Source of the DNA: Planctomycetota bacterium | GTDB taxonomy: Bacteria; Planctomycetota; SZUA-567; H5-PLA8 | Assembly (NCBI GenBank): GCA_035628505.1 | Contig: DASPJR010000088.1 | Span: 30,765-94,764, forward strand | Length of the DNA: 64,000 bases | Direction: 5' to 3' | Shown here: piece by piece, positions 1-64,000 of the stretch | How positions within the stretch are numbered: position 1 is the stretch's first letter | Layout: each line of letters opens with the position of its first letter | The notes under the pieces: generated by a model | What the model saw: the letters and a program-made list of their open reading frames with translations, nothing else | Told to the model about the DNA's origin: nothing | Databases searched by the model: none | Position numbers and translations under genes: made by a program

Positions 1-947
1 AGGATCTGACCTTCCGAAAAAACTTATTCGGAACCAATCCAGCGAACGAGTTTCTCACGTGTGGCGGCCACAACTTCGTGATGGAGAACAACACGATGAA
101 GGCCTACATCTGGGAACGGACAAATGGTTACGTATTCCGGCACAACACGTTAAAGAGCGCCGAGTACCGCGTGGGACGTGCAATGCGCTCGGGGTATGTC
201 CGCGTGCAGAACAACACGCATCAGGCTGCCGTTAGCATGCGGATGACAGCGCCTGAGGCAGACAGGGAATATTGCATCCGCGACAATGCCTGTCCTGCCG
301 GGATCAGCATGTCGGGACGGAACGTGTACGCGTTCCGCTGTCAGATCACAGGCGGGACGGTCAGCGGTAGAGCCGTGGAATGCGAGATTCTCAACACAAA
401 TACCGGCGGCGGATGGTTCGATATTCAGAACAGCCGGATCGCGGATTCCATGTTCAAGTGCAGCGGTCTGGGCGTTGCGGCGCGAATCAGCGGATCGCAG
501 ATCAGCCGGACAAAGTTCATGACGCAAGGCGCGGCGCTGGTGCTGGAAGGAAACACTGTGACAGAGGCGGAGTGCGCGGCCGGCGGCGACTGGTCGGACC
601 ACCACGAGCTGATTCTGCGGAAAAATGTTTGGACCACGAGCGCGCCGCACCTCGTTCACGTAGGCAATAGCTTTCGCAGTATCGTCCTTCATGGCAACAC
701 GATCAATGCCTCGCATCCTCAGTTTTCGGTCGTGCAGCTCGCAAATCCCGTGAAAAGCCGCCGGCAATTGGTTGAGCTACGTGAGAACCGGATGCAGGCG
801 GCAGGCGGGCTGGCCGTGAAAGCTGAGCGCGTGCCCGCACCCCCATGCGAGCTGAACGTCAACCTCATCCAAAACGAATACTCGAAGCTCGGCAGATTCA
901 GCAGCAATCTGAACGGAGCTGCCGCAGTTAAAATTACAGAAAAGTAA
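1..947 (+). CDS. Right-handed parallel beta-helix repeat protein (pectate-lyase-like), 5'-truncated by the window edge
   Basis: The frame of the tracked ORF 78..947 stays open back to position 1. The protein is rich in N/G/T/S with a periodicity typical of beta-helix coils (e.g. NVWTTSAPHLVHVGNSFRSIVLHGNTINASH). Confidence 0.45.
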   Translation, partial: DLTFRKNLFGTNPANEFLTCGGHNFVMENNTMKAYIWERTNGYVFRHNTLKSAEYRVGRAMRSGYVRVQNNTHQAAVSMRMTAPEADREYCIRDNACPAGISMSGRNVYAFRCQITGGTVSGRAVECEILNTNTGGGWFDIQNSRIADSMFKCSGLGVAARISGSQISRTKFMTQGAALVLEGNTVTEAECAAGGDWSDHHELILRKNVWTTSAPHLVHVGNSFRSIVLHGNTINASHPQFSVVQLANPVKSRRQLVELRENRMQAAGGLAVKAERVPAPPCELNVNLIQNEYSKLGRFSSNLNGAAAVKITEK

Positions 948-995
948 AACAAAGGCGGCTCGCCTGAAGCAGTTCACTGAACGGAGAGGATCAGC

Positions 996-3900
996 ATGAG
1001 CAGTCGGTCGTGTAAACCGTTTTGCGTTTTTTCCGCCTGGGCGGTGATTGCATTGTTGACTGTTCCTGTTCTGGCACCTGCGGCGGAACCGAAGGTCTTC
1101 TTCCAAGAAAACTTTCAGAACTATCGCGACGTCGCACCGCTCTGTACTTCGGATCTCGGCATTGAGATCGGGAACGATCCGATTTGGACGCAGAGCGCCG
1201 AAGCGAACTGCCGAATGAAGTCGTCGGGATTGATTTTCAAGGAGTTCGTTCCGGCGCCAAATGCGCGCCCCAGCGTCGAACAGTATGAGGTCATGTTCAA
1301 GTTTCGCTTTCACTCCGATGCGGAACGCAAGTTTGAAGTGCGCGTCCGTCAGAGCCAGGGCGGAAAGATGGGTGAGATCGCTTTAACCATTTTCGCAACC
1401 GGCGTGAGTGTCACGGGCCATGGAATAAGCGCGTCGGTTTCCGGTCAGGCCGCGCTGCGGCTGGAGATTCCCAATCATCAGTGGCGCTGGGCAACCGTGC
1501 GGGTTCAGGACGGCACGCTTAGCGTCTTTGTAGACGAAAACCGGGTATTGAAGCCCGTCTTGAAAACAGCGTTGCCTGCCGGTCAGTTTGATGGCGTCAA
1601 CTTTTATGGGTTCAAAGATTGTCCGTTCAGCATCACCAACGTGGTTGTGCGCGAGCCCGGGCCGCTGCCGGATCATAGCGTAACGCGAATGCTCCCCGCA
1701 ACGCCATTGGAGGATCTCTCCACCTATAAGACTGGTGCGGAGCAATCGGAAGTGACTGTGCCCGCGAACGAGGTTTTCGGCGCAACCGTCAAAACTGGGC
1801 TCGAGAAAAACGCCGTTAAACTTTCAGTGAACTGGGCAGACGGCAAAAAGAGTGAGGTGACATTCACCGTCGCAGCGATTCAAGGCGAGCGGAAAATCAA
1901 GAAGGACGGCAAGGACGTCGTCGAGAGGTATCCCCTGCCGGATGCCGTCATCGAAGTTCGAGGGATTGCCAATCCAAAAGCACAGCTCAACTACCACGTT
2001 CGGCCGCTTTTGCGGCGTTATCACACCAGTTACAGTTTTACCGACGCCTATCACGACATCATCCGCGATTGGGAACTGCTGCCGAAGGCATCTGAGCACC
2101 CGGTTAAAGTCGAATGTCACCGCGTCACCGACGGGCTTCATGTGTATCTGAATGGGCGTTTCGCCGGAATGATGCATGGCGGCGGCGTGAGCAGTATCGT
2201 GTTTACGCTGGCACCGGGCGCGGCTTTGAAGGATGTGGTTTCGCGCGCGGCCGGATATGAGCCTTCCCGCTATCTGCCGCTGGATGTAGCGGCGCTTCGG
2301 AAAGCTAAAGCATTCGCCACGGCCAAAACGTCTACAGGCGCAGGTTTGGAAAATATTGAGGGTGTTCCGCTGCAGGTAGCGTCGCCAGATTACAGCGCTG
2401 ATATCGGACTCACGCGTGAAGGCCAGGGCAACTGGGCGCTGGAAGTGGATGAGTATCTGGCGCGCTCGCCGTTCGATGGACTGCTCACTGAAGTTCATTT
2501 CACCGTTCCGTCAGCCGTGTACACGAAGGCATGGGTGCTTTGCGCGGTGGATCCGGACCCTCGCAAGGATCCCGTTCTGACGACGCGGCTCGCCCACTAC
2601 GTGGAAAGCGGCGTCGGCAACAATACGCTGGCCGATACTGTTATTGCTCTGCCCCGCGGTGAGGACGAGCCGCGGCCGGGTGTGCGCAAGGTCGGCAGTG
2701 TTTCGCTTAAAGATGGCACCGAGGTCCCGCTGCACCTCGTCGAAGTGGAACTCAAGAGCGGCCAGATCGTCGACCTGCTGATGCGCAAGCCGGTACTCAA
2801 CTTTGAATTCTTCGGCAAACCATGGGAAAACTTCGAGCAGCTCGATAACACTTCAAAGCCCGATCCGCGTTCCACCAGCGCTGTGCAGGTCTTCGGTGTT
2901 ACCCTCGAAAAGTCGCCTGTCGGGCTCGAATTCATTCAGGCTCAGCCGGCCAACATTTTCCACAACGATGAAACACCAGAGACCACCGCCGTGGTACGCT
3001 CGTTCGCGCCCGCCCGCGGCAAGCTCGCGTGGTCAATCGTGAATGCCGAAGGAAAAGTGGTAGGCACAAGTTCGGCTGAGTACAGGTTCGACGAAGCCGG
3101 CAAAGAACAGCAGATCCATATCCCGCTGAAAACCGGCGAGTCCGGCTGGTTCGAGCTGCGAGTGGCGCTTTTGGATGAGGCCGGTAACAAGCTGCTGGAG
3201 CACCCCGCGCGCTTTGCCATACTCGGCAAAGACGAGCGCAAAGCGCGATACGAGTCGCCGTATGGGATCTGGTGGTTCGACGGCACACACGGTACGCCGG
3301 CGGCGCTCGAATTCGGCGGATCAGTGATGTTCAAAGCCGGCATTCGGCAAGTCGCATGGACCTCACATAAAGAGAAGGCGATGGAAAAATGGCTGCTGAC
3401 CAAGGACCAGGTCAACATGCCTTTCAAGTTCGATGATCTGAAAAATCCGGACGCCGCGATGAAGCGCGCCGAAGAAAGCATGCGCAAGTATCTCGCCGAC
3501 TATCCGCATCTGCGGGAAGTGCTCGTCTTTCACGAAAGTGGCCCCGGCAATGACCTGCCGCTTGAGCTGATCGGGATCAAGCCGACGTTAAGCGATGCGC
3601 GCATCGCGCGCGAGAAGCGCTATGCTGATCTTTTCAACCTGGCGGGACAGTTTTTCCGCGAGAAGTTCCCGCAGCTCAAGCTTGTCGTCGGCAACAACAG
3701 TTGTTCGCAAGCATGCATCGCAGCTATCTTCCGGCACGGCGGCAAGCCCGAGTACATGGACTACATCGGGATCGAAGCGCCGGCGCAGGTGTACATTCCC
3801 GAAAAACTGCAGGAGTGGGGTCTGCAGGGGCTGAACATTGCCAAAGACACGGCGAAGATCCTGACCGGCAAGGACATTCCAGCCACGGGCTGCTACGAGT

Positions 3901-5117
3901 TCACGTACCGCTCGGAACGCGACATGGGCGAGCAGCAGCAGGCTGAGTGGTACACACGTGACGTCCTGATTTCACTCGCGAACAACTTCACCCTCATCGG
4001 CCCGGGCATTCTGTTCGATTGCAGCAATGCCTACTACAATGGACTGTGGGGCGGCAGCGGACTGTTGCAGCGCGGCCCCTACGGCTATCCCAAGAAGGCG
4101 TACGTCGCGTATGCGACTCTCACGAATGTGCTCGACCAGGTGAAGTTCCGCCGGCAGATTCCGACGGGCTCTACGACCGTTTACGCGCTCGAGTTTGAAC
4201 GCGCTGATGGAAAGCACGCAGCAGCGCTGTGGGCGGCACGCGGGACAGCGGAGTTCGCCATACAATTCACCAGTGATACGCCCCTGCGGATCGTGGATAT
4301 GTATGGCCGCAGCCGCGAGGTCCAGACCAGCGACGCCAGGGTCGCCGTGAGCGGCGGCACGTCGCCCACTTACATACTCGCAGAAAAACCTGTAGCCGGT
4401 GTGACTGTCAGCGCGCGTGCTTTTCCAAAGGACGACGCGCGTGCGAAGCTTGCGCGTGTCGCCGCGGCCGTGGATCACGAAGGCCAGATAACATTGACTG
4501 CCGATAACACACTCGACACCCCGAAGGTATTCCCACTGCAGACGCCGATTCGGCAGCGCGGCGTGTTCGAGGTGCGGTCCGTGAATGATGAACAGAGAGG
4601 CGCCTGTGTGGAACTGGAACTCAAAACCGAAGCGCCAAAGGAATTGAGCAAGTACATCACTGAATATGCCACATTGAAGTTCAAGCAGCCGGCGAAGGTT
4701 ACTGGCGATCCTGCAGCCCTTGGCGTGTGGGTGAAAGGCAACTCAAACTGGGGCCGTGTGCTTTTTGAGATCGAAGATGCGGAAGGCGAAACGTGGCGGT
4801 CCATCGGCACGGGCGGCTGGGGCTGCGACGTGCTGGACTGGCCCGGAAACATCTCGGTGAACTTTGATGGCTGGAACTTTATCGCCCTGCCGCTGCGCGA
4901 TACACGGCTGTTCAATGACCACAGCCCGGGACCTGTGTCAGAGCAGTGGGTTTCGGACGGCGGGAACAAGAAGATCGATCTGCCGATCAAAGTCACCGGA
5001 CTGATCGTCGAGATGAACCGGCAGAGCCTGGATCTGCTGGATTTCAAAGCGCCCAAACCGGTAATTCGGCTGAAGGATGTCTCAGGGATTTACGAGCCGA
5101 GCACCCCAGCGAAATAA
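996..5117 (+). CDS. Large secreted hypothetical protein (1373 aa) with an N-terminal signal peptide
   Basis: ATG start preceded by GGAGAGGA. Hydrophobic N-terminus (FCVFSAWAVIALLTVPVLAPAA). Long ORF with normal codon usage. I recognise no confident family. Confidence 0.6.
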   Translation: MSSRSCKPFCVFSAWAVIALLTVPVLAPAAEPKVFFQENFQNYRDVAPLCTSDLGIEIGNDPIWTQSAEANCRMKSSGLIFKEFVPAPNARPSVEQYEVMFKFRFHSDAERKFEVRVRQSQGGKMGEIALTIFATGVSVTGHGISASVSGQAALRLEIPNHQWRWATVRVQDGTLSVFVDENRVLKPVLKTALPAGQFDGVNFYGFKDCPFSITNVVVREPGPLPDHSVTRMLPATPLEDLSTYKTGAEQSEVTVPANEVFGATVKTGLEKNAVKLSVNWADGKKSEVTFTVAAIQGERKIKKDGKDVVERYPLPDAVIEVRGIANPKAQLNYHVRPLLRRYHTSYSFTDAYHDIIRDWELLPKASEHPVKVECHRVTDGLHVYLNGRFAGMMHGGGVSSIVFTLAPGAALKDVVSRAAGYEPSRYLPLDVAALRKAKAFATAKTSTGAGLENIEGVPLQVASPDYSADIGLTREGQGNWALEVDEYLARSPFDGLLTEVHFTVPSAVYTKAWVLCAVDPDPRKDPVLTTRLAHYVESGVGNNTLADTVIALPRGEDEPRPGVRKVGSVSLKDGTEVPLHLVEVELKSGQIVDLLMRKPVLNFEFFGKPWENFEQLDNTSKPDPRSTSAVQVFGVTLEKSPVGLEFIQAQPANIFHNDETPETTAVVRSFAPARGKLAWSIVNAEGKVVGTSSAEYRFDEAGKEQQIHIPLKTGESGWFELRVALLDEAGNKLLEHPARFAILGKDERKARYESPYGIWWFDGTHGTPAALEFGGSVMFKAGIRQVAWTSHKEKAMEKWLLTKDQVNMPFKFDDLKNPDAAMKRAEESMRKYLADYPHLREVLVFHESGPGNDLPLELIGIKPTLSDARIAREKRYADLFNLAGQFFREKFPQLKLVVGNNSCSQACIAAIFRHGGKPEYMDYIGIEAPAQVYIPEKLQEWGLQGLNIAKDTAKILTGKDIPATGCYEFTYRSERDMGEQQQAEWYTRDVLISLANNFTLIGPGILFDCSNAYYNGLWGGSGLLQRGPYGYPKKAYVAYATLTNVLDQVKFRRQIPTGSTTVYALEFERADGKHAAALWAARGTAEFAIQFTSDTPLRIVDMYGRSREVQTSDARVAVSGGTSPTYILAEKPVAGVTVSARAFPKDDARAKLARVAAAVDHEGQITLTADNTLDTPKVFPLQTPIRQRGVFEVRSVNDEQRGACVELELKTEAPKELSKYITEYATLKFKQPAKVTGDPAALGVWVKGNSNWGRVLFEIEDAEGETWRSIGTGGWGCDVLDWPGNISVNFDGWNFIALPLRDTRLFNDHSPGPVSEQWVSDGGNKKIDLPIKVTGLIVEMNRQSLDLLDFKAPKPVIRLKDVSGIYEPSTPAK

Positions 5118-5224
5118 GCCATACTCCCCTCCGTAAATCTGCGAAGGACTCGGAGCAATGCGCGTTAGGCAACCAGTAAGTGTGCTACGCGCGTGACATT
5201 CACCGCCCGAGGTCTTCTATTGCC

Positions 5225-6529
5225 TTATTGCAGAGCCGCTGCGACCGCTGCCAGCGAACGTTCAACGTCCTCGTCAGTATGCGCGGCTGACACGAACCAG
5301 GTGCCTTCGGGGATGGTGCGTACACCTCGATTATGCAGAGCCTCCCAGAACCGTTCGTGTGCAGGCACGTCGCGCTTCAAAAAGGAACGGTAGTCGGTCA
5401 CTGCTTCGCATTCACCGAATGAGACGTTGAATGCCGGCGGAACTCCGCGCACAGAAACCGCCCTGCCCGCCTGCTGAGCGAGTTCTTCGATCCCTTTCAT
5501 CAGCGCTCTGCCCTGCTTATTGATATGACGATAAATATGACCCTCGCCGGCCTCGAGCATCTCCAGTGCGGCCTTACAGGCCGCCAGACAGAGCGGGTTG
5601 CTGTTGTAGGTGCCGGCGTGAACGGTTGCCAGCGTGGCGATCTCGTCCATGAGAGCGGCCTTGCCAGCCAGTACGCTCACGCAGAACCCGCCGCCCACGG
5701 CCTTGGCGAAAGTGGCGAGGTCGGGTGTGACACCGAAGTGATTCTGCGCGCCACCGATACCGAGTCTGAACCCGGTGATCACTTCATCAAAGATGAGCAC
5801 GATACCGTGGCGCGAGGTGAGTTTTCGCAGTCCTTCCAGATAACCAGGCTGCGGCAGAATGCCTCCGCTATTGCACATGAAAGGCTCGGTTATGAGCGCG
5901 GCAATATCGGCGCCATGCTCGGCTAGAACGCGTTCAACGGCGGGCAGATCGTTCCATGGGAGGACGATGACGTTGTCGGCGTCGCTCAGCGGGAGACCTT
6001 TGCTGACCGGAACCGGGCGCGGCCTTTCGCGCGGTCCAGCGTCTTCGAGTTTCGGCGCATAACTGAAGAAAACATTATCGAGCCAGCCATGATAATGACC
6101 TTCGAAACGAATGTGTTTGGTGCGACCGGTGCAGGCGCGCGCAAGACGCAGAGCCATATGCACTGCCTCGGAACCGGAGTTCGAAAAACGCACGCGTTCG
6201 GCACACGGAACATGGCGGCAGATCTTCTCAGCAACCTCGATTTCAAGTTCATGCTGGCCGGCATACATCAGCCCGCGCTCGAGCTGCCGCCGCACCGCTT
6301 CCAGAATCGGTTCAGGTGAATGCCCGAACAGCAGTGGCCCGCGCGCGAGGACGTAATCGATGTAGCGGTTGCCATCTACATCAAACAAATGAGCATCTTT
6401 GCCATGTGTATAAAACAGTGGGAACGGCTTCCAGCGTGCACGAATGTTGCTGGAGATCCCGCCTGGGATGACCTTCTTCGCGCGGGCAAGCAGCTGCTGG
6501 GAGCGTTCAAATTTCATGGGGATCCTCAC
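5225..6529 (-). CDS. Class-III pyridoxal-phosphate aminotransferase (glutamate-1-semialdehyde aminomutase-like)
   Basis: Motifs GGISSNIRA...FDEVITGFRLG...ATFAKAVGGG (PLP-lysine context) are typical of class III aminotransferases / HemL-like enzymes. Confidence 0.8.
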   Translation of the reverse strand: MRIPMKFERSQQLLARAKKVIPGGISSNIRARWKPFPLFYTHGKDAHLFDVDGNRYIDYVLARGPLLFGHSPEPILEAVRRQLERGLMYAGQHELEIEVAEKICRHVPCAERVRFSNSGSEAVHMALRLARACTGRTKHIRFEGHYHGWLDNVFFSYAPKLEDAGPRERPRPVPVSKGLPLSDADNVIVLPWNDLPAVERVLAEHGADIAALITEPFMCNSGGILPQPGYLEGLRKLTSRHGIVLIFDEVITGFRLGIGGAQNHFGVTPDLATFAKAVGGGFCVSVLAGKAALMDEIATLATVHAGTYNSNPLCLAACKAALEMLEAGEGHIYRHINKQGRALMKGIEELAQQAGRAVSVRGVPPAFNVSFGECEAVTDYRSFLKRDVPAHERFWEALHNRGVRTIPEGTWFVSAAHTDEDVERSLAAVAAALQ

Positions 6530-8045
6530 TGTGTTGAGAAGGCTTTATTGTTGGCGCCCTGGCCTGCCAGACTACACCGGAATCCAGTGGTGCGACCGGC
6601 CGGCGCACTTGCTTAAACGGCAGTGTTTCCAGGCACGCTGAACAGATTCCCGGTGCATCGACTTCGATAACTTCCCGCGCCATACCTCCGTACGCTGCGC
6701 GCCAGGCAATCGCCGACTTAACGACGATGATGTGGCACGCAAGCGGGTCAATGCCGAGCACGCGCAGTTCTTCGCTGTCGAAGGGCATCACTTTTCGTTC
6801 CCGTATGACGACTGTCACCCCACGTGCCTCGACCACAGCGGCAAGACCGGCATGCACGCGGCGCGAGGTCATGTATGAACCCTGATAGCTGAAGTCGCCC
6901 GAGCAGATGCGTCGCACCGTTCCATTGACCTGGACCGGCGCCCCGTGCAGCGAGTCGCTCGCTCCTCCCACCAGCACCGAAACATTCGCACCGATCCCAG
7001 CCTGCTGAATCGATTCCAGAGCTGCCGGATCGGCGATGGAGATTACCGCGCCGCTGGCGTCCGCATCCAGAAGCGCACGCAGCAGCGTGGTGCCGTCCCC
7101 TGGCGCACCGCCACCAATGTTGTCAGCCGAATCCACCAGCACCACGGGGAATTCGCGTGCCCGCAGAGCTTTTGCGACTGCCTCGAACGGCGGGAGCGCC
7201 TGGCTCACAAATTCGCTGCGCATGTCCCATGCCTGCTGTCCCAGCTCCGCAGCCAGAGCGGCGGCTTGCGGCGCGTTTCCATTCGTGGTGACGATGACAC
7301 TGAGACCTGCCTGCGGCACATCGGCATAAGGAAAGCCCGCCGCAAGGGTGACGTTGAGAACCCCAGGTATGCGCTCCATTGCTGCAGCGCGCCTCACCAG
7401 CTTTAACATCGGCAGACTTTCGGTGAACTGAACTTGAGGTGGAATCATCAAAGGCGGCTGCACGTAAGCTCTCACCGGCCGCATGTTGCCTAACGCGGTC
7501 TGGAATGTAAGCACGGCAACTTCGATGCCTCGGTCGTAATGGTCGGTATGCGGATAGGTCTCGTAGCCAGCGACAATGTCAATGAGATCGACAAATGTCT
7601 GGCTGATGTTGGCGTGGTAGTCGAGCACTGCGCCAATGGGAACGCGTCCGATTCTTCCGCGCAATCTGACAAGAAGATCGGATTCCACATCCAGACAGTT
7701 TTCAACCACCATGGCACCGTGGAGATCGAGCAGAATCAGATCTGGTGATAATCGCTTAATGCTCTGCACCAGCCGCGCGGAGAGTGTTTCGTATGCTTCC
7801 TTGCAAACTGTCGCAGAGGGCGTTGCCGATGCGAAAAATGCCGGAAATAGTTCAACCGAATTGCGGCGGCTCCAGTCGATGAAACCACCGAGGGGCGTGC
7901 GAGTTCCCGTAAATTGCTTCAGGATCTGCTCGCCCTCGAAGCACTCGAAATCCGCAATCGTGGTGCGACCTGCTGCAAACGCGTTCGTTTCGTGCCAGAT
8001 CCCACCAATGGCGACACGAAGAGGCTTGCGTAACGCGCTGTTCAT
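6507..8045 (-). CDS. M81-family metallopeptidase, MlrC-like (DUF1485 + MlrC C-terminal domain)
   Basis: N-terminal RVAIGGIWHETNAF motif is characteristic of MlrC/DUF1485 proteins. Length 512 aa. Overlaps neighbouring genes as in an operon. Confidence 0.7.
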   Translation of the reverse strand: MNSALRKPLRVAIGGIWHETNAFAAGRTTIADFECFEGEQILKQFTGTRTPLGGFIDWSRRNSVELFPAFFASATPSATVCKEAYETLSARLVQSIKRLSPDLILLDLHGAMVVENCLDVESDLLVRLRGRIGRVPIGAVLDYHANISQTFVDLIDIVAGYETYPHTDHYDRGIEVAVLTFQTALGNMRPVRAYVQPPLMIPPQVQFTESLPMLKLVRRAAAMERIPGVLNVTLAAGFPYADVPQAGLSVIVTTNGNAPQAAALAAELGQQAWDMRSEFVSQALPPFEAVAKALRAREFPVVLVDSADNIGGGAPGDGTTLLRALLDADASGAVISIADPAALESIQQAGIGANVSVLVGGASDSLHGAPVQVNGTVRRICSGDFSYQGSYMTSRRVHAGLAAVVEARGVTVVIRERKVMPFDSEELRVLGIDPLACHIIVVKSAIAWRAAYGGMAREVIEVDAPGICSACLETLPFKQVRRPVAPLDSGVVWQARAPTIKPSQHSEDPHEI

Positions 8046-9442
8046 TAGTGTCGCTCCGGCTGCGCTTCGGAATGAAACGTGCGTTCGGGATTAATAAACA
8101 GCCACATGGATGCGGCTAAAAGGAACGCACAGGCATAGACACCGAACATCGCGTTCCAACCGAAGGCATTGAAGATGTACGCCCCGATGATCGGCTGTGC
8201 GAAGCCACCAAGATTGCCAATCATATTGATGAAGCCGGCCGCCAGTCCAGCGTGCCGGCCGCCAATGTCCACGATGCTTGCCCAGTTGGCACTCTGGCCC
8301 ATATCGAACGCACCCGCGGCCAGGCACATCAGAAAAGCGGCCTGATAGGCAGACTCGGCCGAACGGATAAAGAACATTGCACTGCTGGCAACCAGGCAAC
8401 CGATGATGGGAAAGCACGCTCGAACCAGGCGTTTGCGGCCGGTTCGGACGACGAGCAGATCGCAAATGGTTCCGCCAACAATGCAGGCCAGTCCGCCGAC
8501 AAACAGGGGCAACGCAGCCATCCATTCGGAGTTGTGGAACTCGACGTGATGCGTGTCCTTCATGTAGCGCGGTACCCAGCTGACAAAGAAGGACCAGCCG
8601 AAGCCGCCGCAGAAATAATACAGCGCCAGACCCCAGAGACTGCGTGAGCTAAACAGCGCCACCCAGGTGCTTCTTGCAATGGAGTGGGATTCGCGCGTGC
8701 ACTCATCCGGCAGCAGTCGGCGCTCAGCAGCGTTGACTTCCTTTGATTGGGACGGGAGATCGCGGAACCAGGGATAGAAGGCAGCGCACCAGAACACACC
8801 CAGCAGCCCCGCGCCCCAAAAGCCGAAACGCCAGCTGGGCACATCACTGAGCGCGCTGAGCAGAGGCATCGAACGCAGGAACTCGCGAGCGGGTGCTGAG
8901 TCGATGTACGAGAGAACGATGCCAAACAGTATAGGCGAGAACGCTCCGCCCCAGCGTGCACACAGCCACAGCAGACCTCCGAATCGGGCGCGCTGTGCTA
9001 AGGGAACCCAGCGCGCCTGTACCGCCGCCATATTCGGGTACGCGCCGGCTTCTCCGATGCCAAAGCAAAGCCGGCAGATAAAAAGAGTGACAAAGCCGAT
9101 CGCACTGCCTGACAGAGCTGTGAAGAGAGACCAGGCTAACACGATACGCATGAGGCTGCTGCGCGGCCCGAAGCGATCACCCAGCCACCCGCCAGGGATC
9201 TCGAACATGCCATACGCAAACCAGAAAATCCCGAGCACCCAGCCCATCTGTTGATCGGTAATGTTTAAATCACGCTGAATGTCCTGCTGCGCACGGATGA
9301 TGCAGACCCGGTCGAAATACGTCAGAAAGGAGAGCGCGCAAAGAAATGCCATGACGCGGTAGCGGACGCGCGTGGGCGCCTGCATGGCTGAATCGGTAAT
9401 CAGCTCCGCGCCGGATGCATCTTTCAGTGCGCCCTGGTTCAT
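8045..9442 (-). CDS. MFS transporter
   Basis: About 12 predicted hydrophobic segments. MFS signature G-x-L-x-D-R-F-G-(P)-R (GWLGDRFGPRS). Its stop overlaps the MlrC start by 1 nt (TAATG). Confidence 0.8.
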   Translation of the reverse strand: MNQGALKDASGAELITDSAMQAPTRVRYRVMAFLCALSFLTYFDRVCIIRAQQDIQRDLNITDQQMGWVLGIFWFAYGMFEIPGGWLGDRFGPRSSLMRIVLAWSLFTALSGSAIGFVTLFICRLCFGIGEAGAYPNMAAVQARWVPLAQRARFGGLLWLCARWGGAFSPILFGIVLSYIDSAPAREFLRSMPLLSALSDVPSWRFGFWGAGLLGVFWCAAFYPWFRDLPSQSKEVNAAERRLLPDECTRESHSIARSTWVALFSSRSLWGLALYYFCGGFGWSFFVSWVPRYMKDTHHVEFHNSEWMAALPLFVGGLACIVGGTICDLLVVRTGRKRLVRACFPIIGCLVASSAMFFIRSAESAYQAAFLMCLAAGAFDMGQSANWASIVDIGGRHAGLAAGFINMIGNLGGFAQPIIGAYIFNAFGWNAMFGVYACAFLLAASMWLFINPERTFHSEAQPERH

Positions 9443-9912
9443 TCCCTGAGTCTCAAGATCATTTCGATTTCGACGCTTGAGCCGAGTGGCAAATTGGCCG
9501 TGCCGATTGCAGTACGCGCATGAATTCCCTTCTCTGGACCAAACAGATCCACGAGCAGTTGCGAGGCGCCGTTAATCACCAGATGCTGCTCTGTAAATCC
9601 GGGATCAGAATTCACGTACCCGGTTACCCGCAGAACGCGCTCGATGCGGTTCAGCGCGCCCACCGCCGCGCGAGCGTTACGCAGGCAGTTGGCCGCACAG
9701 AGAGCTGCCGCTCTCTGCGCATCCGCCAGACACGTCTGCGAAGGCACTTTTCCGGTACACATCAATCTATCACCGTCGAACGGAACGGCGCCCGAGCAGT
9801 AAACAATGCGTCCGTCGATCACGGCAGGAATCACCAGCGGCCCCGGCTTTCCATGGTAATCCAGTGGGTAACCCATGCCTTCTAGTTTCTGGTCGAGGCT
9901 GACGCTGATCAC
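9439..9912 (-). CDS. RidA/YjgF-family protein (reactive-intermediate deaminase)
   Basis: Size and motifs (IVYCSGAVP...RTAIGTANLPLGSSVEIEMI) match the RidA/L-PSP fold. Its stop overlaps the MFS start by 4 nt (ATGA). Confidence 0.8.
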   Translation of the reverse strand: MISVSLDQKLEGMGYPLDYHGKPGPLVIPAVIDGRIVYCSGAVPFDGDRLMCTGKVPSQTCLADAQRAAALCAANCLRNARAAVGALNRIERVLRVTGYVNSDPGFTEQHLVINGASQLLVDLFGPEKGIHARTAIGTANLPLGSSVEIEMILRLRE

Positions 9913-9924
9913 AGTTGACTCCAG

Positions 9925-11019
9925 TCATGCGGGCAAATGCTGCTCCAAAAAACGCAGCCAGTTGCCATGGAATATCGCATCGATTGCGTTTGAATCGTAG
10001 CCTCGCGCTTCGAGGATCGCATCCAGCTTCTGCAGATCGGCAATACTTTGCAGTTCGCGCGGCGTCTGTTCGGTGCCGAAGCCGCCATCCAGGTCACTTC
10101 CGATGGCAACATGATTGACATTTCCGGCAAGCTGGCAGATGTGATCGATATGCTCAGCGACGCTCGCCAGCGGCACGAGTTCGGGGCTGGTTTTTCCGCG
10201 TTCCCACCCCGGATGCAGCATCCATGCATCCAGGGCCACACCAATCACCGCGCCACGTTCGATCAGCAGGCGTATCTGAGCATCGTTCAGCTGTCGGTCC
10301 CCGGCCACCAGTGCGCGGCAGTTATGATGGCTGGCGAGAACTGGACCGCGAAACGCGTCAAGTGCCTGGTAGAATCCGGTGTCGCACAGATGGGTAACGT
10401 CCAGAATCATGCCCAGGCGTTCGAACTCGCGTAAAATATCGAAGCAAGCTGCGCTGAGCGGACCGTCTGTGCGCGTGCCATAAGCATACTGACTGCGCCC
10501 GTAATGTGCGGGCCCGACCGCACGTAACCCCTGGTTCCACCAATACTCGACTTGCGCCGGGGAGGTGATGGGATCGGCGCACTCCATGCTGAGTATGTAA
10601 CCGAGCGGCGCAGAAGCGTTCGCATGACTTGGCCGCCAGAAGCGCTGTAGTTCGGCCCTGGTGCGTATCTGGCGCATATAACCTTCGCTTTCCATCAGTC
10701 GGTAATAGGCCAGTTGCGCATGCGCCTGAGCGTACGCCAGCGCGGGGGTCCGCGAGTCCAAATCGGAGCGGCGCAGTTCTTTGCGGGGTAGCTGCTCGGG
10801 GCCGCCGCGCGCCAGCAGCGTCGCCAGGCACATACGTATACTGCCCCGGCGTAATTCGGGAAAGCAGACGGTGTTGCGGCCGCGACAGAGTTCATCGCTC
10901 ATGCCGGTTTCCTGCCGGCGAATCTCCGCAAGCGGCAAGGTGAGGTCACGATTGAAGAGCACGGCGCTATAAGCCAGATCCAGATGCGAATCGATAATTG
11001 GACGCGCTGCCGCACTCAT
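9925..11019 (-). CDS. Membrane dipeptidase (peptidase family M19)
   Basis: PIIDSHLDLAY N-terminal motif and overall length match M19. I chose the internal ATG at 11019 (MSAAARP...) preceded by GGAGAA, rather than the ORF-track start at 11145. Confidence 0.75.
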   Translation of the reverse strand: MSAAARPIIDSHLDLAYSAVLFNRDLTLPLAEIRRQETGMSDELCRGRNTVCFPELRRGSIRMCLATLLARGGPEQLPRKELRRSDLDSRTPALAYAQAHAQLAYYRLMESEGYMRQIRTRAELQRFWRPSHANASAPLGYILSMECADPITSPAQVEYWWNQGLRAVGPAHYGRSQYAYGTRTDGPLSAACFDILREFERLGMILDVTHLCDTGFYQALDAFRGPVLASHHNCRALVAGDRQLNDAQIRLLIERGAVIGVALDAWMLHPGWERGKTSPELVPLASVAEHIDHICQLAGNVNHVAIGSDLDGGFGTEQTPRELQSIADLQKLDAILEARGYDSNAIDAIFHGNWLRFLEQHLPA

Positions 11020-11205
11020 CGATAATTCTCCGGCACCCCGACTTGGCAAGTCTTGCGAAATTGCGCGCGATATCATTGCGCGGCAGTTCACACATTTGGT
11101 AAATACAACAACTTCAATCCGAACGATACGGGTTACATAGTTCAAGTTCCCTGCGTAGACGTTGGCTGAAGACGTACGTGAGAACGAACGGAGAGGTGAG
11201 GCAGC

Positions 11206-12162
11206 ATGGCACAGCGGCGGTACTTCAAGGAATTACGCATGCAGCAGTTTCGTTCTCTGGTTCAGACGCGGCGGCACGGCTCGTTCACGGCCGCGGCACG
11301 GGAACTTAATCTGTCACGAACGTCCGTGTGGCAGCAGATCCGCGCTCTCGAAGAGGATTTCGGCGTCGAGCTGGTTGTTGTTGTCGACCACCAGCCGCAA
11401 CTCACCGGCGAGGGAGAGTTGCTCGTGAACATGCTCTCGCCATTGGTCGATGAATTCGACACGCTGAAAGATAATTTCCTTTCGAAGATTAATCGTGTAG
11501 AGCAGAAGCTGACAGTCGCTACCACAACCAGCCTGCTCCATTACGAACTCGACGAGCCAACCGCTGAATTCCGCAAGAAATGTCCGGAGGTGTCCCTAAG
11601 CTTCATTGATCGCACTTCTGCGGCCGCTGCGGAACTTCTGCTGCAGGCGAAAGCCGATCTGGCGGTAATCGGAAGCATTAAGGGCCTGACGGATGAAGCC
11701 AGCCTCGAAATCGTGCCGCTGCTGCAGTGCCCCTTCGTGCTGGCCTGCCGCAAGAATCATCCTCTGGCAAAGAAAAGTAAGATCACGGTCAAGGAACTGA
11801 AAGATCACCCGTTGATCGTACCGAGCGTCGGCACGAACGGAAGGATGCGTATCGACTCAATCCTGGAGCACGCCGGCGTTAGCGAAAAGCTTCATGTCGT
11901 TTTGCAATCGTATAACAGCGCTGTGATGCTGGCCTATGCAGAGAAAAATCTCGGAGCGGCGCTACTGTCACTCAGCCCCAGGTTGATGGCCCTTCATAAT
12001 AAAGAACTAGTGTTCAAGGATCTTTCCAGCGTGTTCGGGTCCGAAGATGTGGTGCTTGTAAAAAGAAAGGCTCGCTTCAAAAGCCTTCAACGCCCCTATG
12101 TGGAGGAATTTGCAAATCTGGTCATCAAAAGTATTCGTTCAGATCGTTCGCTTCGACAATAG
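11206..12162 (+). CDS. LysR-family transcriptional regulator
   Basis: N-terminal HTH (LRMQQFRSLVQTRRHGSFTAAARELNLSRTSVWQQIRALEEDFG) followed by a LysR substrate-binding domain. Good RBS (GGAGAGGTGAGG). Divergent from the peptidase operon. Confidence 0.85.
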   Translation: MAQRRYFKELRMQQFRSLVQTRRHGSFTAAARELNLSRTSVWQQIRALEEDFGVELVVVVDHQPQLTGEGELLVNMLSPLVDEFDTLKDNFLSKINRVEQKLTVATTTSLLHYELDEPTAEFRKKCPEVSLSFIDRTSAAAAELLLQAKADLAVIGSIKGLTDEASLEIVPLLQCPFVLACRKNHPLAKKSKITVKELKDHPLIVPSVGTNGRMRIDSILEHAGVSEKLHVVLQSYNSAVMLAYAEKNLGAALLSLSPRLMALHNKELVFKDLSSVFGSEDVVLVKRKARFKSLQRPYVEEFANLVIKSIRSDRSLRQ

Positions 12163-12221
12163 CAGTCCCCAAACGCCGCATTATTGCTTAGCCCGTCTTT
12201 CCCGCAGTGGTGTATCTAGTG

Positions 12222-15200
12222 CTGATGCAAATCCGCTATGAAAATACTCGTCTGGTCCGCCTTCTTTTGACCGCGGTGCTTGCCGGCATCTTGGGAATTG
12301 GTGTCGGCGTAAACACGCTCGCCGGAGAATTTCCGGAGATCTACGACACTGAGCCTGACACGAAGACGCCACGGCTGGCGCCGCTCGCTGCCGCCGAGCA
12401 GTTTAAAGTGCCGGATGGCTTTAAGGTAACCCTGTTTGCCGGTGAGCCGGACGTGCGCAACCCGGTTGCGTTGACGTGGGATTCACGCGGGCGGCTCTGG
12501 GTGGCGGAGAACTACACCTACGCGGATCGCAATAAAAAATTCGACCGCAACCTGCGCGATCGGGTGCTCATCTTCGAAGATGCCGACGGCGACGGACGTT
12601 TTGATTCGCGCAGGGTGTTTACGGAGCAGGTCCAGTTTCTGACAAGCGTGGAAGTTGGATTCGGTGGCGTCTGGCTGACGTGTTCCCCTCACCTGCTGTT
12701 CATCCCAGACGCCAACCACGATGATGTTCCTGATGGCGCGCCCCAAGTCATGCTCGATGGCTTCAGTATCGGCACTGACAATTATCACACGATGGCAAAT
12801 GGGCTGCGCTGGGGGCCGGATGGCTGGCTCTATGGACGATGCGGCGCATCGAGTCCCGGACTCATCGGCACTCCCGGAACTTCCCCGGATAAGCGTGTGC
12901 CGTTGAATGGCGGAATCTGGCGCTTTCATCCGCGCACTAAGGTTTTTGAAGTGCTGGCGCACGGCACAACGAATCCATGGGGAATGGATTGGAATGACGT
13001 TGGTGAGACATTCTTCACCAACACAGTCACTGGCCATTTCTGGCACCTGATTCCCGGTGCGCACTTCAGGCGCTCGGCGACTGTTGATCCCAACCCCTAC
13101 GCCTACGTCCTGATGGAGCAGCACGCCGATCATCAGCATTTTGCCAATAAGCTGCTCGGCGCGGAGGCAGACAGCCACGGTGGCGGTCACGCACACTGCG
13201 GCCTGCTCATCTATTCCGGAGACAATTGGCCCGCTCCGTACCGTGGACGGATGTTCACGCTGAATCTGCATGGCCGCCGGATCAACTCGGATCGCATTGA
13301 GCGCGAAGGTTCAGGCTATGTATCCCGGCATGAGGCTGACTTCGCATTCGCTGCAGACCTCTGGTTCCGGGGGTTGGAATTGTCCTGCGGGCCCGATGGC
13401 GGAGTCTTTGCGCTCGACTGGAGCGACGTTGGAGAATGCCACGAACACAACGGGATTCATCGCAGTTCCGGACGGATTTTTAAAATCGCTCACGGCACGC
13501 CGAAGCGCTCAGAAAGCAGAGATCTTGCCGCACTCAGCCCCATTGAGCTTGTGCGCCTGCATGAACATACCAACGAGTGGTACTGCCGGATGGCGCGGCT
13601 GCAGCTTCTGGAACGGGCGCGAGCAAACGTCAAAATAGATGCGGCGTTTCCCGAATTGAACCGTCTTATCGAAGGCAGTGCGCCGGAACCCACGCGCATC
13701 CGTGCCCTTTGCACGTTGAACGTGCTGGGTGGAATTACTCACGAGCGCAAGCGCGAACTGCTCCGCGACCGAAGCGAGCATGTCCGCGTATGGGCGCTTC
13801 GATTTCTCACGGACGAATTACCGCTGGATACCGTTATGGGACGCCGGCATCCGCAAGCGACGGACGATCTGCGGGCTGAACTGCTTTCTGACCTGACGCG
13901 CGCCGCACGAGAGGATGCGTTTGGGCTAATGCGTCTGATGCTGGTCTCCGCCATGCAGCGGTTGCCCCATGCGAGCCGGAAAATTCTGGCGGAACCACTT
14001 CTGATGCACGCCAAAGATGCTTCTGATCACAACATACCCATCATGGCATGGTACGGGCTGATGCCGCTGGCCGAGAGCGCCCCAGCCGATTTGGCACGGC
14101 TGGGAGCGGTCTGCAAGTTTCCACTGACGCGGCGTCTTATCGCGCGCCGACTGGCGGAGTCAATCCGCGACGACACCGCACCGCTGGATATTTTACTGAA
14201 CGCGGCTGCAACTGATGCAGTGGTTGCTCGCGACGTGCTGAACGGGATGAGCGAGGGTTTGCAAGGACTGCGCAAAGCGCCGAAGCCGGCCCGCTGGGAT
14301 GCACTTGCGGGAAAGCTTGCGGCAGACGCAGCAGTTGGCGAACGTGTGCGCGAGTTGAGTCTGCTGTTCGGCGACGGCCGCGCGCTTGACGAGGTGAAAC
14401 GAATCGCGCTGGATGCTGAAGCTCCGCTGGCGGCGCGGCGTTCGGCGTTGCAGACATTGATCGAAAGCCGGCCGCCAGACCTGCGCGAGATCTGCGAGAA
14501 CCTCCTGCAGGTACGCTTCCTCAATGCGACGGCGGCAAAGGGCCTGGCACTTTTCGATGACGCAGCGATTGGCGTTAAGCTCGCGAAGAGCTATCGCAAC
14601 TTTCATCCCACCGACCGTGGAAGTGTAATTGAAACACTGGTCTCGCGGCCAACGTTTGCAGTGGCGCTTTTGGAAGAGATCGGCGCCGGGCGCATTCCGC
14701 GCGGTGATCTGCCGGCGTTTCAGGCGCGGCAGATTTCCAGCTTCAACGACGAGTCCATCAGCAAGCGCCTCACGGAAGTGTGGGGGCAATTGCGCGAAGC
14801 GGATGACGAAAAACGCCAGCTCATTACGGGCTTAAAGACGCAGCTCACGACGGAGACACTCTCAGCCGGCGACAAGAGTCGCGGTCGAGCGATGTACAAT
14901 AAGGTCTGCGCGAGCTGTCACTCGCTCTATGGCGAAGGCGGCCGCATCGGCCCGGATTTGACCGGCTCGGGACGCGCCGATCTGAGCTACCTGCTCGACA
15001 ACATTGTGGATCCCAGCGCGGTGGTCGGCGCGGACTTTCGCATGACGATCGTGATCCTGACAGATGGCCGGGTTCTGAATGGCATCGTCGCCGCACGCAC
15101 CGAGCGGACGCTCACGCTTCAAACGCCTACAGAGCGGATCACAATTGAGAAGAGCGAAATAAAAAAGACGCGCGAGTCCCCACAGTCGCTGATGCCGGAA

Positions 15201-15293
15201 GGGCTGCTTCAGGCACTTACGGCAGAGGAGGTTCGCGACTTATTTGCGTACCTGATGCATCCAACGCAGGTTCCGCTTGCAGAAGGGAAGTAG
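12222..15293 (+). CDS. PVC-type heme-binding CxxCH protein (membrane-bound dehydrogenase domain, HEAT repeats, C-terminal cytochrome c)
   Basis: Signal peptide / TM segment, then a beta-propeller-like dehydrogenase region, then HEAT-like helical repeats, then a C-terminal CASCH heme-binding motif. This architecture is typical of planctomycete-type CxxCH proteins. Confidence 0.7.
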   Translation: MMQIRYENTRLVRLLLTAVLAGILGIGVGVNTLAGEFPEIYDTEPDTKTPRLAPLAAAEQFKVPDGFKVTLFAGEPDVRNPVALTWDSRGRLWVAENYTYADRNKKFDRNLRDRVLIFEDADGDGRFDSRRVFTEQVQFLTSVEVGFGGVWLTCSPHLLFIPDANHDDVPDGAPQVMLDGFSIGTDNYHTMANGLRWGPDGWLYGRCGASSPGLIGTPGTSPDKRVPLNGGIWRFHPRTKVFEVLAHGTTNPWGMDWNDVGETFFTNTVTGHFWHLIPGAHFRRSATVDPNPYAYVLMEQHADHQHFANKLLGAEADSHGGGHAHCGLLIYSGDNWPAPYRGRMFTLNLHGRRINSDRIEREGSGYVSRHEADFAFAADLWFRGLELSCGPDGGVFALDWSDVGECHEHNGIHRSSGRIFKIAHGTPKRSESRDLAALSPIELVRLHEHTNEWYCRMARLQLLERARANVKIDAAFPELNRLIEGSAPEPTRIRALCTLNVLGGITHERKRELLRDRSEHVRVWALRFLTDELPLDTVMGRRHPQATDDLRAELLSDLTRAAREDAFGLMRLMLVSAMQRLPHASRKILAEPLLMHAKDASDHNIPIMAWYGLMPLAESAPADLARLGAVCKFPLTRRLIARRLAESIRDDTAPLDILLNAAATDAVVARDVLNGMSEGLQGLRKAPKPARWDALAGKLAADAAVGERVRELSLLFGDGRALDEVKRIALDAEAPLAARRSALQTLIESRPPDLREICENLLQVRFLNATAAKGLALFDDAAIGVKLAKSYRNFHPTDRGSVIETLVSRPTFAVALLEEIGAGRIPRGDLPAFQARQISSFNDESISKRLTEVWGQLREADDEKRQLITGLKTQLTTETLSAGDKSRGRAMYNKVCASCHSLYGEGGRIGPDLTGSGRADLSYLLDNIVDPSAVVGADFRMTIVILTDGRVLNGIVAARTERTLTLQTPTERITIEKSEIKKTRESPQSLMPEGLLQALTAEEVRDLFAYLMHPTQVPLAEGK

Positions 15294-15483
15294 GCGCCTC
15301 CCAAATACTCCGTTCAACCTGCGCTATCGCCGCGATTAATCCAATTAAAGAAACATATAATATCTTCCTGCCGGTCTCGAGCGTATCCCGTACTCGCGGA
15401 CTATGTAATCCTGCCGGGTTCTACATTTCGTCCTGAATGGCACAGGGCCTGAGGATTGCATCACCTCTTGCGAGGGCTCGGGA

Positions 15484-16008
15484 GTGATGATGTCTAAAGG
15501 TGAAAAACCACAATTGCGCGGCCTGGAGGTGGACGAGGACTTACAATTTGAGCAGCGCGATTGGATTGTTCAGAGAGTTGCCTGGACTGTAATGCTTCTC
15601 GTTGCGATTGCCGCGCTGCTCGGACTGCTCGGCCACGGCCCTCTTACACGCCTTACAGCAGCTGACGAAAAGGGCCTGCTTACGGCGAAGTATTATCGCT
15701 TCGAGCGCGCACAAGGTCCAAGCGACATAACGCTCAACATTGGCGCAGACGCCCTCAAGGGTTCTGAGGCACGCATCTGGGTAAGTAAAACATTTTTTAC
15801 GGCTGTCGAATTGGAAAAAGTAGTGCCAGAACCCATTCGCGTGGAATCGGCTGCGGATCGGCTTACCTACGTTTTTCATATCGAAAGTAAAACTCCGGCC
15901 GCCTGGGTCCGGTTTCATTTTAAACCGCAGGAATTTTGGAACCACAAGGTGCGGATCGGTCTCGAGGATGTGACGGAACTCAGCTTCCAACAGTTCGTTT
16001 GGCCCTGA
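15484..16008 (+). CDS. Hypothetical membrane protein
   Basis: ORF with one predicted TM segment (VAWTVMLLVAIAALLGLLG). No family recognised. Confidence 0.4.
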   Translation: MMMSKGEKPQLRGLEVDEDLQFEQRDWIVQRVAWTVMLLVAIAALLGLLGHGPLTRLTAADEKGLLTAKYYRFERAQGPSDITLNIGADALKGSEARIWVSKTFFTAVELEKVVPEPIRVESAADRLTYVFHIESKTPAAWVRFHFKPQEFWNHKVRIGLEDVTELSFQQFVWP

Positions 16009-16044
16009 TCCTGAAGTTGTTGTCTGGTTTTGGAGTATTGAAGC

Positions 16045-16491
16045 ATGGAGTCGGTTCTGCGTGGCGCAGTAGTTTATCTATTCGTATGGGTAATTATTCG
16101 GATTGCCGGAAAGAGAACGATGGCAGAGGCGACGACGTTCGATTTAGTGCTGCTGCTCATCATCAGCGAAACAACCCAGCAGGCGATGATCGACAGCGAT
16201 CATTCTGTAACGAATGCCTTTCTGCTCATTATTACACTCGTAGGAATCGACATCCTGATCTCGCTTTTTAAGCAGCGCTCCAGCACGCTCGAGAAGTTTA
16301 TGGATGGCGTGCCCCTTGTCGTGCTGGAAAATGGCAAGCTGCTGAAAGAACGAATGGACAAAGTCAGAGTTGACGAATCGGACATCCTCTCCGAAGCGCG
16401 GAAGGCGCATGGGCTGGAAAGGCTGGACCAGATCAAGTATGCCGTGCTCGAACGTAACGGCGGTATCAGCATAATCCCATATTCGGAGTGA
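16045..16491 (+). CDS. DUF421 (YetF-like) membrane protein
   Basis: The N-terminal TM pair and the C-terminal [45 protein letters not shown] region resemble the DUF421/YetF family. Confidence 0.6.
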
Positions 16492-16508
16492 GGGACTTGT
16501 GGAGCGAG

Positions 16509-18685
16509 CTAAACGGCTTCTGTTGTCGTCAGCTCAGCCTGGGAAATTGCAGCCTCCAGAACGGTCAGGTCAACTGGCTTTGTTAAGTGCAGATGAAAGC
16601 CAGAGTCCCGCGCGCGCTGCCGATCCTGCGCCTGGCCGTACCCCGTTAGTGCGATAAAGCGGGTCTTTGAAAGGATCGGATTGCTTCGCATGGTTCTGCA
16701 TACGTCGTAGCCGCTGAGATCCGGCAGTCCGATATCGCAGATTACAATTTCTGGTTTTAGCTCGGCAGCCCTGTTGATGCCCCTTTGTCCTGTATTCTCG
16801 GCGGACACGCGGTGCCCATTGAGCTCCAGCATCAAGGATAAACTTTCGGCCGCGTCCACATTGTCTTCGATAATCAGAATCCTGCGCCCGGGTCGACCCA
16901 TAGGGCTGATCACTGCAGCGGAGTGCTCTTCTTCCTCCGACACATCGATGGGAATCTCGATCACGAAACTGCTGCCTTTACCTACTCCACCGCTCGCAAC
17001 GCGAATTTCTCCGTCGTGGAGAGAGACAATACCTCGTACGATTGCGAGCCCTAAACCCAGGCCGCCGCGACTGCGGTTCAGACTTCGGTCTGCCTGGCTG
17101 AACGGCTCAAACAATTCATTCAGCAGCTGAGGTTCAATACCAATCCCCGTATCGCGGACCTCGATCCTTGAATGACATGAATCAAGGACTGAAACACTCA
17201 GGGAAACCTCGCCTCCGGGATCGGTGAATTTCGCGGCATTGCTCAGCAAGTTCTCCATGACCTGGGTTATGCGTGTTGAGTCCGCCTTGATCCATACTGG
17301 GTCGCTGGGAAGATCGACCGAGAGCCGCAATCCCGCCTTTTCAAGGGCAGGCCTGTTATCATCAGCGACTGTTTGCGCGAGTGCGCAAAGATCGAGACGC
17401 TCGCGTTGCAGATGAAATTTGCCGCGCGTAATGCGCGAGATCTCGAGAAGATCATCAATCATGCGCGCCAGATGCTTGACCTGGCGTTCGATGACGCCGC
17501 TCGAGCGGGCGATCAGCCCGTCGTTTCCCGCTGACTGCCGCAGAACATACGCGGCGTTGCGAATCGGCCCCAACGGATTCCTGAGTTCATGCCCCAGCAC
17601 CGCGAGAAAATGGTTCTTTCTGCGGTCTGCTTCAAGCAGCGATTCTTCAGCTCTTTTTCGCTCTGTGACGTCGTGAACCACAACAAAAAAACCCGCCAGT
17701 TCGAAACCCCGCCAGTGAGGAATATAGGACATTTCAGTATGCCGAATCTCGCCGTTGGGCAGGATCGTTGGCGCATCGAAGTGAACGGCTTCACCGTGTT
17801 GTACACGCTGGATGAACGGTTCACGTACTTAAACGTTTCTTCCCCGAGAAGTTCCCGCACGTGCATGCCGCGAATGTCACTGGTGCGAACCCCGAACCAG
17901 TCCTCATAGGCCGCGTTTATGAACTGGTAACGAAGGTCTTCATCTATGTAGCCAATCAAAACGGGGACGCTGTCGGTCACGATACGCAGCCACTGCTCGC
18001 TGTCAGCTAGCGCCGCTTCAATACGTTTGCGTTCAGCGATCTCCCGTTCAAGTTCGGCATTCGCGTGTTCAGCGGCAGCCTGGCGGGATGCGACTTCCCA
18101 CATTTCAGCTATGCCTTGACGTGTCGCGAGGATCAGGAAGGCGTTCTCAAAAGTGACCCACCACAGGTGCTCCAGCCACCGCCAGTTGCTGGTAACGATG
18201 ACGCCGAATACGGATTGCGGCCAGTACATTCCGCGCAGCCAGTGGTCGGTGATCACAACGAGTGAGGCCGTCACCAGGACGCGCCAGTCACGGTAGAACG
18301 CGAGAAACGCGAGAGAACCAAAGACGTGAAAATGAGTTTCAATTCGGCCGCCTGTCAGGTGGATCAGCAGCGCCGAGAACAGCATCTGTGCCACGCTAAC
18401 AACGTGTCGCGTGTGTGCCTTTCCCGGCGCCATCAGCACCAGCACGACCGGGAACAGTGCGATCGTACCACCCAGAAACACAGCGGCCCACACGTGTACA
18501 TGCACGGCGCTGCTGGCTCCGGTCCACGTGCGTGGTGAAATGAACAGTGCCACACCAATGCAGGCCAGCCACTGTACCAGCATCAACGCTGCAAACAGCC
18601 GGTCCGTTCGCTGGAAGACCCGCTGCTGATGTTCGGAAAAGAGAGCAGCGGCGCGCGCCGCTGTTTTGTCGTTTACACAGGGCAT
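16509..18685 (-). pseudogene. Hybrid sensor histidine kinase (membrane sensor, PAS, HisKA, HATPase, receiver) interrupted by a -1 frameshift near 17815-17830
   Basis: ORF 17513..18685 encodes TM helices and the start of a PAS domain ending ...LLGEETFKYV. The adjacent frame (ORF 16509..17732, extended upstream) continues EPFIQRVQHGEAVHFDAPTILPNGEIRHTEMSYIPHW...HDVTERKRAEE. It then has an H-box (HELRNPLGPI), ATPase G-boxes and a receiver domain. A single missing base near gtgaacc would fuse the two frames. Confidence 0.6.
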
Positions 18686-18688
18686 TAA

Positions 18689-19276
18689 CTATCTCGAAAT
18701 CTCACGCTGAATCTGGCAGCCATAAACAGGAGCATTCGTGGTGGCAGGCGTCTCGCCGTTCAAGCGCGCCAGAATTGCAGAGCGGCCGATACTTTCCCCG
18801 CGCTGCCCGCGCGAGGACGTCAATCCTCCATGAAAAAGGAGCGTACCTGTTGGGCCGTACAAAACCGCGTCTCCGGACGTCGGCGCCCCCAGTTGCTCAG
18901 CGGCGAGGCCGTCGACGTCAATCACACGTTGCACGCCAGGCAGAGTCGCTGCCTCACGCCATAACCGAGTATCCACCCAGTTATCTTCCTGATCTTTTGG
19001 CTTGTAGAAAAAGATCACCACATCAAGTCCATTCGGCGCCTGCGAAATGACATGTGTCAATTCATCCAGCGTGGCGGCGGAACAGGGACATTTCGGATGG
19101 AGCGCCAGGTACAATTTATGTCTTGTCGATTCAGCTGAGGAAAAACCCTGGGGCTTGCTGAGTGGCGAATTGCCGGTCTTGCCTGGAATAGAACCGTACC
19201 GCATCAATTGCAACGTTCCCAGGATGCTTAATGCAAGCCAAATAAACAGAAGTCCCCAGTGAAATACGATTCGCAT
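18689..19276 (-). CDS. Membrane-anchored thioredoxin-fold-like hypothetical protein
   Basis: Internal ATG at 19276 (MRIVFHWGLLFIWLALSILG, signal/TM). Contains CPC (HPKCPCS). Sits between the frameshifted histidine kinase and the multiheme cytochrome. Function uncertain. Confidence 0.4.
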   Translation of the reverse strand: MRIVFHWGLLFIWLALSILGTLQLMRYGSIPGKTGNSPLSKPQGFSSAESTRHKLYLALHPKCPCSAATLDELTHVISQAPNGLDVVIFFYKPKDQEDNWVDTRLWREAATLPGVQRVIDVDGLAAEQLGAPTSGDAVLYGPTGTLLFHGGLTSSRGQRGESIGRSAILARLNGETPATTNAPVYGCQIQREISR

Positions 19277-19412
19277 ATTTAGATTCAAACGCAGCCCACT
19301 CGAATGGAGAGGACACCGTTAGTACATGTTGAAGGAGAGATCGAGTATTCCCCATTGACAAGAAGGCGGGTTTTGCCGAGCTACCCATTAGCAAAGATGT
19401 CGGGATTATTGC

Positions 19413-22400
19413 TCAGGGAACTGGAATCTCATTGAGTGTGTACGCCGCATGCGGGTTAACAAGGGCGTCGCCGGTAGCGGACTTTACCCCCGCTGCGCCG
19501 ATCATGTAGACTCGATCCCTGATCAGCGCGCCTGTCCGGATCTCGACCGAGCGCCCGTCAGCGGCCACGGCGATCTTTTCAATGCTTAAAGGCATTCGAT
19601 CCAGTTCCGGCGATCCATACGAGCCCGTGTACTCATAGCGGTAGTGTTCGATCGCGTAAGACTCGGGCAGGCCTGCCAGCTTCGCGTCGACGGCTTGTGT
19701 GAAATTCAAGCGGAAGCCCTGGGGCCTTACGTTGATGGAATGAATTTCGAACGGAGTCTGTCCCGTGAAATCGATTCGGAACAAAGCGCCTCGATCCGGC
19801 TGTGCCATCCAGCCGGGTTCGGTGATGCTTCCAACGAAGAGCCGCCCACGTGGATCGAATGCCAGTGTCAGCGGCCCAAGCAGCCCCTTGCCCCAGAACG
19901 GAAAACAGGCACCCTGGTACTCGCCATTCACTTTTTCCAGACTCGCGCGAATGATGGCGCCGCCATACATCAACTCCGCCAGGAAGAATTGGCCCTTGAA
20001 GGGACCGAACTTTTCCCCAGAGTTATAGGTCACACCGTTAATCGAACGCCCCCACGCATACGGCACCCACAGCGCGGTTTTCCCTGGGGGTTTTGTCGCG
20101 TGCTCCTTCTGATCAGGGTTGGGAAAACCGTAGTACCGTCCCTTCACCACATGGCAGAGCTTGTTTGTGGCAACCCATTCGCCCTGGTTGTCTGTGTAGA
20201 AGATTTCGGAGTCCGGTCCGTTGCACCAGCCCAGTGGATTGCGGAATCCAAAGGCGATTTCTTCGGGCTTCTCGCCTGGAATCAGGCGAATTGCCGAGCC
20301 TGATCCGGGAAGCTTGCGATTGGCATACGGCGCAAAACTGATCACCAGGGCACCCGTCTTGTCACGCACAAGGCCATAGCCGTAGTCGTATGTTTCAGCA
20401 ATGCCGTGCGGAAGCGCAAACACACGTTCAAAATTTGTTGCCCTGCCGCCTGTCTCCGTAATGCGTGTCACATTTCGCCGATGAAGTACGTACAATCCGT
20501 CTTTCTCCGCCAGCATCGCATAGACTTCCTGAAACAGCCCGCCCGCGTAGTTTTCGAATTGCGCGCCCTTCCCGTCATCGGCTTGGTCCCGAAGCACGAA
20601 AAGCTCACCGTTCTTCATTGAAGCGACGAAGACACGACCGTCGATGGGGTGAACCGCCACCGCGCCCGGCATCAGCAGATCTTCGCCGGTAACAGTTTTC
20701 GGCCGCGGATAGACAATCGCACGGTATCCGGGGCGTTCGAGCGAGCCGCCAATCGGTCCGGGATCCGGCAGTTGCGGGTAGTTCGTGGGCGGTGGCGACG
20801 CCACGTTTTTCAAGTCGTGCGTTACGCTCTTCACCGGCAAGCCTGACCATTGAATTTCATGCGTCAGTTTGCGAGCCGTGACTCGGAACGTTTCGCTTCC
20901 CTCGATTGATTTCTCTGCATACCGCGCGAGCAGCTTAATGCGCGCGCCATCTGCCAATCGTTCGTACCCAAGCAGTTCGACTGCTTGCGGCGGAGATGTC
21001 AGAGCGTCGATTGCAGACGAGGCTGTGAACTCTGTAAGCGCTACGCCTGCCAACGAGAAAGTGCGTGTGCGCCCACGCACGTTTCTTAAAATCTGCGCAC
21101 CCGAGTACGCTCCGCGTAACTTCAGTGCTCCAATATCGTAAACCAGCAGGTCGTGCGAACCGTACGCCACGCAAATGCTTTCAACGTTCGCTTTGTCCGG
21201 CAAGCGTATGGGAATCTGCGCAACCAGCGGAGGCGCGCCGGCAGGCGGAATGTCAACAGGCACCGCGGGAAGCGGCTTGGGGCTCGGCGCCTCCTTTCCG
21301 AGAGAAAGATAAGCCCAGATCGCTTCCTTCTGCCGAGCCACGTCGCCATCCAGAACAGATTTGATCGTCGCGGGCTGGCCATGCGTAAAGATCTGCGGCA
21401 TGACTGTTCCGGGAACAATGCGTGCAGGCTCGTCCATCCAGCGATCGAACCAATCGCGCCGAATGCGCTGCGTTGTGGTTGTAAGGTCCGGGCCCACCGC
21501 GCCTGGATCGCCTTCGTTCAGCTGCGCGCCATTCCACGTGTGGCAGGAAACACAGGAGTAGCCTTCAAATCCGACCAGCGAGGCGCCCGGTCCGGTCAAC
21601 GTGGGATCAGTTTCCTTCTTAGCCGCCGACGGCGGGCTTACCACGTCACCATCCATCTCAGCAAGCGCCTGAATAATGCTTTCGACATGCGCGCCATAGT
21701 GGGGCATGACGAAGGAGTAACTTTTGTAGCGCACACCGCTCACGCCCTGACGCAAGGCGCTGGAGAGATACTCACGCGTGTACTTCGCCAGCGCGTTGTT
21801 CAACCGCGGCGTTCGCAGGAAGGGAACGGTCTGCAGGAACGCCCCACCCACGGATGCGCTGGCTTCTTCCAGCGGAGGCGGACGATCGTCCACACTGTGG
21901 CAGCGAAAACATCCCAGGCGGCCGATTAACAGCCTGCGATCTTCCACAGGCGATGCATGGCGCTCGCGCGTTGAAACAGATGTGTACGCCACGAGAGCTT
22001 TGCGCGTGGACTCATCCAATTTGAAGCGGACGCTTCCGCTGTCGGAAAGACACCCCGCAACTTTCTCCGGAGTAAGCGGAATCATCTGTTTTTCTGCTTG
22101 AGGCAGCCCCGCGTGACACGCAGCACAACCTTTCGTGCGCAGGAGTGAAATTGCCGCGCCGCTCTTGTCGGGCGCTCCGAGCCTCTTGACCGCCGCGTCC
22201 AGTTCGGCGTCGCTCACAGGAGCTTCCCGTGTGGCAGGCGCGGCCTGTTGCTTGCACCATAGCAACAGATACGCGGCCAGATCACGAGCGGCCTCTGCGG
22301 ACAGCGCGAATTGCGGATGCCTTCCATCCGGGTAGCGGACAATGGGATTCTTCAGGAATTCAGCCAGTTGCGCCGCCGGAAGGCGGTCGGCCAGGCCGTC

Positions 22401-23342
22401 GAAGGATATTCGGTCTACAACCTTCTGCTCCTCTCGCCTGGTCTCAAGATCGTAGTGGCAGGCCACGCATCCGATACTCAGATAAAGCTTTCTGCCGCGC
22501 CGGTGATCGCCTGCCGGGGTCACTGCTGCTTTCGCGCTATTTTCCGTCAGAAGAAAATCGGCAATCAACCGCCGTTCAATGGCGCCATCGCGATCAGGCT
22601 TGAACAAGCTCGGCATTCTTGCTGCAGGGTGCGCCTCTGCTGGATTATTTAAAAACGAAACGAGCCATTCGCGCGAAACACGCGCACCCAGGCCGCTCAG
22701 CGACGGACCGGGTGGCGCATCCTGTAGTGCAGGGAATGCGCCGGCGTGGCACTGTGCGCAGCCGAGTCGGCTCGCCGCGTTGCGCCCTTCCATCGCCAAG
22801 CTATCCAGCCGGACAGTTTCCGGAATTTCCTGCGGCACATGCTTGAACACCCACGCAGGAATTGGTTCGCGCGAAAAGGTTGCGCCCTGCCACCAGAGTT
22901 GCAGACGAGCCGGCACGTTCGCAAGCGAGCGGTAATCGATGCTGATCCGGTAGCGGCCGGCGCGGCGCACAAGAGACTGCTCCGAGCGGACCTGGGCTGA
23001 TTCGCTTTCACCGCGGCCTTTGAGAACCTCATCGCCGTCGATTTTGACGGTCAATTCGCCGCCGACGAAGGCATCAAATAAAAAAGGGGCATCCCCGCGA
23101 AGGACTATCACTCCTTCAAAGGACGCGCTGAATACGCCGGAAGGCAAGCGCGGGTGCGGGCTGGAGTTTCCAAACGAGAACGCCGGCTTCGGCTCGATCC
23201 GCGATACAGTGGCTCCCTCCGGAGATCGATATGTTGCGACGAGCCCAGGCGAAAGTGACTTCGGATTGATCGGCGCAGCATCGCCTGCGTTTGCAGCAGC
23301 AGTTGCAAGCATCGCCAGAATGAGTGTGCAGGTGAGACGCAT
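19413..23342 (-). CDS. Multi-heme c-type cytochrome / PVC-type dehydrogenase (1309 aa, five CxxCH motifs plus a beta-propeller)
   Basis: Signal peptide. CxxCH motifs GCAQCHAG, GCVACHYD, GCAACHAG, GCFRCHSV, CVSCHTW. C-terminal region resembles a sorbosone/glucose-dehydrogenase-like propeller. Confidence 0.7.
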   Translation of the reverse strand: MRLTCTLILAMLATAAANAGDAAPINPKSLSPGLVATYRSPEGATVSRIEPKPAFSFGNSSPHPRLPSGVFSASFEGVIVLRGDAPFLFDAFVGGELTVKIDGDEVLKGRGESESAQVRSEQSLVRRAGRYRISIDYRSLANVPARLQLWWQGATFSREPIPAWVFKHVPQEIPETVRLDSLAMEGRNAASRLGCAQCHAGAFPALQDAPPGPSLSGLGARVSREWLVSFLNNPAEAHPAARMPSLFKPDRDGAIERRLIADFLLTENSAKAAVTPAGDHRRGRKLYLSIGCVACHYDLETRREEQKVVDRISFDGLADRLPAAQLAEFLKNPIVRYPDGRHPQFALSAEAARDLAAYLLLWCKQQAAPATREAPVSDAELDAAVKRLGAPDKSGAAISLLRTKGCAACHAGLPQAEKQMIPLTPEKVAGCLSDSGSVRFKLDESTRKALVAYTSVSTRERHASPVEDRRLLIGRLGCFRCHSVDDRPPPLEEASASVGGAFLQTVPFLRTPRLNNALAKYTREYLSSALRQGVSGVRYKSYSFVMPHYGAHVESIIQALAEMDGDVVSPPSAAKKETDPTLTGPGASLVGFEGYSCVSCHTWNGAQLNEGDPGAVGPDLTTTTQRIRRDWFDRWMDEPARIVPGTVMPQIFTHGQPATIKSVLDGDVARQKEAIWAYLSLGKEAPSPKPLPAVPVDIPPAGAPPLVAQIPIRLPDKANVESICVAYGSHDLLVYDIGALKLRGAYSGAQILRNVRGRTRTFSLAGVALTEFTASSAIDALTSPPQAVELLGYERLADGARIKLLARYAEKSIEGSETFRVTARKLTHEIQWSGLPVKSVTHDLKNVASPPPTNYPQLPDPGPIGGSLERPGYRAIVYPRPKTVTGEDLLMPGAVAVHPIDGRVFVASMKNGELFVLRDQADDGKGAQFENYAGGLFQEVYAMLAEKDGLYVLHRRNVTRITETGGRATNFERVFALPHGIAETYDYGYGLVRDKTGALVISFAPYANRKLPGSGSAIRLIPGEKPEEIAFGFRNPLGWCNGPDSEIFYTDNQGEWVATNKLCHVVKGRYYGFPNPDQKEHATKPPGKTALWVPYAWGRSINGVTYNSGEKFGPFKGQFFLAELMYGGAIIRASLEKVNGEYQGACFPFWGKGLLGPLTLAFDPRGRLFVGSITEPGWMAQPDRGALFRIDFTGQTPFEIHSINVRPQGFRLNFTQAVDAKLAGLPESYAIEHYRYEYTGSYGSPELDRMPLSIEKIAVAADGRSVEIRTGALIRDRVYMIGAAGVKSATGDALVNPHAAYTLNEIPVP

Positions 23343-23512
23343 AGCCGGCCAGCCCCACTCGATTGAGGATTACATCGTGGGGTTGTATTTCCAAAGCGCA
23401 CTCGGCGCAAAGAAAATCATGTGATTCTGCGCTAAACATGAACACGCGCCGTTCATAACGCCAGTACTGCTCTGGGTGAATGCCATTGACGGCGTCGCCT
23501 GGATTGCGCGGT

Positions 23513-24007
23513 TCAGACTGAGATGAGTCTGAGAAGCCAATTAATAACCAGGGCGGCAAGCACCAGCGAGCCCGTGTAGACCTGCAGTCGTCTGGCCCAG
23601 TTCGCCTGCCGCGCGGCAGGGCGACGGTAGAGATAAAAGCGGAAGGGCACCTGTATGACGAAGAAGGCATACAGCAGCAATCCGACGCGGTTGCTTGAAA
23701 ATGAGTGCTCCAGCCGCCCATGCGTTAAGTGCACAAAAGCACGGGTCATCCCGCAGCCCGGGCATTCCGCGCCACACATTTTGCTGATGCACATCGGCGG
23801 CAGTTTATATCTGCCCAGAGATATTTCTTCAGAGTCCGCTTTGCCATTGAGCAGGAATGGCAGCGAGATCATGGCCAGGCTGATCAGAAAATACGTCAGG
23901 TGCGTGGCGCTATCCTGCGGCAAAGCTCTCTCGGGCGAGAAAGCTGCGCGCATCGACGCCGCCAGTCTCGAGATAACAGATGGTCTGCCGAGAGGTATCT
24001 GGTCCAT
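23513..24007 (-). CDS. DUF2752-family small membrane protein, last gene of the ubiquitin-like operon
   Basis: Signature CPGCGMTRAF followed by hydrophobic helices. The ORF-track start (24016) overlaps the E2 stop by 4 nt. An ATG lies 9 nt inside, at 24007. Confidence 0.55.
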   Translation of the reverse strand: MDQIPLGRPSVISRLAASMRAAFSPERALPQDSATHLTYFLISLAMISLPFLLNGKADSEEISLGRYKLPPMCISKMCGAECPGCGMTRAFVHLTHGRLEHSFSSNRVGLLLYAFFVIQVPFRFYLYRRPAARQANWARRLQVYTGSLVLAALVINWLLRLISV

Positions 24008-24012
24008 GCGAC

Positions 24013-24915
24013 TCACGAATTGACCATCACTGCGGGCGCGCAGCGTGTACAGAACATCTGCGAACCTGCGCCGGATTTCACTTTTTGAATGTGCTCAAGG
24101 CATGTGGATTTGCCGCACGCCTGGCACTCCACGATGCAGTCCATGCAGCGGCTGTGTTCGCAGATACTGCAGCGGGCCTGGTGGCGCATGCAGGTTGTCT
24201 GCTGACAGGAGGCGCACTTCATGGCGCATTTCTGACACGTGACTGCCTTGCAGCTCGCGCAGGTCAGCAGCGCGCATTTCAGACAGACGACGGCATCGCA
24301 GAGCTGGCAATGCAGCTTGCAGTTCTCGCAGCAGACGTGGCTGTTCAGACAGACACTCATGCTTTCAGTCGAGCCATTCTTGCCGCAATTGGCGCATGTG
24401 TCGCCAGCGAGCATCTTCCCATCGCTCGACCGGCCGACGGCCTCACCGACGGCAAGCATTGAACCGAAGTCGAACGTGTCCAGGGGCAGCGAGGCACTGT
24501 TCTCTTCGACCCACTTCGCCGCCTCGCCGTTCAATGGGCTCTTCACGTTGTAGGACTGATACGAGAGCATCTCGGCGATGCGTACGATCAGATTTGCCAG
24601 CGATTCGCCGGCCGCCCAGTGATCGCCGATGCAGATCGCATGCGGCGCAATGTTGGGATGAAACACCGGGGTCAGCATCCGGCACTGCGGCGCCAGGCGC
24701 GGGTACGCGGCAGTGAGGTTGATCTCCACAAGGAACGTGTTGCGAATATGGATCTGCCCATCCATTGCTTTTTCGAGCCCTTTGACGAGGTACTCGATCT
24801 GGTACTTTTCAGGCGGATCCCCAAGCGATTTCTTGATGTGTATGCGCGACTTCTGCGTAAACAGTGTGCACAGACGGTCGTAATCGGCCTTCAAGCGGCG
24901 CAGCCTGACGCTCAT
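24013..24915 (-). CDS. Ubiquitin-conjugating enzyme E2 (UBC fold) with a cysteine-rich C-terminal tail
   Basis: N-terminal helix RLRRLKADYDRL. Core YPRLAPQCRMLTPVFHPNIAPHAICIGDHW...SPLNGEAAKW aligns to the eukaryotic E2 HPN-x(5-6)-ICL-x2-W...SPLN pattern, with a catalytic Cys. The C-terminal ~115 aa contain ~27 Cys in periodic C-x2-C / C-x4-C spacing. Its start overlaps the upstream protease stop (ATGA). Confidence 0.8.
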   Translation of the reverse strand: MSVRLRRLKADYDRLCTLFTQKSRIHIKKSLGDPPEKYQIEYLVKGLEKAMDGQIHIRNTFLVEINLTAAYPRLAPQCRMLTPVFHPNIAPHAICIGDHWAAGESLANLIVRIAEMLSYQSYNVKSPLNGEAAKWVEENSASLPLDTFDFGSMLAVGEAVGRSSDGKMLAGDTCANCGKNGSTESMSVCLNSHVCCENCKLHCQLCDAVVCLKCALLTCASCKAVTCQKCAMKCASCQQTTCMRHQARCSICEHSRCMDCIVECQACGKSTCLEHIQKVKSGAGSQMFCTRCAPAVMVNS

Positions 24916-26222
24916 TTTTCGAGCCCCTCGATCGTGTTCGGCATGAAGTACTTTTCCCGCTCAGCGGGGCTGAGCAGCTTTACGAAGCTCGGCGTAGAGA
25001 TGGCGAAGTTGATGCCTTCTGTCGTGGACTTGTCATGTGTCCAGGTGTTTACGCCGACCAGCATTCCGTCGGAAGCGTACAGACCGCCGCCGCTGTTGCC
25101 CTGGTTAATCGGCGTCTGCGTCTGATAAATTTCCATGGACTGATTGCCGAGCTTACTCGTGCGTACGCCGGAGATAATGCCTTCCGTATAGGACCACGAC
25201 AGTGAAACGGGATTGCCTATCGCAAAGACTTTTTCTCCCGGCGACAGCACGCGCGGCGAGATCTGGATGGGCTTGTATTTGTCCAGCGTGAGCGCCTGGC
25301 AGCCCACGATCGCCAGGTCGACTGCCTCATCCCCTGACCATTCAACCACGCCACTGCTTTCCTCGCCGTTATAGAAGACAATGCGAAGATCGCTGTTGTC
25401 CTTCTTGTCTCCGGCTACGTGCTTGTTTGTCAGAATGTAACACTTGCGATCCTGGCTCTTCAATATCACCCCGGATCCGAAACGCATGCCTTCAAGCACG
25501 CCCGCGTTGTTCTTGATAATCACGTTCGCCCGCATGGCATTGGCAGCGGGTGCAGGCATGCTCTGCAATTGCTGCTCTGAAGGCAGGTTTTCATTCAGCC
25601 GCATATCGGCAGTCTGCTGGCTGGCCGTGTGTTTATGGGCGTAGGCAAGGTAAGCGAAATAGAAAATGAGCAGCAGTCCCGGCGCGCCGATGGATGAAAT
25701 TGCCAGCGGCATTCCACTGCGTCTGTTTTCTGGCGTCGTGATAATAACGAGTGCGATCACGCCCAGCACGGTGGCCGCCAGGCACAGCATGATTCCAAGA
25801 ATCACCAGCTTCTGGTGCCCTGCTACTGCTCCCAGCAACCCAATGGCGCTGAGGCCCGCAACAATCGCTCCGGCGACAGCCAACCGGCTCGTGCTGACAG
25901 GGCCCTTGGGCATGAATGAGGCCGCCACATCCTGCGGCGCCTGCCGGGCCGGGCGCACGGGCACTGTAATATTCGCCAGTTCGTCTTCACGAATGACGAT
26001 GTCCGGCTGGGCGTTGCCGGCGGTCGTGCGCACGGCCGTGTCACAGTGATACGACGCGCAGCCCTGCTTGCGGGCCCAGCAGGTGTCGTGATGAATCGCC
26101 CCGCAGTCGTTGCAGAAGCAGACCATCTGGCCAACGTCCACGGGGGCCTGGCAATACGGGCACGTGTTGCCGGAGTGAAACGTATTGGCGACAATCGGCC
26201 GTGATGGTGCGGAGGTCTTCAT
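24912..26222 (-). CDS. C4HC3 zinc finger + transmembrane segment + trypsin-like (S1, HtrA-like) serine protease fusion
   Basis: N-terminal CPYCQAPVDVGQMVCFCNDCGAIHHDTCWARKQGCASYHC. Two hydrophobic helices. A catalytic-domain-like region follows: ILTNKHVAG...DLAIV...GNSGGGLY (Ser nucleophile context GNSGG). Probable start at the internal ATG 26222. The ORF track extends to a GTG at 26297 that overlaps the upstream gene. Confidence 0.65.
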   Translation of the reverse strand: MKTSAPSRPIVANTFHSGNTCPYCQAPVDVGQMVCFCNDCGAIHHDTCWARKQGCASYHCDTAVRTTAGNAQPDIVIREDELANITVPVRPARQAPQDVAASFMPKGPVSTSRLAVAGAIVAGLSAIGLLGAVAGHQKLVILGIMLCLAATVLGVIALVIITTPENRRSGMPLAISSIGAPGLLLIFYFAYLAYAHKHTASQQTADMRLNENLPSEQQLQSMPAPAANAMRANVIIKNNAGVLEGMRFGSGVILKSQDRKCYILTNKHVAGDKKDNSDLRIVFYNGEESSGVVEWSGDEAVDLAIVGCQALTLDKYKPIQISPRVLSPGEKVFAIGNPVSLSWSYTEGIISGVRTSKLGNQSMEIYQTQTPINQGNSGGGLYASDGMLVGVNTWTHDKSTTEGINFAISTPSFVKLLSPAEREKYFMPNTIEGLEK

Positions 26223-26230
26223 CGAGGCTC

Positions 26231-26842
26231 TCAATCGAAGAGAATCATCAAACCCATCAGGAGCAGCAGAAAACCGCTGATCCCGACAGAACACCACACC
26301 AGAGCTTTGAGTGTGGACGGCAGGCGGCGATAGTCAATACCCATGAATTCCTTCTGGTAGATAAGGACTCCGTTGAGTACCAGTGCCAGAGGTGACAGAC
26401 ACGCAGCTGCCGACAGAAGGAACAGGCCGACAACTTTGTTTCGCGCCGCGTTGTACTCTTTGCCCTCATATTCCCGCGTGAGGTACTCTTCTTTGCTCAC
26501 CACATCGCGTGTTTCAAATGACGCGCCGCAGAAGCGGCACTTGAGCGCCTGCCCCTTGATTGTTTTGCCGCATGCCGGGCAGGGCTTCTCGCCAGCCCAT
26601 GCATTGGTGACGGGCAAGCCCTCTGCATGTTTTGTTGTTTTAGGCGTGCATTCACAGCCATAGGCCGAGCAGCCGCCGTTTTCTTTCCAGCACTCCGTAT
26701 GAAATGGAAGGTTGCACGCCGGGCAGTAAACAATGCGTTCGCCGGCAATCACGCCGGTCTGGCAGATCGAACACAGCTTTCCTGCCGTGCTCGTGCCGGC
26801 CTCAAACTCCTTGGGCAAAGCAGCGGGTTCGGGAGCAGACAT
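26231..26842 (-). CDS. Membrane-anchored C4HC3 (RING/PHD-like) zinc-finger protein with an extra C-terminal zinc ribbon
   Basis: CSICQTGVIAGERIVYCPACNLPFHTECWKENGGCSAYGC, then CPACGKTIKGQALKCRFCG, then two C-terminal TM helices. ATG at 26842 (GGGGAGA upstream) lies 7 nt after the upstream gene's stop. Confidence 0.6.
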   Translation of the reverse strand: MSAPEPAALPKEFEAGTSTAGKLCSICQTGVIAGERIVYCPACNLPFHTECWKENGGCSAYGCECTPKTTKHAEGLPVTNAWAGEKPCPACGKTIKGQALKCRFCGASFETRDVVSKEEYLTREYEGKEYNAARNKVVGLFLLSAAACLSPLALVLNGVLIYQKEFMGIDYRRLPSTLKALVWCSVGISGFLLLLMGLMILFD

Positions 26843-26849
26843 GGCTGTT

Positions 26850-27578
26850 CTATCTCCCCTCGGCCGCAAGACGGATCAATGTAAAGACTGCCTGTGAAAC
26901 CAGGGAGATCAGCAGCAGCTTGCCGCCCTTCTTCTTTCCCTGCACCATCCAAACAATCGCCATGATGCAAGCAATGCCGCCGCACAGAATGCCGAAGGCG
27001 ATTTCCGCACCGGTGAGATTCTCATCATCATCAGCCCCCGCCTGGAGCTTTTTCTGCCTTTCGCGATCCACCGGATCCTGGTACTCGCCGCAAAAGCGGC
27101 ACACGCGCGCTTTTTTCTGAATCTGCTCGCCGCACGAGACACATTCTTTTGTGTCTCCAGCAGGAGCCGAAACGACCGTTCCAATGGCTGCGGCGGACGC
27201 CAACTTTGGCTGCGACGGGCAAGCTGGATGCCCGCAGGCACCTGCTTTCTCACGGCAGGCCTGATGCATGGTGCTGCCGCAGCTCTGACAGTTGCAGACG
27301 TCATCGCCCAGTTCGATTGCAACCGAACAGGACGGACAGGTGCGGCCAAGCAGAGCCTTGTTCGCCTTCATGCGTTCAGGGAAAAAGGGCGGGCCGGGCG
27401 GCGGAGGCAGAGACGGCGCGCCATGAGACGGCGTCAGCGCAAGCGGGTCGGCCGTCAACGGCGGTGCGGCTGCAGCAACGGGCTTGGGAAGTTCCGCTCC
27501 ACAGTACATGCAGGAATTGCTTGTGTTGACTGCAACATTCCTGTCGCAGCTCGTGCACCGGACCGTTTCCCTGTTCAT
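26850..27578 (-). CDS. Membrane-anchored C4HC3 (RING/PHD-like) zinc-finger protein with flanking zinc ribbons
   Basis: CTSCDRNVAVNTSNSCMYCG (ribbon), then CPSCSVAIELGDDVCNCQSCGSTMHQACREKAGACGHPAC (C4HC3), then CVSCGEQIQKKARVCRFCG (ribbon), then a C-terminal TM segment. ATG at 27578. Confidence 0.6.
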   Translation of the reverse strand: MNRETVRCTSCDRNVAVNTSNSCMYCGAELPKPVAAAAPPLTADPLALTPSHGAPSLPPPPGPPFFPERMKANKALLGRTCPSCSVAIELGDDVCNCQSCGSTMHQACREKAGACGHPACPSQPKLASAAAIGTVVSAPAGDTKECVSCGEQIQKKARVCRFCGEYQDPVDRERQKKLQAGADDDENLTGAEIAFGILCGGIACIMAIVWMVQGKKKGGKLLLISLVSQAVFTLIRLAAEGR

Positions 27579-27610
27579 TTCCCCTCTCCCCTGCCCCGCA
27601 TTCAAACGTC

Positions 27611-28690
27611 TCAGGCGCCCTTTGTCTTTTCCGAATATTTCAACACGGCTTCGCCGAGTGAAATGACATCGTTGGATTGAAGCACGTACTTGTCGATGGC
27701 CTTGCCGTTCACGAAAGTTCCCTTGCCGCTGCCTTCATCGGTCAGGATGTATTTGCTGCCGGATTTCATGACGGTGGCGTGCAGCGGCGCAATGTCCGGG
27801 TCCTTGAAAAGGTAAATGTCGGACTTGGGAGACGAACCGATCAGCATCGGATTTTTGAAGACAATGAATTGTTTTCCCGTCAGCGGGCCTTTCAGCATGA
27901 GAAACCAGGCTTCCTTGGACAGGTTTTCGAAGAGCCCGATGAAGATGCCAACGAAGAGTGACACCGCAAAGATGCCCACGAATCTGCTCACGGAACCATC
28001 CGAGGCCTGTCCGAGCACAAAGCGGCTGATGGGATCAAAAAACAAACCGCCGATCAGTCCGCCAATCATTCCCCCGACAAAACCATTCAGCACAAGCTTT
28101 TTGGATTTCAGCGCAATCCCCAGCCCCATCCCCGCGCCCATGCTGACGACCGACCACGCGATAGCCCGCCCGCTCATGAAGATGACGAACGACATGCCTT
28201 TTAACGGAAACTCGCCCGGCGCAGGCGGCGCCTGATTGCGCATGAAAGCCACCGCAATCATGGACGTGATTCCGAAGAGAATATCCGCCACGATGGTGGT
28301 CAGCAGGGTGACGACCAGTCCGACGCCCATTCCCACCGCGCCGCAATAGAGCACCTGTTTCCAGTTGCGATTCATCAATCCGTAAACGGTGCCAATAGAA
28401 AGGCCGAGCGCAGCAGCAACCGGCCCGAAGAGGAGATAATCGGAGACGAAGGGAATCCCGCGCGAATGGCCGTGGTCGCCTTCCCTGTTATACGGTTCAG
28501 TGATTGCCCATACCGTCACGCCGCCGATGACCGAAGCCACTGAGTAATAGAAGATCGGGTTGTAGTAAAACGGCGTCTTAACGTCGGCAGTCTGCTGAGC
28601 GGCCTGGGGCTGCACGGAGCGATGCAGCGCCAGCACATCGTCGATGGCCGGGTCGCGCAGATCGTCTTCCGAAATCATGATGTCGGGCAT
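27611..28690 (-). CDS. Polytopic membrane protein with a C-terminal FHA domain
   Basis: At least six hydrophobic helices, followed by GKQFIVFKNPMLIGSSPKSDIYLFKDPDIAPLHATVMKSGSKYILTDEGSGKGTFVNGKAI...LQSNDVISLG. This is the classic FHA pattern (GR/SxxD..L.D..VS..HA.I...Y.L.D.GS.NGTFVNG). ATG with a GGAGAGGAGA RBS. Confidence 0.7.
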   Translation of the reverse strand: MPDIMISEDDLRDPAIDDVLALHRSVQPQAAQQTADVKTPFYYNPIFYYSVASVIGGVTVWAITEPYNREGDHGHSRGIPFVSDYLLFGPVAAALGLSIGTVYGLMNRNWKQVLYCGAVGMGVGLVVTLLTTIVADILFGITSMIAVAFMRNQAPPAPGEFPLKGMSFVIFMSGRAIAWSVVSMGAGMGLGIALKSKKLVLNGFVGGMIGGLIGGLFFDPISRFVLGQASDGSVSRFVGIFAVSLFVGIFIGLFENLSKEAWFLMLKGPLTGKQFIVFKNPMLIGSSPKSDIYLFKDPDIAPLHATVMKSGSKYILTDEGSGKGTFVNGKAIDKYVLQSNDVISLGEAVLKYSEKTKGA

Positions 28691-28716
28691 CGCTTGTCTC
28701 CTCTCCAGCGCCGTGC

Positions 28717-30021
28717 TTATTTCTTGCTGGGAATCGCGCTGCCGCTTGCGGCGGGCGCGGCCTTTTGTTCCTTGCCATACAGAATTTCCAGCGCCCGCGG
28801 CATCTCCTGTTCGAGGATGGGCTTTATGCCAGGGGAAATACGGAGTGCATTTTCAAGAATCCGGCGTGCTGTTTCCTTTTCCAAGTCGCCAAATTTGGAC
28901 GGATCGGCTTCGTACGGCTTGATGATTTCGCTGGCGCGCTGAACGTACAACATCGCCACAGCCGCGCTCAGTTCATCCTGGTGACGTGACGTAGCAGCGA
29001 CGCGCTGGCTGAGGTTCTGCCGCGAATTCATCATCTGCTCGATGTCGTCGCGGAACTTCGTTCGAGATTTGTTGTAGTGCTGCTCCAGCTTCGCCAACTG
29101 ATCCGTAAGTGCTTTAAGCTCGGTTTGTGCGGCGGCGTCACCAGCCTTGACCTTCTCTCCGATGGTCTGCATTTTTTCACGAATTTCCGCGAAGTCGCGC
29201 GAAGCAAGCGCATTAAGCGCGCTGAATTCGACAATGGAATAGATCTCGCTTTCGAGACTGGCCGTCACTTCTTTCCGGATATCCTGCACCGCCTGGTAAC
29301 GGCCCAGCATCAGCCCGCAACCGAGCGCCACCAGCATGAAAATAAGGGTGGTCAGAAAGCCGGGACCGCTTTCGCCGGAGGAATACTGCACGGGGGTGTC
29401 GTAAGTCGCCGCAGGCTGAGCCGAGCGCCCAGCGGAATTCATCGGCTTGGGACCGTCAACTTCAACAGGCTCGGCAATGCCTGTCGCAAGCTTGATCTGC
29501 CGGCTGCCAACCCAGTAGCGGGACAGGGGCACGCTCTTGCCTTCAATCCAGGCAAAGCAGCCTTCCTCATGCTTTTTCGTTTCAATGACGATTGCGACCT
29601 GGTACGGGAGATTGAAGAAGTTCTCCTGGATGAACATGTCCATTCCGGAAAGGAACACGCCGAACCCCGGATGCGTGTGGTACCAGCCGACGATGCGCTG
29701 TTTGGGATATTCCTTGTCTTTGATGCTGTTGATGTGGTCCCACGTCTGGTGCGTGAAGGTCACCTGCGCGCCGTAATTGTTCGAATGAAGCCCTTCGATG
29801 ACCGCGGTGATGCACAGAAAATAACCTTGCGAATCGCGGCACACGTCTCCGATCAGTACGCCGCACAGCTCGACTTCATTGGTCGTGTTCGCGTGGCTTT
29901 TCATCCGCTCATAGGCACGCTCGTCGATGTGCACGCGGTATTCCGAGGCAATCTGTGTCGGAAAGACCGCCTCTCGCGCATCCTTTTTTTCGATATTTGA
30001 ATAGTCCAGAGTCGCGGCCAT
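28717..30021 (-). CDS. JAB/MPN (JAMM) metalloprotease with a TM helix and a coiled-coil C-terminal extension
   Basis: Perfect JAMM motif: upstream Glu (NEVELCGVLIGD) and HTHPGFGVFLSGMD (H-x-H-x7-S-x2-D). TM helix GFLTTLIFMLVALGCGLMLG. C-terminal ~200 aa are helical and charged. Confidence 0.8.
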   Translation of the reverse strand: MAATLDYSNIEKKDAREAVFPTQIASEYRVHIDERAYERMKSHANTTNEVELCGVLIGDVCRDSQGYFLCITAVIEGLHSNNYGAQVTFTHQTWDHINSIKDKEYPKQRIVGWYHTHPGFGVFLSGMDMFIQENFFNLPYQVAIVIETKKHEEGCFAWIEGKSVPLSRYWVGSRQIKLATGIAEPVEVDGPKPMNSAGRSAQPAATYDTPVQYSSGESGPGFLTTLIFMLVALGCGLMLGRYQAVQDIRKEVTASLESEIYSIVEFSALNALASRDFAEIREKMQTIGEKVKAGDAAAQTELKALTDQLAKLEQHYNKSRTKFRDDIEQMMNSRQNLSQRVAATSRHQDELSAAVAMLYVQRASEIIKPYEADPSKFGDLEKETARRILENALRISPGIKPILEQEMPRALEILYGKEQKAAPAASGSAIPSKK

Positions 30022-30052
30022 CGCCGAGGGTCCTCATTAAAAACGGTCATTG

Positions 30053-31264
30053 TCACACGCGAATTTCTTTTCCTACATCACTCTCACGCCACGCTTCACC
30101 CAGCACCGCTTGCGCATCGCCGGAAAACAGATACGAAATGGAACGTTCTCCCTTGCGCGCGGTCACCACGTCAAAGCGCGGCGTTCCGATTTGCTCAAAA
30201 GTCATGTTGTCGATCGGAGCCGGCTCAAGTCCGAGCGTGTGTGTCAGTTCCGGAGCACGCATCTGCCCGCACTGCGGACATTTTCCTTCCGCTTCGGTCG
30301 TCTTCCCCAGTGAACGGAAAACGGGTTCGCTGGTCCCGCAGGCGGGGCAGTTGAGCGCCGTGAGAATATCCCGGCCGAGCTGCAGAACGGTGCCTTCGCC
30401 GAGCTCCGCGCGTGCGATCTTCAGAAGATCGGAGACTCTCATGTCGGCCACGCCAGCCTTCAGCCGCCGGAGATCCTGGTGCGGCTCATGGGCTGCACAA
30501 TCCGGCTTTCGCGTGTAAGCGACGGTGTACGATTCGGCGCTCAGGCCGTGATAAACGAACCCCTTGCCGCTGAGCGTCTCCATTCCATGCAGCAGCTTGA
30601 TAGCTTCCTGCATCTGCACCGCGGAGATAATGCTCGCGGTTGTCGGTGTCGTCGGGACTTTGCCTTCGTTCAGCTGGGTGCGTGTGAGCAGCGCGCAGGA
30701 GCGGCGGTTCTCAAGCATCTTCCAGTCTGTTGCGTTCATCGTACATTCGTAACAGGGGCCCGGCCCCGGCGCGAAAACGCGCGCCACGCCATCAAGCACC
30801 TCAATCGCGCCATCGATCCAGGGTTTTCCCGCAAACAGAGCAGCGCTGTTGATCGCCACGCGAGCCTCCCGATTGTCGAGGCCGCCGAGAATTACATCGG
30901 CCCAGAAATACACTCCGAGCCCAAGGTCATGAACAACGTTGCCGATGAATGGTTGCGCCCTGATCTGCGGATAAAGCTCCCGCGCCGAGCGGCAGGCGAT
31001 CTCGGCTTTGTATTTTCCATTGTCCGATTCACGGAAGAGCGGCGAGCGCGTGAGGTTTGAGTTTTCGATGCGGTCCATATCCGCGACCACGAGGTTGCCA
31101 ATACCGAGCAGCGCGCAATTCTTGACAATCTCATTGCCCAGCGCGCCGGCGCCGATAACAAGCACCCGCGCGTTCCGCAGACGGTTCTGGTCCCACCAGG
31201 AGATGAGCTCAAAGCGGCTGAAGCGGTGCTCTGGAACGGCCTCGCGAATGTTCAGGACGCTCAT
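30053..31264 (-). CDS. E1-like ubiquitin-activating enzyme (ThiF/MoeB/HesA family) with a C-terminal Cys4 extension
   Basis: Rossmann nucleotide-binding motif RVLVIGAGALGNEIVKNCALLGIGNLVVADMDRIENSNLTR. MoeB-like PGPGPCYECT motif. C-terminal CPACG...CPQCG zinc-binding pair plus an extra ~100-aa domain. Its ATG overlaps the Ubl stop (ATGA). Confidence 0.85.
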   Translation of the reverse strand: MSVLNIREAVPEHRFSRFELISWWDQNRLRNARVLVIGAGALGNEIVKNCALLGIGNLVVADMDRIENSNLTRSPLFRESDNGKYKAEIACRSARELYPQIRAQPFIGNVVHDLGLGVYFWADVILGGLDNREARVAINSAALFAGKPWIDGAIEVLDGVARVFAPGPGPCYECTMNATDWKMLENRRSCALLTRTQLNEGKVPTTPTTASIISAVQMQEAIKLLHGMETLSGKGFVYHGLSAESYTVAYTRKPDCAAHEPHQDLRRLKAGVADMRVSDLLKIARAELGEGTVLQLGRDILTALNCPACGTSEPVFRSLGKTTEAEGKCPQCGQMRAPELTHTLGLEPAPIDNMTFEQIGTPRFDVVTARKGERSISYLFSGDAQAVLGEAWRESDVGKEIRV

Positions 31265-31575
31265 GCGCAGCCTCGGCCGGCTTCGTGGACAGCGCGTCCG
31301 CCAGCCGTGATCTCCGGCTGAAGTCGAAGCACATCGCCATCTTTTACGCTGGCGCTCTGCAGCGTTTCTTCATCGAGCAGCTGGCGGCCGCTGGCCTTGT
31401 GGTGGAATTTGTAGCTCATGAGCTGCCCATCGGGACTGTGCCGCGGCAGGTTCATGCGTTCGACAAGCAGCACAATGATGCGGTTCACCGGCGCCGCGCG
31501 CGGCAGATTGACTGTCACCTTCTTGTTGCCGGTGGCATCCCAGACTTCAACATTCATGCCAGCTTCATCTGCCAT
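31261..31575 (-). CDS. Ubiquitin-like beta-grasp protein with a Gly-Gly followed by an 11-residue C-terminal tail (pro-Ubl)
   Basis: Start ATG 31575 with AAGGAG 10 nt upstream. Sequence MADEAGMNVEVWDATGNKKVTVNLPRAAPVNRIIVLLVERMNLP...GQLMSYKFHHKASGRQLLDEETLQSASVKDGDVLRLQPEITAGG|RAVHEAGRGCA parallels the secondary-structure order of ubiquitin. Its C-terminal half mirrors [29 protein letters not shown]. Its stop overlaps the E1 start. Confidence 0.75.
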   Translation of the reverse strand: MADEAGMNVEVWDATGNKKVTVNLPRAAPVNRIIVLLVERMNLPRHSPDGQLMSYKFHHKASGRQLLDEETLQSASVKDGDVLRLQPEITAGGRAVHEAGRGCA

Positions 31576-31613
31576 CTCTGGTGCACTCCTTCTGGTAAGC
31601 GTGTTCAAGGACG

Positions 31614-32684
31614 TTAAAGAGTCTTTATTGCATCAATGGGCCCGGCGAGTTCGCTTTCGGCGACGTACCAGCGGCCTTCTCCCCGAATCAATATTTTTCG
31701 AAATGCGCGCTTTTCGGTCCTGCGAATGACAAGGTAGACAATGGCGAAAATCAACGGGCTGATCACAAAAACAACGATCCAGGAAGGATAGCTCGTAAAG
31801 GTGATGTTTGCCTCGACCATGGCGACGCCACCGTGTTCGCTGATTGACTTCACTGAAGTGAGCTCGGCACTGCGGGCATGGCTGCTCGGACCCGTGAACA
31901 CCGATTTCCAGTACGCCTTGAAAGATTCGACATCCTTTATGTGAAACTGTCCGGCTTGAGATGGGATTTTCGGGTCGTTGAAAGTAAGGCTCGGCACCGG
32001 ACCAATGTTCCGTGCCGACGGAGCCAGACACGCGAACGCGCGCTCCGCGCGGTTGGTCGCAACGGCCGTATAGAAGCCCTTGAAGGCATGATGCGCTGTT
32101 AATGCGCCCGCAATCTTGTGCGTGATACTGTCGTTGTACCAGGACACACACACCGGAATCACAAAGATCAGGGTGCCGAGGATTCCGAATACGCCGAACG
32201 GAGCGCCATTGTCGCCTTTCAGCACGATGCCCGATACGATCGACATCAATGACAGTCCGAGCAGGCCCATGAGGACCTTGGTCTTTGTGGAAAGCAACGC
32301 ACCGGTCAACTCTGCATCGGCTGCCACTGCTTCCGGATTTGCGCTGTATTTTTGAACCTCAGCAACGCGCGCCTCAAGCAGCTGCCGCTGCTGCTCGGCG
32401 TTCAATTCACCTGCGATGGATTGCCGGCAAAGCGGACAGATCGCCGAACCGGCAGGGATCTGTTCGGCACACGCAGGACACTCGGTCATCTGTTGAGCGG
32501 TGACAGGCGGCGAAGAAATCGCGGGCGAATCTCGCAAGACAGCAGGTCCAGGCGAACCTTTGTCATCAGTGGTGCTCGGTGCCGTTAACTCTGCCCCGCA
32601 GACGGCACAGAGAACCAGACCACCGGCATTGAGATCATGTACGCGAAACGTTTTTCCACACTGGCATGAGACAGTAATTGGCAT
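31614..32684 (-). CDS. Zinc-ribbon membrane protein (first gene of the operon)
   Basis: N-terminal CQCGKTFRV...CAVCG and CPACAEQIPAGSAICPLCRQ ribbons, then four or five TM helices, then a C-terminal ~130-aa domain of unknown function. It lies 38 nt upstream of the Ubl gene on the same strand. Confidence 0.5.
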   Translation of the reverse strand: MPITVSCQCGKTFRVHDLNAGGLVLCAVCGAELTAPSTTDDKGSPGPAVLRDSPAISSPPVTAQQMTECPACAEQIPAGSAICPLCRQSIAGELNAEQQRQLLEARVAEVQKYSANPEAVAADAELTGALLSTKTKVLMGLLGLSLMSIVSGIVLKGDNGAPFGVFGILGTLIFVIPVCVSWYNDSITHKIAGALTAHHAFKGFYTAVATNRAERAFACLAPSARNIGPVPSLTFNDPKIPSQAGQFHIKDVESFKAYWKSVFTGPSSHARSAELTSVKSISEHGGVAMVEANITFTSYPSWIVVFVISPLIFAIVYLVIRRTEKRAFRKILIRGEGRWYVAESELAGPIDAIKTL

Positions 32685-32973
32685 ATGAAAAAACCTACTT
32701 TTCTAACAGGGTGCACAGCATTTTTTATATCAATAAATAGACTACTAGTTGCCACAAAGTATTGCAACCACTCAAATATATAGAATAAAAAGTAAACGAT
32801 ACTTTTGTATAAGTTATTGCTATGCAACAGCTTAAGCTTGCGTAACAGGCCAGGCACAAGGCGCTGCACCTTATGCGCGATTGTTTAAGGCAGTCTCGCA
32901 CACTCAATTGCGTAGATTCCTAAGTAACTTTGAATATTTAGTTTTAGGCTTCTACAAAGACCTGCCGAAGTAT
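32685..32973. promoter_or_regulatory. AT-rich (~37% GC) 290-bp intergenic island upstream of the ubiquitin-like operon
   Basis: GC content visibly drops compared with the ~60% flanks, with runs such as ttttttatatcaataaatagactactag and aaatatatagaataaaaagtaaacg. Candidate -35/-10-like hexamers on the minus strand are TTGCAA-17-TAGTCT and TTGATA. It lies between two minus-strand genes. Confidence 0.4.
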
Positions 32974-33924
32974 TTACTTAAGCAGTTCAATCTTTGCCGA
33001 ATCGTGAAGCGCCTTGATTTCAGCATCGCTTAGCGCGCGATTGAAGACTGCGAGTGCGCCGAATTTTCCGCGCGTCGCTTCATAAAACATGGAGCCTCCC
33101 GCGTAGCGCGCACCGATCGTAAAATCGGAGCCAGGAATCCTGGACTTTGCATGCGCTTCGGGATCGTAGCGGAAGATTCCACGTCCGTGATAGAACGGAT
33201 TCATTCCACGGTCTTTGCCGTCCGGACCTTCTTTGGTGAAGTAGCGGTCGTTGCGCTTGTCTTTCACGGGATCCAGTTCGCGCACATCCAGCACGCCGTT
33301 GATGTACGCGCGGATATATTTTGAGTCGTACGTAAATGCCAGCGTGCACCATTTCTCTTCGGGAATTTCCTGCTTCGAAGCCGCGTAGTCCGCGCACCAC
33401 GGCAGCGCACTGCCGTCCGCCCGGCGCGTTACGCCGCCCTCGCTGGAGATGTGCGGCGTCAGCTGGCGGTTGCCGCCATACGCAGGCATGTGCATCAGCA
33501 TGGCATACTGCCGCGTGCCAGTGTCGTCGTGAGCGCCTTTTCCTTCGCTCCACATTCCGGCGATGGTGCGGCTCTTGTTCACGTTGACAATGCGCACGAC
33601 GGTGAACATGGTCACCTGCGCATCCTTGCCGCTGATGTTGAGATCGCCCGTTTCCGCATACGGGATGCGAAAATATTGCTTGCCATTCATTTCCGCCGAA
33701 TACCCGGAATACGGACCGCCTTCAACGCGCGGAATAGGCCCGCCGACCTCAAGCAGCGGGTGCTTTTCCTTTGTACCGCTCGACACGCGCTGGCCGGGCT
33801 CTTCACCGAACGTCCAGAAGGCAACGAGATTCGGCGTTTTTTCAACCACCGACCGGTCGCCGACGGGTTCAGCCGCTTGTGCAAGCACCACAAACGCCAC
33901 AGCAACGGCGATAACGTTTTTCAT
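32974..33924 (-). CDS. Secreted hypothetical protein (possible concanavalin/LamG-like jelly roll)
   Basis: Signal peptide [18 protein letters not shown]. 316 aa. I cannot assign a family confidently. Confidence 0.45.
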
Positions 33925-34052
33925 GTGCTCAGCCTCCTTTGATCACCTGTGCCAGAGCGGCAGTTCAAGCTGCACAGTACTACTTACAAAGCGGAACCAG
34001 CTTTGACCATCGATACGATGGTTAAAGTTTCCTGCATGCATGTTGCTATCGG

Positions 34053-34113
34053 GAGAAAAAAGGCGCAGGCAAACGATGCAGCCAGTCAGTTCCTGGCTCC
34101 ACCATTTGCCTGC
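34053..34113 (-). terminator. Rho-independent terminator downstream of the giant adhesin gene
   Basis: Minus-strand reading GCAGGCAAA-(31-nt loop containing the nested gccag...ctggc pair)-TTTGCCTGC followed by gcCTTTTTTCTCCC. It lies ~20 nt after the stop at 34132. Confidence 0.55.
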
Positions 34114-34131
34114 AATTTCACGCTTTGAACT

Positions 34132-37100
34132 TTACCGCTTGCCGTCTTTCGCCTGGCCGGCATTCGGCGTTGCATCGTACGATTCGGTCTGGATGGTCTG
34201 GTAAATCGCGTTGTTGAAGTAGATGCGTACTGGAAGCATCAGCGTCTTGTCTTTCACCGGCGTGTTGGTCAGTCCGTACGGCTGCAGTGTTGAGACCAGG
34301 TCTGCCTTCTTCAGTGAGATGCGGAACTTAATCGAGCGTGCCTTCTCGCCGCGCGTACGCATCGACAGATAGTCTGTGCTTGTCAGAACGCGGCCCTTCG
34401 GATTCAACGTAAAGCTTCTCGTGACGCCTGCCACATCCATGATGCAGGTCTGCGTTCCCAACGTGAAGCCATCGGGCACGCCGAAAGTTCCGCTAAGTGT
34501 CAGCTTGTCATTGCTCGTGCGCACAAAATTAAGCTTGATGAGCAGCTTCGCATCGAGGAGCAGTTGCGGCGGCGGAGCCGTGGTGCCGAATGGCGTTTCC
34601 GAAGCATTCGTGGACGACGATCCCGCGACCACTTCGACCGAGTCCGGGAAGCCATCGTTGTCGCTGTCCACCTGGACAGGGAACGGCAGCGCACCGCCTC
34701 CGCCGCTGGCCACCACCAGCATCGTCAGCGTCGCGCTCGTTGAGAGTTTCGCGCCGTTAGTGATGACCACGGTCACCTTGTACGTACCGAGCGATGTGTA
34801 GGTGTGCGTCGGGCCCGGCAGCGTGCTCGTCGAGCCGTCACCAAAATCCCACGCGTAGGTCAAACTCGAGGGCACCTGGTCGGTTGCGCCCAGCGCGAAC
34901 GATACTGGCGCGCCAGGAGTGGCCGGATTGGGTGTCGCCGCAGGCTGGGAAACAACGACCGGCGCGACGGCTGTCACGTTCAGTGCGACAACACTGCTAA
35001 CTGTCTTGAAGTTCACGGTATCGTTCGGCGTGAACGTTGCTGTCAGCGGCTGGCCGTTACCGGTTCCAAGAATGGTGCCGCTGGCGGGCGAGTACTCGAA
35101 CGTTCCCGGCACATCCGCGGTCGCATTTAGTTGCAGACCGCTTAAAGCCGTGCCCGTCTGTATATCCGCCGGAGTAGCCCACGTGATGACTGGCGCTGCT
35201 TTCTGCACGTTAATCAGCACCGTTGCAGTGATTGTGCTCGGCTGAATCGTGGAATCGGCTGCAGTGAACGATACAAGCAGCGTCTGATTGGCGCCGGCAT
35301 TCAGCACCGTTCCGATGGCAGGCGTGTAGGTGAATGTGCCAGGCGTGTTGGCGCTCGCGTTCAATTCAGCGGCACTTAGCGCAGTGCGGTACAGGATATC
35401 AGCCGGATTGTTCCACGTAATCACCGGCGTGGCGTGCACCGTCAGTGTAAAGAGCTGCATGTCATCGACCGGCACACCATTGCTCGCCGTAAAGATAAGC
35501 GTATACGTCCCGGACGTTCCCGACGCGGGCGTTCCGGAGAGTTCGCCTGTGAGAGCGTTGAACGTCATGCCTGCCGGAAGGGCGCCGCTCAGGCTTAGTG
35601 CCGGCTGCGGAGAACCCGTTCGGACAACCGTGAAGTTGCCGGCACTTCCGATCGTGAAGGCCACATTGTTGCCGCTGGTAATCGCCGGCGCCTGGTTCAC
35701 GGTCAACGTGAACGCCTGGGTGGCGACAACTCCTACTCCGTTGCTGGCGCTGAAGGTCAAATTGTAAACCGCCGCCGTCCCGGCTGCGGGCGTGCCGCTG
35801 AGAACGCCGGTCGCGCTGTTGAACGACAGCCCGGACGGAAGCGTGCCGGAGAGGCTTAACACCGGAGCCGGCGAACCATCCGCTGTGACGCTGAAGCTTC
35901 CGGCAGCGCCGACCGTAAACGCTGCGTTGTCGACACTCGTAATTCCAGCCGGCCGGTAAACCGACAGCATAAAATTCTGAATCGAGTCCGGTCCGATTCC
36001 GTTACTGGACGTGAACACGATCGGGTAATCCCCGCCGGTGCCCGCCGCGGGAGTTCCCGACAGCAGTCCCGTCGCCGGATTGAACGTAACGCCTGTGGGC
36101 AGCGCGCCGCTCTGTGAGAGCGTCGGTGCTGGTTCGCCGAGCGAAGTGACACCGAAGCTGCCGGCGGCACCTTCGGTGAAGATCGTGCTGGCCGCGCTGG
36201 TGATCGAGGCCGGTTGATTGACGATCAGGCTGAAGTTCTGAATTGCTGCCGATCCCACTCCGTTGTCAGCGTTGAGCGTGAGATTGTACGTGCCTCCCGT
36301 TCCTGTCGCTGGATTGCCGCTCAGCACGCCGGTGGCCGCATTGAAGCTTACGCCCGTCGGCAGCGTGCCGGTCAGTGTGAGTGCTGGAGCCGGCGATCCG
36401 CTGGCAGTCATCGTGAAGCTGTTTGAACTGCCTACCGTGAAAGTCGTGGTGTTGGCGCTGGTGATCGCGGGGACCTGGTTGACCGTTAACGTAAAGTTCT
36501 GAACATGCGGCGTGGCAACGCCGTTCTGCGCCGTGAACGTCAGCGGATACGTTCCAGCCGTGCCCGCCGCAGGCGTTCCGCTCAGCACGCCTGTAGATGC
36601 ATCGAAGGATACGCCATTGGGCAACGTGCCGGAGAGGCTCAGAAGAGCGGCGGGGTAACCGCTGCGCGTCACGCTGAAGCTGCCGGCCGATCCGACCGTG
36701 AATGTCGTATTGTCGGCGCTGGTCACCGCCGGCGCCTGTTCGACCGTCAGCACGAAATTCACCACAGAATCCGAACCGACGCCGTTCGCTGCCGTGATCG
36801 TGAAGTTGTACACGCCGCCTGTTCCGGCTGCCGGCGTGCCGCTCAGGGTGCTGCCAACAAAGGTGACGCCTGTGGGCAGCGGACCTGTCAGTGTGAACGT
36901 CGGCGCCGGCACGCCAGTCGCGGTGACCACGAAATTGCCCGCAGTCCCCACCCGGAAGGTTGTCGCCGTACCGCTCGTGATATTCGGAGCCTTGTTGATA
37001 ACCAGGGTGAAATTCTGCACGGCATTGACGCCGACGCCGTTGGCTGCAGTGAACGCGATATCGTAGCTGCCGGAGGTTCCCGCCGCTGGAACGCCGCTGA

Positions 37101-40100
37101 GCACCGGCGAGTTGAACGTGATGCCGTTGGGCAGCGTGCCAGTCATCGTGATCGTCGCCGCCGGCGCAGCGGAGGCCGTAACCGTAAAGCTTTCCGTGTC
37201 GCCTTCAGTAAAGCTGATCGTGGCCGGACTCGTGAAGTACGGAGCCTGGTTCACAATCAGTGTAAAGTTCTGCACAGACGGCGAGCCGACGCCATTCTGG
37301 GCGGTGAACACCGGCGAGTATGTTCCAGCCGTTCCCGCGGCTGGCGTGCCGCTGAGGATTCCGGTCCCGGCGTCGAAGGAGACGCCCGTCGGCAGACTGC
37401 CGGTCATGCTCAATGTCGGCGTAGGCGAACCGACCATCGTAATTGAGAAACTGCCGGACGTGCCATCCGTGAAGGTCGTTGTATTAGCGCTGGTGATCAC
37501 GGCAGCCGTATTGATCGTCAGGACGAAAACCTGCGTATTCGTACCGACTCCATTATTGGCTGTGAATGAGAGGTTGTAGTCACCCACCGTTCCGATCGCC
37601 GGTGTACCGCTGAGCACGCCCGAGGCCTGATCGTAACTGACGCCTGACGGAAGCGCGGCACCGCCGATCGTTATGGTCGGGGCCGGCGTACCGGTCGCGG
37701 TGACAGTGTGGCTGCTGAACACGCCCACAGGGAATGCGACTGCCGCGGCGCTGGTGATCAGCGGGCGTTGATTGACAACAAACGTGAAATTCTGCGTCGT
37801 GCTGCCGCTGCTGTTGACAGCGGTAAAGATGAGATTGTATGTGCCGACCGTTCCAGCCGCCGGCGTGCCGCTCAGGACGCCAGAGTTCGTGTCGAACGAA
37901 ACGCCCGTCGGCAGGTTGTCGCCGCTGCGCGAGAGAACGGGTGTCGGCGTTCCGTTGGTATTGACTTGGAAGCTTCCGGAGACTCCGACGGTGAACGCCG
38001 TCGAGCTTGCGCTGGTGAAATCCGGCTTCTTGTTGATTGTCAGTGTGAAGTTCTGGTTTACCGATGTCACCGAATTGGTCGCCGTAAACACCAAGTTGTA
38101 GACGCCGACTGTCGCCGGGCCGGGCGTTCCACTGAGCACGCCCGAGCCGTCCAGCGTGAGTCCTGCCGGCAGAGGCGTACTGGTGATGACCGGCGTTGGC
38201 GTGCCGGTGGTCAGCACGGCAAAGCTGCTGTTGACGCCGACCGAGAAGATCGTGTTATCCGCGCTGGTGAATGCCGGCGCCTCGTTAATGGTCAGAGTGA
38301 AGCTCTGCACGGCATTCGATCCCACGCCGTTGCTCGCGGTGAAGACCAGGATAAATGTTCCGGTTGCAGTGGGAGTACCGCTCAGCGTGCCTGTGCCCGG
38401 ATCGAAGGTAATCGTTCCCGGCAGCGCCGCGCCGGAAATGGCAAGCGTCGGTGCAGGAGATCCTGTCGCGGTCACGTTAAAGCTACCCAGCGAGCCTACC
38501 ACGAAGGTTGCATTATTGGCGCTCGTAACGGCCGGCGCCTGATTGACCGTCAGCGTGAAATTCTGCGTGACGGTCAGACCGACGCCGTTCTGCGCTTCGA
38601 AAACAAGATTGAACGTGCCGGCGGTGCCCGGCGCGGGTGTTCCGCTGAGCACTCCTGAAGCCGCGTCAAAAGTCACTCCTGCCGGCAGAGCCGCTCCGAT
38701 CTGATTGAGCGTGGGAAGCGGGAAGCCCGTGCGCGTCACCGTGAAGCTGCTGTTCGTTCCGACGGTGAAGGTCGCGCTGGTTCCACTGGTGATCGCGGGA
38801 GGCTGGTTAACCACCAGCGAGAACGACTGCGTCGCGAAGGGATTGACGCCGTTGATTGCACGCAGGTTCAGCGGGTAAACGCCGCCAGTTCCCGCCGCCG
38901 GTGTACCACTCAGCAGACCCGCGCCTGTCAATGTCACGCCCGTTGGCAGCGTGCTGACGGTTGAGAAGGTCGGAGCCGGAGTACCGCTGGCCGTCACGTT
39001 GAAGCTGCCGTTTGTTGACGTCACAAAGGTAGTGGTGTTGGCGCTGGTAAACGCCGGCGCCTGGTGGACCGTGAGCGTGAAATTCTGCGTCGCCGCCGTT
39101 CCGACTCCATTGCTGGCCGTGAATACCAGACTGTACGTGCCGTTTGTATTGAGGTTCGGTGTCCCGCTCAGGATACCTGATGCGGGGTCAAACGTTACCC
39201 CGGCCGGAAGAGCGGCGGACTGGCTGAGCACTGGTGCCGGGAATCCCGTCTTCGTAACAGCAAAGCTGTTGGTGGAGCCCACCGTGAAGATGGTGTTGTC
39301 GGCACTGGTGATGGCTGGCGCCTGGTTCACTGTAAGAGTGAAATTCTGTGTGGCATTCGAACCAATTCCATTGCTGGCGGTGATGACAACCGGGTACGTG
39401 CCGCCCGTTCCCGCTGCGGGGGTTCCGCTGAGTACGCCGGCCGCTGAAAGCGACACGCCGCTGGGCAGCGTGCTGCTGGTGCTGAACGTCGGCACGGGTG
39501 TTCCCGTGGCGGTGGCGGTGAAGCTTCCGGCGGCTCCGGCGATAAACGTGGTCGACGTTCCACTCGTGATGGCCGGTGCCTGGTTGATCGTCAGCGTGAA
39601 GTTTTCGTCGACCGTATTCAACACGTTCGTTGCGCGGAAGACGATGTTGTAGACGCCGTTGCTATTGACCGGCGGCGTGCCACTGAGAACGCGTGTCGCT
39701 GAATCGTAGCTGAGACCCGAGGGCAGCGTCGACTGAAGAGTTACCGACGGGACGGGGAAGCCATTGACCTGCAGCGTATAACTGTTGGATACGCCTGTCA
39801 GGAAAGACGTGCTGGTCTGCGCGAAGCTCGGCGGCTGCTGCACAGTCAGCGTGAAATTCTGCGTGGCGTCTGCGCCCACGCCATTCTGGGCAACGATCAG
39901 CAGCGGGTAGCTTCCGCCGGTAGTGGCCTGCGGCGTGCCGCTTAGCACACCGGCGGCGGAGAGCGTGACTCCCGCTGGCAACGTGCTGTTCGTGAAGAAC
40001 GTCGGGACCGGCGTTCCGGTTGCCGTAACCGTGAAGCTGCCGGCGTTGCCTGTCTCGAAGGTCGTGGATGCAGCGCTTGTGATAGCGGCAACCTGTCGCA

Positions 40101-43100
40101 CAGTGAGTGTAAAGTTCTGTACAAAATCAGGACCCGCGCTGCTGCTGGCCGTAAACGTCAGATTATAGACGCCATTCGTGTCGGTTGCCGGCGTGCCGCT
40201 CAGGACGTTTCCAGAGAAGCTCAGGCCGGAAGGCAGCGTCGCGCCACCAATCGCGATGGTCGGCGTCGGCCGCCCGGTGGGCACGACGGTAAAGCTGCTC
40301 AGCGTCCCCGTGGTAAAAGCGAAATTATCGGCACTCGAGATTCCCGGCACCTGATTGACCACGACGGTAAAGCTCTGCGTGGCATCCGCACCCGCGTCGC
40401 TGGAAGCCGTAAAGGTGACGGTGTAGTTTCCCGCCGTGCCGGCGGCCGGCGTGCCGCTCAACACGCCCGTGGCCGGCACAAAGGTCAGGCCCGAAGGCAG
40501 CGTGCCGCTCATGCTTAGTGTGGGTGTGGGCGAGCCGGTCTTAGTGACAGTAAAGGAGCTGAACGCGCCTACGGTAAACGTGCTCGTGTTAGCGCTCGTG
40601 ATCGCCGCAAGCTGCTTGACTGTGATCGAGAAACTCTGCGGTGCGGCTGAACCGGCGCTGTTCACGGCATTGATGGTGAGCGGGTAAATTCCCGGGGTCG
40701 CGGTGGTGGTTCCACTGAGCAACCCGCTGCCCGGATCGAACGTGAGACCCGCGGGAAGTGTGCCGCTGATCGAGAGCGTCGGGGTCGGGATGCCGACGGC
40801 GGTCACGGTGAAGTTTCCAGCGACTGTCCGTGTAAAGTTCGCGCTGGCGGCGCTGGTGATCACCGGCACCTGGTGAACATTCAGGACGAAGTGCTGGGTG
40901 GCATTTGTGCCGACGCCGTTGGAGGCGGTGAAATCGATGTAGTACGTGCCGCCGGCAGTGCCGGCCGCAGGCGTTCCGCTGATCACACCATTTGAGTACG
41001 TCACGCCAGTGGGCAGCGTGACATTTGCGGCGCTCAGCGTCACCGGCGTCGTGCCGACGGTGGTCACTGTGAATGAGCCGGCCTGGTTCATGATGAACGT
41101 GGCGCTTGCAGCGCTGGTGATTGACGGCGGCTCGTTAACGGTCAGCGTAAAGTTCTGTGTAACCGGTCCGCCCACGCCATTGTTGGCACTGAAGACCAGA
41201 TTGTATGTTCCCGACGAGCCCGACACAGGATTTCCGCTGAGCGCGCTGCCGTTGAACGTGATTCCCGCAGGCAGTGCCGGCGTCGACGAGGAGAGCGTGA
41301 TCGTCGGTGCCGGAGGTCCGCTGGCCGTGACGTTGAAGCTGTTGGCGTTGCCGACTGTAAACGTCGTGCTGGTGCCGCTCGTGAAGAGCGGCGCTTTGCC
41401 AATATTCAGAGTGAAATTCTGGAAGGCGTCGAGGTCCGCGCCGGCGCTCGTGGCTTTGAAGACGAGCGCGTAAACGCCAGCCTGGGCGACGGTAGGCGTT
41501 CCACTCAACGTACCGCTGGTCGGATTGCCCGCCGCACCCGGAGAGAACGTTACGCTCGCCGGAAGCTCCGGCGTCGAGCTCTGCAGGCTCAGCGTTGAAT
41601 TTCCGGTGCCCAGCGCCGTGACGGTGAAAGTCCCGGCCTGTCCTCCCACGAACAACGTGTTGTCGGCTGAGGTGATATTCAGCGTGGCCTCGATAGACAT
41701 ATCGTTGCCCGTTCCGCCCGTGTATCTCAGCCTGAAGTTTTTTCCACCTAGATTAATAGAATTGTTGTTCGCCACGCCGTTGACCGTGCCGGTGATAGCG
41801 TCGGCGGCATCATTGGTAATCAGCACCAGTGGCGTACCGTTGGTCACGTTGAATCCAGCCGCCAGGTTGCCAGTCATCAGCGCGCCGGCGCCGAATGTCA
41901 TGCTGCCGGTCAGGTTGATGTTTCCATACTGGCCCGCCGAGTTCCCGTTCAACGTCGTATTCAGCGTGCCTGACGCAGCGATGCTCAGGTTGCCGGTCAC
42001 ATTCAAGGTCTGCGTTCCGAGCGATAGCGTGCCGAAGGTCGCGGATGTACCGTTTGCCGTCAACGTTCCGCCGAATGACGCATTGCCGCCGCTGATCGAC
42101 AGGGAGGGAGCGACAGAAATCACGCCGATGCCACCGGTGCCAGTCAGGCTGATCGTGCCCGGCTGCTGGTTGGTGACGCCGGCGCCATTGCGGATCTGGG
42201 CCGTGAGCAGGCCGGTTCCAAGCGTTAGAATGGCGCCGCCGCTGGTCGTAATATTTCCTGCGCCCGCGTCGCGTTCGGCGTTGATCACACCGTTGGCGAG
42301 CACGTCGTTGGCGATGAGGGTCAGCGAACCATTGTTGGTATTGATGTGGGCATTGATAAGGATGCTGCGGCCGGCCTGCAGCGTCAGGCTTCCACCCGCC
42401 GGCGAGGTGACGGTAATCGGGTCGCTCACCGTGATGTCATTATTGGCCTGCAGGACCACGGACGTTCCGGCCAGGAGCGAGCTGGTAATAAAGGAGGGGG
42501 GAATTGTCAGTGTCTGTGACTGCTTGAAACGGTAAGTGTAGTTCTGGCCCCTGGAAGAGCCGCCGCGGACAATTCCGCTCTGCACGGCCCCATCCGTATC
42601 GTTGATGAACGTGGCGATAATGGACTGGCTCACCGTGTCTTCAAAGACGCGGTTGAGCTGCGTGAAAGCCCCGCCGCCGACGATGCTGTTCAGCGTACTG
42701 ATCGGACCGAAACCAGTTACCGTCTGGCCTGTCTTGCCGTTCACCCAAGTCGCCGCGCCCGCTCCGCCATTGCTGCCGTTCTTGAAGTTGGGCGTGACCA
42801 ACACGTAGTCGCCGTTGCTGAGCACGACCGGGTTGCCCATCGAAGGAACAGACACGCCTGTGAAGAAGTCCGTTGCATTCTGAAACGTTCCTACATTGTC
42901 GCGGTGAAACGGGCTGGACGTCGCGGTCGCACCGATCACGCTATTCGTCGCGGAGATCGCGCCCGAAATACCCGTGGTGCCACTGCCCCAGGTTGCGGCT
43001 CCCAGACCGTTGTTCCAGTTATAGGAGCCGACCACGTAATCTCCCGTCGGCAGCACGCACACTCCAGGATCCGAACCGCCGCCACTGATGCCGACCTTGT

Positions 43101-46100
43101 CGCCGCCAAAGGTTCCCACCAGGCTGATAGCCGAGCTGACCGCGCCGGCCGTGCCGGTCGTTCCGTTACAGAATGTCACCGCGCCGGCATTGCTCGCGCC
43201 CGGCGAGAGGTTGGTCCAGTTGGGCATCACGACGAGGTAGTTATTGTTGCTGTTGGTCGGCTTCTTGAGCTTCACCACCTGCATGCCGCTGCCGTCGCTC
43301 GGAACGGTGCCACACACGCTGTTGGCTGGAGTGACGGGGCCGAAACCGGTGATGCTCTGGCCGTTGGAGCCATTGATCCATGTCGCGGCGCCGGCATTGT
43401 TGATGCCTCCGTTGTGCCAGTTGGGCGTATAGACAACGGCGTTTCCGTTGTTGAGCAGAACAAACTGCTGACCAACATTGTCGCTATCGACGCTACCAAC
43501 GATGCTGTTGCTGGCGCTGACCACCCCGCTGATTCCCGTGGCTCCGCTTCCCCACGTGACCGCTCCGCGATGTGAACCGCCGTTGGAGAACTGTGCACTG
43601 CCGACCAGGTAATTGCCGTTGGTAAGCTCAACGACAAACGAGCTTCCGATAGAGTCGCCTCCGCCCGAGAACGGCGGCGCTCCGGCCGCGCCGATGAGGC
43701 TGTTGCTTGAATTCACCGTTCCAACGACACCGGTGGCAAAGCTGCCCCACGTCACGGCACCTTTATTACTGTCGAACTGGGTACTGCGCACCAGATAGTT
43801 GCCCGTCACCGTCAACGGGATGATGCCATTATTTCCAATGCGGTCTCCGATCACGGAAAACCCTGAATCGGCCGTTACCCCCGTGAGGCTATTGGTCAGG
43901 TTGATTTCGCCCACTGTTCCGCCGGTGCCGCTGCACAGCGTCACCGCGCCCTTTCCAGTTCCCCAGTTCGAACTGCAGACAACGTATTTGCTGGTTACCC
44001 CTGTCCCGACATCATACACCGCGGCCCCGCTGGACGTCGAACCCACGCGGTCGCCCGTGTTGCTGTCAAACGCGGTGCCCTGCGTGGTGCCGACGAGACT
44101 ATTGGCATTGCTGATCGTGCTGGAATTATCTGAAGTCTTGCCGGTCGTTCCATTCACCCACGTCACGGCGCCGCGCAGGTTGCCCCAGTTCGGGCTGGCA
44201 ATGACATAATGGCCGTTGCGCAGGGCAATCACGCCCTGGCCACTGAAGGATCCGCCGCCGCCAACACTGTCGCCGGGGAACTGAGAGGTATTGCCAGTTG
44301 TTCCGATCACACTGTTGGTTGCATCGATAGTCCCCACAACACCGGCCGTCCCACTGCCCCAGGTTACGGCGCCGCGTCCGTTATTGAAATAGGGCGAGAC
44401 GACCACGTAATTGCCGTTCGCCAGAACCATTACGCTGCCGTAATTGCTCGCATCGGCTACGGGGCCCGTGAGGCTGTTAGCAGAACTTACATTGCCCACT
44501 TTGCCGGTCGTTCCATCGCACCAGGTCACCGACACGTTGGAGGCGATGATGAGGAAATTGCCGCTGGGCAGCAGCCTGAATTCTTTGAATCCGCCGCCGA
44601 TGAGGCTGTTCGTGTTATTGACTGCTCCGGCCATCGGCGCTGCGCAGAACGTAGACCCGCCGCTGCCGAGCGTAACGAATTTGCTGCTCGCCGGGAAAAC
44701 GCCAAACGAAGCACCCGATCCGGCACCGGTCAGGCTTAGTGTCGAGTTCACTGTTCCGTCGGCGACGAGTCCCTGGCCGGTGTTGCCGTTGACCCACGTC
44801 GTTGCACCCTGATTGCTGCTCCAGCCCGGAGTGCCGATGACGTAGTTGCCGTCGTTAAGCACCAGAATGTTGATCGTGATAAAGTCATTGTTGCTGCTGC
44901 CCACGATGCTGTTCGCGCTGCTGAGGGCGCCGCTGACGAATCCGGCCTTGTTGATCCACGTCACGGCACCCTTGTTTCCGTTCCAGTTCGGACAGGGAAC
45001 CGCCGCATGGCCACTGCCGACAATTTTGACCGGCGAGGTGACCACGCTTCCGAAAAACGGATCCGCCGATCCACCGAGTCTGTCGTTCGCAGCGCCGACG
45101 TAAGCACAGATCAGCGCGCCGGTCTCGCCGTTGTACAGCCGAATCGATCCGGACAGATTGCCGTTGGTATGGTCGTTGTAGTTCAGGATCAGGACGTTAC
45201 CGCTGTTTAAGGGAACAACGCCGCCAGAGGATTGGGATGAATTGCCGAACCCATCCCCGTTGGCCTTGTTGGGATCCGGATTGGGGAACGTAAACTGCGG
45301 CAACGTGCCCGTGTTGGCGATCACGATGAACTTGGGATCAAGCAGCAACGTGCCGCGCTCGCCTTTCGGCGCTGCCGCGTCGCCGCTTCCATCAAAGCCC
45401 AGCTTGTCTTTTCCAGAGACCTCGATAAAGCCGCCGTTTCCGCCTTCCGGTCCTCCGCGCGCACTCAGGCGCGCCGACACATCGGTAGCGTCCTTTGACC
45501 AGAGAACAATTTTTCCGCCCGGGCCGTTGACTTTCGCATCCGCAAAAACGCGTGCGGCGTGATTGAGTGTGACCTCCAGCGCCGGTTCATCACCCAGCTT
45601 GCCGTGTTTGTCGCCGCCGATGAACACCGTGCCGCCGCCGGCATCGCCGCTGGCATCGATCGTGGCCGCAAAGAGCTTCACGCTCCGCGCGTTCAGATGC
45701 ATGGCGCCGCCGCCAAGACCCGTCAGGTCGTATGCTCCGCTGCTGAAGTACGCGCCGTCTTTGCCGCTCAGTTCGATCATGCCGCCCACGCCGCTGGCGC
45801 CGCGGGCACTGATGCGCGCTTCTGCCGTTTCGGTGTAGAGCTTGCTGAACGTGATTGAAATGCGTCCGCCAGAAGCGCCGTCAGCCAGCATTCGGCCGTG
45901 GCTGAAAAAATTCTTCGCGTCGATTGTGATTTCGCCCGCGGTGTTGCCGGAGACGTTCATCTTTCCGCCGGCGAGGAGGTACGGCGCCGACAGGCTGATG
46001 GTTCCGCCGTTCTCACCGTGTTTTGCAGTCAGTTCCGCTCCCGCTTCGATCATGATGCGTTCGCGCGCAATCAGCGTCAGCCGCGGAGCCGTTACCCGCG

Positions 46101-46479
46101 CGCTGCGCTCAAATGTGATCTGATGGGCTTCAAGTTCCAACGCTGCATACGCCTGAAACTGCTCGCTGACGATCAGCACGCTCTTTCCGGAAGAGCTGAT
46201 CGAGCGCAGCGTGTAACGCGTGGCCCCATTCAAACGGGCCAGGTACTGCGGCGATTCCGGATCGCTGCTGACCACCCATTCCCCCGCCGAAAGGGAGATG
46301 AACCCGCCCTCTGTGAAGCGGCAGCGCACACTCGCATCGTCGCCCGTACGGATGGCAAGCGAGCCCGCTTGAGGATCGAATGAGGCAGCGGGATCATCGG
46401 CTTTCAAGTGGAAGGCTGAGGTGAGTGCGGCCAGAAGAAGAATGGACGTAATATTCCATCGCTTGCAGCGCGGCGTCAT
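34132..46479 (-). CDS. Giant surface/adhesin-like protein (4115 aa): N-terminal Gly-rich beta-helical region, ~30 tandem Ig-like ('putative Ig'/He_PIG-type) domains, a PKD domain and a C-terminal domain
   Basis: Signal peptide MTPRCKRWNITSILLLAALTSAFHL. Repeats of the type TLPAGLTFDPGSGLLSGTP recur every ~90 aa. PKD signature YAWDFGDGSTSTLPGPTHTYTSLGTYKVTVV. A single uninterrupted 12.3-kb ORF. Confidence 0.8.
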   Translation of the reverse strand: MTPRCKRWNITSILLLAALTSAFHLKADDPAASFDPQAGSLAIRTGDDASVRCRFTEGGFISLSAGEWVVSSDPESPQYLARLNGATRYTLRSISSSGKSVLIVSEQFQAYAALELEAHQITFERSARVTAPRLTLIARERIMIEAGAELTAKHGENGGTISLSAPYLLAGGKMNVSGNTAGEITIDAKNFFSHGRMLADGASGGRISITFSKLYTETAEARISARGASGVGGMIELSGKDGAYFSSGAYDLTGLGGGAMHLNARSVKLFAATIDASGDAGGGTVFIGGDKHGKLGDEPALEVTLNHAARVFADAKVNGPGGKIVLWSKDATDVSARLSARGGPEGGNGGFIEVSGKDKLGFDGSGDAAAPKGERGTLLLDPKFIVIANTGTLPQFTFPNPDPNKANGDGFGNSSQSSGGVVPLNSGNVLILNYNDHTNGNLSGSIRLYNGETGALICAYVGAANDRLGGSADPFFGSVVTSPVKIVGSGHAAVPCPNWNGNKGAVTWINKAGFVSGALSSANSIVGSSNNDFITINILVLNDGNYVIGTPGWSSNQGATTWVNGNTGQGLVADGTVNSTLSLTGAGSGASFGVFPASSKFVTLGSGGSTFCAAPMAGAVNNTNSLIGGGFKEFRLLPSGNFLIIASNVSVTWCDGTTGKVGNVSSANSLTGPVADASNYGSVMVLANGNYVVVSPYFNNGRGAVTWGSGTAGVVGTIDATNSVIGTTGNTSQFPGDSVGGGGSFSGQGVIALRNGHYVIASPNWGNLRGAVTWVNGTTGKTSDNSSTISNANSLVGTTQGTAFDSNTGDRVGSTSSGAAVYDVGTGVTSKYVVCSSNWGTGKGAVTLCSGTGGTVGEINLTNSLTGVTADSGFSVIGDRIGNNGIIPLTVTGNYLVRSTQFDSNKGAVTWGSFATGVVGTVNSSNSLIGAAGAPPFSGGGDSIGSSFVVELTNGNYLVGSAQFSNGGSHRGAVTWGSGATGISGVVSASNSIVGSVDSDNVGQQFVLLNNGNAVVYTPNWHNGGINNAGAATWINGSNGQSITGFGPVTPANSVCGTVPSDGSGMQVVKLKKPTNSNNNYLVVMPNWTNLSPGASNAGAVTFCNGTTGTAGAVSSAISLVGTFGGDKVGISGGGSDPGVCVLPTGDYVVGSYNWNNGLGAATWGSGTTGISGAISATNSVIGATATSSPFHRDNVGTFQNATDFFTGVSVPSMGNPVVLSNGDYVLVTPNFKNGSNGGAGAATWVNGKTGQTVTGFGPISTLNSIVGGGAFTQLNRVFEDTVSQSIIATFINDTDGAVQSGIVRGGSSRGQNYTYRFKQSQTLTIPPSFITSSLLAGTSVVLQANNDITVSDPITVTSPAGGSLTLQAGRSILINAHINTNNGSLTLIANDVLANGVINAERDAGAGNITTSGGAILTLGTGLLTAQIRNGAGVTNQQPGTISLTGTGGIGVISVAPSLSISGGNASFGGTLTANGTSATFGTLSLGTQTLNVTGNLSIAASGTLNTTLNGNSAGQYGNINLTGSMTFGAGALMTGNLAAGFNVTNGTPLVLITNDAADAITGTVNGVANNNSINLGGKNFRLRYTGGTGNDMSIEATLNITSADNTLFVGGQAGTFTVTALGTGNSTLSLQSSTPELPASVTFSPGAAGNPTSGTLSGTPTVAQAGVYALVFKATSAGADLDAFQNFTLNIGKAPLFTSGTSTTFTVGNANSFNVTASGPPAPTITLSSSTPALPAGITFNGSALSGNPVSGSSGTYNLVFSANNGVGGPVTQNFTLTVNEPPSITSAASATFIMNQAGSFTVTTVGTTPVTLSAANVTLPTGVTYSNGVISGTPAAGTAGGTYYIDFTASNGVGTNATQHFVLNVHQVPVITSAASANFTRTVAGNFTVTAVGIPTPTLSISGTLPAGLTFDPGSGLLSGTTTATPGIYPLTINAVNSAGSAAPQSFSITVKQLAAITSANTSTFTVGAFSSFTVTKTGSPTPTLSMSGTLPSGLTFVPATGVLSGTPAAGTAGNYTVTFTASSDAGADATQSFTVVVNQVPGISSADNFAFTTGTLSSFTVVPTGRPTPTIAIGGATLPSGLSFSGNVLSGTPATDTNGVYNLTFTASSSAGPDFVQNFTLTVRQVAAITSAASTTFETGNAGSFTVTATGTPVPTFFTNSTLPAGVTLSAAGVLSGTPQATTGGSYPLLIVAQNGVGADATQNFTLTVQQPPSFAQTSTSFLTGVSNSYTLQVNGFPVPSVTLQSTLPSGLSYDSATRVLSGTPPVNSNGVYNIVFRATNVLNTVDENFTLTINQAPAITSGTSTTFIAGAAGSFTATATGTPVPTFSTSSTLPSGVSLSAAGVLSGTPAAGTGGTYPVVITASNGIGSNATQNFTLTVNQAPAITSADNTIFTVGSTNSFAVTKTGFPAPVLSQSAALPAGVTFDPASGILSGTPNLNTNGTYSLVFTASNGVGTAATQNFTLTVHQAPAFTSANTTTFVTSTNGSFNVTASGTPAPTFSTVSTLPTGVTLTGAGLLSGTPAAGTGGVYPLNLRAINGVNPFATQSFSLVVNQPPAITSGTSATFTVGTNSSFTVTRTGFPLPTLNQIGAALPAGVTFDAASGVLSGTPAPGTAGTFNLVFEAQNGVGLTVTQNFTLTVNQAPAVTSANNATFVVGSLGSFNVTATGSPAPTLAISGAALPGTITFDPGTGTLSGTPTATGTFILVFTASNGVGSNAVQSFTLTINEAPAFTSADNTIFSVGVNSSFAVLTTGTPTPVITSTPLPAGLTLDGSGVLSGTPGPATVGVYNLVFTATNSVTSVNQNFTLTINKKPDFTSASSTAFTVGVSGSFQVNTNGTPTPVLSRSGDNLPTGVSFDTNSGVLSGTPAAGTVGTYNLIFTAVNSSGSTTQNFTFVVNQRPLITSAAAVAFPVGVFSSHTVTATGTPAPTITIGGAALPSGVSYDQASGVLSGTPAIGTVGDYNLSFTANNGVGTNTQVFVLTINTAAVITSANTTTFTDGTSGSFSITMVGSPTPTLSMTGSLPTGVSFDAGTGILSGTPAAGTAGTYSPVFTAQNGVGSPSVQNFTLIVNQAPYFTSPATISFTEGDTESFTVTASAAPAATITMTGTLPNGITFNSPVLSGVPAAGTSGSYDIAFTAANGVGVNAVQNFTLVINKAPNITSGTATTFRVGTAGNFVVTATGVPAPTFTLTGPLPTGVTFVGSTLSGTPAAGTGGVYNFTITAANGVGSDSVVNFVLTVEQAPAVTSADNTTFTVGSAGSFSVTRSGYPAALLSLSGTLPNGVSFDASTGVLSGTPAAGTAGTYPLTFTAQNGVATPHVQNFTLTVNQVPAITSANTTTFTVGSSNSFTMTASGSPAPALTLTGTLPTGVSFNAATGVLSGNPATGTGGTYNLTLNADNGVGSAAIQNFSLIVNQPASITSAASTIFTEGAAGSFGVTSLGEPAPTLSQSGALPTGVTFNPATGLLSGTPAAGTGGDYPIVFTSSNGIGPDSIQNFMLSVYRPAGITSVDNAAFTVGAAGSFSVTADGSPAPVLSLSGTLPSGLSFNSATGVLSGTPAAGTAAVYNLTFSASNGVGVVATQAFTLTVNQAPAITSGNNVAFTIGSAGNFTVVRTGSPQPALSLSGALPAGMTFNALTGELSGTPASGTSGTYTLIFTASNGVPVDDMQLFTLTVHATPVITWNNPADILYRTALSAAELNASANTPGTFTYTPAIGTVLNAGANQTLLVSFTAADSTIQPSTITATVLINVQKAAPVITWATPADIQTGTALSGLQLNATADVPGTFEYSPASGTILGTGNGQPLTATFTPNDTVNFKTVSSVVALNVTAVAPVVVSQPAATPNPATPGAPVSFALGATDQVPSSLTYAWDFGDGSTSTLPGPTHTYTSLGTYKVTVVITNGAKLSTSATLTMLVVASGGGGALPFPVQVDSDNDGFPDSVEVVAGSSSTNASETPFGTTAPPPQLLLDAKLLIKLNFVRTSNDKLTLSGTFGVPDGFTLGTQTCIMDVAGVTRSFTLNPKGRVLTSTDYLSMRTRGEKARSIKFRISLKKADLVSTLQPYGLTNTPVKDKTLMLPVRIYFNNAIYQTIQTESYDATPNAGQAKDGKR

Positions 46480-46742
46480 GCGTTACCTCCCGGTGTGGTG
46501 CCTAATAGGCGCGATACGGTGGCACGTATGACTGTGCGGCGAGGCGCGCGAACATTCTCAATTGTGAGATTCAGGGAAAAGTCTGGATCATGAGCGGGAT
46601 AAAGCAACAGTATTCACGTGATTTGTATCTTGTTAAAACATAACGCACGTGTGCTTAGGCGAGCCCAGCTAAGCAACGCTGGAGCTCGCCGGCGGCCACG
46701 CCGGCAGCGGACAGTGCACTTGTTCCGAGCGAAGTCGAAAAT

Positions 46743-48455
46743 TTAGCGCTTCTCAACCACTTGGAAATTCAGCGTGAACGCCGTTCCAGCCTCACCGGCG
46801 TAGCTCTTTCCCGTATACGGCGTCACACGAATCGAATACTTGCCGGCATTCGGCCGCCAGGCGGTAAAATTACCTTTGAAATCGTCACCGAAAACCGCAT
46901 AGGGCGGCGCATTCTCGGGAGACTTGTTCGGCACGCCATTGATTTCAATTTTCAAGCTGCCAACAACCTCTGGTCGCGTGCGGATGAGAATGTTCAGATT
47001 GCGAGAAGGCAGCGTGCTCAGATTGATGGTCGCGCCTTCGGCGATCGGATCGAAGCCATCGATCACCTTGCCCGTATCAGCGTTCAAAAGCGAGAGACCT
47101 GAAATTGAGAGCTGCGCCGTTCCTGCGGGCGCGAGCGGACCCTTGCGGCCCCGCCAGAGTTTCACTGGATCGAGCGCCGCCGGCGCGTCGGGCGCCTGTC
47201 CTGCCCGGCACGACGAACCCTGGCCGGCCGCCACGCTGCGCGATCCGCGGTCATTGAAGAAATTTACTACGCCCTCCTCCATTTGGACCGACGCCTGGCG
47301 GCCGTCGCTGCGCAGATCAAACTGCGTCCCTGTGACGCCGACGGTCGCCGCGGCGGTGTGGAGCGTCAGCGCGTACTCTTTTTTGTCGGCGGGACTCCGC
47401 GAGGTATCTTTTTCGACGTCTGCATAGAGCAGCCCCTGCTTCAGGCGCAGCACGCGCTCGGAGACGATTTCGATTTCGGTGCCCTCGGCCAGATCAATCG
47501 TCGAGCCGCTGAACAGCGCCAGCGCCGCCTGCGCGACGGGAACAGCGCCCGGCCGAGCGCCGACGCTGATCACGTCGCCCGCCTGCAGCGTTACGCCTGT
47601 CGTAAGCTTTTCACGAACTGCGCCTCGAATGCGTGTGACCGGCGCCGTCTCCGATGCGACGAAGATAATCCGCGCGATCGCCGCATTGGAAGCTGGATCA
47701 GGTCTGATACCCGGCTGAGGCTGAGGCTGAAGCGGGACTGGCGCGATGGCAATTTCTGGCATCTCAGCGGTCTTCCGGTTCTGCACTTCAGCCATTTCGC
47801 GCCGCTCGCGCGCCGCCTGCAGTTCGGCTTCGATTGACTGGCGCTGCTGGTCGAGCGCGGCCAGCGACGCTTCGCGCTGGCGCTGTTCTTCGCTGGTGGG
47901 GCTTGCCAGCGGCTGAGCCTGCAGATTCGCGCGCTGTTTTTCGACTTCGGCAAGTCTCTTCGCTGCTGCTGCGTGCTCAGCCTCGAGCTGTGCCAGGCGC
48001 TGCGCGTGCAGGCGCCGGGCCTCGGCTTCAGCGATGCTGTCAGGCGGCGTCGTCTTTGGCTTTTCCGGATTGGACTGTGCGCGCTCGGTTGGCTTCCCGC
48101 TGAGCAGAAGGATTATTCCAACCAGCACGGCAAGCGCCACTCCCGCGGCGATGCCTGGATGAATCGCCCACGCTTCCTGCGCGCGCCGGCGGACCGACAA
48201 CGACGTGCGCGCCGAGCGGCGCGGTGCGGCCGGCAGACGCGTGCTGACCTTCACGGCCTGGGCCGGCCCTTCGGCCAGGTGTACGGCCTGCAGCATCAGT
48301 TCAGCCATCTCGCGGCGCAGCGCCGCATCGTTGCGCAGGGCCTGCTCGAGCCGTTCGATTTCGAAATCTTTGAGCTCGCCGGCGATATAACGCAGCATCA
48401 GCTCGCGCGGGCTATCCGCGGCATCAGAAGGAGCGGGTGTGCTCGCGGGGCTCAT
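46743..48455 (-). CDS. FecR-family anti-sigma factor / transmembrane sensor
   Basis: N-terminal anti-sigma helix region (LRYIAGELKDFEIERLEQAL). One TM helix. A coiled-coil linker rich in Q/A/E. FecR-like domain (GTEIEIVSERVLRLKQGLLYADV...VGVTGTQFDL). The ATG at 48455 overlaps the sigma stop (ATGA). Confidence 0.75.
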   Translation of the reverse strand: MSPASTPAPSDAADSPRELMLRYIAGELKDFEIERLEQALRNDAALRREMAELMLQAVHLAEGPAQAVKVSTRLPAAPRRSARTSLSVRRRAQEAWAIHPGIAAGVALAVLVGIILLLSGKPTERAQSNPEKPKTTPPDSIAEAEARRLHAQRLAQLEAEHAAAAKRLAEVEKQRANLQAQPLASPTSEEQRQREASLAALDQQRQSIEAELQAARERREMAEVQNRKTAEMPEIAIAPVPLQPQPQPGIRPDPASNAAIARIIFVASETAPVTRIRGAVREKLTTGVTLQAGDVISVGARPGAVPVAQAALALFSGSTIDLAEGTEIEIVSERVLRLKQGLLYADVEKDTSRSPADKKEYALTLHTAAATVGVTGTQFDLRSDGRQASVQMEEGVVNFFNDRGSRSVAAGQGSSCRAGQAPDAPAALDPVKLWRGRKGPLAPAGTAQLSISGLSLLNADTGKVIDGFDPIAEGATINLSTLPSRNLNILIRTRPEVVGSLKIEINGVPNKSPENAPPYAVFGDDFKGNFTAWRPNAGKYSIRVTPYTGKSYAGEAGTAFTLNFQVVEKR

Positions 48456-48982
48456 GACGCGGACATCCCCCGCTGCACGCATTCGGAAAGCGACTGATGA
48501 ATACGGTTGAACGCGACATACAGCGCGTTCGCTTCACGCTTGAGCGCGGCGGCGATTTCGCTATACGAGCGCCCTTCGCGGTAGCGCATGGCGATCAGTT
48601 GCTGGTTGAGCGCTGAGAGCTTGCTGACGCAGTTGTGCAGCACGTGCTTGCGCCGCTCCAGCCACGCTTCGTCGCCAAACTGGTCGATCTCGCTGGCCAC
48701 GGATTCGAGCACTGCCGCATCCATCAGCAGCGTGCGGCCGGAGCGTTTGCGGAGGTTGGCCAACGCCACGCGCCGGGCAATGCCGCGCGCCCAGCTGGTG
48801 AACGGCGCTCGCGTGGGATCGAAGTCCGCCCAGCAGCGGGCCACTTCAACGGCCACGTCGCCCAGCGTGTCTTCGGCCAGCTCGGGGTTGTGAACGATGG
48901 CGAAGATGTAGGCCTTAAGCATCGTGCGATGCGCGAGGAATTCGCGAAAAGCCTGCTCTGTATTGGTCTGATTCCCGTTCAC
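48452..48982 (-). CDS. ECF (sigma-70 family) RNA polymerase sigma factor
   Basis: Region 2 (AEDTLGDVAVEVARCWADFD...FTSWARGIARRVALA) and region 4 (LIAMRYREGRSYSEIAAALKREANALYVAFNRI). GTG start preceded by GGAGAGG. Confidence 0.85.
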   Translation of the reverse strand: MNGNQTNTEQAFREFLAHRTMLKAYIFAIVHNPELAEDTLGDVAVEVARCWADFDPTRAPFTSWARGIARRVALANLRKRSGRTLLMDAAVLESVASEIDQFGDEAWLERRKHVLHNCVSKLSALNQQLIAMRYREGRSYSEIAAALKREANALYVAFNRIHQSLSECVQRGMSAS

Positions 48983-49072
48983 TGGAGCCTCTCCGAGTGA
49001 ACACTATTGTGTCCGCCTGCTCCAGTCTTACGTAAATTCTTAAAAATTAAATCTACACAGGGTGCACCTGTA

Positions 49073-49169
49073 TGAGTCTTGAGTCGGGAGTCTGGGAGTC
49101 GGGAGTCTAGGAGCCTCCAGACTCTAAGACTCACGACTCCAGACTCCAGACTCCAAGACTCACGACTCA
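49073..49169. repeat. Long imperfect inverted repeat built from tandem GAGTC (left arm) and GACTC (right arm) pentamers
   Basis: tgagtcttgagtcgggagtctgggagtcgggagtctaggag / cctcc / agactctaagactcacgactccagactccagactccaagactcacgactca. It abuts the stop codon of the hydrolase gene at 49170 and lies upstream of the ECF sigma gene. Confidence 0.6.
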
Positions 49170-50429
49170 TTACCTCACGTCGCTGCGGATTTCTTTAAAA
49201 AAGCGCGCGCGCATATCTCCGAGCCACGGTTTGATGCAGCGTTCGTTCAGATCGACGGGGAACACTTTGAACGTTCCGGACTCGTTGGTTTCGTGAATGA
49301 CGTTCCCTTTCGGATCGATGACCGCTGTCTTGGCGTCGTAGCCTGCAGAGACCAGATACACGTGATTTTCGTTGGCGCGCGCTTTCATCAGGTCCCAGTC
49401 GCAGCCCCACACCGGGAAGCAGATGATCTCCGCGCCCTTTGCGGCGAGCGCGCGCGCCGGATCGGGGAAGAAGCCGTCGTAGCAGACCATCATGCCGACT
49501 TTGCCGAAATCGGTATTGAACACCGGATACATCGTGCCGGGGGTGACACCGGCTTCGACCTCTTCGCGCGGCAGATAGACCTTGCGGTATTTTCCGGCGA
49601 GCTTGCCGTCACGGCCGATCAGCACCGCCGTGTTGTAAATCGCGTTGCCTTCGCGCTCGATGAGCCCGGCAACGACGTACATCTTGTGCTGCGCAGCCTT
49701 CGCGCCCAGCTTTTCCGTGCTCGGTCCGGGGATCGTTTCAGCGACCTGCTCCATGGTCAGCTGCGTGCCAATCTTGGTGATGCATTCGCCCAGGCAGACG
49801 ATATCGGGTTTGTCGGCAGCGATTTTGTCGAGCGCCTCACAGAAGGCGGCGACGCTCTCGTCGGCCGATTTCGTATTGCGCGGGCGCAGCGCGAGGCTGC
49901 CGATGCGGACGATACGCGGAGCCGGCGGCGTAGCCTCCTTGAAGCTGATATCATCCCACCACACGGCGCCTTGCGGCGCCCAGCCCAGCAGCAGTTCGAG
50001 CTTCGCCGCTGCGGCATTGGGCGGAGCGGGAACGTTCAGCACAATTTTCTTCCAGTCGCCTTCGGTGGCTTCGACTTGAAACACATAGTCCGGCTCGCCG
50101 GCGCGCTTGCCGTCTGCTTTGCGCCAGTCGATCCGCGCGACGACCTGCCGGTTTTCAGACGTCAACCCGTCGCTGCAGTACCAGGCGCTGAACTGGTAAT
50201 TCTTTCCGGGCTGAATGTCTGTGAACTGGCGAATCCACCCGCCGTACTCGGCCGCGTTGCTGTCGCCGCTGATCGCCAGCGAATCCGGCGCGGAGCGGAA
50301 GCGGATCGTGTCGCGGTAACATCGCGGCATGATCTCCTTGCGCGGCGCCCACGTCTCCCACGTTCCTTCCGAGCACAGCGCGCTCAGGCAGAGCATCAGC
50401 GAAAGGGCAAGCAGCAGGGGGCGTTTCAT
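49170..50429 (-). CDS. Secreted carbon-nitrogen hydrolase (nitrilase superfamily) with an N-terminal carbohydrate-binding-like domain
   Basis: Signal peptide. Nitrilase-superfamily E-K-C signature context (YRKVYLPREE ... GMMVCYDGFFPD). Confidence 0.7.
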   Translation of the reverse strand: MKRPLLLALSLMLCLSALCSEGTWETWAPRKEIMPRCYRDTIRFRSAPDSLAISGDSNAAEYGGWIRQFTDIQPGKNYQFSAWYCSDGLTSENRQVVARIDWRKADGKRAGEPDYVFQVEATEGDWKKIVLNVPAPPNAAAAKLELLLGWAPQGAVWWDDISFKEATPPAPRIVRIGSLALRPRNTKSADESVAAFCEALDKIAADKPDIVCLGECITKIGTQLTMEQVAETIPGPSTEKLGAKAAQHKMYVVAGLIEREGNAIYNTAVLIGRDGKLAGKYRKVYLPREEVEAGVTPGTMYPVFNTDFGKVGMMVCYDGFFPDPARALAAKGAEIICFPVWGCDWDLMKARANENHVYLVSAGYDAKTAVIDPKGNVIHETNESGTFKVFPVDLNERCIKPWLGDMRARFFKEIRSDVR

Positions 50430-50487
50430 AGTGATTAATCTCCGGCGGACAGGTAGTTTTTATACCCCGCTGGAGAGGCACATGAGC

Positions 50488-50516
50488 CGTAAAAAAGACC
50501 GGCCGCGGGGGGCCGG
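50488..50516 (-). terminator. Rho-independent terminator (minus strand)
   Basis: Minus-strand CCGGCC-ccccgc-GGCCGG followed by TCTTTTTTAC. Confidence 0.55.
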
Positions 50517-50672
50517 AAATACAGAGCAACGGCCGCATGGTGCGACTGGCTCGGCCGCGGCTGTTCAGCGGCCTAGCCAGTGCGACTGCGGGTTAACGCG
50601 TCGTCTGGTTCAACGACCACCGCGTCAGTGACGAGGAAAAGTCAACGACGACAGCGTCCGTTTCCGCGTTCG

Positions 50673-50800
50673 CACTGGCTGCGGCCAGTGGCACGCGGAC
50701 GAATACAAGCCGCGATTCGGCAGCAAGCTGAAGCTTTGACTCAAAGCGCTGCATCAGCTTGCACTGAAGTTTCGTGCCACTGGCCGCAGCCAGTGCTCTC
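50673..50800. repeat. Pair of mutually reverse-complementary 23-mers, each containing a palindromic 18-mer, plus a third hairpin
   Basis: cactggctgcggccagtggcacg at ~50673-50695 and cgtgccactggccgcagccagtg at ~50773-50795. An additional gcaagctga...tcagcttgc stem lies between them. All are in the 3' region of the citramalate synthase gene. Confidence 0.5.
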
Positions 50801-50821
50801 CGTTGCTTTCAGGACTTTGCC

Positions 50822-52507
50822 TTAGCCCGCCCGCACCGCGGTCTTGCGTTCTTTCTTTTCCGGCTTCTCCACTTTCTCGATTTTCTGCGAGCGGGTTTCG
50901 CCGCGGGAGCGGTAGAGCATGTACTCGACGCTGTCCACCAGCGCGTGCCAGCTGGCGTCGATGATGTTTTCGCTGACGCCAACCGTCGTCCAGCGGCTCT
51001 TGTGGTCGCTGGAAGTAATCAGTACCAGCACCTTCGCGCCGGTCGCCGCGCGCGGGTTGCAGACGCGGACTTTGTAGTCCACCAGCGTGATATATTTGAG
51101 CTCGGGGAAGAACTTTTCGAGCGCCTTGCGCAAGGCGCCGTCGAGCGCGTTCACCGGGCCATTGCCTTCGGCGGCGGTGTGTTCAACCTTGCCGGCAACT
51201 TCGATCTTCACCGTCGCTTCAGTGATGCTGCGGCCTTCGTCGTTGACCTGCGTCAGCACGCGGAAGCCATGCAGATCGAAAAACGGCTGATGGTGGTTGA
51301 GCGCCTTGCGCACGAGCAGCTCAAACGAGGCCTCGGCCGCTTCGAAGACGTAGCCCTGGTTCTCCAGGTCGGCGACGCGGTCTACGACTTTCTTCAGATC
51401 CTCCGGGCGCTCCTTCAGGTTGAAACGGTCGCCCATCGTGGCCACGACATTGCTGCGGCCGGCCAGTTCGCTGATCAGCACGCGGCGCGAATTGCCGACC
51501 AGTTCGGGGGCAATGTGTTCGTAGGTCGCGGCCACCCGCGAAACGGCGCTGACGTGGATGCCGCCTTTGTGCGCGAACGCGCTGCGCCCGACGTAAGGCT
51601 GGTTGTCGCGCGGCGGAAGGTTGCCGACTTCGTACACCTGGCGGCTGACTTCCGTCAGGCGCGCGAGGCTCTCTTTTCCGCGCAGACACGTGCAGCCCAT
51701 TTTCAGCTGCAGGTTGGCGATCACCGGAAGCAGATCGACGTTTCCGCAACGCTCGCCGAAACCGTTGATCGTTCCCTGCACGTGACTGGCGCCGGCTTCA
51801 ACGGCCGCCAGCGCGTTCGCGACGGCCACGCCGCTGTCGTTATGCGGATGGATGCCGATGCGCACGCCGCTGAATTCTTTTGCCACGGTCTCGACGATCG
51901 ACTTGATCTCACCCGGCACCGTGCCGCCGTTGGTGTCGCACAGGATCAGGCATCTGGCGCCGCCTTCGGCTGCCGCGCGCAGCGTCTTCAGCGCGTAGGC
52001 AGGATTGTTCTTGTAGCCGTCGAAGAAGTGCTCGGCATCATAAAGCATCTCCTCGCAATGCGCGGCGAGGTATTTGACGCTGCTGGCGATCATCTGCAGG
52101 TTGTCGTCCAGTGAAACGCGCAGCGCTTCGGTGACCTGAAAATCCCAGCTCTTGCCGAAGATGATCAGCACCGGCGCCTTGCTGTTGACCAGCGCCTGCA
52201 GATTGGGATCGGTCTTCACGTCATTCTTCGCGTGGCGCGTCGAACCGAAAGCGGTGATCTTCGCGTGATCCCACTTTTCTTTGCGCGCCTGGTCGAAGAA
52301 GGCCATGTCCTTGGGATTGCTGCCCGGCCAGCCGCCCTCAATGTAATCCACGCCGAACGAATCCAGTTCGTGCGCGATCTGGATCTTGTCGGCCAGCGAG
52401 TAAGCGATGTGCTCGCTTTGCGTGCCGTCGCGCAGCGTCGTATCGAAGATCTCGATGCGGCGCGCATTGTCCTTCTTCGGAGTGGAAGTTTTCGTAACCG
52501 ATTTCAT
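50822..52507 (-). CDS. Citramalate synthase / 2-isopropylmalate synthase family enzyme (CimA/LeuA-like)
   Basis: HMGL-like N-terminal motif IFDTTLRDGTQSE. HPHNDSGVAVANALAAVEAGA. C-terminal LeuA-dimerisation-like regulatory domain. Start is either the ATG at 52546 or the internal ATG at 52507 (with AAGAAAGG upstream). Confidence 0.8.
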   Translation of the reverse strand: MKSVTKTSTPKKDNARRIEIFDTTLRDGTQSEHIAYSLADKIQIAHELDSFGVDYIEGGWPGSNPKDMAFFDQARKEKWDHAKITAFGSTRHAKNDVKTDPNLQALVNSKAPVLIIFGKSWDFQVTEALRVSLDDNLQMIASSVKYLAAHCEEMLYDAEHFFDGYKNNPAYALKTLRAAAEGGARCLILCDTNGGTVPGEIKSIVETVAKEFSGVRIGIHPHNDSGVAVANALAAVEAGASHVQGTINGFGERCGNVDLLPVIANLQLKMGCTCLRGKESLARLTEVSRQVYEVGNLPPRDNQPYVGRSAFAHKGGIHVSAVSRVAATYEHIAPELVGNSRRVLISELAGRSNVVATMGDRFNLKERPEDLKKVVDRVADLENQGYVFEAAEASFELLVRKALNHHQPFFDLHGFRVLTQVNDEGRSITEATVKIEVAGKVEHTAAEGNGPVNALDGALRKALEKFFPELKYITLVDYKVRVCNPRAATGAKVLVLITSSDHKSRWTTVGVSENIIDASWHALVDSVEYMLYRSRGETRSQKIEKVEKPEKKERKTAVRAG

Positions 52508-52778
52508 CTCAGCCTTTCTTTTAGAGGCGTCACACGGCACCAGCATTGGAGCGTGCGGAGCATCTTATGCGTTTTCGTTTTAATTTCAGGCGCAAACGAC
52601 CGAGCGCCACGCGGGGAGGGTTTTCGCGTGGGCTTAAATCACGCCCCTGCCGTGATGAGCCGGCAGGGCGGTGATTCCTTTCGAGAATGTCTGGCTGGAG
52701 GCGATCATTATTTACGATCCTGTTTTGAACAAAAACGTTCCCGATAAAGGTAGCGAACAATCCGGCAATTTCAACGGG

Positions 52779-55748
52779 CTATTTCGCTTTAACGCCCTTT
52801 GCTGCAAGCCAGGCCGGATCGGCCTTGAAAACAATCTTCATGCTGCCGATCCAGTAGTTTCCGGTCGAGCCGAAGAACGCCAACTGCGCGCCCACGGCCT
52901 TGGCCGGCAGCGTGACCGGCGCGAGTTCCTCGCCATTGACCGTCCATTTCCAGGCCAGGCCCTTTGCCTCGACGATGAAGGGGACATTCTGCGTCCAGTC
53001 CAGCACCGTATTGCCAAGTGCGTTCGCCGCCAGGCGTCCGCTGCCGGCGCCTTCGAACATTTCCAGGTGAAGCTTGCGGTTATACGGTCGGATGATTGCT
53101 TTCGGGACCAGATCATAATCCGTGCTTCCCGGAGGAACGATGAGGATGCCCATGCGCGGGGTTCGGCCGAGCGTGCGGACGTTCACCTCCAGACGCCGCA
53201 GCTCCGCGATCGGCGCGATGAAACTAACCATCGTGTATTCTTCGCTGTGCTGCGGAACAGCAAAGCCGCCGTCCTGAATTGAGAGCGCGCCGTGTTCGTA
53301 CGTGAACGACTGCAGCTGCTGCTCGCTTGAAAAATCATAGCTCAGCTCGATGAAGCCGTCAGAGAGCATCTTCGCCGACTTCGTGCCAAAAATTTTCGGC
53401 AGCGGGCTGGTGACTTCCTCGGCAAATTCCCGGAACGCGCCGAGCTCGCCGGCTTTTTCCTGCGCAACGATGCTCTCTTTATGCAGCACTTCGAAAACGA
53501 TCAGTTTCTCGATGTATTCCTTCCACTTCTTCGCCTTGATCAGGCCAGTCAGTTCGGTGTACGCCGCGCGTGCTGCCAGCTCTGTGTCGCCGGCTTTGAT
53601 CAGGTTCAGCTTGCGTTCGAAGGCGGTCTTTTCTTTTTCGGGCAGCGTGTCCGCCAGTCTCTGGGCTTCGTCGCGTGCGCCGCGGTGCAGGCAGAGCAGC
53701 GCCGCCGCGTAGCCGCTCTTTGAGCCGGCCGCGTCGAGGATCATCTTGAGAGGCAGCGCCGCGGCAGTCAGCGGCATCTTCGCACCGCCGACGTCCACCA
53801 TCAGGCCGCGCTGCGGGTCGAAGGCTTCAATCTTCGCCTTGTCGCCGAATTTGCGCATCGGCAGATCGTTCGGCAGATCGACGGTCTTCTTGCTTTTGCC
53901 GATGACCGAGAGCGCTTCCTGCTCGAATTTCACGACCTGCGCCAGGTCAGCGAGCTCGGCCGTGAGTTCTTCGCGCGCGGGCTTGAAATCGTCTTTCCCG
54001 CTCAGGTCGCGCGCTTCCTTTTCGACTTTGCTGAAATCCATTTTCGCAGCGCGCTTTGCCACTTCCTGCAGGAACCTGGCGTAGGCGATATCGATCTGCG
54101 GATCCCTGGCGGGCACCGCGGGAGTTGCCGGCGTTGCGGGCTTTGATGCCGTCTCTTGAGGAGCGGCTGCCGGGGCCGGCGCAGACTCCGGCGGTTTGGC
54201 AGCGGCGGGTGCTTCCTCGCCATCTTCCGTGAGCGGCTTGTTTGTCTTTGTCGCCGGCGAAATCAGCGCGAGGATGTTGTCATCCTTGGTCTTCTCCGCC
54301 GCCTTCTCAGCTGTTTTCGGTTCAGCCGTACTTGCAGGCGTGCTTGCGGCCACGGGAGTCGTCGGCTTGGCGGCGACAGTCGCCGGTTTGGCGGCAGGCG
54401 AAGCCGTTCCGGCCGGAGCCGCGGGCTTCGCTGCGGGTTTGGCTGTATCATTGGGCTTGGCCGTGACAGCAGGAGGCTGCGGCTGCGGGGCGGGCTTGCC
54501 TTTTCCGAGCGCCAGCCACGCGACGATACCGAGCACCACAACACCCGCGCCCGCGATGAGCAGATTATTGTTCTTCTTCGGCGTTCCAGTACGCGCGCCG
54601 CGTGTCGTGCGCATCTGCAGCCCGGTGGCGGCGCCTGTGCCACGACGGGTGACGACGGGGTTATCAGAAGATGTACCGGCAAGCTTGAGCAGATCGCGCG
54701 GCGGCAGCGCGCACGAGGACTTCGCGCGGAACTCGGCGGCCACGGGCAGCTTTCCATTCGCTGCAGCATCGAGATCGCGCTGCAGCTGGGCGATATCGCT
54801 GTAGCGGTCGGTCGGCGCCTTGGCCATCATCTTCGAGAGGATCATGGCATATTCGACCGGGATCTCCGGGCACACATCGGTCAACGACGGCGCCGTGTCA
54901 GTCAGATGTTTAACCATCACCGCCGCGGACGTCGGCGCTTCGAACATCGGGCGGCCTGAGAAGATGTGGTAGAACGTCGCGCCCAGGGAGTAGATATCCG
55001 TGCGCGCGTCCAGGTTCTTCTCGCCGCGGGCCTGCTCGGGCGAAATGTAATAAGGAGTGCCCACCGCCTGTCCGGCGAGAGTGATGCTGGCGTCCTCGGT
55101 TTTTTCCATCGAGCGCGCCAGGCCCAGGTCGCAGAGCTTGGCCGTGCCGCTCGGCGCGACCATGATGTTCTCGGGTTTTACGTCGCGGTGGATGAGCTGC
55201 TTCGAGTGCGCATAGGCCAGCGCTTCGGAGATCTGCCGCAGGATGCTGATGGCCTGTTCGAAGGGAATGCGGCCTGATGCTTTTAAAAGCTGCAGCGCCG
55301 TCTGGCCTTCGACAAACTCCATGGCGAAGAACGTGTAGCCGCCCGACTCGCCACACTCGATGCCATTGATCAGATTGACGTGGTTCAGCTTGGCGCTCAC
55401 GCGCGCTTCGCGCAGGAAGCGTTCTTTGCAGGCCGGATCAGCCGCCATCTTCTTGGGCAGAATCTTCAGCGCGACAATGCGGTCCATCGAAATCTGCCGC
55501 GCGCGGAACACCGCGCCCATACCGCCCTGCCCTACTTTGTTCAAGATTTCAAAGCCGGCGATAATCGTTGGATTGGCGCGAATCGTTTCAGGCACGGCCG
55601 AGCCCGAGGTCAGGCTTGTGCCGGGCGCCTGACTTGTGCCGGGCGCCTGACTTGTGCCGGGCGCGTGGCTTGAGCCGGGTGCCTGGCTCGTGCTGGGAGG
55701 CAGTGGCGCGCCTGTCGTGGTTGCGTCGCTGCCGCTCGTCTCGGACAT
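52779..55748 (-). CDS. Ser/Thr protein kinase with a Pro/Ala-rich linker, a TM helix and a large C-terminal extracytoplasmic domain
   Basis: Hanks-type motifs GQGGMGAVFRA, HRDVKPENIMV, DLGLA, GTPYYISPE. TM segment LLIAGAGVVVLGIVAWLAL. Low-complexity PAAKPA stretch. Start is uncertain: ATGs at 55748 and 55754 have G-rich RBS-like upstream sequence, and an ATG at 55793 has none. The ORF track's first start is 55901. Confidence 0.8.
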   Translation of the reverse strand: MSETSGSDATTTGAPLPPSTSQAPGSSHAPGTSQAPGTSQAPGTSLTSGSAVPETIRANPTIIAGFEILNKVGQGGMGAVFRARQISMDRIVALKILPKKMAADPACKERFLREARVSAKLNHVNLINGIECGESGGYTFFAMEFVEGQTALQLLKASGRIPFEQAISILRQISEALAYAHSKQLIHRDVKPENIMVAPSGTAKLCDLGLARSMEKTEDASITLAGQAVGTPYYISPEQARGEKNLDARTDIYSLGATFYHIFSGRPMFEAPTSAAVMVKHLTDTAPSLTDVCPEIPVEYAMILSKMMAKAPTDRYSDIAQLQRDLDAAANGKLPVAAEFRAKSSCALPPRDLLKLAGTSSDNPVVTRRGTGAATGLQMRTTRGARTGTPKKNNNLLIAGAGVVVLGIVAWLALGKGKPAPQPQPPAVTAKPNDTAKPAAKPAAPAGTASPAAKPATVAAKPTTPVAASTPASTAEPKTAEKAAEKTKDDNILALISPATKTNKPLTEDGEEAPAAAKPPESAPAPAAAPQETASKPATPATPAVPARDPQIDIAYARFLQEVAKRAAKMDFSKVEKEARDLSGKDDFKPAREELTAELADLAQVVKFEQEALSVIGKSKKTVDLPNDLPMRKFGDKAKIEAFDPQRGLMVDVGGAKMPLTAAALPLKMILDAAGSKSGYAAALLCLHRGARDEAQRLADTLPEKEKTAFERKLNLIKAGDTELAARAAYTELTGLIKAKKWKEYIEKLIVFEVLHKESIVAQEKAGELGAFREFAEEVTSPLPKIFGTKSAKMLSDGFIELSYDFSSEQQLQSFTYEHGALSIQDGGFAVPQHSEEYTMVSFIAPIAELRRLEVNVRTLGRTPRMGILIVPPGSTDYDLVPKAIIRPYNRKLHLEMFEGAGSGRLAANALGNTVLDWTQNVPFIVEAKGLAWKWTVNGEELAPVTLPAKAVGAQLAFFGSTGNYWIGSMKIVFKADPAWLAAKGVKAK
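55609..55699. repeat. ~5 tandem copies of an 18-bp unit (cctgacttgtgccgggcg) inside the kinase coding sequence
   Basis: Seen directly. Encodes (SQAPGT)n, as in SQAPGSSHAPGTSQAPGTSQAPGTSLTSG, near the kinase N-terminus. In-frame, since the unit is a multiple of 3. Confidence 0.6.
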
Positions 55749-56022
55749 GCCCATCGCCCCCTGCTGCACCGCCTGCACGGTTGAGCCTCTCATTATATAG
55801 GTGAACCGTTTTGGGCGAAAGGGTGAAGAAAAGTTCTCTTTGTGCGTACCTCCATTTGCCAGGTGGCCGTACAGGTCCCCCACCCCCCGGAGAATTGGCA
55901 ATTCTCGTTACGTCAAAAGGGCCGTTGCGCATCGGGTGAAGGTCTCCTATAAACCCTTTAGCAGCCAGATCGATGCGCCCATCTCCTTTCTGGCCGCGTC
56001 GCCTCGCGAAAGGCACCTCGGA

Positions 56023-58170
56023 ATGGCGTTAGCGCCGCGCAAACCGGAACTCCCTTCCCTGCCGCCGCAGGATCTCTCGTCCGATTCGCTGCTTCAATAT
56101 CTTCCTCGCGTCGATTTCAACGGCCAGTCCGTCCCGCTGCTCGGAAAAATTCCGCTGCTTTCGCGCCTGGGCAAAGGCGCCATGGGAGCCGTCTATTATG
56201 GCGTGCACCCGCGGCTTAAAATCGAAGTGGCAGTGAAAGTTCTGCAGTCCTCCCTGGCGCAGCAGAATCCGGATCTGATCGAACGCTTCTACCGCGAAGC
56301 GCAGACGGCCGCCCGCGTCAGCTCGCGGCATCTGGTGCACGTCTCGGACGTAGACGAAGAATGCGGGCTCTTCTACATCACGATGGAATTCGTGCGGGGC
56401 CTCTCCGGCGTGGAATTCCTCAAGCGCGAGCTCAAGCGCGGCAAGCCCGGACTCGATGAGTGCGACGCGCTCGACGTGGTCATTGCCGCCACGCGAGGCC
56501 TCGCCGCGGCCCACGACGAAAGCATCATTCACCGCGATGTGAAGCCGGCGAATATCATGATTCCGCTGAACAAGAACGGCGAGACCTACGACCTGGAACT
56601 GTCCAAGCTCGCCGACCTGGGGCTGGCTCGTCCGGAAAACCAGGACGCCGGCCTGACCGGCGCGTACCAGGCGATCGGCACGCCCGGCTTCATGGCGCCC
56701 GAACAGATCGAAGATGCTTCGCGCGTGGGCAAGCCTGCCGATGTGTTTGCGATGGGCGCGACGCTCCACGCGCTGCTGACGGCGACGACGCCCTTTCCCG
56801 GCACTTCGCAGGTCGTCGTTTTTTCGAAGACTCTCAAGGATCCGCACCTGCGTGTGGACGAGAAGCGTCCCGATGTGTCGCTGGGCACGATCAGCGTGAT
56901 CGACCGCTGCCTGTCCAAGGATCCCGCTCGACGCTACGCAGACGGTGAAGCGCTGCTCGAAGCGCTCAAGAAATGCCGGCAGGAACTGACCGGAAGCGGC
57001 GTCCAGCCGCCGAAGAAGACATCCGAAGGCACCTCTCTTTATAAGAAAACGAGCAAGCGCCGCCAGACCCAGCAGCTCGGCGCGCCAACGATTCCTTCTA
57101 CGGCTGGGACGCCCGTGCCCGCCGCCAAGATCATGGCTGCGCTGCCGCCGAAACTGATCGACGAATCAACCGTTGTGAATACCGCACCGCCAGTTGCGCC
57201 CAAGCCAGCTGCACCGCCGCCTGGCGCCGACAAAACCGCCCTGACCGCCGCCGTGCAGGTCACTCTTCCGGGCGTGCCGCCGCCGAAGCTTGAAGCGTAC
57301 AAAGACAAAATTCCGATGCTCTTTCCATTCGACGCCCAGGAAGCCCGGCGCCGGCGCAAAGAAATATCCGAACGGCTGGGCCTGCCGGCGTCCGTGCAAC
57401 TGGATCTTCCCGGCGGCATACCGCTTCAGCTGCAGCTGATTCCGCCTGGCGAATTCCTCATGGGCAGCCCGGCCAGCGAAGACTTCCGCGCCAACGACGA
57501 ATACAATCACTACGCGCGCATGACGCGGCCCTACTACATCGGCACGACGCCGGTAACGCAGGAACAGTGGCAGGCAGTCGCCGGCTTTAACAACAGCCGC
57601 TTCAAAGATCTGCCCGACAGCCCCAGGCGTCCTGTCGAAAAAATTTCGTGGCTCGACATTCAGCAGAAGTTCCTGCCCGTTATTCAATCGTCGGCGACGG
57701 CGGGTTGGAAATTCCGCCTGCCCAGCGAAGCCGAGTGGGAAAATGCCTGCCGCGCCGGAACCGAGACTGCGTTCAATTTCGGTCTTTCGATTTCGATGGA
57801 CAAGCTCAACTGCAAGGAAGACGCCACCAGCGGCAACGACTGGAAGTGGGTCTATCGCAGCGATACCGGAAGCACCCTGCGCGAACGCGGCCAGACTTCT
57901 CCCGTGGGCATCTTCCCGCCGAACGCGTGGGGCTTAAGCGACATGCACGGCAACGTGTGGGAATGGTGCGAAGACTGGTACAGCGAACAGTTCTACAACA
58001 ATCAGCCCTGCGTGGATCCGCTGAATACCGAGCCTTCTGACGAGAGGGTCCTGCGCGGCGGAGGCTTCAATTACACGGCGCGTTACTGCCGCGCCGCCTG
58101 CCGCTACCACAGCCAGCCCGACAGCCGCAATTTCAGCTTTGGATTTCGCCTCGCTCTGGTGATGGCCTGA
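56023..58170 (+). CDS. Ser/Thr protein kinase fused to a C-terminal formylglycine-generating-enzyme (FGE/SUMF1) sulfatase-modifying domain
   Basis: Kinase motifs GKGAMGAVYYG, HRDVKPANIMI, DLGLA, GTPGFMAPE. C-terminal GEFLMGSP...RPYYIGTTPVTQEQW...RLPSEAEWENACRAG...GNVWEWCEDWY is the FGE signature. Start taken at the ATG at 56023 (MALAPRKPEL); the ORF track's first start is 55801. Confidence 0.8.
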   Translation: MALAPRKPELPSLPPQDLSSDSLLQYLPRVDFNGQSVPLLGKIPLLSRLGKGAMGAVYYGVHPRLKIEVAVKVLQSSLAQQNPDLIERFYREAQTAARVSSRHLVHVSDVDEECGLFYITMEFVRGLSGVEFLKRELKRGKPGLDECDALDVVIAATRGLAAAHDESIIHRDVKPANIMIPLNKNGETYDLELSKLADLGLARPENQDAGLTGAYQAIGTPGFMAPEQIEDASRVGKPADVFAMGATLHALLTATTPFPGTSQVVVFSKTLKDPHLRVDEKRPDVSLGTISVIDRCLSKDPARRYADGEALLEALKKCRQELTGSGVQPPKKTSEGTSLYKKTSKRRQTQQLGAPTIPSTAGTPVPAAKIMAALPPKLIDESTVVNTAPPVAPKPAAPPPGADKTALTAAVQVTLPGVPPPKLEAYKDKIPMLFPFDAQEARRRRKEISERLGLPASVQLDLPGGIPLQLQLIPPGEFLMGSPASEDFRANDEYNHYARMTRPYYIGTTPVTQEQWQAVAGFNNSRFKDLPDSPRRPVEKISWLDIQQKFLPVIQSSATAGWKFRLPSEAEWENACRAGTETAFNFGLSISMDKLNCKEDATSGNDWKWVYRSDTGSTLRERGQTSPVGIFPPNAWGLSDMHGNVWEWCEDWYSEQFYNNQPCVDPLNTEPSDERVLRGGGFNYTARYCRAACRYHSQPDSRNFSFGFRLALVMA

Positions 58171-58443
58171 TCATTAACAAATTTCTGGCACATTTATTTT
58201 GACTTTCGGCCGTTCGTAGGGTAATGTCTACCGCAGAGTCCGCTTGAATTATATACACCTCGGGCGCCGCGTTCTGTGGCGCGAGGGAAACCAGGCGGCG
58301 CTCGATACTTTTTCATCCGCGACAACTTTTTGCATGCACGCTTCGCCTCCTGGCGGGCCCGCTCACGCCTGAACTCGTATTTCCGGCGCGGCGGGACCAT
58401 GCAGCCCGAACCGTGCGCACACGCGGAAGAAAGGATGCCCGTT

Positions 58444-59385
58444 ATGAAGCGCTATGATGCACAGGTTCTCAAGCTTTATGGCCTCACCGAAGAGGACGCC
58501 CGCGACCCCGCGGCCGCGCTGCTCTCGGAAGGCGTCAAAAAGATGTTCAAAGTCGTCCAGTTCATGAAGCTGCCCGTTGACCTCGGTGATGACGGCCTCG
58601 GACAGGCCCGGGTGCTTGCCGAAGAGAAGAACGTTCCGCTCTGGCGGTCCATGACCGGACTCTTCCCGGACAGCGAAGGCAACATGTCGCCTGAAAAGCG
58701 CGAGCAAGCTGTGGAGCAGCTGGTGGGCATCGTCCTGAAGCTGCTGCGCTTTGAGATGAAAGCGGATGCGGAGGCAAAGAACCTCTATCACACTCCGTAC
58801 TGGGATCCGCTGCCGAAGATCTGCGCGCGCCTGGGCATTGCCAACTGCGAGCTCTCGCGCCTCTCCAAGGAAGCCTGCGGCCTGGCCGCGCACGAACTGG
58901 TCGATGTCGTACGCGTCAAAGCGGTCAAGGACCAGATGAAAGAGCACGTTCGCATGTTCATCGCTGCAATTAAAGAGGAGGCCGCTTCATCTCCGCCCGG
59001 CACGGAAGACACCTCCGTTCTCAGCGACCCGCTGGCACTCTTGAAAATCCTGCGCCAGGCGCGCCGCGGACCGCAGTTTCATCGCGGGCAGTGGGCCCTG
59101 ACCCTGGGTTTCCCTACTTACGCCCGCTTCTACCGGGCCAGCCTCGTCTTTTATCAGCTCGCCCCGCAGCAGCTTGAGCTGGTAGCCATCGAAGAAGTCC
59201 TGGCCGAGATCGCTGCCGCGGAGAAGGCCGAACAAGGCAGCGCCGCCGCGACTGTTACTCCCGCAAAGCCAAAGAAGAAGAGCGTCAGCCAACGCCTTGC
59301 CTACGTCGTGTGGGCGCAGCTCAAGCAACGCCACGTGCAATTTTTTGCAGATCTCAAGCAGACGGTGCTGGCCGAAGCCTGCTGA
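58444..59385 (+). CDS. Hypothetical protein
   Basis: Long ORF (track 58276..59385). The ATG at 58444 has AAAGGA 9 nt upstream. No family recognised. Confidence 0.4.
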   Translation: MKRYDAQVLKLYGLTEEDARDPAAALLSEGVKKMFKVVQFMKLPVDLGDDGLGQARVLAEEKNVPLWRSMTGLFPDSEGNMSPEKREQAVEQLVGIVLKLLRFEMKADAEAKNLYHTPYWDPLPKICARLGIANCELSRLSKEACGLAAHELVDVVRVKAVKDQMKEHVRMFIAAIKEEAASSPPGTEDTSVLSDPLALLKILRQARRGPQFHRGQWALTLGFPTYARFYRASLVFYQLAPQQLELVAIEEVLAEIAAAEKAEQGSAAATVTPAKPKKKSVSQRLAYVVWAQLKQRHVQFFADLKQTVLAEAC

Positions 59386-59419
59386 GGTTTTGAACGGACA
59401 GCACTGCTTGCGCGCTAAC

Positions 59420-59600
59420 GCTTCCGAGTGGCCCAGCCCAACGGGCTGGGTGCCGAAGGCACAAGAAGCCACGGAACAAGCGCTGTCCCGGTTTGCGTGT
59501 GCACTTCTGTGGGACAGCGTCCGTCCTGCGGCTTCTTGTCGCTAACGCGACACGGCCCGTCGGGCCGTGCCACCCTGCGGGGTCACGTGTTCGTAAAGGA
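59420..59600. repeat. Cluster of GC-rich stem-loops (REP-like) downstream of the hypothetical gene
   Basis: cccagccc-aac-gggctggg, gctgtccc-(22 nt)-gggacagc, and cacggccc-gtc-gggccgtg. Each has an 8-bp perfect stem. Coordinates are approximate. Confidence 0.45.
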
Positions 59601-59878
59601 GCAGCGCGTCAGCACTGCCCATGGATGCGCATGCCTTGCATGGTCAGTGCTGCATAGCTGAAGGTCTGGACTGCCAACGATGAAGGTGCAAGCGATGCTG
59701 TCCTACGTCTGCGTTGCCCATGCCACACAGCGATGGCCACACGAGCTGCCCGTGTCACACGCGCAGCCCGTGCACACACTGCACCAGTGCGCGCGTTGCA
59801 ATCTTTGTATCTGATTGTAATGGCCTGAGGCTCGTTGACTGCGGTACGGTGAAGGCAGAGTTACGGGACGGCTTTACT

Positions 59879-60703
59879 ATGCGGTATACCGACCTAATCG
59901 AGGTCAGGCGCGAGGACCTGGAAATAACGGCGTTGGTCATCGCCGGAAAAATTGAAAACGAACGCCGGAGGGCACTTCATTATGGCCTTGCCCTTGTGTT
60001 GATAACGCCCCTGGCATTTCTAATCGCGATCGCTCTGCTCATTGCAGGGGCTTTCTTGTGTCTTCATGATTCCCCTACCCCAGCGGCGATTCTTCCTTTT
60101 CTGCTGCCGATTTTTTCAGTCCTGGCGGCATTCGTTTTTCTGCTGGGTCAAATTAGCGTGGCGAAGCAAAAGGGATTCAACACGGCGGCGTTTGCACGCA
60201 TCGCCATCGCAGTCGTAGTTTCGTTTCTGCTGGCATCGTCGTCGATGTCAATCTCCCATCCCTCCCTGTTCTGGACGCTTCAAATCGCACTGACCTTGCT
60301 GATCATGGCCTTGGTGGGAACGACGCTCGAACTGGGGTGGTACGAGGAGAGTCCGCAATCTGAGGAAATTGATCGGGCAGTTCTCGGAACGTTTATTGCA
60401 TCAGCCGTTCCGGGCGCATTACTCATGATGTATGCCGAGCTCATCCGGAAAGCCTGGCTCTGGCGTGGCCTGGACCAGGATGAACGTTTTGCAGCATCGG
60501 CAATCCTCTACGCTGTCGCCAATGAGGACTTCGCCATGGAGAAAAAGATATTTCAGTGCCTCGGCAAGGAACGCGCGCGTCGTGTTCTCGACTCGCTGCT
60601 ACATCTGGAACTGGTTCGTTTTTCCGCCACGCGTCTGCGCCTGAATGAAAAAGGAGAAATCGCGATGGGCATAAGACCCGCGCCAGTGGATTACGAGCAT
60701 TGA
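59879..60703 (+). CDS. Hypothetical polytopic membrane protein
   Basis: ORF track 59714..60703. The internal ATG at 59879 (MRYTDLIEV...) is followed by at least five hydrophobic helices. The Cys/His-rich N-terminal 55 aa of the tracked ORF are probably not translated. Confidence 0.4.
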   Translation: MRYTDLIEVRREDLEITALVIAGKIENERRRALHYGLALVLITPLAFLIAIALLIAGAFLCLHDSPTPAAILPFLLPIFSVLAAFVFLLGQISVAKQKGFNTAAFARIAIAVVVSFLLASSSMSISHPSLFWTLQIALTLLIMALVGTTLELGWYEESPQSEEIDRAVLGTFIASAVPGALLMMYAELIRKAWLWRGLDQDERFAASAILYAVANEDFAMEKKIFQCLGKERARRVLDSLLHLELVRFSATRLRLNEKGEIAMGIRPAPVDYEH

Positions 60704-60738
60704 AAGCAGACACTGAAATCCAGTCATACACCCATTAT

Positions 60739-62163
60739 TCAGTGTTCGACCGGCTCCTGCTGCGGGAGGGGGGACTTGAAGCGCATGAAAAAAGTCGAGC
60801 CCTTATTCATTTCCGATTCCACATGGATGCTCGCGCCATGAGCCAGAGCGATGTGCTTGACGATCGCAAGGCCCAGGCCCGTGCCACCGCGGTCGCGCGA
60901 GCGGGCTTTGTCCACACGGTAGAATCGTTCAAAGACGTGCGGCAGCGCGTTGGGCGGAATTCCAATCCCCGTGTCGGCGACGCTCACCTCCCACTGCGAA
61001 TCGCTGTCGGATTCGCGGTTGAGCCTGGCCAGGCGCACCTGCACTTTTCCGTTCTCGCGGTTGTAGTTGATTGCGTTTTCAATCAGATTCGAAATCGCCT
61101 GCACCAGCAGGCCGCGTTCACCGCGAATGGGCACCGTCTGCTGCGGCAAGTCGGCCTCGAGCGCCACCCGGCGCGTGCCCGCCAGCGCCTGGCATTGCTC
61201 AACGGCTGTGTTCACCGCTTCGCACAGATCGAGCTGCGTGCTGGCGATCTCCTGCTGCGGGTTTTCAAGACGCGAAAGGCGCAGCAGGTCACCCACAATG
61301 CGGCTCAGGTTTTCAGCCTGGCGGTGACAGATCTTCAGGAATTGCTGCGCCTGATCCCGGTCCTCCCACGCGCCGGATTCAAGCGTTTCAAGATAGCCCA
61401 GCAGGGAAGTCAGCGGCGTGCGCAACTCGTGCGAAACGTTGGCGACGAATTCAGTGCGCATGCGTTCCAGGCGGCGCAGCTCCGACATGTCGTGGAAGAC
61501 GGCCACGGCGCCGGAAAGCCGGGCTTCGTCGTGAACCGGCGCGCAGCGCGCGAGGATGAAGCGTCTGCCCGTCTGGCCATCAAGCGGAAGCTGCATCTCA
61601 AAGCCGCAGGCCTGGGCGGCGTCAACGGCCTGCGAGATATTGCCGACCAGATCCGGAAGCGCGGCGACTTCCGCCAGCGGCCGTCCCACGGGCTCAGGGT
61701 CGCCGCTGATATTCAGCATCTTGCGGGCTGCCGGGTTGGCCACGATGACGCGCTTCTGGGAGTCGATCACGAGGATGCCTTCTTCCATCGCGGCGAGAAT
61801 GGCTTTAAGCCCGCTGCTCTCCGCCTGCAGATGCGCGATCCGCTCCTGCGCCTCACGCGCGTTTTTTTCGAGGATGCCTGTTACGGACTGGCTTTCATCC
61901 GGCGCCTGGCCGTGCAGCTTTGCGAGCGTGGCGTGGATCTCATCGAGCTGAGCGGCCTGCTCCCGCTGGCGTTTCAAAGCGATGGAAAGCAGCACCAGGA
62001 GGCCGGCAAGCGACAGGCCAAGCGCCGCAATCTGCAGCGGACCGCGCGGCTCAAGAAGACTATACGCAAGCACCGCCGCCGCGGTGAGAACGGCTCCGGC
62101 AGCGGCAGAATTTCGGATCGGACAGGGAGAGCGCATGGGCATCGTTGAGAGCCTCAAGAGCAA
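60739..62163 (-). CDS. Sensor histidine kinase, PhoR-like (TM, HAMP/PAS, HisKA, HATPase_c)
   Basis: H-box SHELRTPLTSLLGYLE. N-box LIENAINY. G1 DTGIGIPPNALPHVFERFYRVD. G2 GGTGLGLAIVKH. Two N-terminal TM helices. Confidence 0.8.
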   Translation of the reverse strand: MLLRLSTMPMRSPCPIRNSAAAGAVLTAAAVLAYSLLEPRGPLQIAALGLSLAGLLVLLSIALKRQREQAAQLDEIHATLAKLHGQAPDESQSVTGILEKNAREAQERIAHLQAESSGLKAILAAMEEGILVIDSQKRVIVANPAARKMLNISGDPEPVGRPLAEVAALPDLVGNISQAVDAAQACGFEMQLPLDGQTGRRFILARCAPVHDEARLSGAVAVFHDMSELRRLERMRTEFVANVSHELRTPLTSLLGYLETLESGAWEDRDQAQQFLKICHRQAENLSRIVGDLLRLSRLENPQQEIASTQLDLCEAVNTAVEQCQALAGTRRVALEADLPQQTVPIRGERGLLVQAISNLIENAINYNRENGKVQVRLARLNRESDSDSQWEVSVADTGIGIPPNALPHVFERFYRVDKARSRDRGGTGLGLAIVKHIALAHGASIHVESEMNKGSTFFMRFKSPLPQQEPVEH

Positions 62164-62206
62164 GTATAGCAGCGAGGCGGCGCCACGGGCGGTCAGAATT
62201 TCCGGC

Positions 62207-62899
62207 TCATTCGTCCTTCAAGCGATACCCGACGCCGCGGACGGTTTCCACCAGCGCGCCGCACGGACCCAGCTTGCGGCGCAGGGAGCTGACGTGGACA
62301 TCGATGGTACGGTTGAGCACGAAATGATCCTGCCCGAGCGCCAGGTCGAGGAGCTGGTTGCGCGTCAGCACGCGGCCGATCTGCCGCGCGAGGTTCTGCA
62401 GGATGCGGAATTCGGCGAGCGTCAGATCGATGCGCTGGCCCTTGACCGTAACCTCGTGACGGGTGGCATCGATCTTGAGCGCGCCCAGCACAAAGGGTTT
62501 TTCATCTGCTTCGGCGTCCAGGTCCGACACGCGCCGGACCACGGCGCGCACGCGCGCCAGCAGAACGCGGATGCTGAAAGGTTTCACCAGGTAATCGTCG
62601 GCGCCCAGCTCCAGCCCGGTGACGATGTCGGCTTCCTCGTCCTTGGCCGTAACAATGAGAATGCCGGTGCGGCGCAGGTTGGCGTTCGCGCGGATGCGGC
62701 GGCAGACTTCGAGGCCGTGCATGCCCGGAAGCATCAGGTCGAGGATCACCATATCGTAATGATTCGTTTCGACGAGCTTGAGGCCTTTTTCGCCTTCAGC
62801 GGTGCCCGAAACATCGTAGCCCTCGCGCGTGAGGTTGTGCCGGATCAACTCGCGGATGTCATTGTCGTCTTCGATAACCAGGATCTTGCTCTTCGCCAT
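62207..62899 (-). CDS. OmpR/PhoB-family response regulator
   Basis: Receiver domain (KILVIEDD...DMVILDLMLPGMHG...LIVTAKDEE) plus a winged-helix DNA-binding domain (LTLAEFRILQNLA...VGYRL). Start at the ATG at 62899 (MAKSK). Confidence 0.85.
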   Translation of the reverse strand: MAKSKILVIEDDNDIRELIRHNLTREGYDVSGTAEGEKGLKLVETNHYDMVILDLMLPGMHGLEVCRRIRANANLRRTGILIVTAKDEEADIVTGLELGADDYLVKPFSIRVLLARVRAVVRRVSDLDAEADEKPFVLGALKIDATRHEVTVKGQRIDLTLAEFRILQNLARQIGRVLTRNQLLDLALGQDHFVLNRTIDVHVSSLRRKLGPCGALVETVRGVGYRLKDE

Positions 62900-63117
62900 G
62901 GCACTCTCCGTTTCCAATCTGGCACGGCGACATTAACACGCGAAAAATGCACACTGCAACAACCATTACACATTCTTAACGAGAGCTTGTTCAAAGCATG
63001 ATCTTTGAAAGTCTTGATTTGCACGCGGCTGCTGTGATACACTCATGCTCGAAGTTGGCCTGCATGAATCCGCGCAGATCGCCGATAAGAGTGTGGCGAA
63101 AGGCGGGTCTCAGACGT

Positions 63118-63807
63118 ATGGCACAACTGCTCAGTATGTTCCCGCGAGGTATTTCCGGAACCATGACCAATCCCCTCCTTGAAGTGCGCATGGAGAGCTT
63201 GCGCGAATCGCTCGAAAAGCTCGCCGCGGCCGTCGATGACAACCTGCGCTCAGTCCTGCTGAAGCTGACTTGCGACAAGGCAGTGTCGGCTGGCGCCCCG
63301 TTTGTCAGCGTCGATGAACTGGCGCGAACAGTTCGCGAACGCTGTCTGTTGCTGCTGGCGCGCGAACACCCCATGGCTGGCGACCTGAAGTTCGCAATGG
63401 CCGCGCTGCGCGTTGGACACGATTACGAACGCGTCAATGAACTGGCGCAGGCGCTCATCCGCCGCATCGAGAAGCTCACCGGAACGCCCGTGCAGGACCT
63501 GATGCAGGATATGACCGGCGTCATGGCCGACATCCTGAAGCTTCACGAAATCGTCCGCCGCACGTGGTTGCGCGACCGCGGCCATTTCACATCGGAGGAA
63601 ATCAAACCACAGGTCGCGGCGCATTCCTCCGTGGTCGGCTCGCAGATCAGCGTGATCCAGAACAAGATCATGGAAGCGATCGCGCGCGGCGGAAACAACG
63701 CCGAGATCTTCGTGGAGGTCGTCCTCGCCTGCCGGCATCTCAAGCGCATCGCGACGACTCTCGAATCCATTCCAGACGAGCTGAACGCGTTCGACAAAGC
63801 AGCGTGA
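63118..63807 (+). CDS. PhoU-domain protein (phosphate-signalling accessory regulator)
   Basis: Two PhoU-like helical repeats (DNLRSVLLKL...ARTVRERC and HSSVVGSQISVIQNKIMEAIARGG...). Start at the ATG at 63118; the ORF track begins at 62998. Confidence 0.6.
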   Translation: MAQLLSMFPRGISGTMTNPLLEVRMESLRESLEKLAAAVDDNLRSVLLKLTCDKAVSAGAPFVSVDELARTVRERCLLLLAREHPMAGDLKFAMAALRVGHDYERVNELAQALIRRIEKLTGTPVQDLMQDMTGVMADILKLHEIVRRTWLRDRGHFTSEEIKPQVAAHSSVVGSQISVIQNKIMEAIARGGNNAEIFVEVVLACRHLKRIATTLESIPDELNAFDKAA

Positions 63808-63886
63808 CGCATCGATAAAAAAAGCAGTTGAACGGCTCTTCTATATAGAGGCTTTGGTCGCAGGCCTCGCAGCGCCTGGATTTTAG

Positions 63887-64000
63887 ATGTCGAACAAATC
63901 AAAGGATAAGCCGGCGCGCGCCACACATGACGCGACGCCGGCCGCACCTTCTATTGCACACCCAAATGCGCTCCGCCGGAGTCTGCCGTGGCTGATGCTG
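63887..64000 (+). CDS. 5' end of an unknown CDS truncated by the window edge
   Basis: ATG at 63887 (MSNKSKDKPARATHDATPAAPSIAHPNALRRSLPWLML...) is open to the end of the window. Confidence 0.25.
   Translation, partial: MSNKSKDKPARATHDATPAAPSIAHPNALRRSLPWLML

What the first reader, a model, noticed from the sequence alone, without database searches (positions are those of the whole stretch)
31261..31575. Ubiquitin-like protein made as a precursor: Gly-Gly followed by an 11-residue tail, with its stop codon embedded in the E1 start
Translation from the SD-supported ATG at 31575 gives a 104-aa protein ending ...LRLQPEITAGG-RAVHEAGRGCA. A diglycine that is not C-terminal implies proteolytic maturation before adenylation by E1. 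This is like pro-ubiquitin processing by Rpn11-type JAMM enzymes in Caldiarchaeum. The adjacent JAB gene is the obvious candidate processing enzyme. The UGA of the Ubl gene overlaps the AUG of the E1 gene (ATGA), suggesting stoichiometric co-translation.
Basis: partly seen in the sequence, partly recalled or inferred. Interest (0 to 1): 0.7.

Follow-up and report, generated by a model that had tools for sequence, protein, structure and literature searches.

The report
Bacterial ubiquitin-like precursor ending Ala-Gly
This gene encodes a very highly conserved bacterial ubiquitin-like protein made with a disposable 12-residue tail after an invariant Ala-Gly (not Gly-Gly), and it sits in a complete but experimentally uncharacterised E1-E2-RING-JAB operon of Planctomycetota.

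Summary
The ORF, its translation, its Shine-Dalgarno sequence and the ATGA overlap with the E1 gene are all as described. The "diglycine" is not the conserved feature. In 120 protein homologues and 80 genome loci the invariant C-terminal motif is QPEITAG, with a single Gly (G92). The next residue is A, G, R, S or a stop, and 15-18% of orthologues end exactly at ...TAG. The window's tail is therefore 12 residues (GRAVHEAGRGCA), and G93 is its first residue.

Tails range from 0 to about 50 unconserved residues. In some relatives they are whole fused proteins: Zn-ribbon/DUF4190, lipoprotein-like, E1 itself, or a Hint domain. This supports the precursor idea.

The gene heads a conserved operon: Ubl, E1, membrane-anchored JAB, FHA membrane protein, three membrane RING proteins (one fused to a trypsin-like protease), E2 and DUF2752. 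All catalytic motifs are intact.

The most likely mechanism is that the JAB peptidase trims after G92, and E1, E2 and RING then conjugate the Ubl. The tail DNA also carries the E1 ribosome-binding site.

The operon type was predicted computationally in 2011 and remains uncharacterised. This is a new member of a known kind, of moderate interest.

The parts
31300..31575 (-). Predicted mature ubiquitin-like protein, residues 1-92, ending ...LRLQPEITAG (G92 codon 31302..31300)
   Evidence: Translation. Pfam YukD 1.5e-10. Invariant Q86-G92 in 44 aligned homologues. PEITAG in 120/120 homologues and in 79/80 loci, the other being AEITAG. AF2 beta-grasp with pLDDT 78.9. Foldseek hits to SUMO, Ub, NEDD8 and Caldiarchaeum Ub.
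31264..31299 (-). Dispensable C-terminal tail, residues 93-104 (GRAVHEAGRGCA). It is a translated Ubl-E1 spacer.
   Evidence: No conservation after G92. Orthologue tails are 0-51 aa and rich in R/A/G/S/P. pLDDT is about 50. 12/79 loci and 22/120 proteins have no tail.
31261..31264 (-). ATGA overlap: Ubl stop TGA (31263..31261) and E1 start ATG (31264..31262)
   Evidence: Sequence. The same 4-nt overlap occurs in 11 of the 50 orthologous loci with E1 within 150 nt of the Gly codon, and some overlap in 22 of those 50 (heuristic start calls).
31271..31274 (-). GAGG, the likely Shine-Dalgarno of E1, 6 nt before its ATG and inside tail codons R100-G101
   Evidence: Read directly. Its function is inferred.
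31586..31590 (-). AGGAG, the Shine-Dalgarno of the Ubl gene, 10 nt before ATG 31575
   Evidence: The start position agrees with orthologue N-termini.
30053..31264 (-). E1-like activating enzyme (403 aa)
   Evidence: Pfam ThiF 1.3e-49. Best solved relatives are the active adenylation domains of UBA7/UBA1 at 6.7e-25. GxGxxG, CYEC and RRSC (Cys190) are conserved in 74 orthologues.
28717..30021 (-). JAB/JAMM metallopeptidase (434 aa): N-terminal JAB domain, one TM helix (221-239), then a coiled-coil region. Candidate maturase and deconjugase.
   Evidence: Pfam JAB 1.6e-13. Rpn11 at 3e-9 and Caldiarchaeum Rpn11-like 6fjv at 1.5e-6. E...HxHx7Sx2D conserved in at least 90% of 71 orthologues. TM helix by hydropathy.
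27611..28690 (-). Polytopic membrane protein with a C-terminal FHA domain
   Evidence: Pfam FHA 1.8e-14. Hydropathy. Conserved position in the operon.
26850..27605 (-). RING protein 1 (Prok-RING_1, Zn ribbons, 2 C-terminal TM helices)
26231..26869 (-). RING protein 2 (Prok-RING_1 + Zn ribbon + TM). The likely start is the ATG at 26842.
   Evidence: tblastn paralogue hit. Pfam Prok-RING_1 2.1e-10. Translation.
24912..26297 (-). RING - 3 TM helices - trypsin-like serine protease
   Evidence: Pfam Trypsin_2 1.4e-20 and Prok-RING_1 2.8e-4, the latter below Pfam's cutoff. Motifs read as the His/Asp/Ser triad are conserved in 35 orthologues. 3 TM helices lie between the RING and the protease.
24013..24915 (-). 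E2 (UBC fold) with a Cys-rich C-terminal extension
   Evidence: Pfam UQ_con 8.9e-11. Aligned to UBE2A with HPN and the catalytic Cys. FHPNIAPHAIC is conserved in 40 orthologues.
23513..24016 (-). DUF2752 membrane protein, probably the last gene of the operon
   Evidence: Pfam DUF2752 1.1e-14. Found downstream of E2 in 33 orthologous loci.
31614..32684 (-). Zn-ribbon membrane protein upstream of the Ubl. It may be the first gene of the operon in this subclade.
   Evidence: Weak Zn-ribbon Pfam hits. 3 hydrophobic segments. Present upstream of the Ubl in the closest loci only: L001-L003, L005-L009, L011, L015, L029.

Best explanation
The gene encodes the modifier of a complete bacterial ubiquitin-like conjugation system. 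It is translated as a 104-aa precursor. The folded beta-grasp body ends in the invariant ...QPEITA-G92. The 12 residues after G92 are an unconserved, disordered by-product of reading through the 35-nt Ubl-E1 spacer, which carries the E1 ribosome-binding site, up to the stop that overlaps the E1 start.

Before use, the tail is cut off after G92, most likely by the operon's membrane-anchored JAB/JAMM metallopeptidase, which would also reverse conjugation. The free Gly92 carboxylate is then adenylated by E1, passed as a thioester to E1 Cys190 and then to the E2 Cys, and ligated to targets by the membrane-anchored RING proteins.

Shown here: the ORF, the invariant Ala-Gly, the tail variability, the operon conservation and the intact catalytic motifs. 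Inferred: cleavage, the cleaving enzyme, conjugation and the targets.
For: - C-terminal motif. Q86-G92 is invariant and nothing after it is conserved. PEITAG occurs in 120/120 close homologues, and 22 of them end exactly at G. 79/80 genome loci have PEITAG (one has AEITAG), and 12/79 have no tail. Distant representatives keep x-A-G at the same position.
- Tail length. In-frame tails are much shorter (median 5 codons) than the open runs in the other two frames from the same point (22 and 38 codons). Tail length is therefore constrained, but tail sequence is not.
- Natural fusions directly after AG. These include Zn-ribbon+DUF4190 (L019, L022, L044, L051, L065; P0128), double Zn-ribbon proteins, lipoprotein-like proteins, E1 (L042, P0121) and Hint domains (P0252, P0260). 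None of these could be activated without cleavage at G.
- Fold. The AF2 model is a beta-grasp with a low-confidence tail. Its top structural matches are the conjugated modifiers SUMO, Ub, NEDD8 and Caldiarchaeum ubiquitin.
- Operon. The order Ubl-E1-JAB-FHA-RING-RING/trypsin-E2 is conserved across Planctomycetota, Verrucomicrobia, Hydrogenedentes, Riflebacteria and Victivallales.
- Catalytic motifs. The JAMM, E1, E2 (HPN-Cys) and protease motifs are conserved.
- JAB relatives. The closest solved relatives of the JAB are Rpn11/CSN5 and the Caldiarchaeum Rpn11-like enzyme. That enzyme cleaves a 9-residue propeptide from its pro-ubiquitin, and the cleavage is required for E1 activation (PMC5654768).
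- Precedent for the idea. JAB release of Ubls at the last glycine was proposed for prokaryotes in PMC1779556.
- Ubl-E1 junction. The window's tail codons contain GAGG 6 nt before the E1 ATG. Ubl-stop/E1-start overlap recurs in 22/50 loci.
Against: - No biochemical evidence exists for cleavage, activation or conjugation in this family. No experimental paper on it was found.
- Pfam files the Ubl under YukD. The founding member of that family is reported not to be conjugated (PMC1779556).
- An Ala-Gly terminus is unusual for ubiquitin-type E1/E2/RING cascades.
- The JAB has a TM helix, and its topology is only guessed.
- 15-18% of orthologues need no processing, so the JAB is retained for some other reason as well, presumably deconjugation.
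- The E1 start codons used for the overlap statistics were chosen heuristically.
Confidence: 0.7

Rival explanations
1. One reading: in this organism the mature end is the diglycine ...TAG-G93, and the tail is 11 residues.
For: The sequence does read AGG. About 17-24% of orthologues also have G after the invariant G. Canonical Ub, NEDD8 and Caldiarchaeum Ub end in GG (PMC5654768).
Against: Position 93 is unconserved, being A, R, S, G or others. 22/120 proteins and 12/79 loci stop right after G92. The E1 and the JAB are orthologous across these loci, so they should recognise the shared ...EITAG end.
Confidence: 0.07
2. The tail is removed, but not by the JAB. The enzyme would be the RING-trypsin protease of the operon or a housekeeping peptidase, and the JAB acts only as a deconjugase.
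For: The operon encodes a second, apparently active peptidase with a conserved His/Asp/Ser triad. In Bub operons a non-JAB peptidase matures the Ubl (PMC11601596).
Against: Three TM helices separate the RING from the protease domain. The protease is therefore predicted to lie on the opposite side of the membrane from the RING, E2 and Ubl (hydropathy only). JAB/JAMM enzymes are the proven maturases in the nearest characterised system (PMC5654768).
Confidence: 0.12
3. The Ubl is not conjugated at all. It acts non-covalently as an adaptor or assembly factor of a membrane complex, as YukD/EsaB does in type VIIb secretion, and the tail is irrelevant.
For: The Pfam assignment is YukD. YukD is reported not to form conjugates (PMC1779556). 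YukD has a structural role in T7SSb (title and abstract of PMC12637312). Most operon partners here are membrane proteins.
Against: There are no T7SS genes in the operon. E1, E2, three RINGs and a JAB with intact active sites are strictly co-conserved with the Ubl. The Gly is invariant at the exact end of the fold, and many orthologues terminate there. The structure is nearest to conjugated modifiers.
Confidence: 0.05
4. The tail is a functional propeptide that keeps the modifier inactive until the JAB is switched on, rather than a neutral by-product of gene packing.
For: About 82-85% of orthologues carry some tail. In Caldiarchaeum the uncleaved form is refractory to E1 (PMC5654768). The operon carries signalling-type modules: FHA, and a membrane-anchored JAB.
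Against: The tail shows no conservation of sequence or length (0 to about 50 aa). 15-18% of orthologues have none. Tail composition is R/A/G/S/P-rich, as expected from translated G+C-rich spacer. In the window the tail coincides with the E1 ribosome-binding site and with the start overlap.
Confidence: 0.15

Closest known systems
Bacterial E1-E2-RING-JAB operons with YukD-like Ubls, predicted computationally by Burroughs, Iyer and Aravind (Mol Biosyst 2011, PMC5938088). The paper could not be read here and is cited from memory of its abstract, from citing papers (PMC3417536 and PMC4197634) and from the Pfam Prok-RING_1 family.
   Same: The component set is the same: YukD-family Ubl, ThiF-type E1, UBC-fold E2, Prok-RING_1 fingers with TM helices, and a JAB peptidase. 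The phyla match (Planctomycetes are named in PMC4197634). These operons are described there as uncharacterised.
   Different: Nothing essential differs, and the window's operon looks like a member. I could not verify that the following details are already published: the Ala-Gly end with variable tails and fusions, the FHA membrane protein, the RING-3TM-trypsin fusion, and DUF2752.
Caldiarchaeum subterraneum ubiquitin operon: pro-ubiquitin, E1, E2, small RING and an Rpn11-like JAMM (PMC5654768)
   Same: The modifier is encoded with a short C-terminal propeptide (9 aa there, 12 here). In the archaeal system a JAMM enzyme removes it, and this is required before E1 activation. Both are E1/E2/RING cascades. 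The window's Ubl model matches Caldiarchaeum Ub structures at 26-28% identity, and its JAB matches the Rpn11-like protein at 1.5e-6.
   Different: The mature end is Ala-Gly here, not Gly-Gly. The Ubl belongs to the YukD sequence family. The JAB, the three RINGs and several partners are membrane-anchored. Extra FHA, trypsin-like and DUF2752 components are present. No biochemistry exists.
UFM1 and Atg8/LC3 pro-forms, which have a single exposed Gly after removal of a short tail by UfSP or Atg4 (own knowledge)
   Same: The modifier has one C-terminal Gly preceded by a non-Gly residue, and it is made with a short tail that a dedicated protease removes before E1 adenylation.
   Different: Those proteases are Cys proteases, and those pathways use non-canonical E2/E3 enzymes. 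Here the cascade is a canonical UBC E2 + RING, with a JAMM metalloprotease.
YukD/EsaB of type VIIb secretion systems (PF08817)
   Same: Sequence-family assignment and the beta-grasp fold.
   Different: YukD is reported not to be conjugated (PMC1779556). The window's protein has an invariant terminal Gly and E1/E2/RING/JAB neighbours, and it has no T7SS neighbours.
Bil, Bub and type II CBASS (Cap2/Cap3) bacterial ubiquitination-like defence operons (PMC11601603, PMC11601596)
   Same: These are bacterial E1/E2/Ubl/peptidase operons. In them a peptidase exposes a C-terminal Gly (BubAB is cleaved after G229).
   Different: There are no RING E3s in those systems, and their E2s and Ubl architectures are different. 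PADLOC gives only generic E1 and JAB domain hits here, with no hit for the Ubl or the E2.

Membership tests
Prokaryotic E1-E2-RING-JAB ubiquitin-like operons with a YukD-like Ubl | Small beta-grasp Ubl of the YukD sequence family | tested here: met
   Pfam PF08817 at 1.5e-10, 42.1 bits against a cutoff of 27. AF2 beta-grasp.
Prokaryotic E1-E2-RING-JAB ubiquitin-like operons with a YukD-like Ubl | Adjacent ThiF-type E1 with nucleotide-binding and Cys motifs | tested here: met
   ThiF 1.3e-49. UBA7/UBA1 6.7e-25. GxGxxG, CYEC and RRSC conserved.
Prokaryotic E1-E2-RING-JAB ubiquitin-like operons with a YukD-like Ubl | UBC-fold E2 with HPN motif and catalytic Cys | tested here: met
   UQ_con 8.9e-11. 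FHPNI...AIC aligned to UBE2A and conserved in 40 orthologues.
Prokaryotic E1-E2-RING-JAB ubiquitin-like operons with a YukD-like Ubl | Prok-RING finger protein(s) in the operon | tested here: met
   Prok-RING_1 at 3e-8 and 2.1e-10. A third copy, fused to the trypsin-like domain, scores 2.8e-4, which is below Pfam's cutoff.
Prokaryotic E1-E2-RING-JAB ubiquitin-like operons with a YukD-like Ubl | JAB peptidase with an intact JAMM motif | tested here: met
   JAB 1.6e-13. E...HxHx7Sx2D aligned to Rpn11 and conserved in at least 90% of 71 orthologues.
Prokaryotic E1-E2-RING-JAB ubiquitin-like operons with a YukD-like Ubl | Conserved gene neighbourhood across distant bacteria | tested here: met
   The same gene order is found in nearly all of the 80 loci that have enough flank, from at least five phyla.
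Ubiquitin-type modifiers made as C-terminally extended precursors (pro-Ub, pro-SUMO, pro-NEDD8, Caldiarchaeum pro-Ub) | C-terminal Gly-Gly at the end of the fold | tested here: not met
   The conserved end is Ala91-Gly92. Position 93 is variable, and GG occurs in only 20/120 proteins and 19/79 loci.
Ubiquitin-type modifiers made as C-terminally extended precursors (pro-Ub, pro-SUMO, pro-NEDD8, Caldiarchaeum pro-Ub) | Variable, unconserved extension or fusion partner after the terminal Gly | tested here: met
   Tails of 0-51 aa, plus fusions to Zn-ribbon/DUF4190, E1, Hint and lipoprotein-like proteins.
Ubiquitin-type modifiers made as C-terminally extended precursors (pro-Ub, pro-SUMO, pro-NEDD8, Caldiarchaeum pro-Ub) | Cleavage after the terminal Gly by a dedicated protease, needed for E1 activation | not testable with these tools
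   This needs enzyme assays or mass spectrometry. Only context supports it.
YukD/EsaB accessory proteins of type VIIb secretion | Neighbourhood of T7SS genes (EssC/YukB ATPase, EsxA/WXG100, EssB/YukC) | tested here: not met
   No such domains in the operon or its flanks.
YukD/EsaB accessory proteins of type VIIb secretion | No conjugation | not testable with these tools
   Conjugation was not assayed. The invariant terminal Gly, at which many orthologues terminate, argues for conjugation here.
Bil / Bub / CBASS type II defence ubiquitination-like systems | System-specific E1/E2 (or E2-E1 fusion), Ubl or CD-NTase substrate, recognised by defence-system models | tested here: not met
   PADLOC gives only generic E1 and JAB domain hits, with none for the Ubl, E2, FHA or RING1 proteins. 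RING E3s and a canonical UQ_con E2 are present.

The most novel reading that the evidence does not exclude
This Ubl family is a bacterial counterpart of ubiquitin in more than fold. It is the most conserved protein of its operon. It ends in Ala-Gly and is made from many kinds of precursor: junk tails, Zn-ribbon/DUF4190 proteins, lipoprotein-like proteins, E1, and even self-cleaving Hint domains that could create a Gly thioester without an E1. Its maturation and removal by a membrane-anchored JAMM enzyme serve a membrane-embedded, ERAD-like tagging machine (three TM RING E3s, an FHA sensor and a trans-membrane RING-protease) that is widespread in PVC-group bacteria.
Probability: 0.25. Interest if true: 0.75.

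Novelty: new member of a known kind. Interest (0 to 1): 0.5.

Why it matters
Complete E1-E2-RING-deubiquitinase systems outside eukaryotes have been reconstituted only from an uncultured archaeon (PMC5654768). The bacterial ones are still described as uncharacterised (PMC4197634).

This operon family occurs in at least 201 species-level genomes. These include cultured Planctomycetes: Lacipirellula limnantheis I41 (L053) and Aeoliella straminimaris (L067).

Knowing that the mature modifier ends at ...EITAG92, not at GG, tells an experimenter which construct the E1 should accept. It also tells them which lysine remnant to search for in proteomes (LQPEITAG, +809.43 Da after trypsin). The wrong (GG) construct would probably be inactive.

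The Ubl is far more conserved than its enzymes, and the machinery is membrane-embedded. Both features bear on how ubiquitin signalling evolved.

Tried and rejected
- Reading Burroughs et al. 2011 (DOI and PMC5938088) and Burroughs et al. 2012 (PMC5881585): not held in the library. What those papers already say about the C-terminus could therefore not be checked.
- Literature searches for experimental work on this system: only reviews and computational mentions were found.
- Profile search of the Ubl alignment against PDB sequences: no meaningful hit, and not even YukD. Only the fold comparison worked.
- PADLOC: generic E1 and JAB hits only, so the operon is not a recognised defence system.
- Promoter/terminator scan of the operon: 0 promoter-like sites and a background level of terminator-like sites, which is uninformative.
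- The RING-trypsin protease as the maturase: down-weighted because 3 TM helices separate it from the RING.
- A second Ubl copy in the window: none found.
- Predicting a Ubl-JAB or Ubl-E1 complex: not possible within the tool's input rules, because the two genes are in different frames and artificial fusions are not accepted.
Full report
**1. The observation**

On the minus strand, ATG 31575 opens a 104-codon ORF that ends at TGA 31263..31261. It translates as MADEAG...LRLQPEITAGGRAVHEAGRGCA. AGGAG lies at 31590-31586, 10 nt upstream of the ATG. The last codon and stop (GCA TGA) overlap the ATG of a 403-aa ORF, 31264..30053, as ATGA. No other start codon is available upstream in that frame, because the ORF listing starts an ORF at the first start after a stop.

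The same 104-aa sequence exists in public databases as 'EsaB/YukD family protein' of a Planctomycetota MAG (P0001). The gene is real. It has 2365 homologues at E<=1e-3 in the 90% clusters. It has 625 in the 50% representatives. Pfam YukD scores 1.5e-10. The literal observation therefore holds.

**2. The 'diglycine' does not hold**

All 120 best homologues contain PE[IVL]TAG. The residue after this Gly is A (31), stop (22), G (20), R (20), S (14) or another residue. Tail lengths run from 0 to 50. In a 44-sequence alignment Q86, P87, E88, I89, T90, A91 and G92 are invariant, and no column after G92 is conserved.

In 80 loci from species-representative genomes, 79 have PEITAG and one has AEITAG. 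Of the 79 loci that could be scored, 12 stop right after the Gly, and 19 of 79 have G next. More distant representatives keep x-A-G at the same aligned position: EVVAG, EMTAG, NVSAG, DVTAG, NVRAG.

The conserved end of the fold is therefore Ala91-Gly92. G93 is the first residue of a 12-residue tail (GRAVHEAGRGCA, codons 31299..31264). The second criterion (Gly position conserved, tail variable) is met, for G92.

**3. What the tail is**

Tails are rich in R, A, G, S and P, which is the composition expected from translating G+C-rich spacer. They are unconserved, and residues 91-104 have pLDDT of about 50 in the AF2 model. Their length is nonetheless constrained. The in-frame distance from the Gly codon to the first stop has a median of 5 codons, against 22 and 38 codons in the other two frames from the same point.

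In the window, the 35 nt between the G92 codon and the E1 ATG contain GAGG (31274-31271) 6 nt before that ATG. The tail codons therefore double as the E1 ribosome-binding site, and the first in-frame stop is the one that overlaps the E1 start.

In 50 loci E1 starts within 150 nt of the Gly codon. In these:
- the Ubl stop overlaps the E1 start in 22, of which 11 show exactly the 4-nt ATGA/GTGA type;
- the stop lies 0-20 nt upstream of the E1 start in 11 more (start codons were chosen heuristically).

Translational coupling of Ubl and E1 is thus a recurrent arrangement, though not a universal one. The tail is best read as its by-product. 'Stoichiometric' production is not shown.

**4. Fusions after the Gly**

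In five loci (L019, L022, L044, L051, L065) the reading frame continues after ...EITAG into a 130-144-aa Zn-ribbon + DUF4190 membrane module (P0128). In the cultured Lacipirellula limnantheis I41 (L053) the same module is a separate gene between the Ubl and E1.

Other relatives are fused directly after AG to:
- double Zn-ribbon proteins;
- lipoprotein-like proteins (signal peptide plus lipobox);
- E1 itself (L042, P0121);
- Hint domains that begin with the Cys right after the Gly (P0252: CHAT, two YukD-like domains and a PT-HINT; P0260).

None of these could present a free Gly carboxylate without cleavage. This is the strongest comparative argument that maturation at G92 is a general property of the family.

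**5. Fold**

The AF2 model (pLDDT 78.9) is a beta-grasp: strands 6-12 and 19-25, helix 30-40, strands 52-59 and 82-89. Foldseek against the PDB gives probability 1.00 matches to SUMO, ubiquitin, NEDD8 and Caldiarchaeum ubiquitin (6fno_D, 6fj7, 6fnn_C; 26-28% identity).

**6. The operon**

Downstream, on the same strand, the genes are:
- E1: ThiF 1.3e-49; best solved relatives are the active adenylation domains of UBA7/UBA1.
- JAB protein: JAB 1.6e-13; Rpn11 3e-9; Caldiarchaeum Rpn11-like 6fjv 1.5e-6; E...HTHPGFGVFLSGMD aligned to the Rpn11 JAMM motif. It has one TM helix and a coiled-coil region.
- A polytopic FHA protein.
- Two Prok-RING_1 membrane proteins. The second, 26869..26231, was found only by paralogue search.
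- A RING - 3 TM - trypsin-like protease.
- A UBC-fold E2 with HPN and the catalytic Cys.
- A DUF2752 membrane protein.

This order is conserved in nearly every locus with enough flank, in Planctomycetota, Verrucomicrobia, Hydrogenedentes, Riflebacteria and Victivallales MAGs. Across 35-74 orthologues the JAMM motif, the E1 GxGxxG / CYEC / RRSC(Cys190) motifs, the E2 FHPNIAPHAIC motif and the protease triad motifs are at least 90% conserved.

The Ubl is the best-conserved protein of the operon. Identity to the window is 65-89% for the Ubl, against 49-76% for E1, 40-65% for E2 and 27-54% for the JAB.

**7. Mechanism**

The most likely sequence of events is as follows:
1. The precursor is translated, coupled to E1.
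2. The JAB domain cuts after G92.
3. E1 adenylates G92 and forms a thioester.
4. E2 takes over the thioester.
5. Membrane RING proteins ligate the Ubl to targets at or in the membrane.
6. The JAB reverses the modification.

The cut by the JAB is inferred from three things:
- its strict co-occurrence with the Ubl;
- its intact active site;
- the Caldiarchaeum precedent, where an Rpn11-like JAMM removes a 9-residue propeptide and uncleaved pro-ubiquitin is refractory to E1 (PMC5654768).

The earlier proposal that prokaryotic JABs release Ubls at the last glycine is in PMC1779556.

The operon's other peptidase is a weaker candidate. Three TM helices separate it from its RING, which places it on the other side of the membrane (hydropathy only). 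The targets and the biological role are unknown.

**8. Comparison with what is known**

The component set matches the bacterial E1-E2-RING-JAB operons with YukD-like Ubls that Burroughs, Iyer and Aravind predicted in 2011. I could not read that paper and cite it from memory of its abstract. Citing papers describe such operons in Planctomycetes as uncharacterised (PMC4197634; PMC3417536).

The system works like the Caldiarchaeum system, but the Ubl has an Ala-Gly end and belongs to a different sequence family, and the machinery is membrane-anchored. A single-Gly end with a short removable tail also recalls UFM1 and Atg8 (own knowledge). The gene is not a T7SS YukD, because there are no T7SS neighbours and the terminal Gly is invariant. 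It is also not a Bil, Bub or CBASS system.

**9. Verdict**

This is a new member of a computationally known but experimentally untouched kind. Interest is moderate (0.5). The corrected mature end (1-92, ...EITAG) and the existence of cultured carriers (L053, L067) make the system directly testable.

Noticed in passing
P0252 (1052 aa) and P0260 (508 aa), relatives found: YukD-like Ubl domains are followed directly (…AG|C…) by a Hint/PT-HINT autoprocessing domain. P0252 also has an N-terminal CHAT protease domain. A Hint domain at this junction could cleave itself off, and in principle it could generate a Gly thioester without an E1.
   Followed up: partly
L019, L022, L044, L051, L065 (about 10258-10700); L053 10278-10736; P0128, P0134: The Ubl is fused in frame after ...EITAG to a Zn-ribbon + DUF4190 membrane module. 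In Lacipirellula limnantheis I41 (L053) the same module is a separate gene between the Ubl and E1. L046 carries a truncated version.
   Followed up: partly
L042 10001-11527; P0121, P0167: The Ubl reading frame runs on into the whole E1, giving an in-frame Ubl-E1 fusion. This could be real or an assembly frameshift, and it was not resolved.
   Followed up: no
P0196, P0201, P0208, P0209, P0212; P0193, P0195, P0197, P0203, P0207, P0211, P0261: More distant Ubl relatives are fused after AG to lipoprotein-like proteins (hydrophobic signal plus an LSGC-type lipobox) or to double Zn-ribbon proteins. The latter recalls the eukaryotic fusions of ubiquitin to Zn-ribbon ribosomal proteins.
   Followed up: partly
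window 26231-26869 (-): A third Prok-RING_1 membrane protein lies between RING1 and the RING-trypsin gene. The operon therefore encodes three RING proteins.
   Followed up: yes
window 24912-26297 (-): RING finger, three TM helices, then a trypsin-like serine protease with a conserved triad. This is an E3 physically coupled to a protease that is probably on the other face of the membrane.
   Followed up: partly
window 24013-24915 (-), residues about 150-300: The E2 carries a roughly 150-residue C-terminal extension packed with CxxC motifs, which are Zn-ribbon-like. Only a few of these Cys are conserved in orthologues.
   Followed up: no
80 related loci: The Ubl is much more conserved than its enzymes: 65-89% identity, against 27-76% for E1, E2, JAB, FHA and the RINGs. 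K18 and K56 are invariant and K60 is nearly invariant. This pattern recalls ubiquitin itself.
   Followed up: partly
L049 7628-7888; L052 10001-10261: Two 'orphan' Ubl genes have no E1, E2 or JAB within the fetched flanks. Both end exactly at ...EITAG with no tail. Their neighbours are DUF1559/N-methyl (type IV pilin-like) proteins and unknowns.
   Followed up: partly
window 23513-24016 (-): A DUF2752 membrane protein gene starts directly after the E2 stop codon. It is conserved downstream of E2 in 33 loci and is probably part of the operon.
   Followed up: yes
window 34132-46479 (-): A giant 4115-aa ORF lies upstream of the operon region. It was not analysed.
   Followed up: no
window 19413-23342 (-) and 16509-18685 (-): A 1309-aa protein has several cytochrome c domains and a GSDH-like domain. 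It is followed by PAS and hybrid histidine kinase/response-regulator genes. There is no evident link to the Ubl operon.
   Followed up: no

Follow-up and report, generated by a model that had tools for sequence, protein, structure and literature searches.

An AT-rich non-coding spacer as the probable promoter and leader region of a planctomycete ubiquitin-like conjugation cassette

Interest in bacterial cassettes that combine E1, E2, RING, JAB and ubiquitin-like (Ubl) proteins comes from their kinship with the eukaryotic ubiquitin system. Prokaryotic Ubl-conjugation operons with genes for an E1, an E2, a RING-type E3 and a JAB protein were described from comparative genomics by Iyer et al. (2006; PMC1779556), and the same operon type, with E1, E2, RING, JAB and Ubl genes, was described by Burroughs et al. 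(2011, as cited in PMC7159879 and PMC11354881). The passages of this literature that were available to us, which did not come from a targeted search on control regions, deal with the proteins, and in them we met neither an account of the upstream regions nor a description of how bacterial Ubl cassettes are switched on.

The locus considered here lies in a 64,000-nt sequence from a Planctomycetota MAG with an overall GC content of 0.592, referred to below as the window. It contains a block of tightly packed genes, all on the minus strand, in which Ubl, E1, E2, RING and JAB genes are co-directional, and this cassette belongs to the already described type of bacterial Ubl-conjugation operon with a RING E3. 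In the order in which they would be transcribed, its genes are as follows.

31614..32684, minus strand: first cassette gene, encoding a 356-aa protein with two N-terminal Zn-ribbons and TM segments (ZnR-TM; weak DZR match; start ATG at 32684)
31261..31608, minus strand: YukD-like ubiquitin-like protein (Ubl; YukD Pfam match)
30053..31264, minus strand: E1-like ThiF adenylyltransferase (ThiF Pfam match)
28717..30021, minus strand: JAB/MPN peptidase (JAB Pfam match)
27611..28690, minus strand: FHA-domain protein
26850..27605, minus strand: Prok-RING_1 protein
26231..26869, minus strand: second Prok-RING_1 protein
24912..26297, minus strand: Prok-RING_1 fused to a trypsin-like serine protease
24013..24915, minus strand: E2-like (UQ_con) protein, 300 aa
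23513..24016, minus strand: DUF2752 membrane protein (4-nt overlap with the E2 gene), probably the last gene of the unit

The Pfam assignments have E-values of 1.9e-10 for YukD, 1.3e-49 for ThiF, 8.9e-11 for UQ_con and 1.6e-13 for JAB, and the Prok-RING_1 matches in the cassette reach 3e-8 and 2.1e-10. As far as the operons are described in the passages at hand, the cassette shares with them the YukD-like Ubl, the ThiF-type E1, the UQ_con E2, Prok-RING_1 and JAB, and differs from them by the addition of the FHA protein, the RING-trypsin fusion, the DUF2752 protein and the leading Zn-ribbon membrane protein. PADLOC returned only domain-level matches to the E1 and the JAB protein, and the cassette is therefore not a member of a catalogued defence system. 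The E1 family is large, with at least 5,262 members at E<=1e-100. The ZnR-TM family is rare, with only 3 matches in a search of 5.8 billion proteins. Since the N-terminus MPI[TS]V.C.CGK.F.V.D is kept in nearly all ZnR-TM homologs, the ATG at 32684 is taken as the true start; the public annotation gives the product as a 307-aa 'RING finger protein' from a TTG start that is 49 codons too late. A weak Shine-Dalgarno-like AGTAGG lies 9 nt before this ATG (within 32685-32710, minus strand), and clear GGAGG or AAGGAG sites precede the ZnR-TM gene in most sister loci.

A preliminary description of this DNA had pointed to an AT-rich island of about 290 bp, with a GC content of roughly 35-40% in a sequence of about 60%, lying between minus-strand genes and directly upstream of the ubiquitin-like operon. 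The island measures 289 nt, with a GC content of 0.370, and minus-strand genes do adjoin it on both sides. It stands at the head of the cassette as claimed, but the gene that it adjoins encodes the Zn-ribbon membrane protein, and the Ubl gene comes second. The island and its upstream neighbour are laid out as follows.

32974..33924, minus strand: LamG-like secreted protein, 316 aa, the upstream neighbour (only a short Laminin_G_3 match)
32685..32973, no strand: AT-rich non-coding spacer
32900..32960, minus strand: AT lobe B, directly after the LamG-like stop codon (40-nt GC 0.28-0.38; weak AU-rich hairpin)
32838..32900, minus strand: core of normal GC content (0.57-0.65; a 10-bp hairpin on the minus-strand RNA, without a U-tract)
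32700..32835, minus strand: AT lobe A, adjoining the cassette start (40-nt GC 0.20-0.38)

The sliding-window check that had been proposed for the island identifies it as the lowest-GC stretch of the 64 kb. Among all 289-nt windows (mean 0.592, sd 0.041) the spacer region, about 5.4 SD below the mean, is the only one with GC below 0.45, and the minimum is 0.363, at 32666; in windows of 150 nt the lowest value is 0.287 (z = -6.1, percentile 0.0001). The window has 15 further spacers that reach 80 nt or more, and their GC contents are 0.45-0.63, so AT-richness is not a generic property of intergenic DNA here. The spacer is an ordinary kind of feature, but a real and clearly delimited one, and it is unique in the window.

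Related cassettes were collected by a genome scan based on the E1 protein, which gave 25 loci whose genes were mapped by tblastn. Gene order is shared across these loci (ZnR-TM, Ubl, E1, JAB, FHA, RING, RING, RING-trypsin, E2), and in some of them the first cassette gene is a ZnR-TM homolog; the RING/FHA/E2/DUF2752 order of the window (23513-27605) is kept in L006, L018, L028, L037 and L039-L041. The upstream neighbour of the cassette is different in every locus examined: a divergent membrane protein in L004, an MtnA-like gene in L006 and, in L022, a glycosidase-like gene with about 760 nt of non-coding, AT-rich DNA after it. Because the order within the cassette is conserved and the upstream neighbour varies, the unit appears to start at the spacer and the ZnR-TM gene. 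A scan of metagenomes with a ZnR-TM alignment yielded only 5 loci, most of them with little upstream DNA.

An AT-rich patch lies within about 300 nt of the ZnR-TM ATG in all eight of the closest ZnR-TM-led relatives with upstream DNA (E1 62-80% identical). The position directly upstream of ZnR-TM is where the 150-nt GC content reaches its locus-wide minimum in L003, L022 and L004 (E1 80, 76 and 70% identical), with z-scores of -2.8 to -4.1, and L006 has a z-score of -3.0 directly upstream of the same gene. In the variants L007 and L011, in which Ubl comes first, the locus-wide GC minimum is just upstream of Ubl. Four further loci (L037, L039, L040 and L041), picked afterwards by E1 identity alone (70-73%) as an independent test set, all have an AT patch at most about 220 nt from the ATG, with minimum GC contents of 0.37-0.42 and z-scores of -2.3 to -3.7, behind four different upstream neighbours; no other stretch of the L040 locus has a GC content as low as its patch, and in L041 the patch shares the locus-wide minimum. 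The window's island is the most extreme AT patch among the compared cassettes. The more distant cassettes L002, L005, L028/L030 and L031 have no such patch, which indicates that the system does not require it.

No common motif was found to accompany the recurrence of the patch. Motifs of 7-12 nt (0-2 mismatches) are shared among five islands only at the level of shuffled sequences, and in a MAFFT alignment of the spacers conservation is found from the ATG onward only. Judged by these comparisons, composition is what the islands have in common, and not sequence. An apparent scaling of island GC with host GC was dropped, the correlation being weak (r about 0.4, n = 9).

The lack of any conserved sequence, motif or structure among the islands is what would be expected of a neutral spacer that had decayed under a general mutation bias from GC to AT, its composition being unselected, and the dips in the sister loci are shallower (z -2.3 to -4.1) than that in the window. 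In any genome, spacers that carry promoters tend to be richer in AT than genes are, and some of the recurrence would therefore arise without special selection. Against neutral decay, however, the 15 other spacers in the window remain at 45-63% GC, and eight relatives, whose neighbouring genes are unrelated, have a dip at the same position. We consider an unselected composition rather improbable, and infer that the AT-richness is under selection and that transcription starts inside the spacer.

The reading that we prefer, to which we assign a probability of about 0.6, is that the island is the promoter and 5'-leader spacer of the Ubl-conjugation cassette, its AT-richness being kept as a compositional trait and not as a sequence. 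The island would hold the promoter of the unit headed by the Zn-ribbon membrane gene (start at 32684), along with a 5' UTR that is short and has little structure, and would separate this unit from the unrelated LamG-like gene upstream. Low GC content would then be a maintained property of the control region, serving easy melting of the DNA, the binding of an AT-preferring protein, or both. Within the island, the promoter and 5' UTR most probably lie in lobe A; the GC minimum in the relatives likewise lies at most about 300 nt from the ATG. The 76 nt before the ATG fold less stably than shuffled sequences (z +1.45), as expected for a translation-initiation region. A unit that starts at the Zn-ribbon membrane gene, with an AT-rich, sequence-variable leader in its closest relatives, offers a defined fragment for reporter and pull-down work, and beyond this practical value the island is ordinary.

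Operon promoters and upstream regions in GC-rich bacteria can be AT-rich, with sigma-70 sites and UP-like AT tracts, and the rules for planctomycete promoters are poorly defined. The island resembles such regions in that it is non-coding, lies upstream of the first gene of a co-directional block and is the most easily melted DNA nearby, and the homologous spacers of relatives carry sigma-70-like -35/-10 pairs. It differs from them in that the window's copy has no significant -35/-10 pair and no significant phasing of A-tracts, which was tried as a sign of curvature and rejected (P about 0.11). The earlier suggestion of a strong promoter or UP element is supported by the position of the island, by its recurrence in relatives and by the promoter-like signals there, but not by a statistically supported promoter in the island itself. 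Promoter prediction on the minus strand, proposed as a check, found no sigma-70 consensus site in 32400-33200 (-35/-10 pairs with at least 9/12 matches, 16-18 nt apart; 1.1 expected), while the same scanner, applied to the L028 spacer at the homologous position, yields an 11/12 site. Scans of both strands of the island for sigma-54 sites (GG-N10-GC, TGGCAC-N5-TTGCW) and for the ECF pattern GGAAC-N15-18-CGT(C/T) were also negative; sigma-54-like strings had been seen, with the wrong spacing, and the scan with exact spacing found none. The best candidate of the sigma-70 type is the following.

32724..32732, minus strand: extended -10 TGaTATAAA, with a poor -35 (GCAACT); the -10 ends 39 nt before the ATG

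This candidate, whose score is equalled or exceeded in 48% of dinucleotide-preserving shuffles, is a lead only, not a finding.

In L028 (8393-8489) the site TTGACT-18-TATAAT, with 11/12 matches where 0.1 such sites are expected, lies behind a terminator-like hairpin with a T-run and 124 nt before the ZnR-TM ATG; this spacer is not AT-rich. L028 shows that predicted sigma-70 consensus promoters serve the cassette in at least some hosts. The homologous spacer of L004 contains TTTACC-16-TATTAT. L037 (about 4395-4450) and L039 (about 4270-4325), with E1 proteins 87% identical to each other, can be aligned upstream only over a block of 54 nt (76% identity). In it, a conserved TGGAACA is followed by 15 variable nt, a conserved TATAAGTAAT and then CAGTCTTCGCT. 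Judging from its layout, this block looks like a promoter footprint, with a putative -10 about 74 nt before the ATG.

No intrinsic terminator (a GC-rich hairpin with a U-tract) was found after the LamG-like gene, and read-through co-transcription of the cassette from that gene is therefore possible. The LamG-like gene is not regarded as part of the cassette, because its relatives sit in unrelated contexts. More than 970 homologs with 70-90% identity occur in Planctomycetota and Verrucomicrobiota, and this conservation is unusually high for a protein of unknown function. The comparison of syntenic regions that the preliminary description had called for could be made with the LamG-like relatives of 83-90% identity; it is a weak test, since no orthologous site without the cassette was found among these unrelated contexts. 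The spacers downstream of these relatives have GC contents of 0.50-0.64 and none is AT-rich, so the island goes with the cassette and not with its neighbour.

Another possibility raised by the preliminary description was that the island marks an insertion boundary, in which case it would be a scar, or foreign DNA carried along at the junction of a horizontally acquired cassette, with no function of its own. Junctions of genomic islands have att sites by tRNA genes, an integrase and flanking direct repeats. The island is like them in bordering a block that has different neighbours in different genomes, and the cassette itself occurs in Planctomycetota, Verrucomicrobia, Victivallales, Anaerolineales and Bacteroidia, that is, also outside Planctomycetota, which suggests transfer between phyla. 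By its presence in several phyla and its differing neighbours, the cassette clearly appears to have been mobile over evolutionary time. The locus differs from such junctions in other respects. There is no direct or inverted repeat that pairs the island with the 3' end of the cassette (23300-23560), integrase genes are absent from the window, no transposase adjoins the cassette, and neither a tRNA nor a tmRNA gene was found in the window. The composition of the cassette is not deviant: its genes have GC contents of 0.556-0.602 and GC3 of 0.62-0.77, and its tetranucleotide signature (r 0.949, compared with 0.95-0.97 for other segments of the window) is host-like.

Searches for the island elsewhere also speak against a scar. 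There is no second copy in the window (only 11-nt chance matches), plasmid records gave one 31-nt chance match and phage records none, and signs of an IS element or MITE (terminal inverted repeats, multiple copies, similarity to known elements) are lacking, the short inverted repeats not being nested. The GC content of a neutral remnant should moreover have approached that of the other spacers (45-63%). On the other side are a large serine recombinase upstream of the cassette in one relative and a tRNA-Val gene in another, which hint at occasional site-specific mobility; an adjacent tRNA was found in only 1 of the 25 loci scanned. What stands of the insertion-boundary claim is the position at the 5' edge of a cassette with variable neighbours, and the signs of an insertion event in the window do not; we regard a functionless scar as unlikely.

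Several observations on the wider set of loci and on the neighbourhood may be recorded here. The recombinase, a 536-aa protein, is encoded two genes upstream of the cassette on the P0128 contig (E1 71% identical), and the tRNA-Val(TAC) gene (L031, 689-763) lies 32 nt upstream of a distant cassette. Related E1/Ubl/JAB cassettes, with E1 identities of 36-64%, are those of L024 and L026 (Bacteroidia), L010 and L021 (Anaerolineales) and L005 (Victivallales). Among cultured planctomycetes, Aeoliella straminimaris (L013) and Aquisphaera giovannonii (P0215) have related E1 genes, and L013 gave no ZnR-TM match. The neighbours of the window's cassette are the LamG-like gene, a giant Ig-repeat protein and a cytochrome-c protein. 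The giant protein is encoded beyond the LamG-like gene by an ORF of 4115 aa (34132-46479, minus strand). It consists of about 20 He_PIG Ig-like repeats together with 10 DUF5650 repeats and a PKD domain, and within the window this ORF is the outlier in tetranucleotide signature (r 0.85-0.91, compared with about 0.96 elsewhere). A 27-nt imperfect direct repeat between the two lobes (32769-32795 and 32901-32927; 19/27) is matched by 4.3% of shuffles, uncorrected, and was not taken as a site pair.

That the island might hold a small RNA had also been suggested, and a structured cis-regulatory leader such as a riboswitch or attenuator belongs to the same class of explanation. The minus strand of the whole spacer folds slightly more stably than shuffled sequences (z -2.17, 7/200), but the plus strand does not (z -0.69), the hairpins of the core and of lobe B are individually not significant (z -1.35 and -1.46), and the part proximal to the ATG is less structured than shuffles. 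No terminator was predicted, and covariance models of Rfam 15 gave no match at E<=1 on either strand of 32300-33300. Since the relatives are not alignable, structure has no support from covariation, and the spacer shows neither the clearly low folding energy nor the covariation of a novel structured RNA. The small-RNA suggestion was not borne out, and an RNA element of either kind seems highly improbable. Three similarly spaced inverted repeats (I3, I5 and I8) were rejected as they were not nested and gave no significant fold, and a set of TTGC/GCAA half-sites, a GTTGC-N11-GCAAC dyad and the palindrome TTGCATAGCAA were set aside because they were not enriched (7 observed, 5.3 expected, P 0.25).

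A small protein-coding gene is barely credible as the content of the island. An ORF of 60 aa exists mechanically (32725-32907, minus strand), but it starts with TTG, the composition of its product is the default of AT-rich DNA, and tblastn found no homolog in any sister island; the island is otherwise full of stop codons in all six frames.

The promoter-and-leader reading leaves room for a more specific role of the low GC content. Xenogeneic silencers such as H-NS, Lsr2, MvaT and Rok have AT-rich targets, and the island, at 0.370 compared with 0.592, is markedly AT-richer than the genome. It resembles their targets in lying 22 GC points below the genome at the putative promoter of a cassette that is accessory and mobile between lineages, and differs from them in that the AT-rich part is only about 290 nt long and the coding DNA of the cassette is not AT-rich. 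We know of no silencer protein in Planctomycetota. It is conceivable, if decidedly doubtful, that the AT tract is a compositional silencing platform coated by an AT-preferring nucleoid-associated protein, of a kind undescribed in this phylum. Such a platform would explain why composition, and not sequence, is conserved at the spacer across unrelated genomic contexts, and a costly eukaryote-like ubiquitination system, possibly one of conflict or defence, would then be kept off until a signal relieves the silencing.

Follow-up and report, generated by a model that had tools for sequence, protein, structure and literature searches.

A strain-variable inverted pair of heptamer repeat arrays at a hydrolase stop codon in a Planctomycetota genome

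Described heptamer repeats and the Planctomycetota locus

Tandem heptamer repeats have been known in cyanobacteria since 1990, and their over-representation in bacterial genomes was reported in 2007; to our knowledge, no function has been agreed on for them. Among other intergenic repeats, REP and BIME elements shield upstream mRNA from 3' exonucleases, attenuate read-through and stall ribosomes when they lie 15 nt or less from the stop codon, and REPINs are intergenic hairpins with inverted arms directly behind stop codons. In Xanthomonas, heptamer arrays of the type (GGGAATC)n or (GGGANTN)n occupy about 185 loci per genome (Rehm et al. 2015, PMC4692102). These arrays are 89–93% intergenic. 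On average, the ORF on their 5' side is 28 nt away, its stop codon often being overlapped, and the following ORF 160 nt; 70–75 of the loci are arranged as convergent inverted pairs, and array length differs between species (PMC4692102). Transcript starts and ends are commoner at the G4-forming Xanthomonas repeats than at control repeats, a regulatory role could not be demonstrated by Rehm et al., and the footprint of a slippage-prone polymerase was proposed as the origin of the heptamers (PMC4692102). Cyanobacterial STRR heptamers, Nostoc GGGGA(C/T)T and Beggiatoaceae TAACTGA are dispersed intergenic tandem heptamers whose function is unexplained (PMC4692102, PMC4679880). The one heptamer case with a tested mechanism is hmw1A of H. 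influenzae, where (ATCTTTC)n forms one arm of a long 5'-UTR RNA hairpin that is cleaved by RNase III, and adhesin expression varies with the repeat number (PMC12721329).

The DNA analysed here is a single stretch of 64,000 nt (the window), from a contig attributed to a Planctomycetota MAG. At 49072–49170 it contains an inverted pair of heptanucleotide simple-sequence-repeat arrays with the unit NN(N)GAGTC, located in the 190-nt gap between a hydrolase gene and a sigma factor gene cluster. The element and its surroundings comprise the following features, numbered from the first base of the window and given in the order of transcription.

50429..49170, minus strand: carbon-nitrogen hydrolase gene, with its stop codon TAA at 49170..49172
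49120..49170, minus strand: 5' arm of the hydrolase-sense transcript, seven GAGTC units
49116..49119, minus strand: apical 4-nt loop of the minimum-energy fold
49072..49115, minus strand: 3' arm of the transcript, five GACTC units plus a degenerate inner unit GGCTCC
49055..49073, minus strand: second, short hairpin ATACAGGTGCACCCTGTGT, 7 pairs and a 5-nt loop, directly behind the long stem
49042..49051, minus strand: U-rich tract UUUAAUUUUU, 3 nt past the short hairpin
48979..49170, minus strand: 63-codon open frame, from TAATG at the hydrolase stop through the hairpin to GTGA at the sigma start
48980..48982, minus strand: GTG, the most likely start of the ECF sigma gene, preceded by GGAGAGG at a distance of 5 nt

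On the plus strand, five exact copies of GAGTC (49074, 49081, 49088, 49096 and 49103) and one degenerate GAGCC are followed by seven exact copies of GACTC (49120, 49128, 49135, 49142, 49149, 49157 and 49164), with a unit-to-unit spacing of 7 or 8 nt in both arms. An earlier note on this DNA had described a hairpin of about 95 bp at 49073–49169, with about seven GAGTC and about nine GACTC units; the hairpin is present within one base of those limits, and its units number 5(+1) and 7, fewer than had been counted. Analysis with Tandem Repeats Finder gave a period of 7 for both arms, and higher-order periods of 15 and 22 as well. Read on the minus strand, the 5' arm consists of ATGAGTC GTGAGTC TTGGAGTC TGGAGTC TGGAGTC GTGAGTC TTAGAGTC, while the 3' arm appears on the plus strand as the G-rich GAGTC arm, with units of the GGGAGTC type. 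The GAGTC core is intact in 12 of the 13 units and nearly all of the spacers differ, and the two arms are unlike both in their spacer variants and in their number of units.

The 12 pentamers found within 96 bp, where about 0.1 would be expected from the rest of the window, lie far beyond chance, because the remaining 64 kb holds only 67 copies, counting both strands together. This element is the sole cluster of GAGTC or GACTC in the 64 kb, no second copy of it was found in the window, and the 22-nt hairpin centre and the 23-nt junction had no exact matches in the JGI metagenome collection, from which this organism is absent.

The element belongs to the known, widespread and poorly understood bacterial heptamer repeats, and its closest known relatives are the convergent (GGGANTN)n pairs of Xanthomonas. 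Like these, it is built of 7-nt tandem units arranged head to tail, 5(+1) and 7 in number; it is intergenic, with its first unit overlapping the stop codon of the 5' gene; it comprises two convergent arrays capable of forming a stem-loop, with the G-rich arm 5' on each strand; and its length varies among close relatives (7 versus 11 units). In a comparison with GGGANTN, in which positions 1–4 and 6 are conserved, three units of the plus-strand arm agree with it, GGGAGTC twice and TGGGAGTC, an 8-nt unit containing GGGAGTC, once, the rest being T/A-TGAGTC, and the minus-strand arm, with TGGAGTC or GTGAGTC, departs at positions 1 and 2. In one Xanthomonas campestris genome, (GGGAGTC)4 occurs with GGGGATT and GGGATT units on its flanks. 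Unlike the Xanthomonas repeats, with their roughly 185 loci per genome, the Planctomycetota element is a single locus in the 64 kb examined.

Many cyanobacterial genomes among the matches listed carry (AGGAGTC)n or (GGGAGTC)n arrays. The STRR and Nostoc arrays of cyanobacteria are mostly single, with few inverted pairs in Nostoc (PMC4692102), whereas the element is paired; the Beggiatoaceae TAACTGA repeats lie just upstream of start codons (PMC4679880), whereas the element lies at a stop codon. No paper with tandem GAGTC-heptamer strings in a bacterial context was found in the literature searched. A G-quadruplex was considered and rejected, with three GGG runs on one strand and zero on the other: a canonical quadruplex is unavailable because the 5' arm, made of TGGAGTC and GTGAGTC, lacks G3 tracts and the other arm offers only three GGG runs.

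Folding and gene setting of the hairpin

RNA folding of a 126-nt segment gave −67.5 kcal/mol (z = −5.6) for the minus strand and −64.4 kcal/mol (z = −5.5) for the plus strand, and none of 200 dinucleotide shuffles was equally stable as RNA. Folded as DNA, the segment reached −36.5 kcal/mol (z = −6.5). The minimum-energy stem comprises 39 pairs, joining 49120–49163 with 49072–49115 across the 4-nt loop, consistent with the long imperfect stem that the earlier note had proposed, and it forms on both strands. In a scan of the whole window in 110-nt segments (mean −34.7, s.d. 7.3), the element ranked 7 of 8520 segments and was the third-best region. The other two regions of top stability lie at 55.6 kb, where there is a tandem repeat of 18 nt, and at 59.46 kb, the site of an inverted repeat. 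Ordinary hairpins without repeats occur at further gene ends in the window, 34065–34113 and 52637–52676 being examples. A search with Rfam 15 at the gathering threshold found no family match anywhere in the window, and relaxing the search to E values of up to 10 for the 400-nt region returned only chance matches to microRNA precursors, at 18–23 bits against thresholds of 70–100. Across 14 such hairpins, the difference between sense and antisense folding energies went in both directions with no consistent bias, and hence gave no pointer to selection on one RNA strand.

The minus-strand gene order is a LeuA-like synthase, the carbon-nitrogen hydrolase, the hairpin, the ECF sigma factor, a FecR-type anti-sigma factor and a protein of 4115 aa in which PKD, He_PIG and DUF5650 domains were recognised; the domain scan took in six flanking proteins. 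The first unit of the element, ATGAGTC on the minus strand, starts at 49170 and overlaps the hydrolase TAA by one base, and the stem sets in 1 nt past the stop on the transcribed strand, in agreement with the earlier statement that it starts at the hydrolase stop codon. The gene caller placed the sigma start at an ATG at 48922, which would truncate sigma region 2; the most likely start is instead the GTG at 48982, leaving 90 nt between the stem and the sigma gene. The earlier placement of the hairpin in the promoter-proximal region of that gene therefore holds only loosely, given this distance and the result of a consensus scan of 48300–49700, in which no sigma-70-type promoter was detected on either side of the element.

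The closest homologue of the carbon-nitrogen hydrolase, at 78% identity, has different neighbours, a ZnuABC transporter and a GH9 gene; the gap there measures 23 nt and contains no hairpin. The next homologue (74%) lies in yet another gene context; no syntenic relative that would allow comparison of an empty with a filled site was present among the closest hydrolase homologues.

The earlier note had suggested a bidirectional terminator or insulator. Like an intrinsic terminator, the element is a G+C-rich hairpin at a gene end with a U-rich tract nearby. Intrinsic terminator stems measure about 5–14 bp, in contrast to the 39 bp of the element, and no U-tract lies directly behind the long stem, where the next bases are AUACAGG. 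An intrinsic terminator was accordingly rejected for the long stem, which has no U-tract within 0–2 nt; only the 7-bp hairpin has a U-rich tail. The plausible part of the suggestion concerns this separate short hairpin, which follows the long stem immediately and, with its U-rich tract, is the sole terminator-like site detected in 48300–49700. The long stem and the short hairpin could act together at the RNA level.

We propose that the element is most likely a slippage-variable intercistronic RNA stem-loop, a reading to which we assign a probability of about 0.45, slightly short of even odds. It is favoured by the anatomy and stability of the fold, by the position 1 nt past the stop and ahead of the terminator-like site, by the polymorphism of 7 versus 11 units, by the architecture shared with heptad pairs elsewhere, and by the Xanthomonas and H. 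influenzae precedents (PMC4692102, PMC12721329). Transcription from the hydrolase side would yield a duplex of about 39 bp filling the start of the untranslated gap, which could act as an intercistronic stem-loop akin to REP/BIME and other long 3' or leader hairpins. Such a stem-loop would define the 3' end of the hydrolase mRNA and guard it by blocking 3' exonucleases, and the duplex would shield its C-rich arm from single-strand-dependent factors. The long double strand may also be a target for RNase III-type processing, and the long stem, the short hairpin and the U-tract would together restrict transcription running on into the sigma operon. Since the base of the stem lies inside the footprint of a ribosome positioned on the stop codon, it may in addition affect termination of hydrolase translation. 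Slippage by whole units, by shifting the length and register of the stem, could tune these effects. Several observations weigh against the stem-loop role: the long stem lacks its own U-tract, the arms are sloppy, sense and antisense folding energies of such pairs show no consistent bias, there is one element in 64 kb, the nearest hydrolase homologue has no hairpin, and no role was found for the Xanthomonas repeats (PMC4692102).

The closest functional analogy to the element is with the REP, BIME and REPIN sequences of Proteobacteria, which are likewise intergenic hairpins found right after a stop codon, frequently arranged as inverted doublets and frequently flanked by genes of the same direction. 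REP units, however, are imperfect palindromes of about 35 nt, conserved in sequence and mobilised by the RAYT transposase, whereas the element consists of 7-nt direct repeats subject to unit slippage; REP has a conserved unique sequence, and the element is without one. Membership of the REP/REPIN class, with its palindromic unit of about 20–40 nt in many copies, was rejected, as the unit here is a 7-nt direct repeat, the window holds no other copy and the hairpin centre had no exact match in the JGI metagenomes.

A related explanation, by which a MITE or REPIN-like hairpin was inserted as a mobile element behind the hydrolase gene, appears very improbable. It would account for a hairpin that, like REPINs, is intergenic, has inverted arms, spans about 100 nt and lies right after the stop, and for the C-terminus of the hydrolase, which is 1–9 residues shorter than in homologues and might have been curtailed by an insertion there. 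Yet the flanks, GGTA and ACAG, show no target-site duplication, the arms are tandem 7-mers and not a unique terminal inverted repeat, the 64 kb holds no second copy, and both the centre and the junction are unmatched in the JGI metagenomes; moreover, the copy number changes by whole units, as in slippage. A MITE proper was rejected on finding no terminal inverted repeats with a target-site duplication at these flanks.

Length variation between strains

The locus was compared in four assemblies, namely the window and three others, by look-ups with the sigma, FecR and LeuA proteins and two proteins from the window edges, which yielded these assemblies only and did not extend the sequence past the window. 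Over the 1,049 nt that it covers, ENA ERZ27257319 matches the window exactly, and Logan SRR7003765 differs from the window by two synonymous SNPs; both have 7+5 units. ENA ERZ27257313 contig k141_2925267 (allele L001) has 4 SNPs in 7.2 kb and 11+5 units, the difference being an insertion of 29 nt in the hydrolase-proximal arm that corresponds to four units, TGGAGTC GTGAGTC TTGGAGTC TGGAGTC.

about 49133..49135, minus strand: site of the 29-nt insertion of allele L001, its exact position ambiguous because of the repeat

Extra units were thus present in one of three haplotypes, and two allele lengths were seen, 2–4 SNPs apart. Both arrays are shorter than the largest k-mer of the assembler (141), and each allele is for this reason probably read-supported. 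Gain or loss of a block of units in one arm between near-identical strains fits replication slippage, as expected for such repeats, and bears out the earlier suggestion of a slipped-strand variable element. The one-sided insertion of 29 nt, together with the unlike arms, indicates at most weak selection for a perfect stem.

The length polymorphism of a simple-sequence repeat, a criterion for phase-variable contingency loci, is present in the element, and the closest tested precedent is hmw1A. As in hmw1A, a heptameric repeat of varying number lies in a long imperfect hairpin near the gene for a very large protein. The hmw1A hairpin has one repetitive arm, with the pyrimidine-rich arm first, and lies in a mapped 5' UTR, whereas both arms of the element are repeats, the G-rich arm comes first, and the stem abuts an upstream stop codon.

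A contingency switch of the hmw1A kind, in which the hairpin would lie in a shared leader of the operon for the ECF sigma factor, the anti-sigma factor and the giant protein, is an improbable alternative, with arguments on both sides. The number of units would either set RNase III processing or toggle the 63-codon frame that leads from TAATG to GTGA. The unit number does differ between strains, and a change by units of 7–8 nt alters the reading frame: the 63-codon frame is uninterrupted in the window allele, and the +29-nt allele L001 closes it after 22 codons; judged from the sequence, this frame is a possible coupling frame. The downstream 4115-aa protein, with its PKD and He_PIG domains, is of the surface-gene sort under contingency loci, and the combination of heptameric repeat, RNA hairpin, RNase III and large adhesin has a tested precedent (PMC12721329). 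That no sigma-70-type promoter was found between the hairpin and the sigma gene is compatible with co-transcription. Against a switch, the alleles observed come in only two lengths, the stem is separated from the sigma gene by a terminator-like hairpin with a U-tract, a Shine-Dalgarno-like GGAGAGG precedes the sigma start, and no identifiable promoter spacing is altered by the repeat. A random open frame of 63 codons has a chance of about 10% by our own estimate, and the arm polarity of the hmw hairpin is opposite.

The boldest extension of this idea, a slippage-driven switch of the hmw1A kind acting on the operon for sigma factor, anti-sigma factor and 4115-aa surface protein, in which the unit number would both fix the length and register of an RNase III-type stem and toggle the 63-codon frame, combined with a cross-phylum class of intercistronic control elements, G-rich arm first and stem at a stop codon, carrying a mutational dial, is a long shot. 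If true, it would represent simple-sequence-repeat phase variation in an environmental Planctomycete, exerted via an alternative sigma factor.

Heptad arrays in other genomes and viral contigs

A pattern of four GAGTC at heptad spacing, for which we estimate about 5 chance matches in 596 Gb, matched at least 120 loci in species-representative genomes and at least 120 IMG/VR viral contigs. The groups among the matches listed include Cyanobacteria, Planctomycetota, Acidobacteriota, Gemmatimonadota, Chloroflexota, Bacteroidota, Xanthomonadales, Verrucomicrobiota, Actinomycetota and others. The earlier note would have read a unique occurrence with no transcript 3' ends mapping to it as evidence against its proposals; the element is unique within the 64-kb window, while elsewhere its kind is common, as the 120 or more genome loci show.

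GAGTC is a known site of type IIS and nicking enzymes, and GANTC is the HinfI/CcrM site. The earlier note had linked the core to such restriction targets, a link that the counts did not sustain. Outside the element, GAGTC was observed 67 times in the window against 74.6 expected under a maximal-order Markov model, a ratio of 0.90 that ranks 101 of 512 pentamers. In the viral collection, heptad arrays with permuted cores gave 62 matches for TGGCA, 65 for GATGC and at least 120 for GCAGT, compared with at least 120 for GAGTC, indicating a preference for GAGTC over control cores of at most twofold. As GAGTC is undepleted in the window and the control cores are similarly common, the restriction-site identity of the core is most likely incidental. 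A cluster of restriction or modification targets was rejected, with neither site avoidance (0.90) nor core-specific enrichment of arrays.

These counts also bear on a role at the DNA level, as a protein-binding array or cruciform recognised by a GAGTC/GANTC-binding protein, methyltransferase or restriction enzyme, or as a nucleoid or topological element, which we regard as highly improbable. GAGTC cores are kept while spacers vary, the DNA hairpin is stable (−36.5 kcal/mol), and the core coincides with the enzyme sites named above. The heptad operators of the omega repressor of plasmid pSM19035, which prefer direct and converging over diverging orientation, share the orientation preference seen here. 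These points are set against the undepleted GAGTC of the window (0.90, rank 101 of 512), the same architecture in arrays with other cores, and the phasing of seven bp, which places successive sites on different faces of the helix; in addition, no candidate binding protein was identified, and in other examples the paired arrays lie up to 250 nt apart.

Pairs of arrays were defined by a second array no more than 250 nt after the first. GAGTC precedes GACTC in 24 of 26 such pairs (15 in genomes and 9 in viral contigs, with 2 reversed), all of the pairs elsewhere form long hairpins, and the window element has the same order. The set was then widened to all arrays of period 7 in the roughly 4 Mb of loci retrieved, in which arrays with other cores showed the same architecture as those with GAGTC. 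The G-rich arm (G > C) was 5' in 170 of the 190 inverted heptad pairs of this set, which includes some viral contigs related to one another, and in 72 of the 86 pairs whose units had not triggered the search. Among ordinary perfect hairpins of the same DNA the lean is reversed, with 78 G-rich versus 109 C-rich 5' arms.

Gene calls for the class statistics came from a crude ORF picker, and the stop codons held by purine-rich units may draw ORF ends toward the arrays; with these calls, 158 of 181 heptad pairs are intergenic, most of them between co-directional genes, and the edge of a pair lies a median of 4 nt from the adjacent stop codon (25 nt or less in 106 of 137), compared with a median of 96 nt for ordinary hairpins. 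Distances to the adjacent start codon differ in the same way, with medians of 24 nt for heptad pairs and 162 nt for ordinary hairpins. The orientation of single arrays relative to genes, which is muddied by in-unit stops, was used only where concordant with the published Xanthomonas data. The window element conforms to both the polarity and the stop-codon rule, and is unusual only in the 90 nt that separate it from the next start.

The same survey bears on an explanation without any function, in which slippage, favoured for 7-nt units, together with fold-back or template switching produced the facing arrays as a neutral by-product and the hairpin is tolerated in dispensable DNA, where a deletion bias trimmed the unique spacer. 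We consider this the main rival, though rather unlikely overall. It fits the finding that 7 is the commonest tandem-repeat period in loci with such arrays (377 of 985, with many different units) and that control cores are common too. It also fits the arms, which differ in unit number and spacers and tolerate a one-sided insertion of 29 nt, and the nearest hydrolase homologue, where nothing is conserved; in Xanthomonas, no function was found and a slippage-prone polymerase footprint was proposed (PMC4692102). What the neutral model fails to predict is the G-rich-first polarity of 170 of 190 pairs, opposite to that of ordinary hairpins, and the fit to the stop codon, at a median of 4 versus 96 nt. 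The 12 of 13 intact cores with variable spacers likewise suggest that the paired core is under constraint or is being homogenised.

For the single locus little is changed: it is one more heptamer pair, in a Planctomycetota MAG, with direct evidence of strain variation. The wider pattern matters more, as the placement of the G-rich arm first and the proximity to stop codons recur across many phyla and viral contigs, and so strong a rule would be a signature either of the origin of the arrays or of action at cistron boundaries. Should the number of units tune expression, such arrays would be a common and overlooked source of heritable expression variation outside pathogens. Manual reading of one viral contig showed that, of its six heptad hairpins, five start 8–22 nt past the stop codon of a plus-strand ORF.

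Gene ends and an open frame around the hairpin

The window hairpin (49072-49170), in which GAGTC and GACTC heptad arrays face each other, starts at the stop codon of a carbon-nitrogen hydrolase gene (50429..49170, - strand). The hydrolase C-terminus (...FFKEIRSDVR, window 49173-49200) is 1-9 residues short of all 24 closest homologues, which typically end in ...WDVPVxGLVK, and the last few hydrolase codons may have been replaced by the repeat array. Logan SRR7003765_3755 and ENA ERZ27257319 k141_139026, assembled independently of each other, share an end point at window ~49489-49491, inside the hydrolase gene and ~320 nt upstream of the hairpin; the haplotype-distinguishing SNPs 49623 and 49647 lie near this position.

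The gene caller placed the start of the ECF sigma gene, which follows on the same strand, at ATG 48922 (-), giving a protein of 156 aa. Since a region-2.1-like EQAFREFL is encoded upstream of this ATG (window 48922-48982, - strand) and GGAGAGG stands 5 nt ahead of an alternative start, GTG 48982, a 176-aa sigma factor is more likely than the 156-aa version. Between the two genes, an open frame runs across the hairpin:

48979-49170, - strand, open frame of 63 codons

Its ATG overlaps the hydrolase stop (TAATG) and its terminal TGA the likely sigma start (GTGA). Every slip by one 7-8-nt unit shifts this frame, and in the 29-nt insertion allele (ENA ERZ27257313, with 11 instead of 7 units in the hydrolase-proximal arm) it is shut after 22 codons, compared with 63 in the window allele.

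Arm order of inverted heptad pairs

Period-7 arrays of any unit were counted in L002-L489, fetched genome and IMG/VR contigs amounting to ~4 Mb. The G-rich arm was 5' in 170 of the 190 inverted pairs and the C-rich arm in 16, while perfect hairpins of the ordinary kind from these contigs had a G-rich 5' arm in 78 cases and a C-rich one in 109. This bias might conceivably come from avoidance of Rho, from a G-rich nascent strand undergoing fold-back synthesis, or from reiterative addition at 3' ends with subsequent joining.

Heptad families in other contigs

Viral contig L184 (IMGVR_UViG_3300035688_000092, GC 0.64) carries six heptad-array hairpins with related units, of GAGTC and GAGAGTT types:

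402-510, heptad hairpin
850-926, heptad hairpin
5566-5645, heptad hairpin
6732-6820, heptad hairpin
8881-8963, heptad hairpin
9652-9747, heptad hairpin

A co-directional ORF stops 8-22 nt before the hairpin start in five of the six, and one hairpin ends 8 nt 5' of the following ATG.

Three contigs (L025, L075, L076) of one Actinomycetota MAG, EBPR_ori4bin.3, hold at least six arrays with shared GAGTCTG, GAGTCGA and GAGTCAA units and similar leading flanks (AAAGTC...); one genome can thus harbour a dispersed GAGTC heptad family.

One of the permuted-core control patterns, GCAGT, retrieved viral contigs L249-L368. Among the matches listed, (GGCAGTN)n arrays formed GCAGT-then-ACTGC inverted pairs in 27/120 loci, with 37 pairs in this order versus 1 reversed. 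Because GGNAGT is common to these and the GGGAGTC units, what served as a control may itself be part of one broad repeat family with them.

Other repeats and stable folds in the window

55615-55697, 18-nt tandem repeat CTTGTGCCGGGCGCCTGA, 4.6 copies, 87% matches
59461-59539, inverted repeat, 29-nt arms, 79% complementary, 21-nt spacer
59738-59777, 18-nt tandem repeat, after the inverted repeat

The first falls within the N-terminal part of a Ser/Thr kinase ORF (52779..55901, -), and of all 110-nt segments scanned in the window, the one with the lowest folding energy comes from its region (-67.5 kcal/mol, + strand). The inverted repeat, between an ORF ending at 59385 and one starting at 59714, folds at about -67 kcal/mol.
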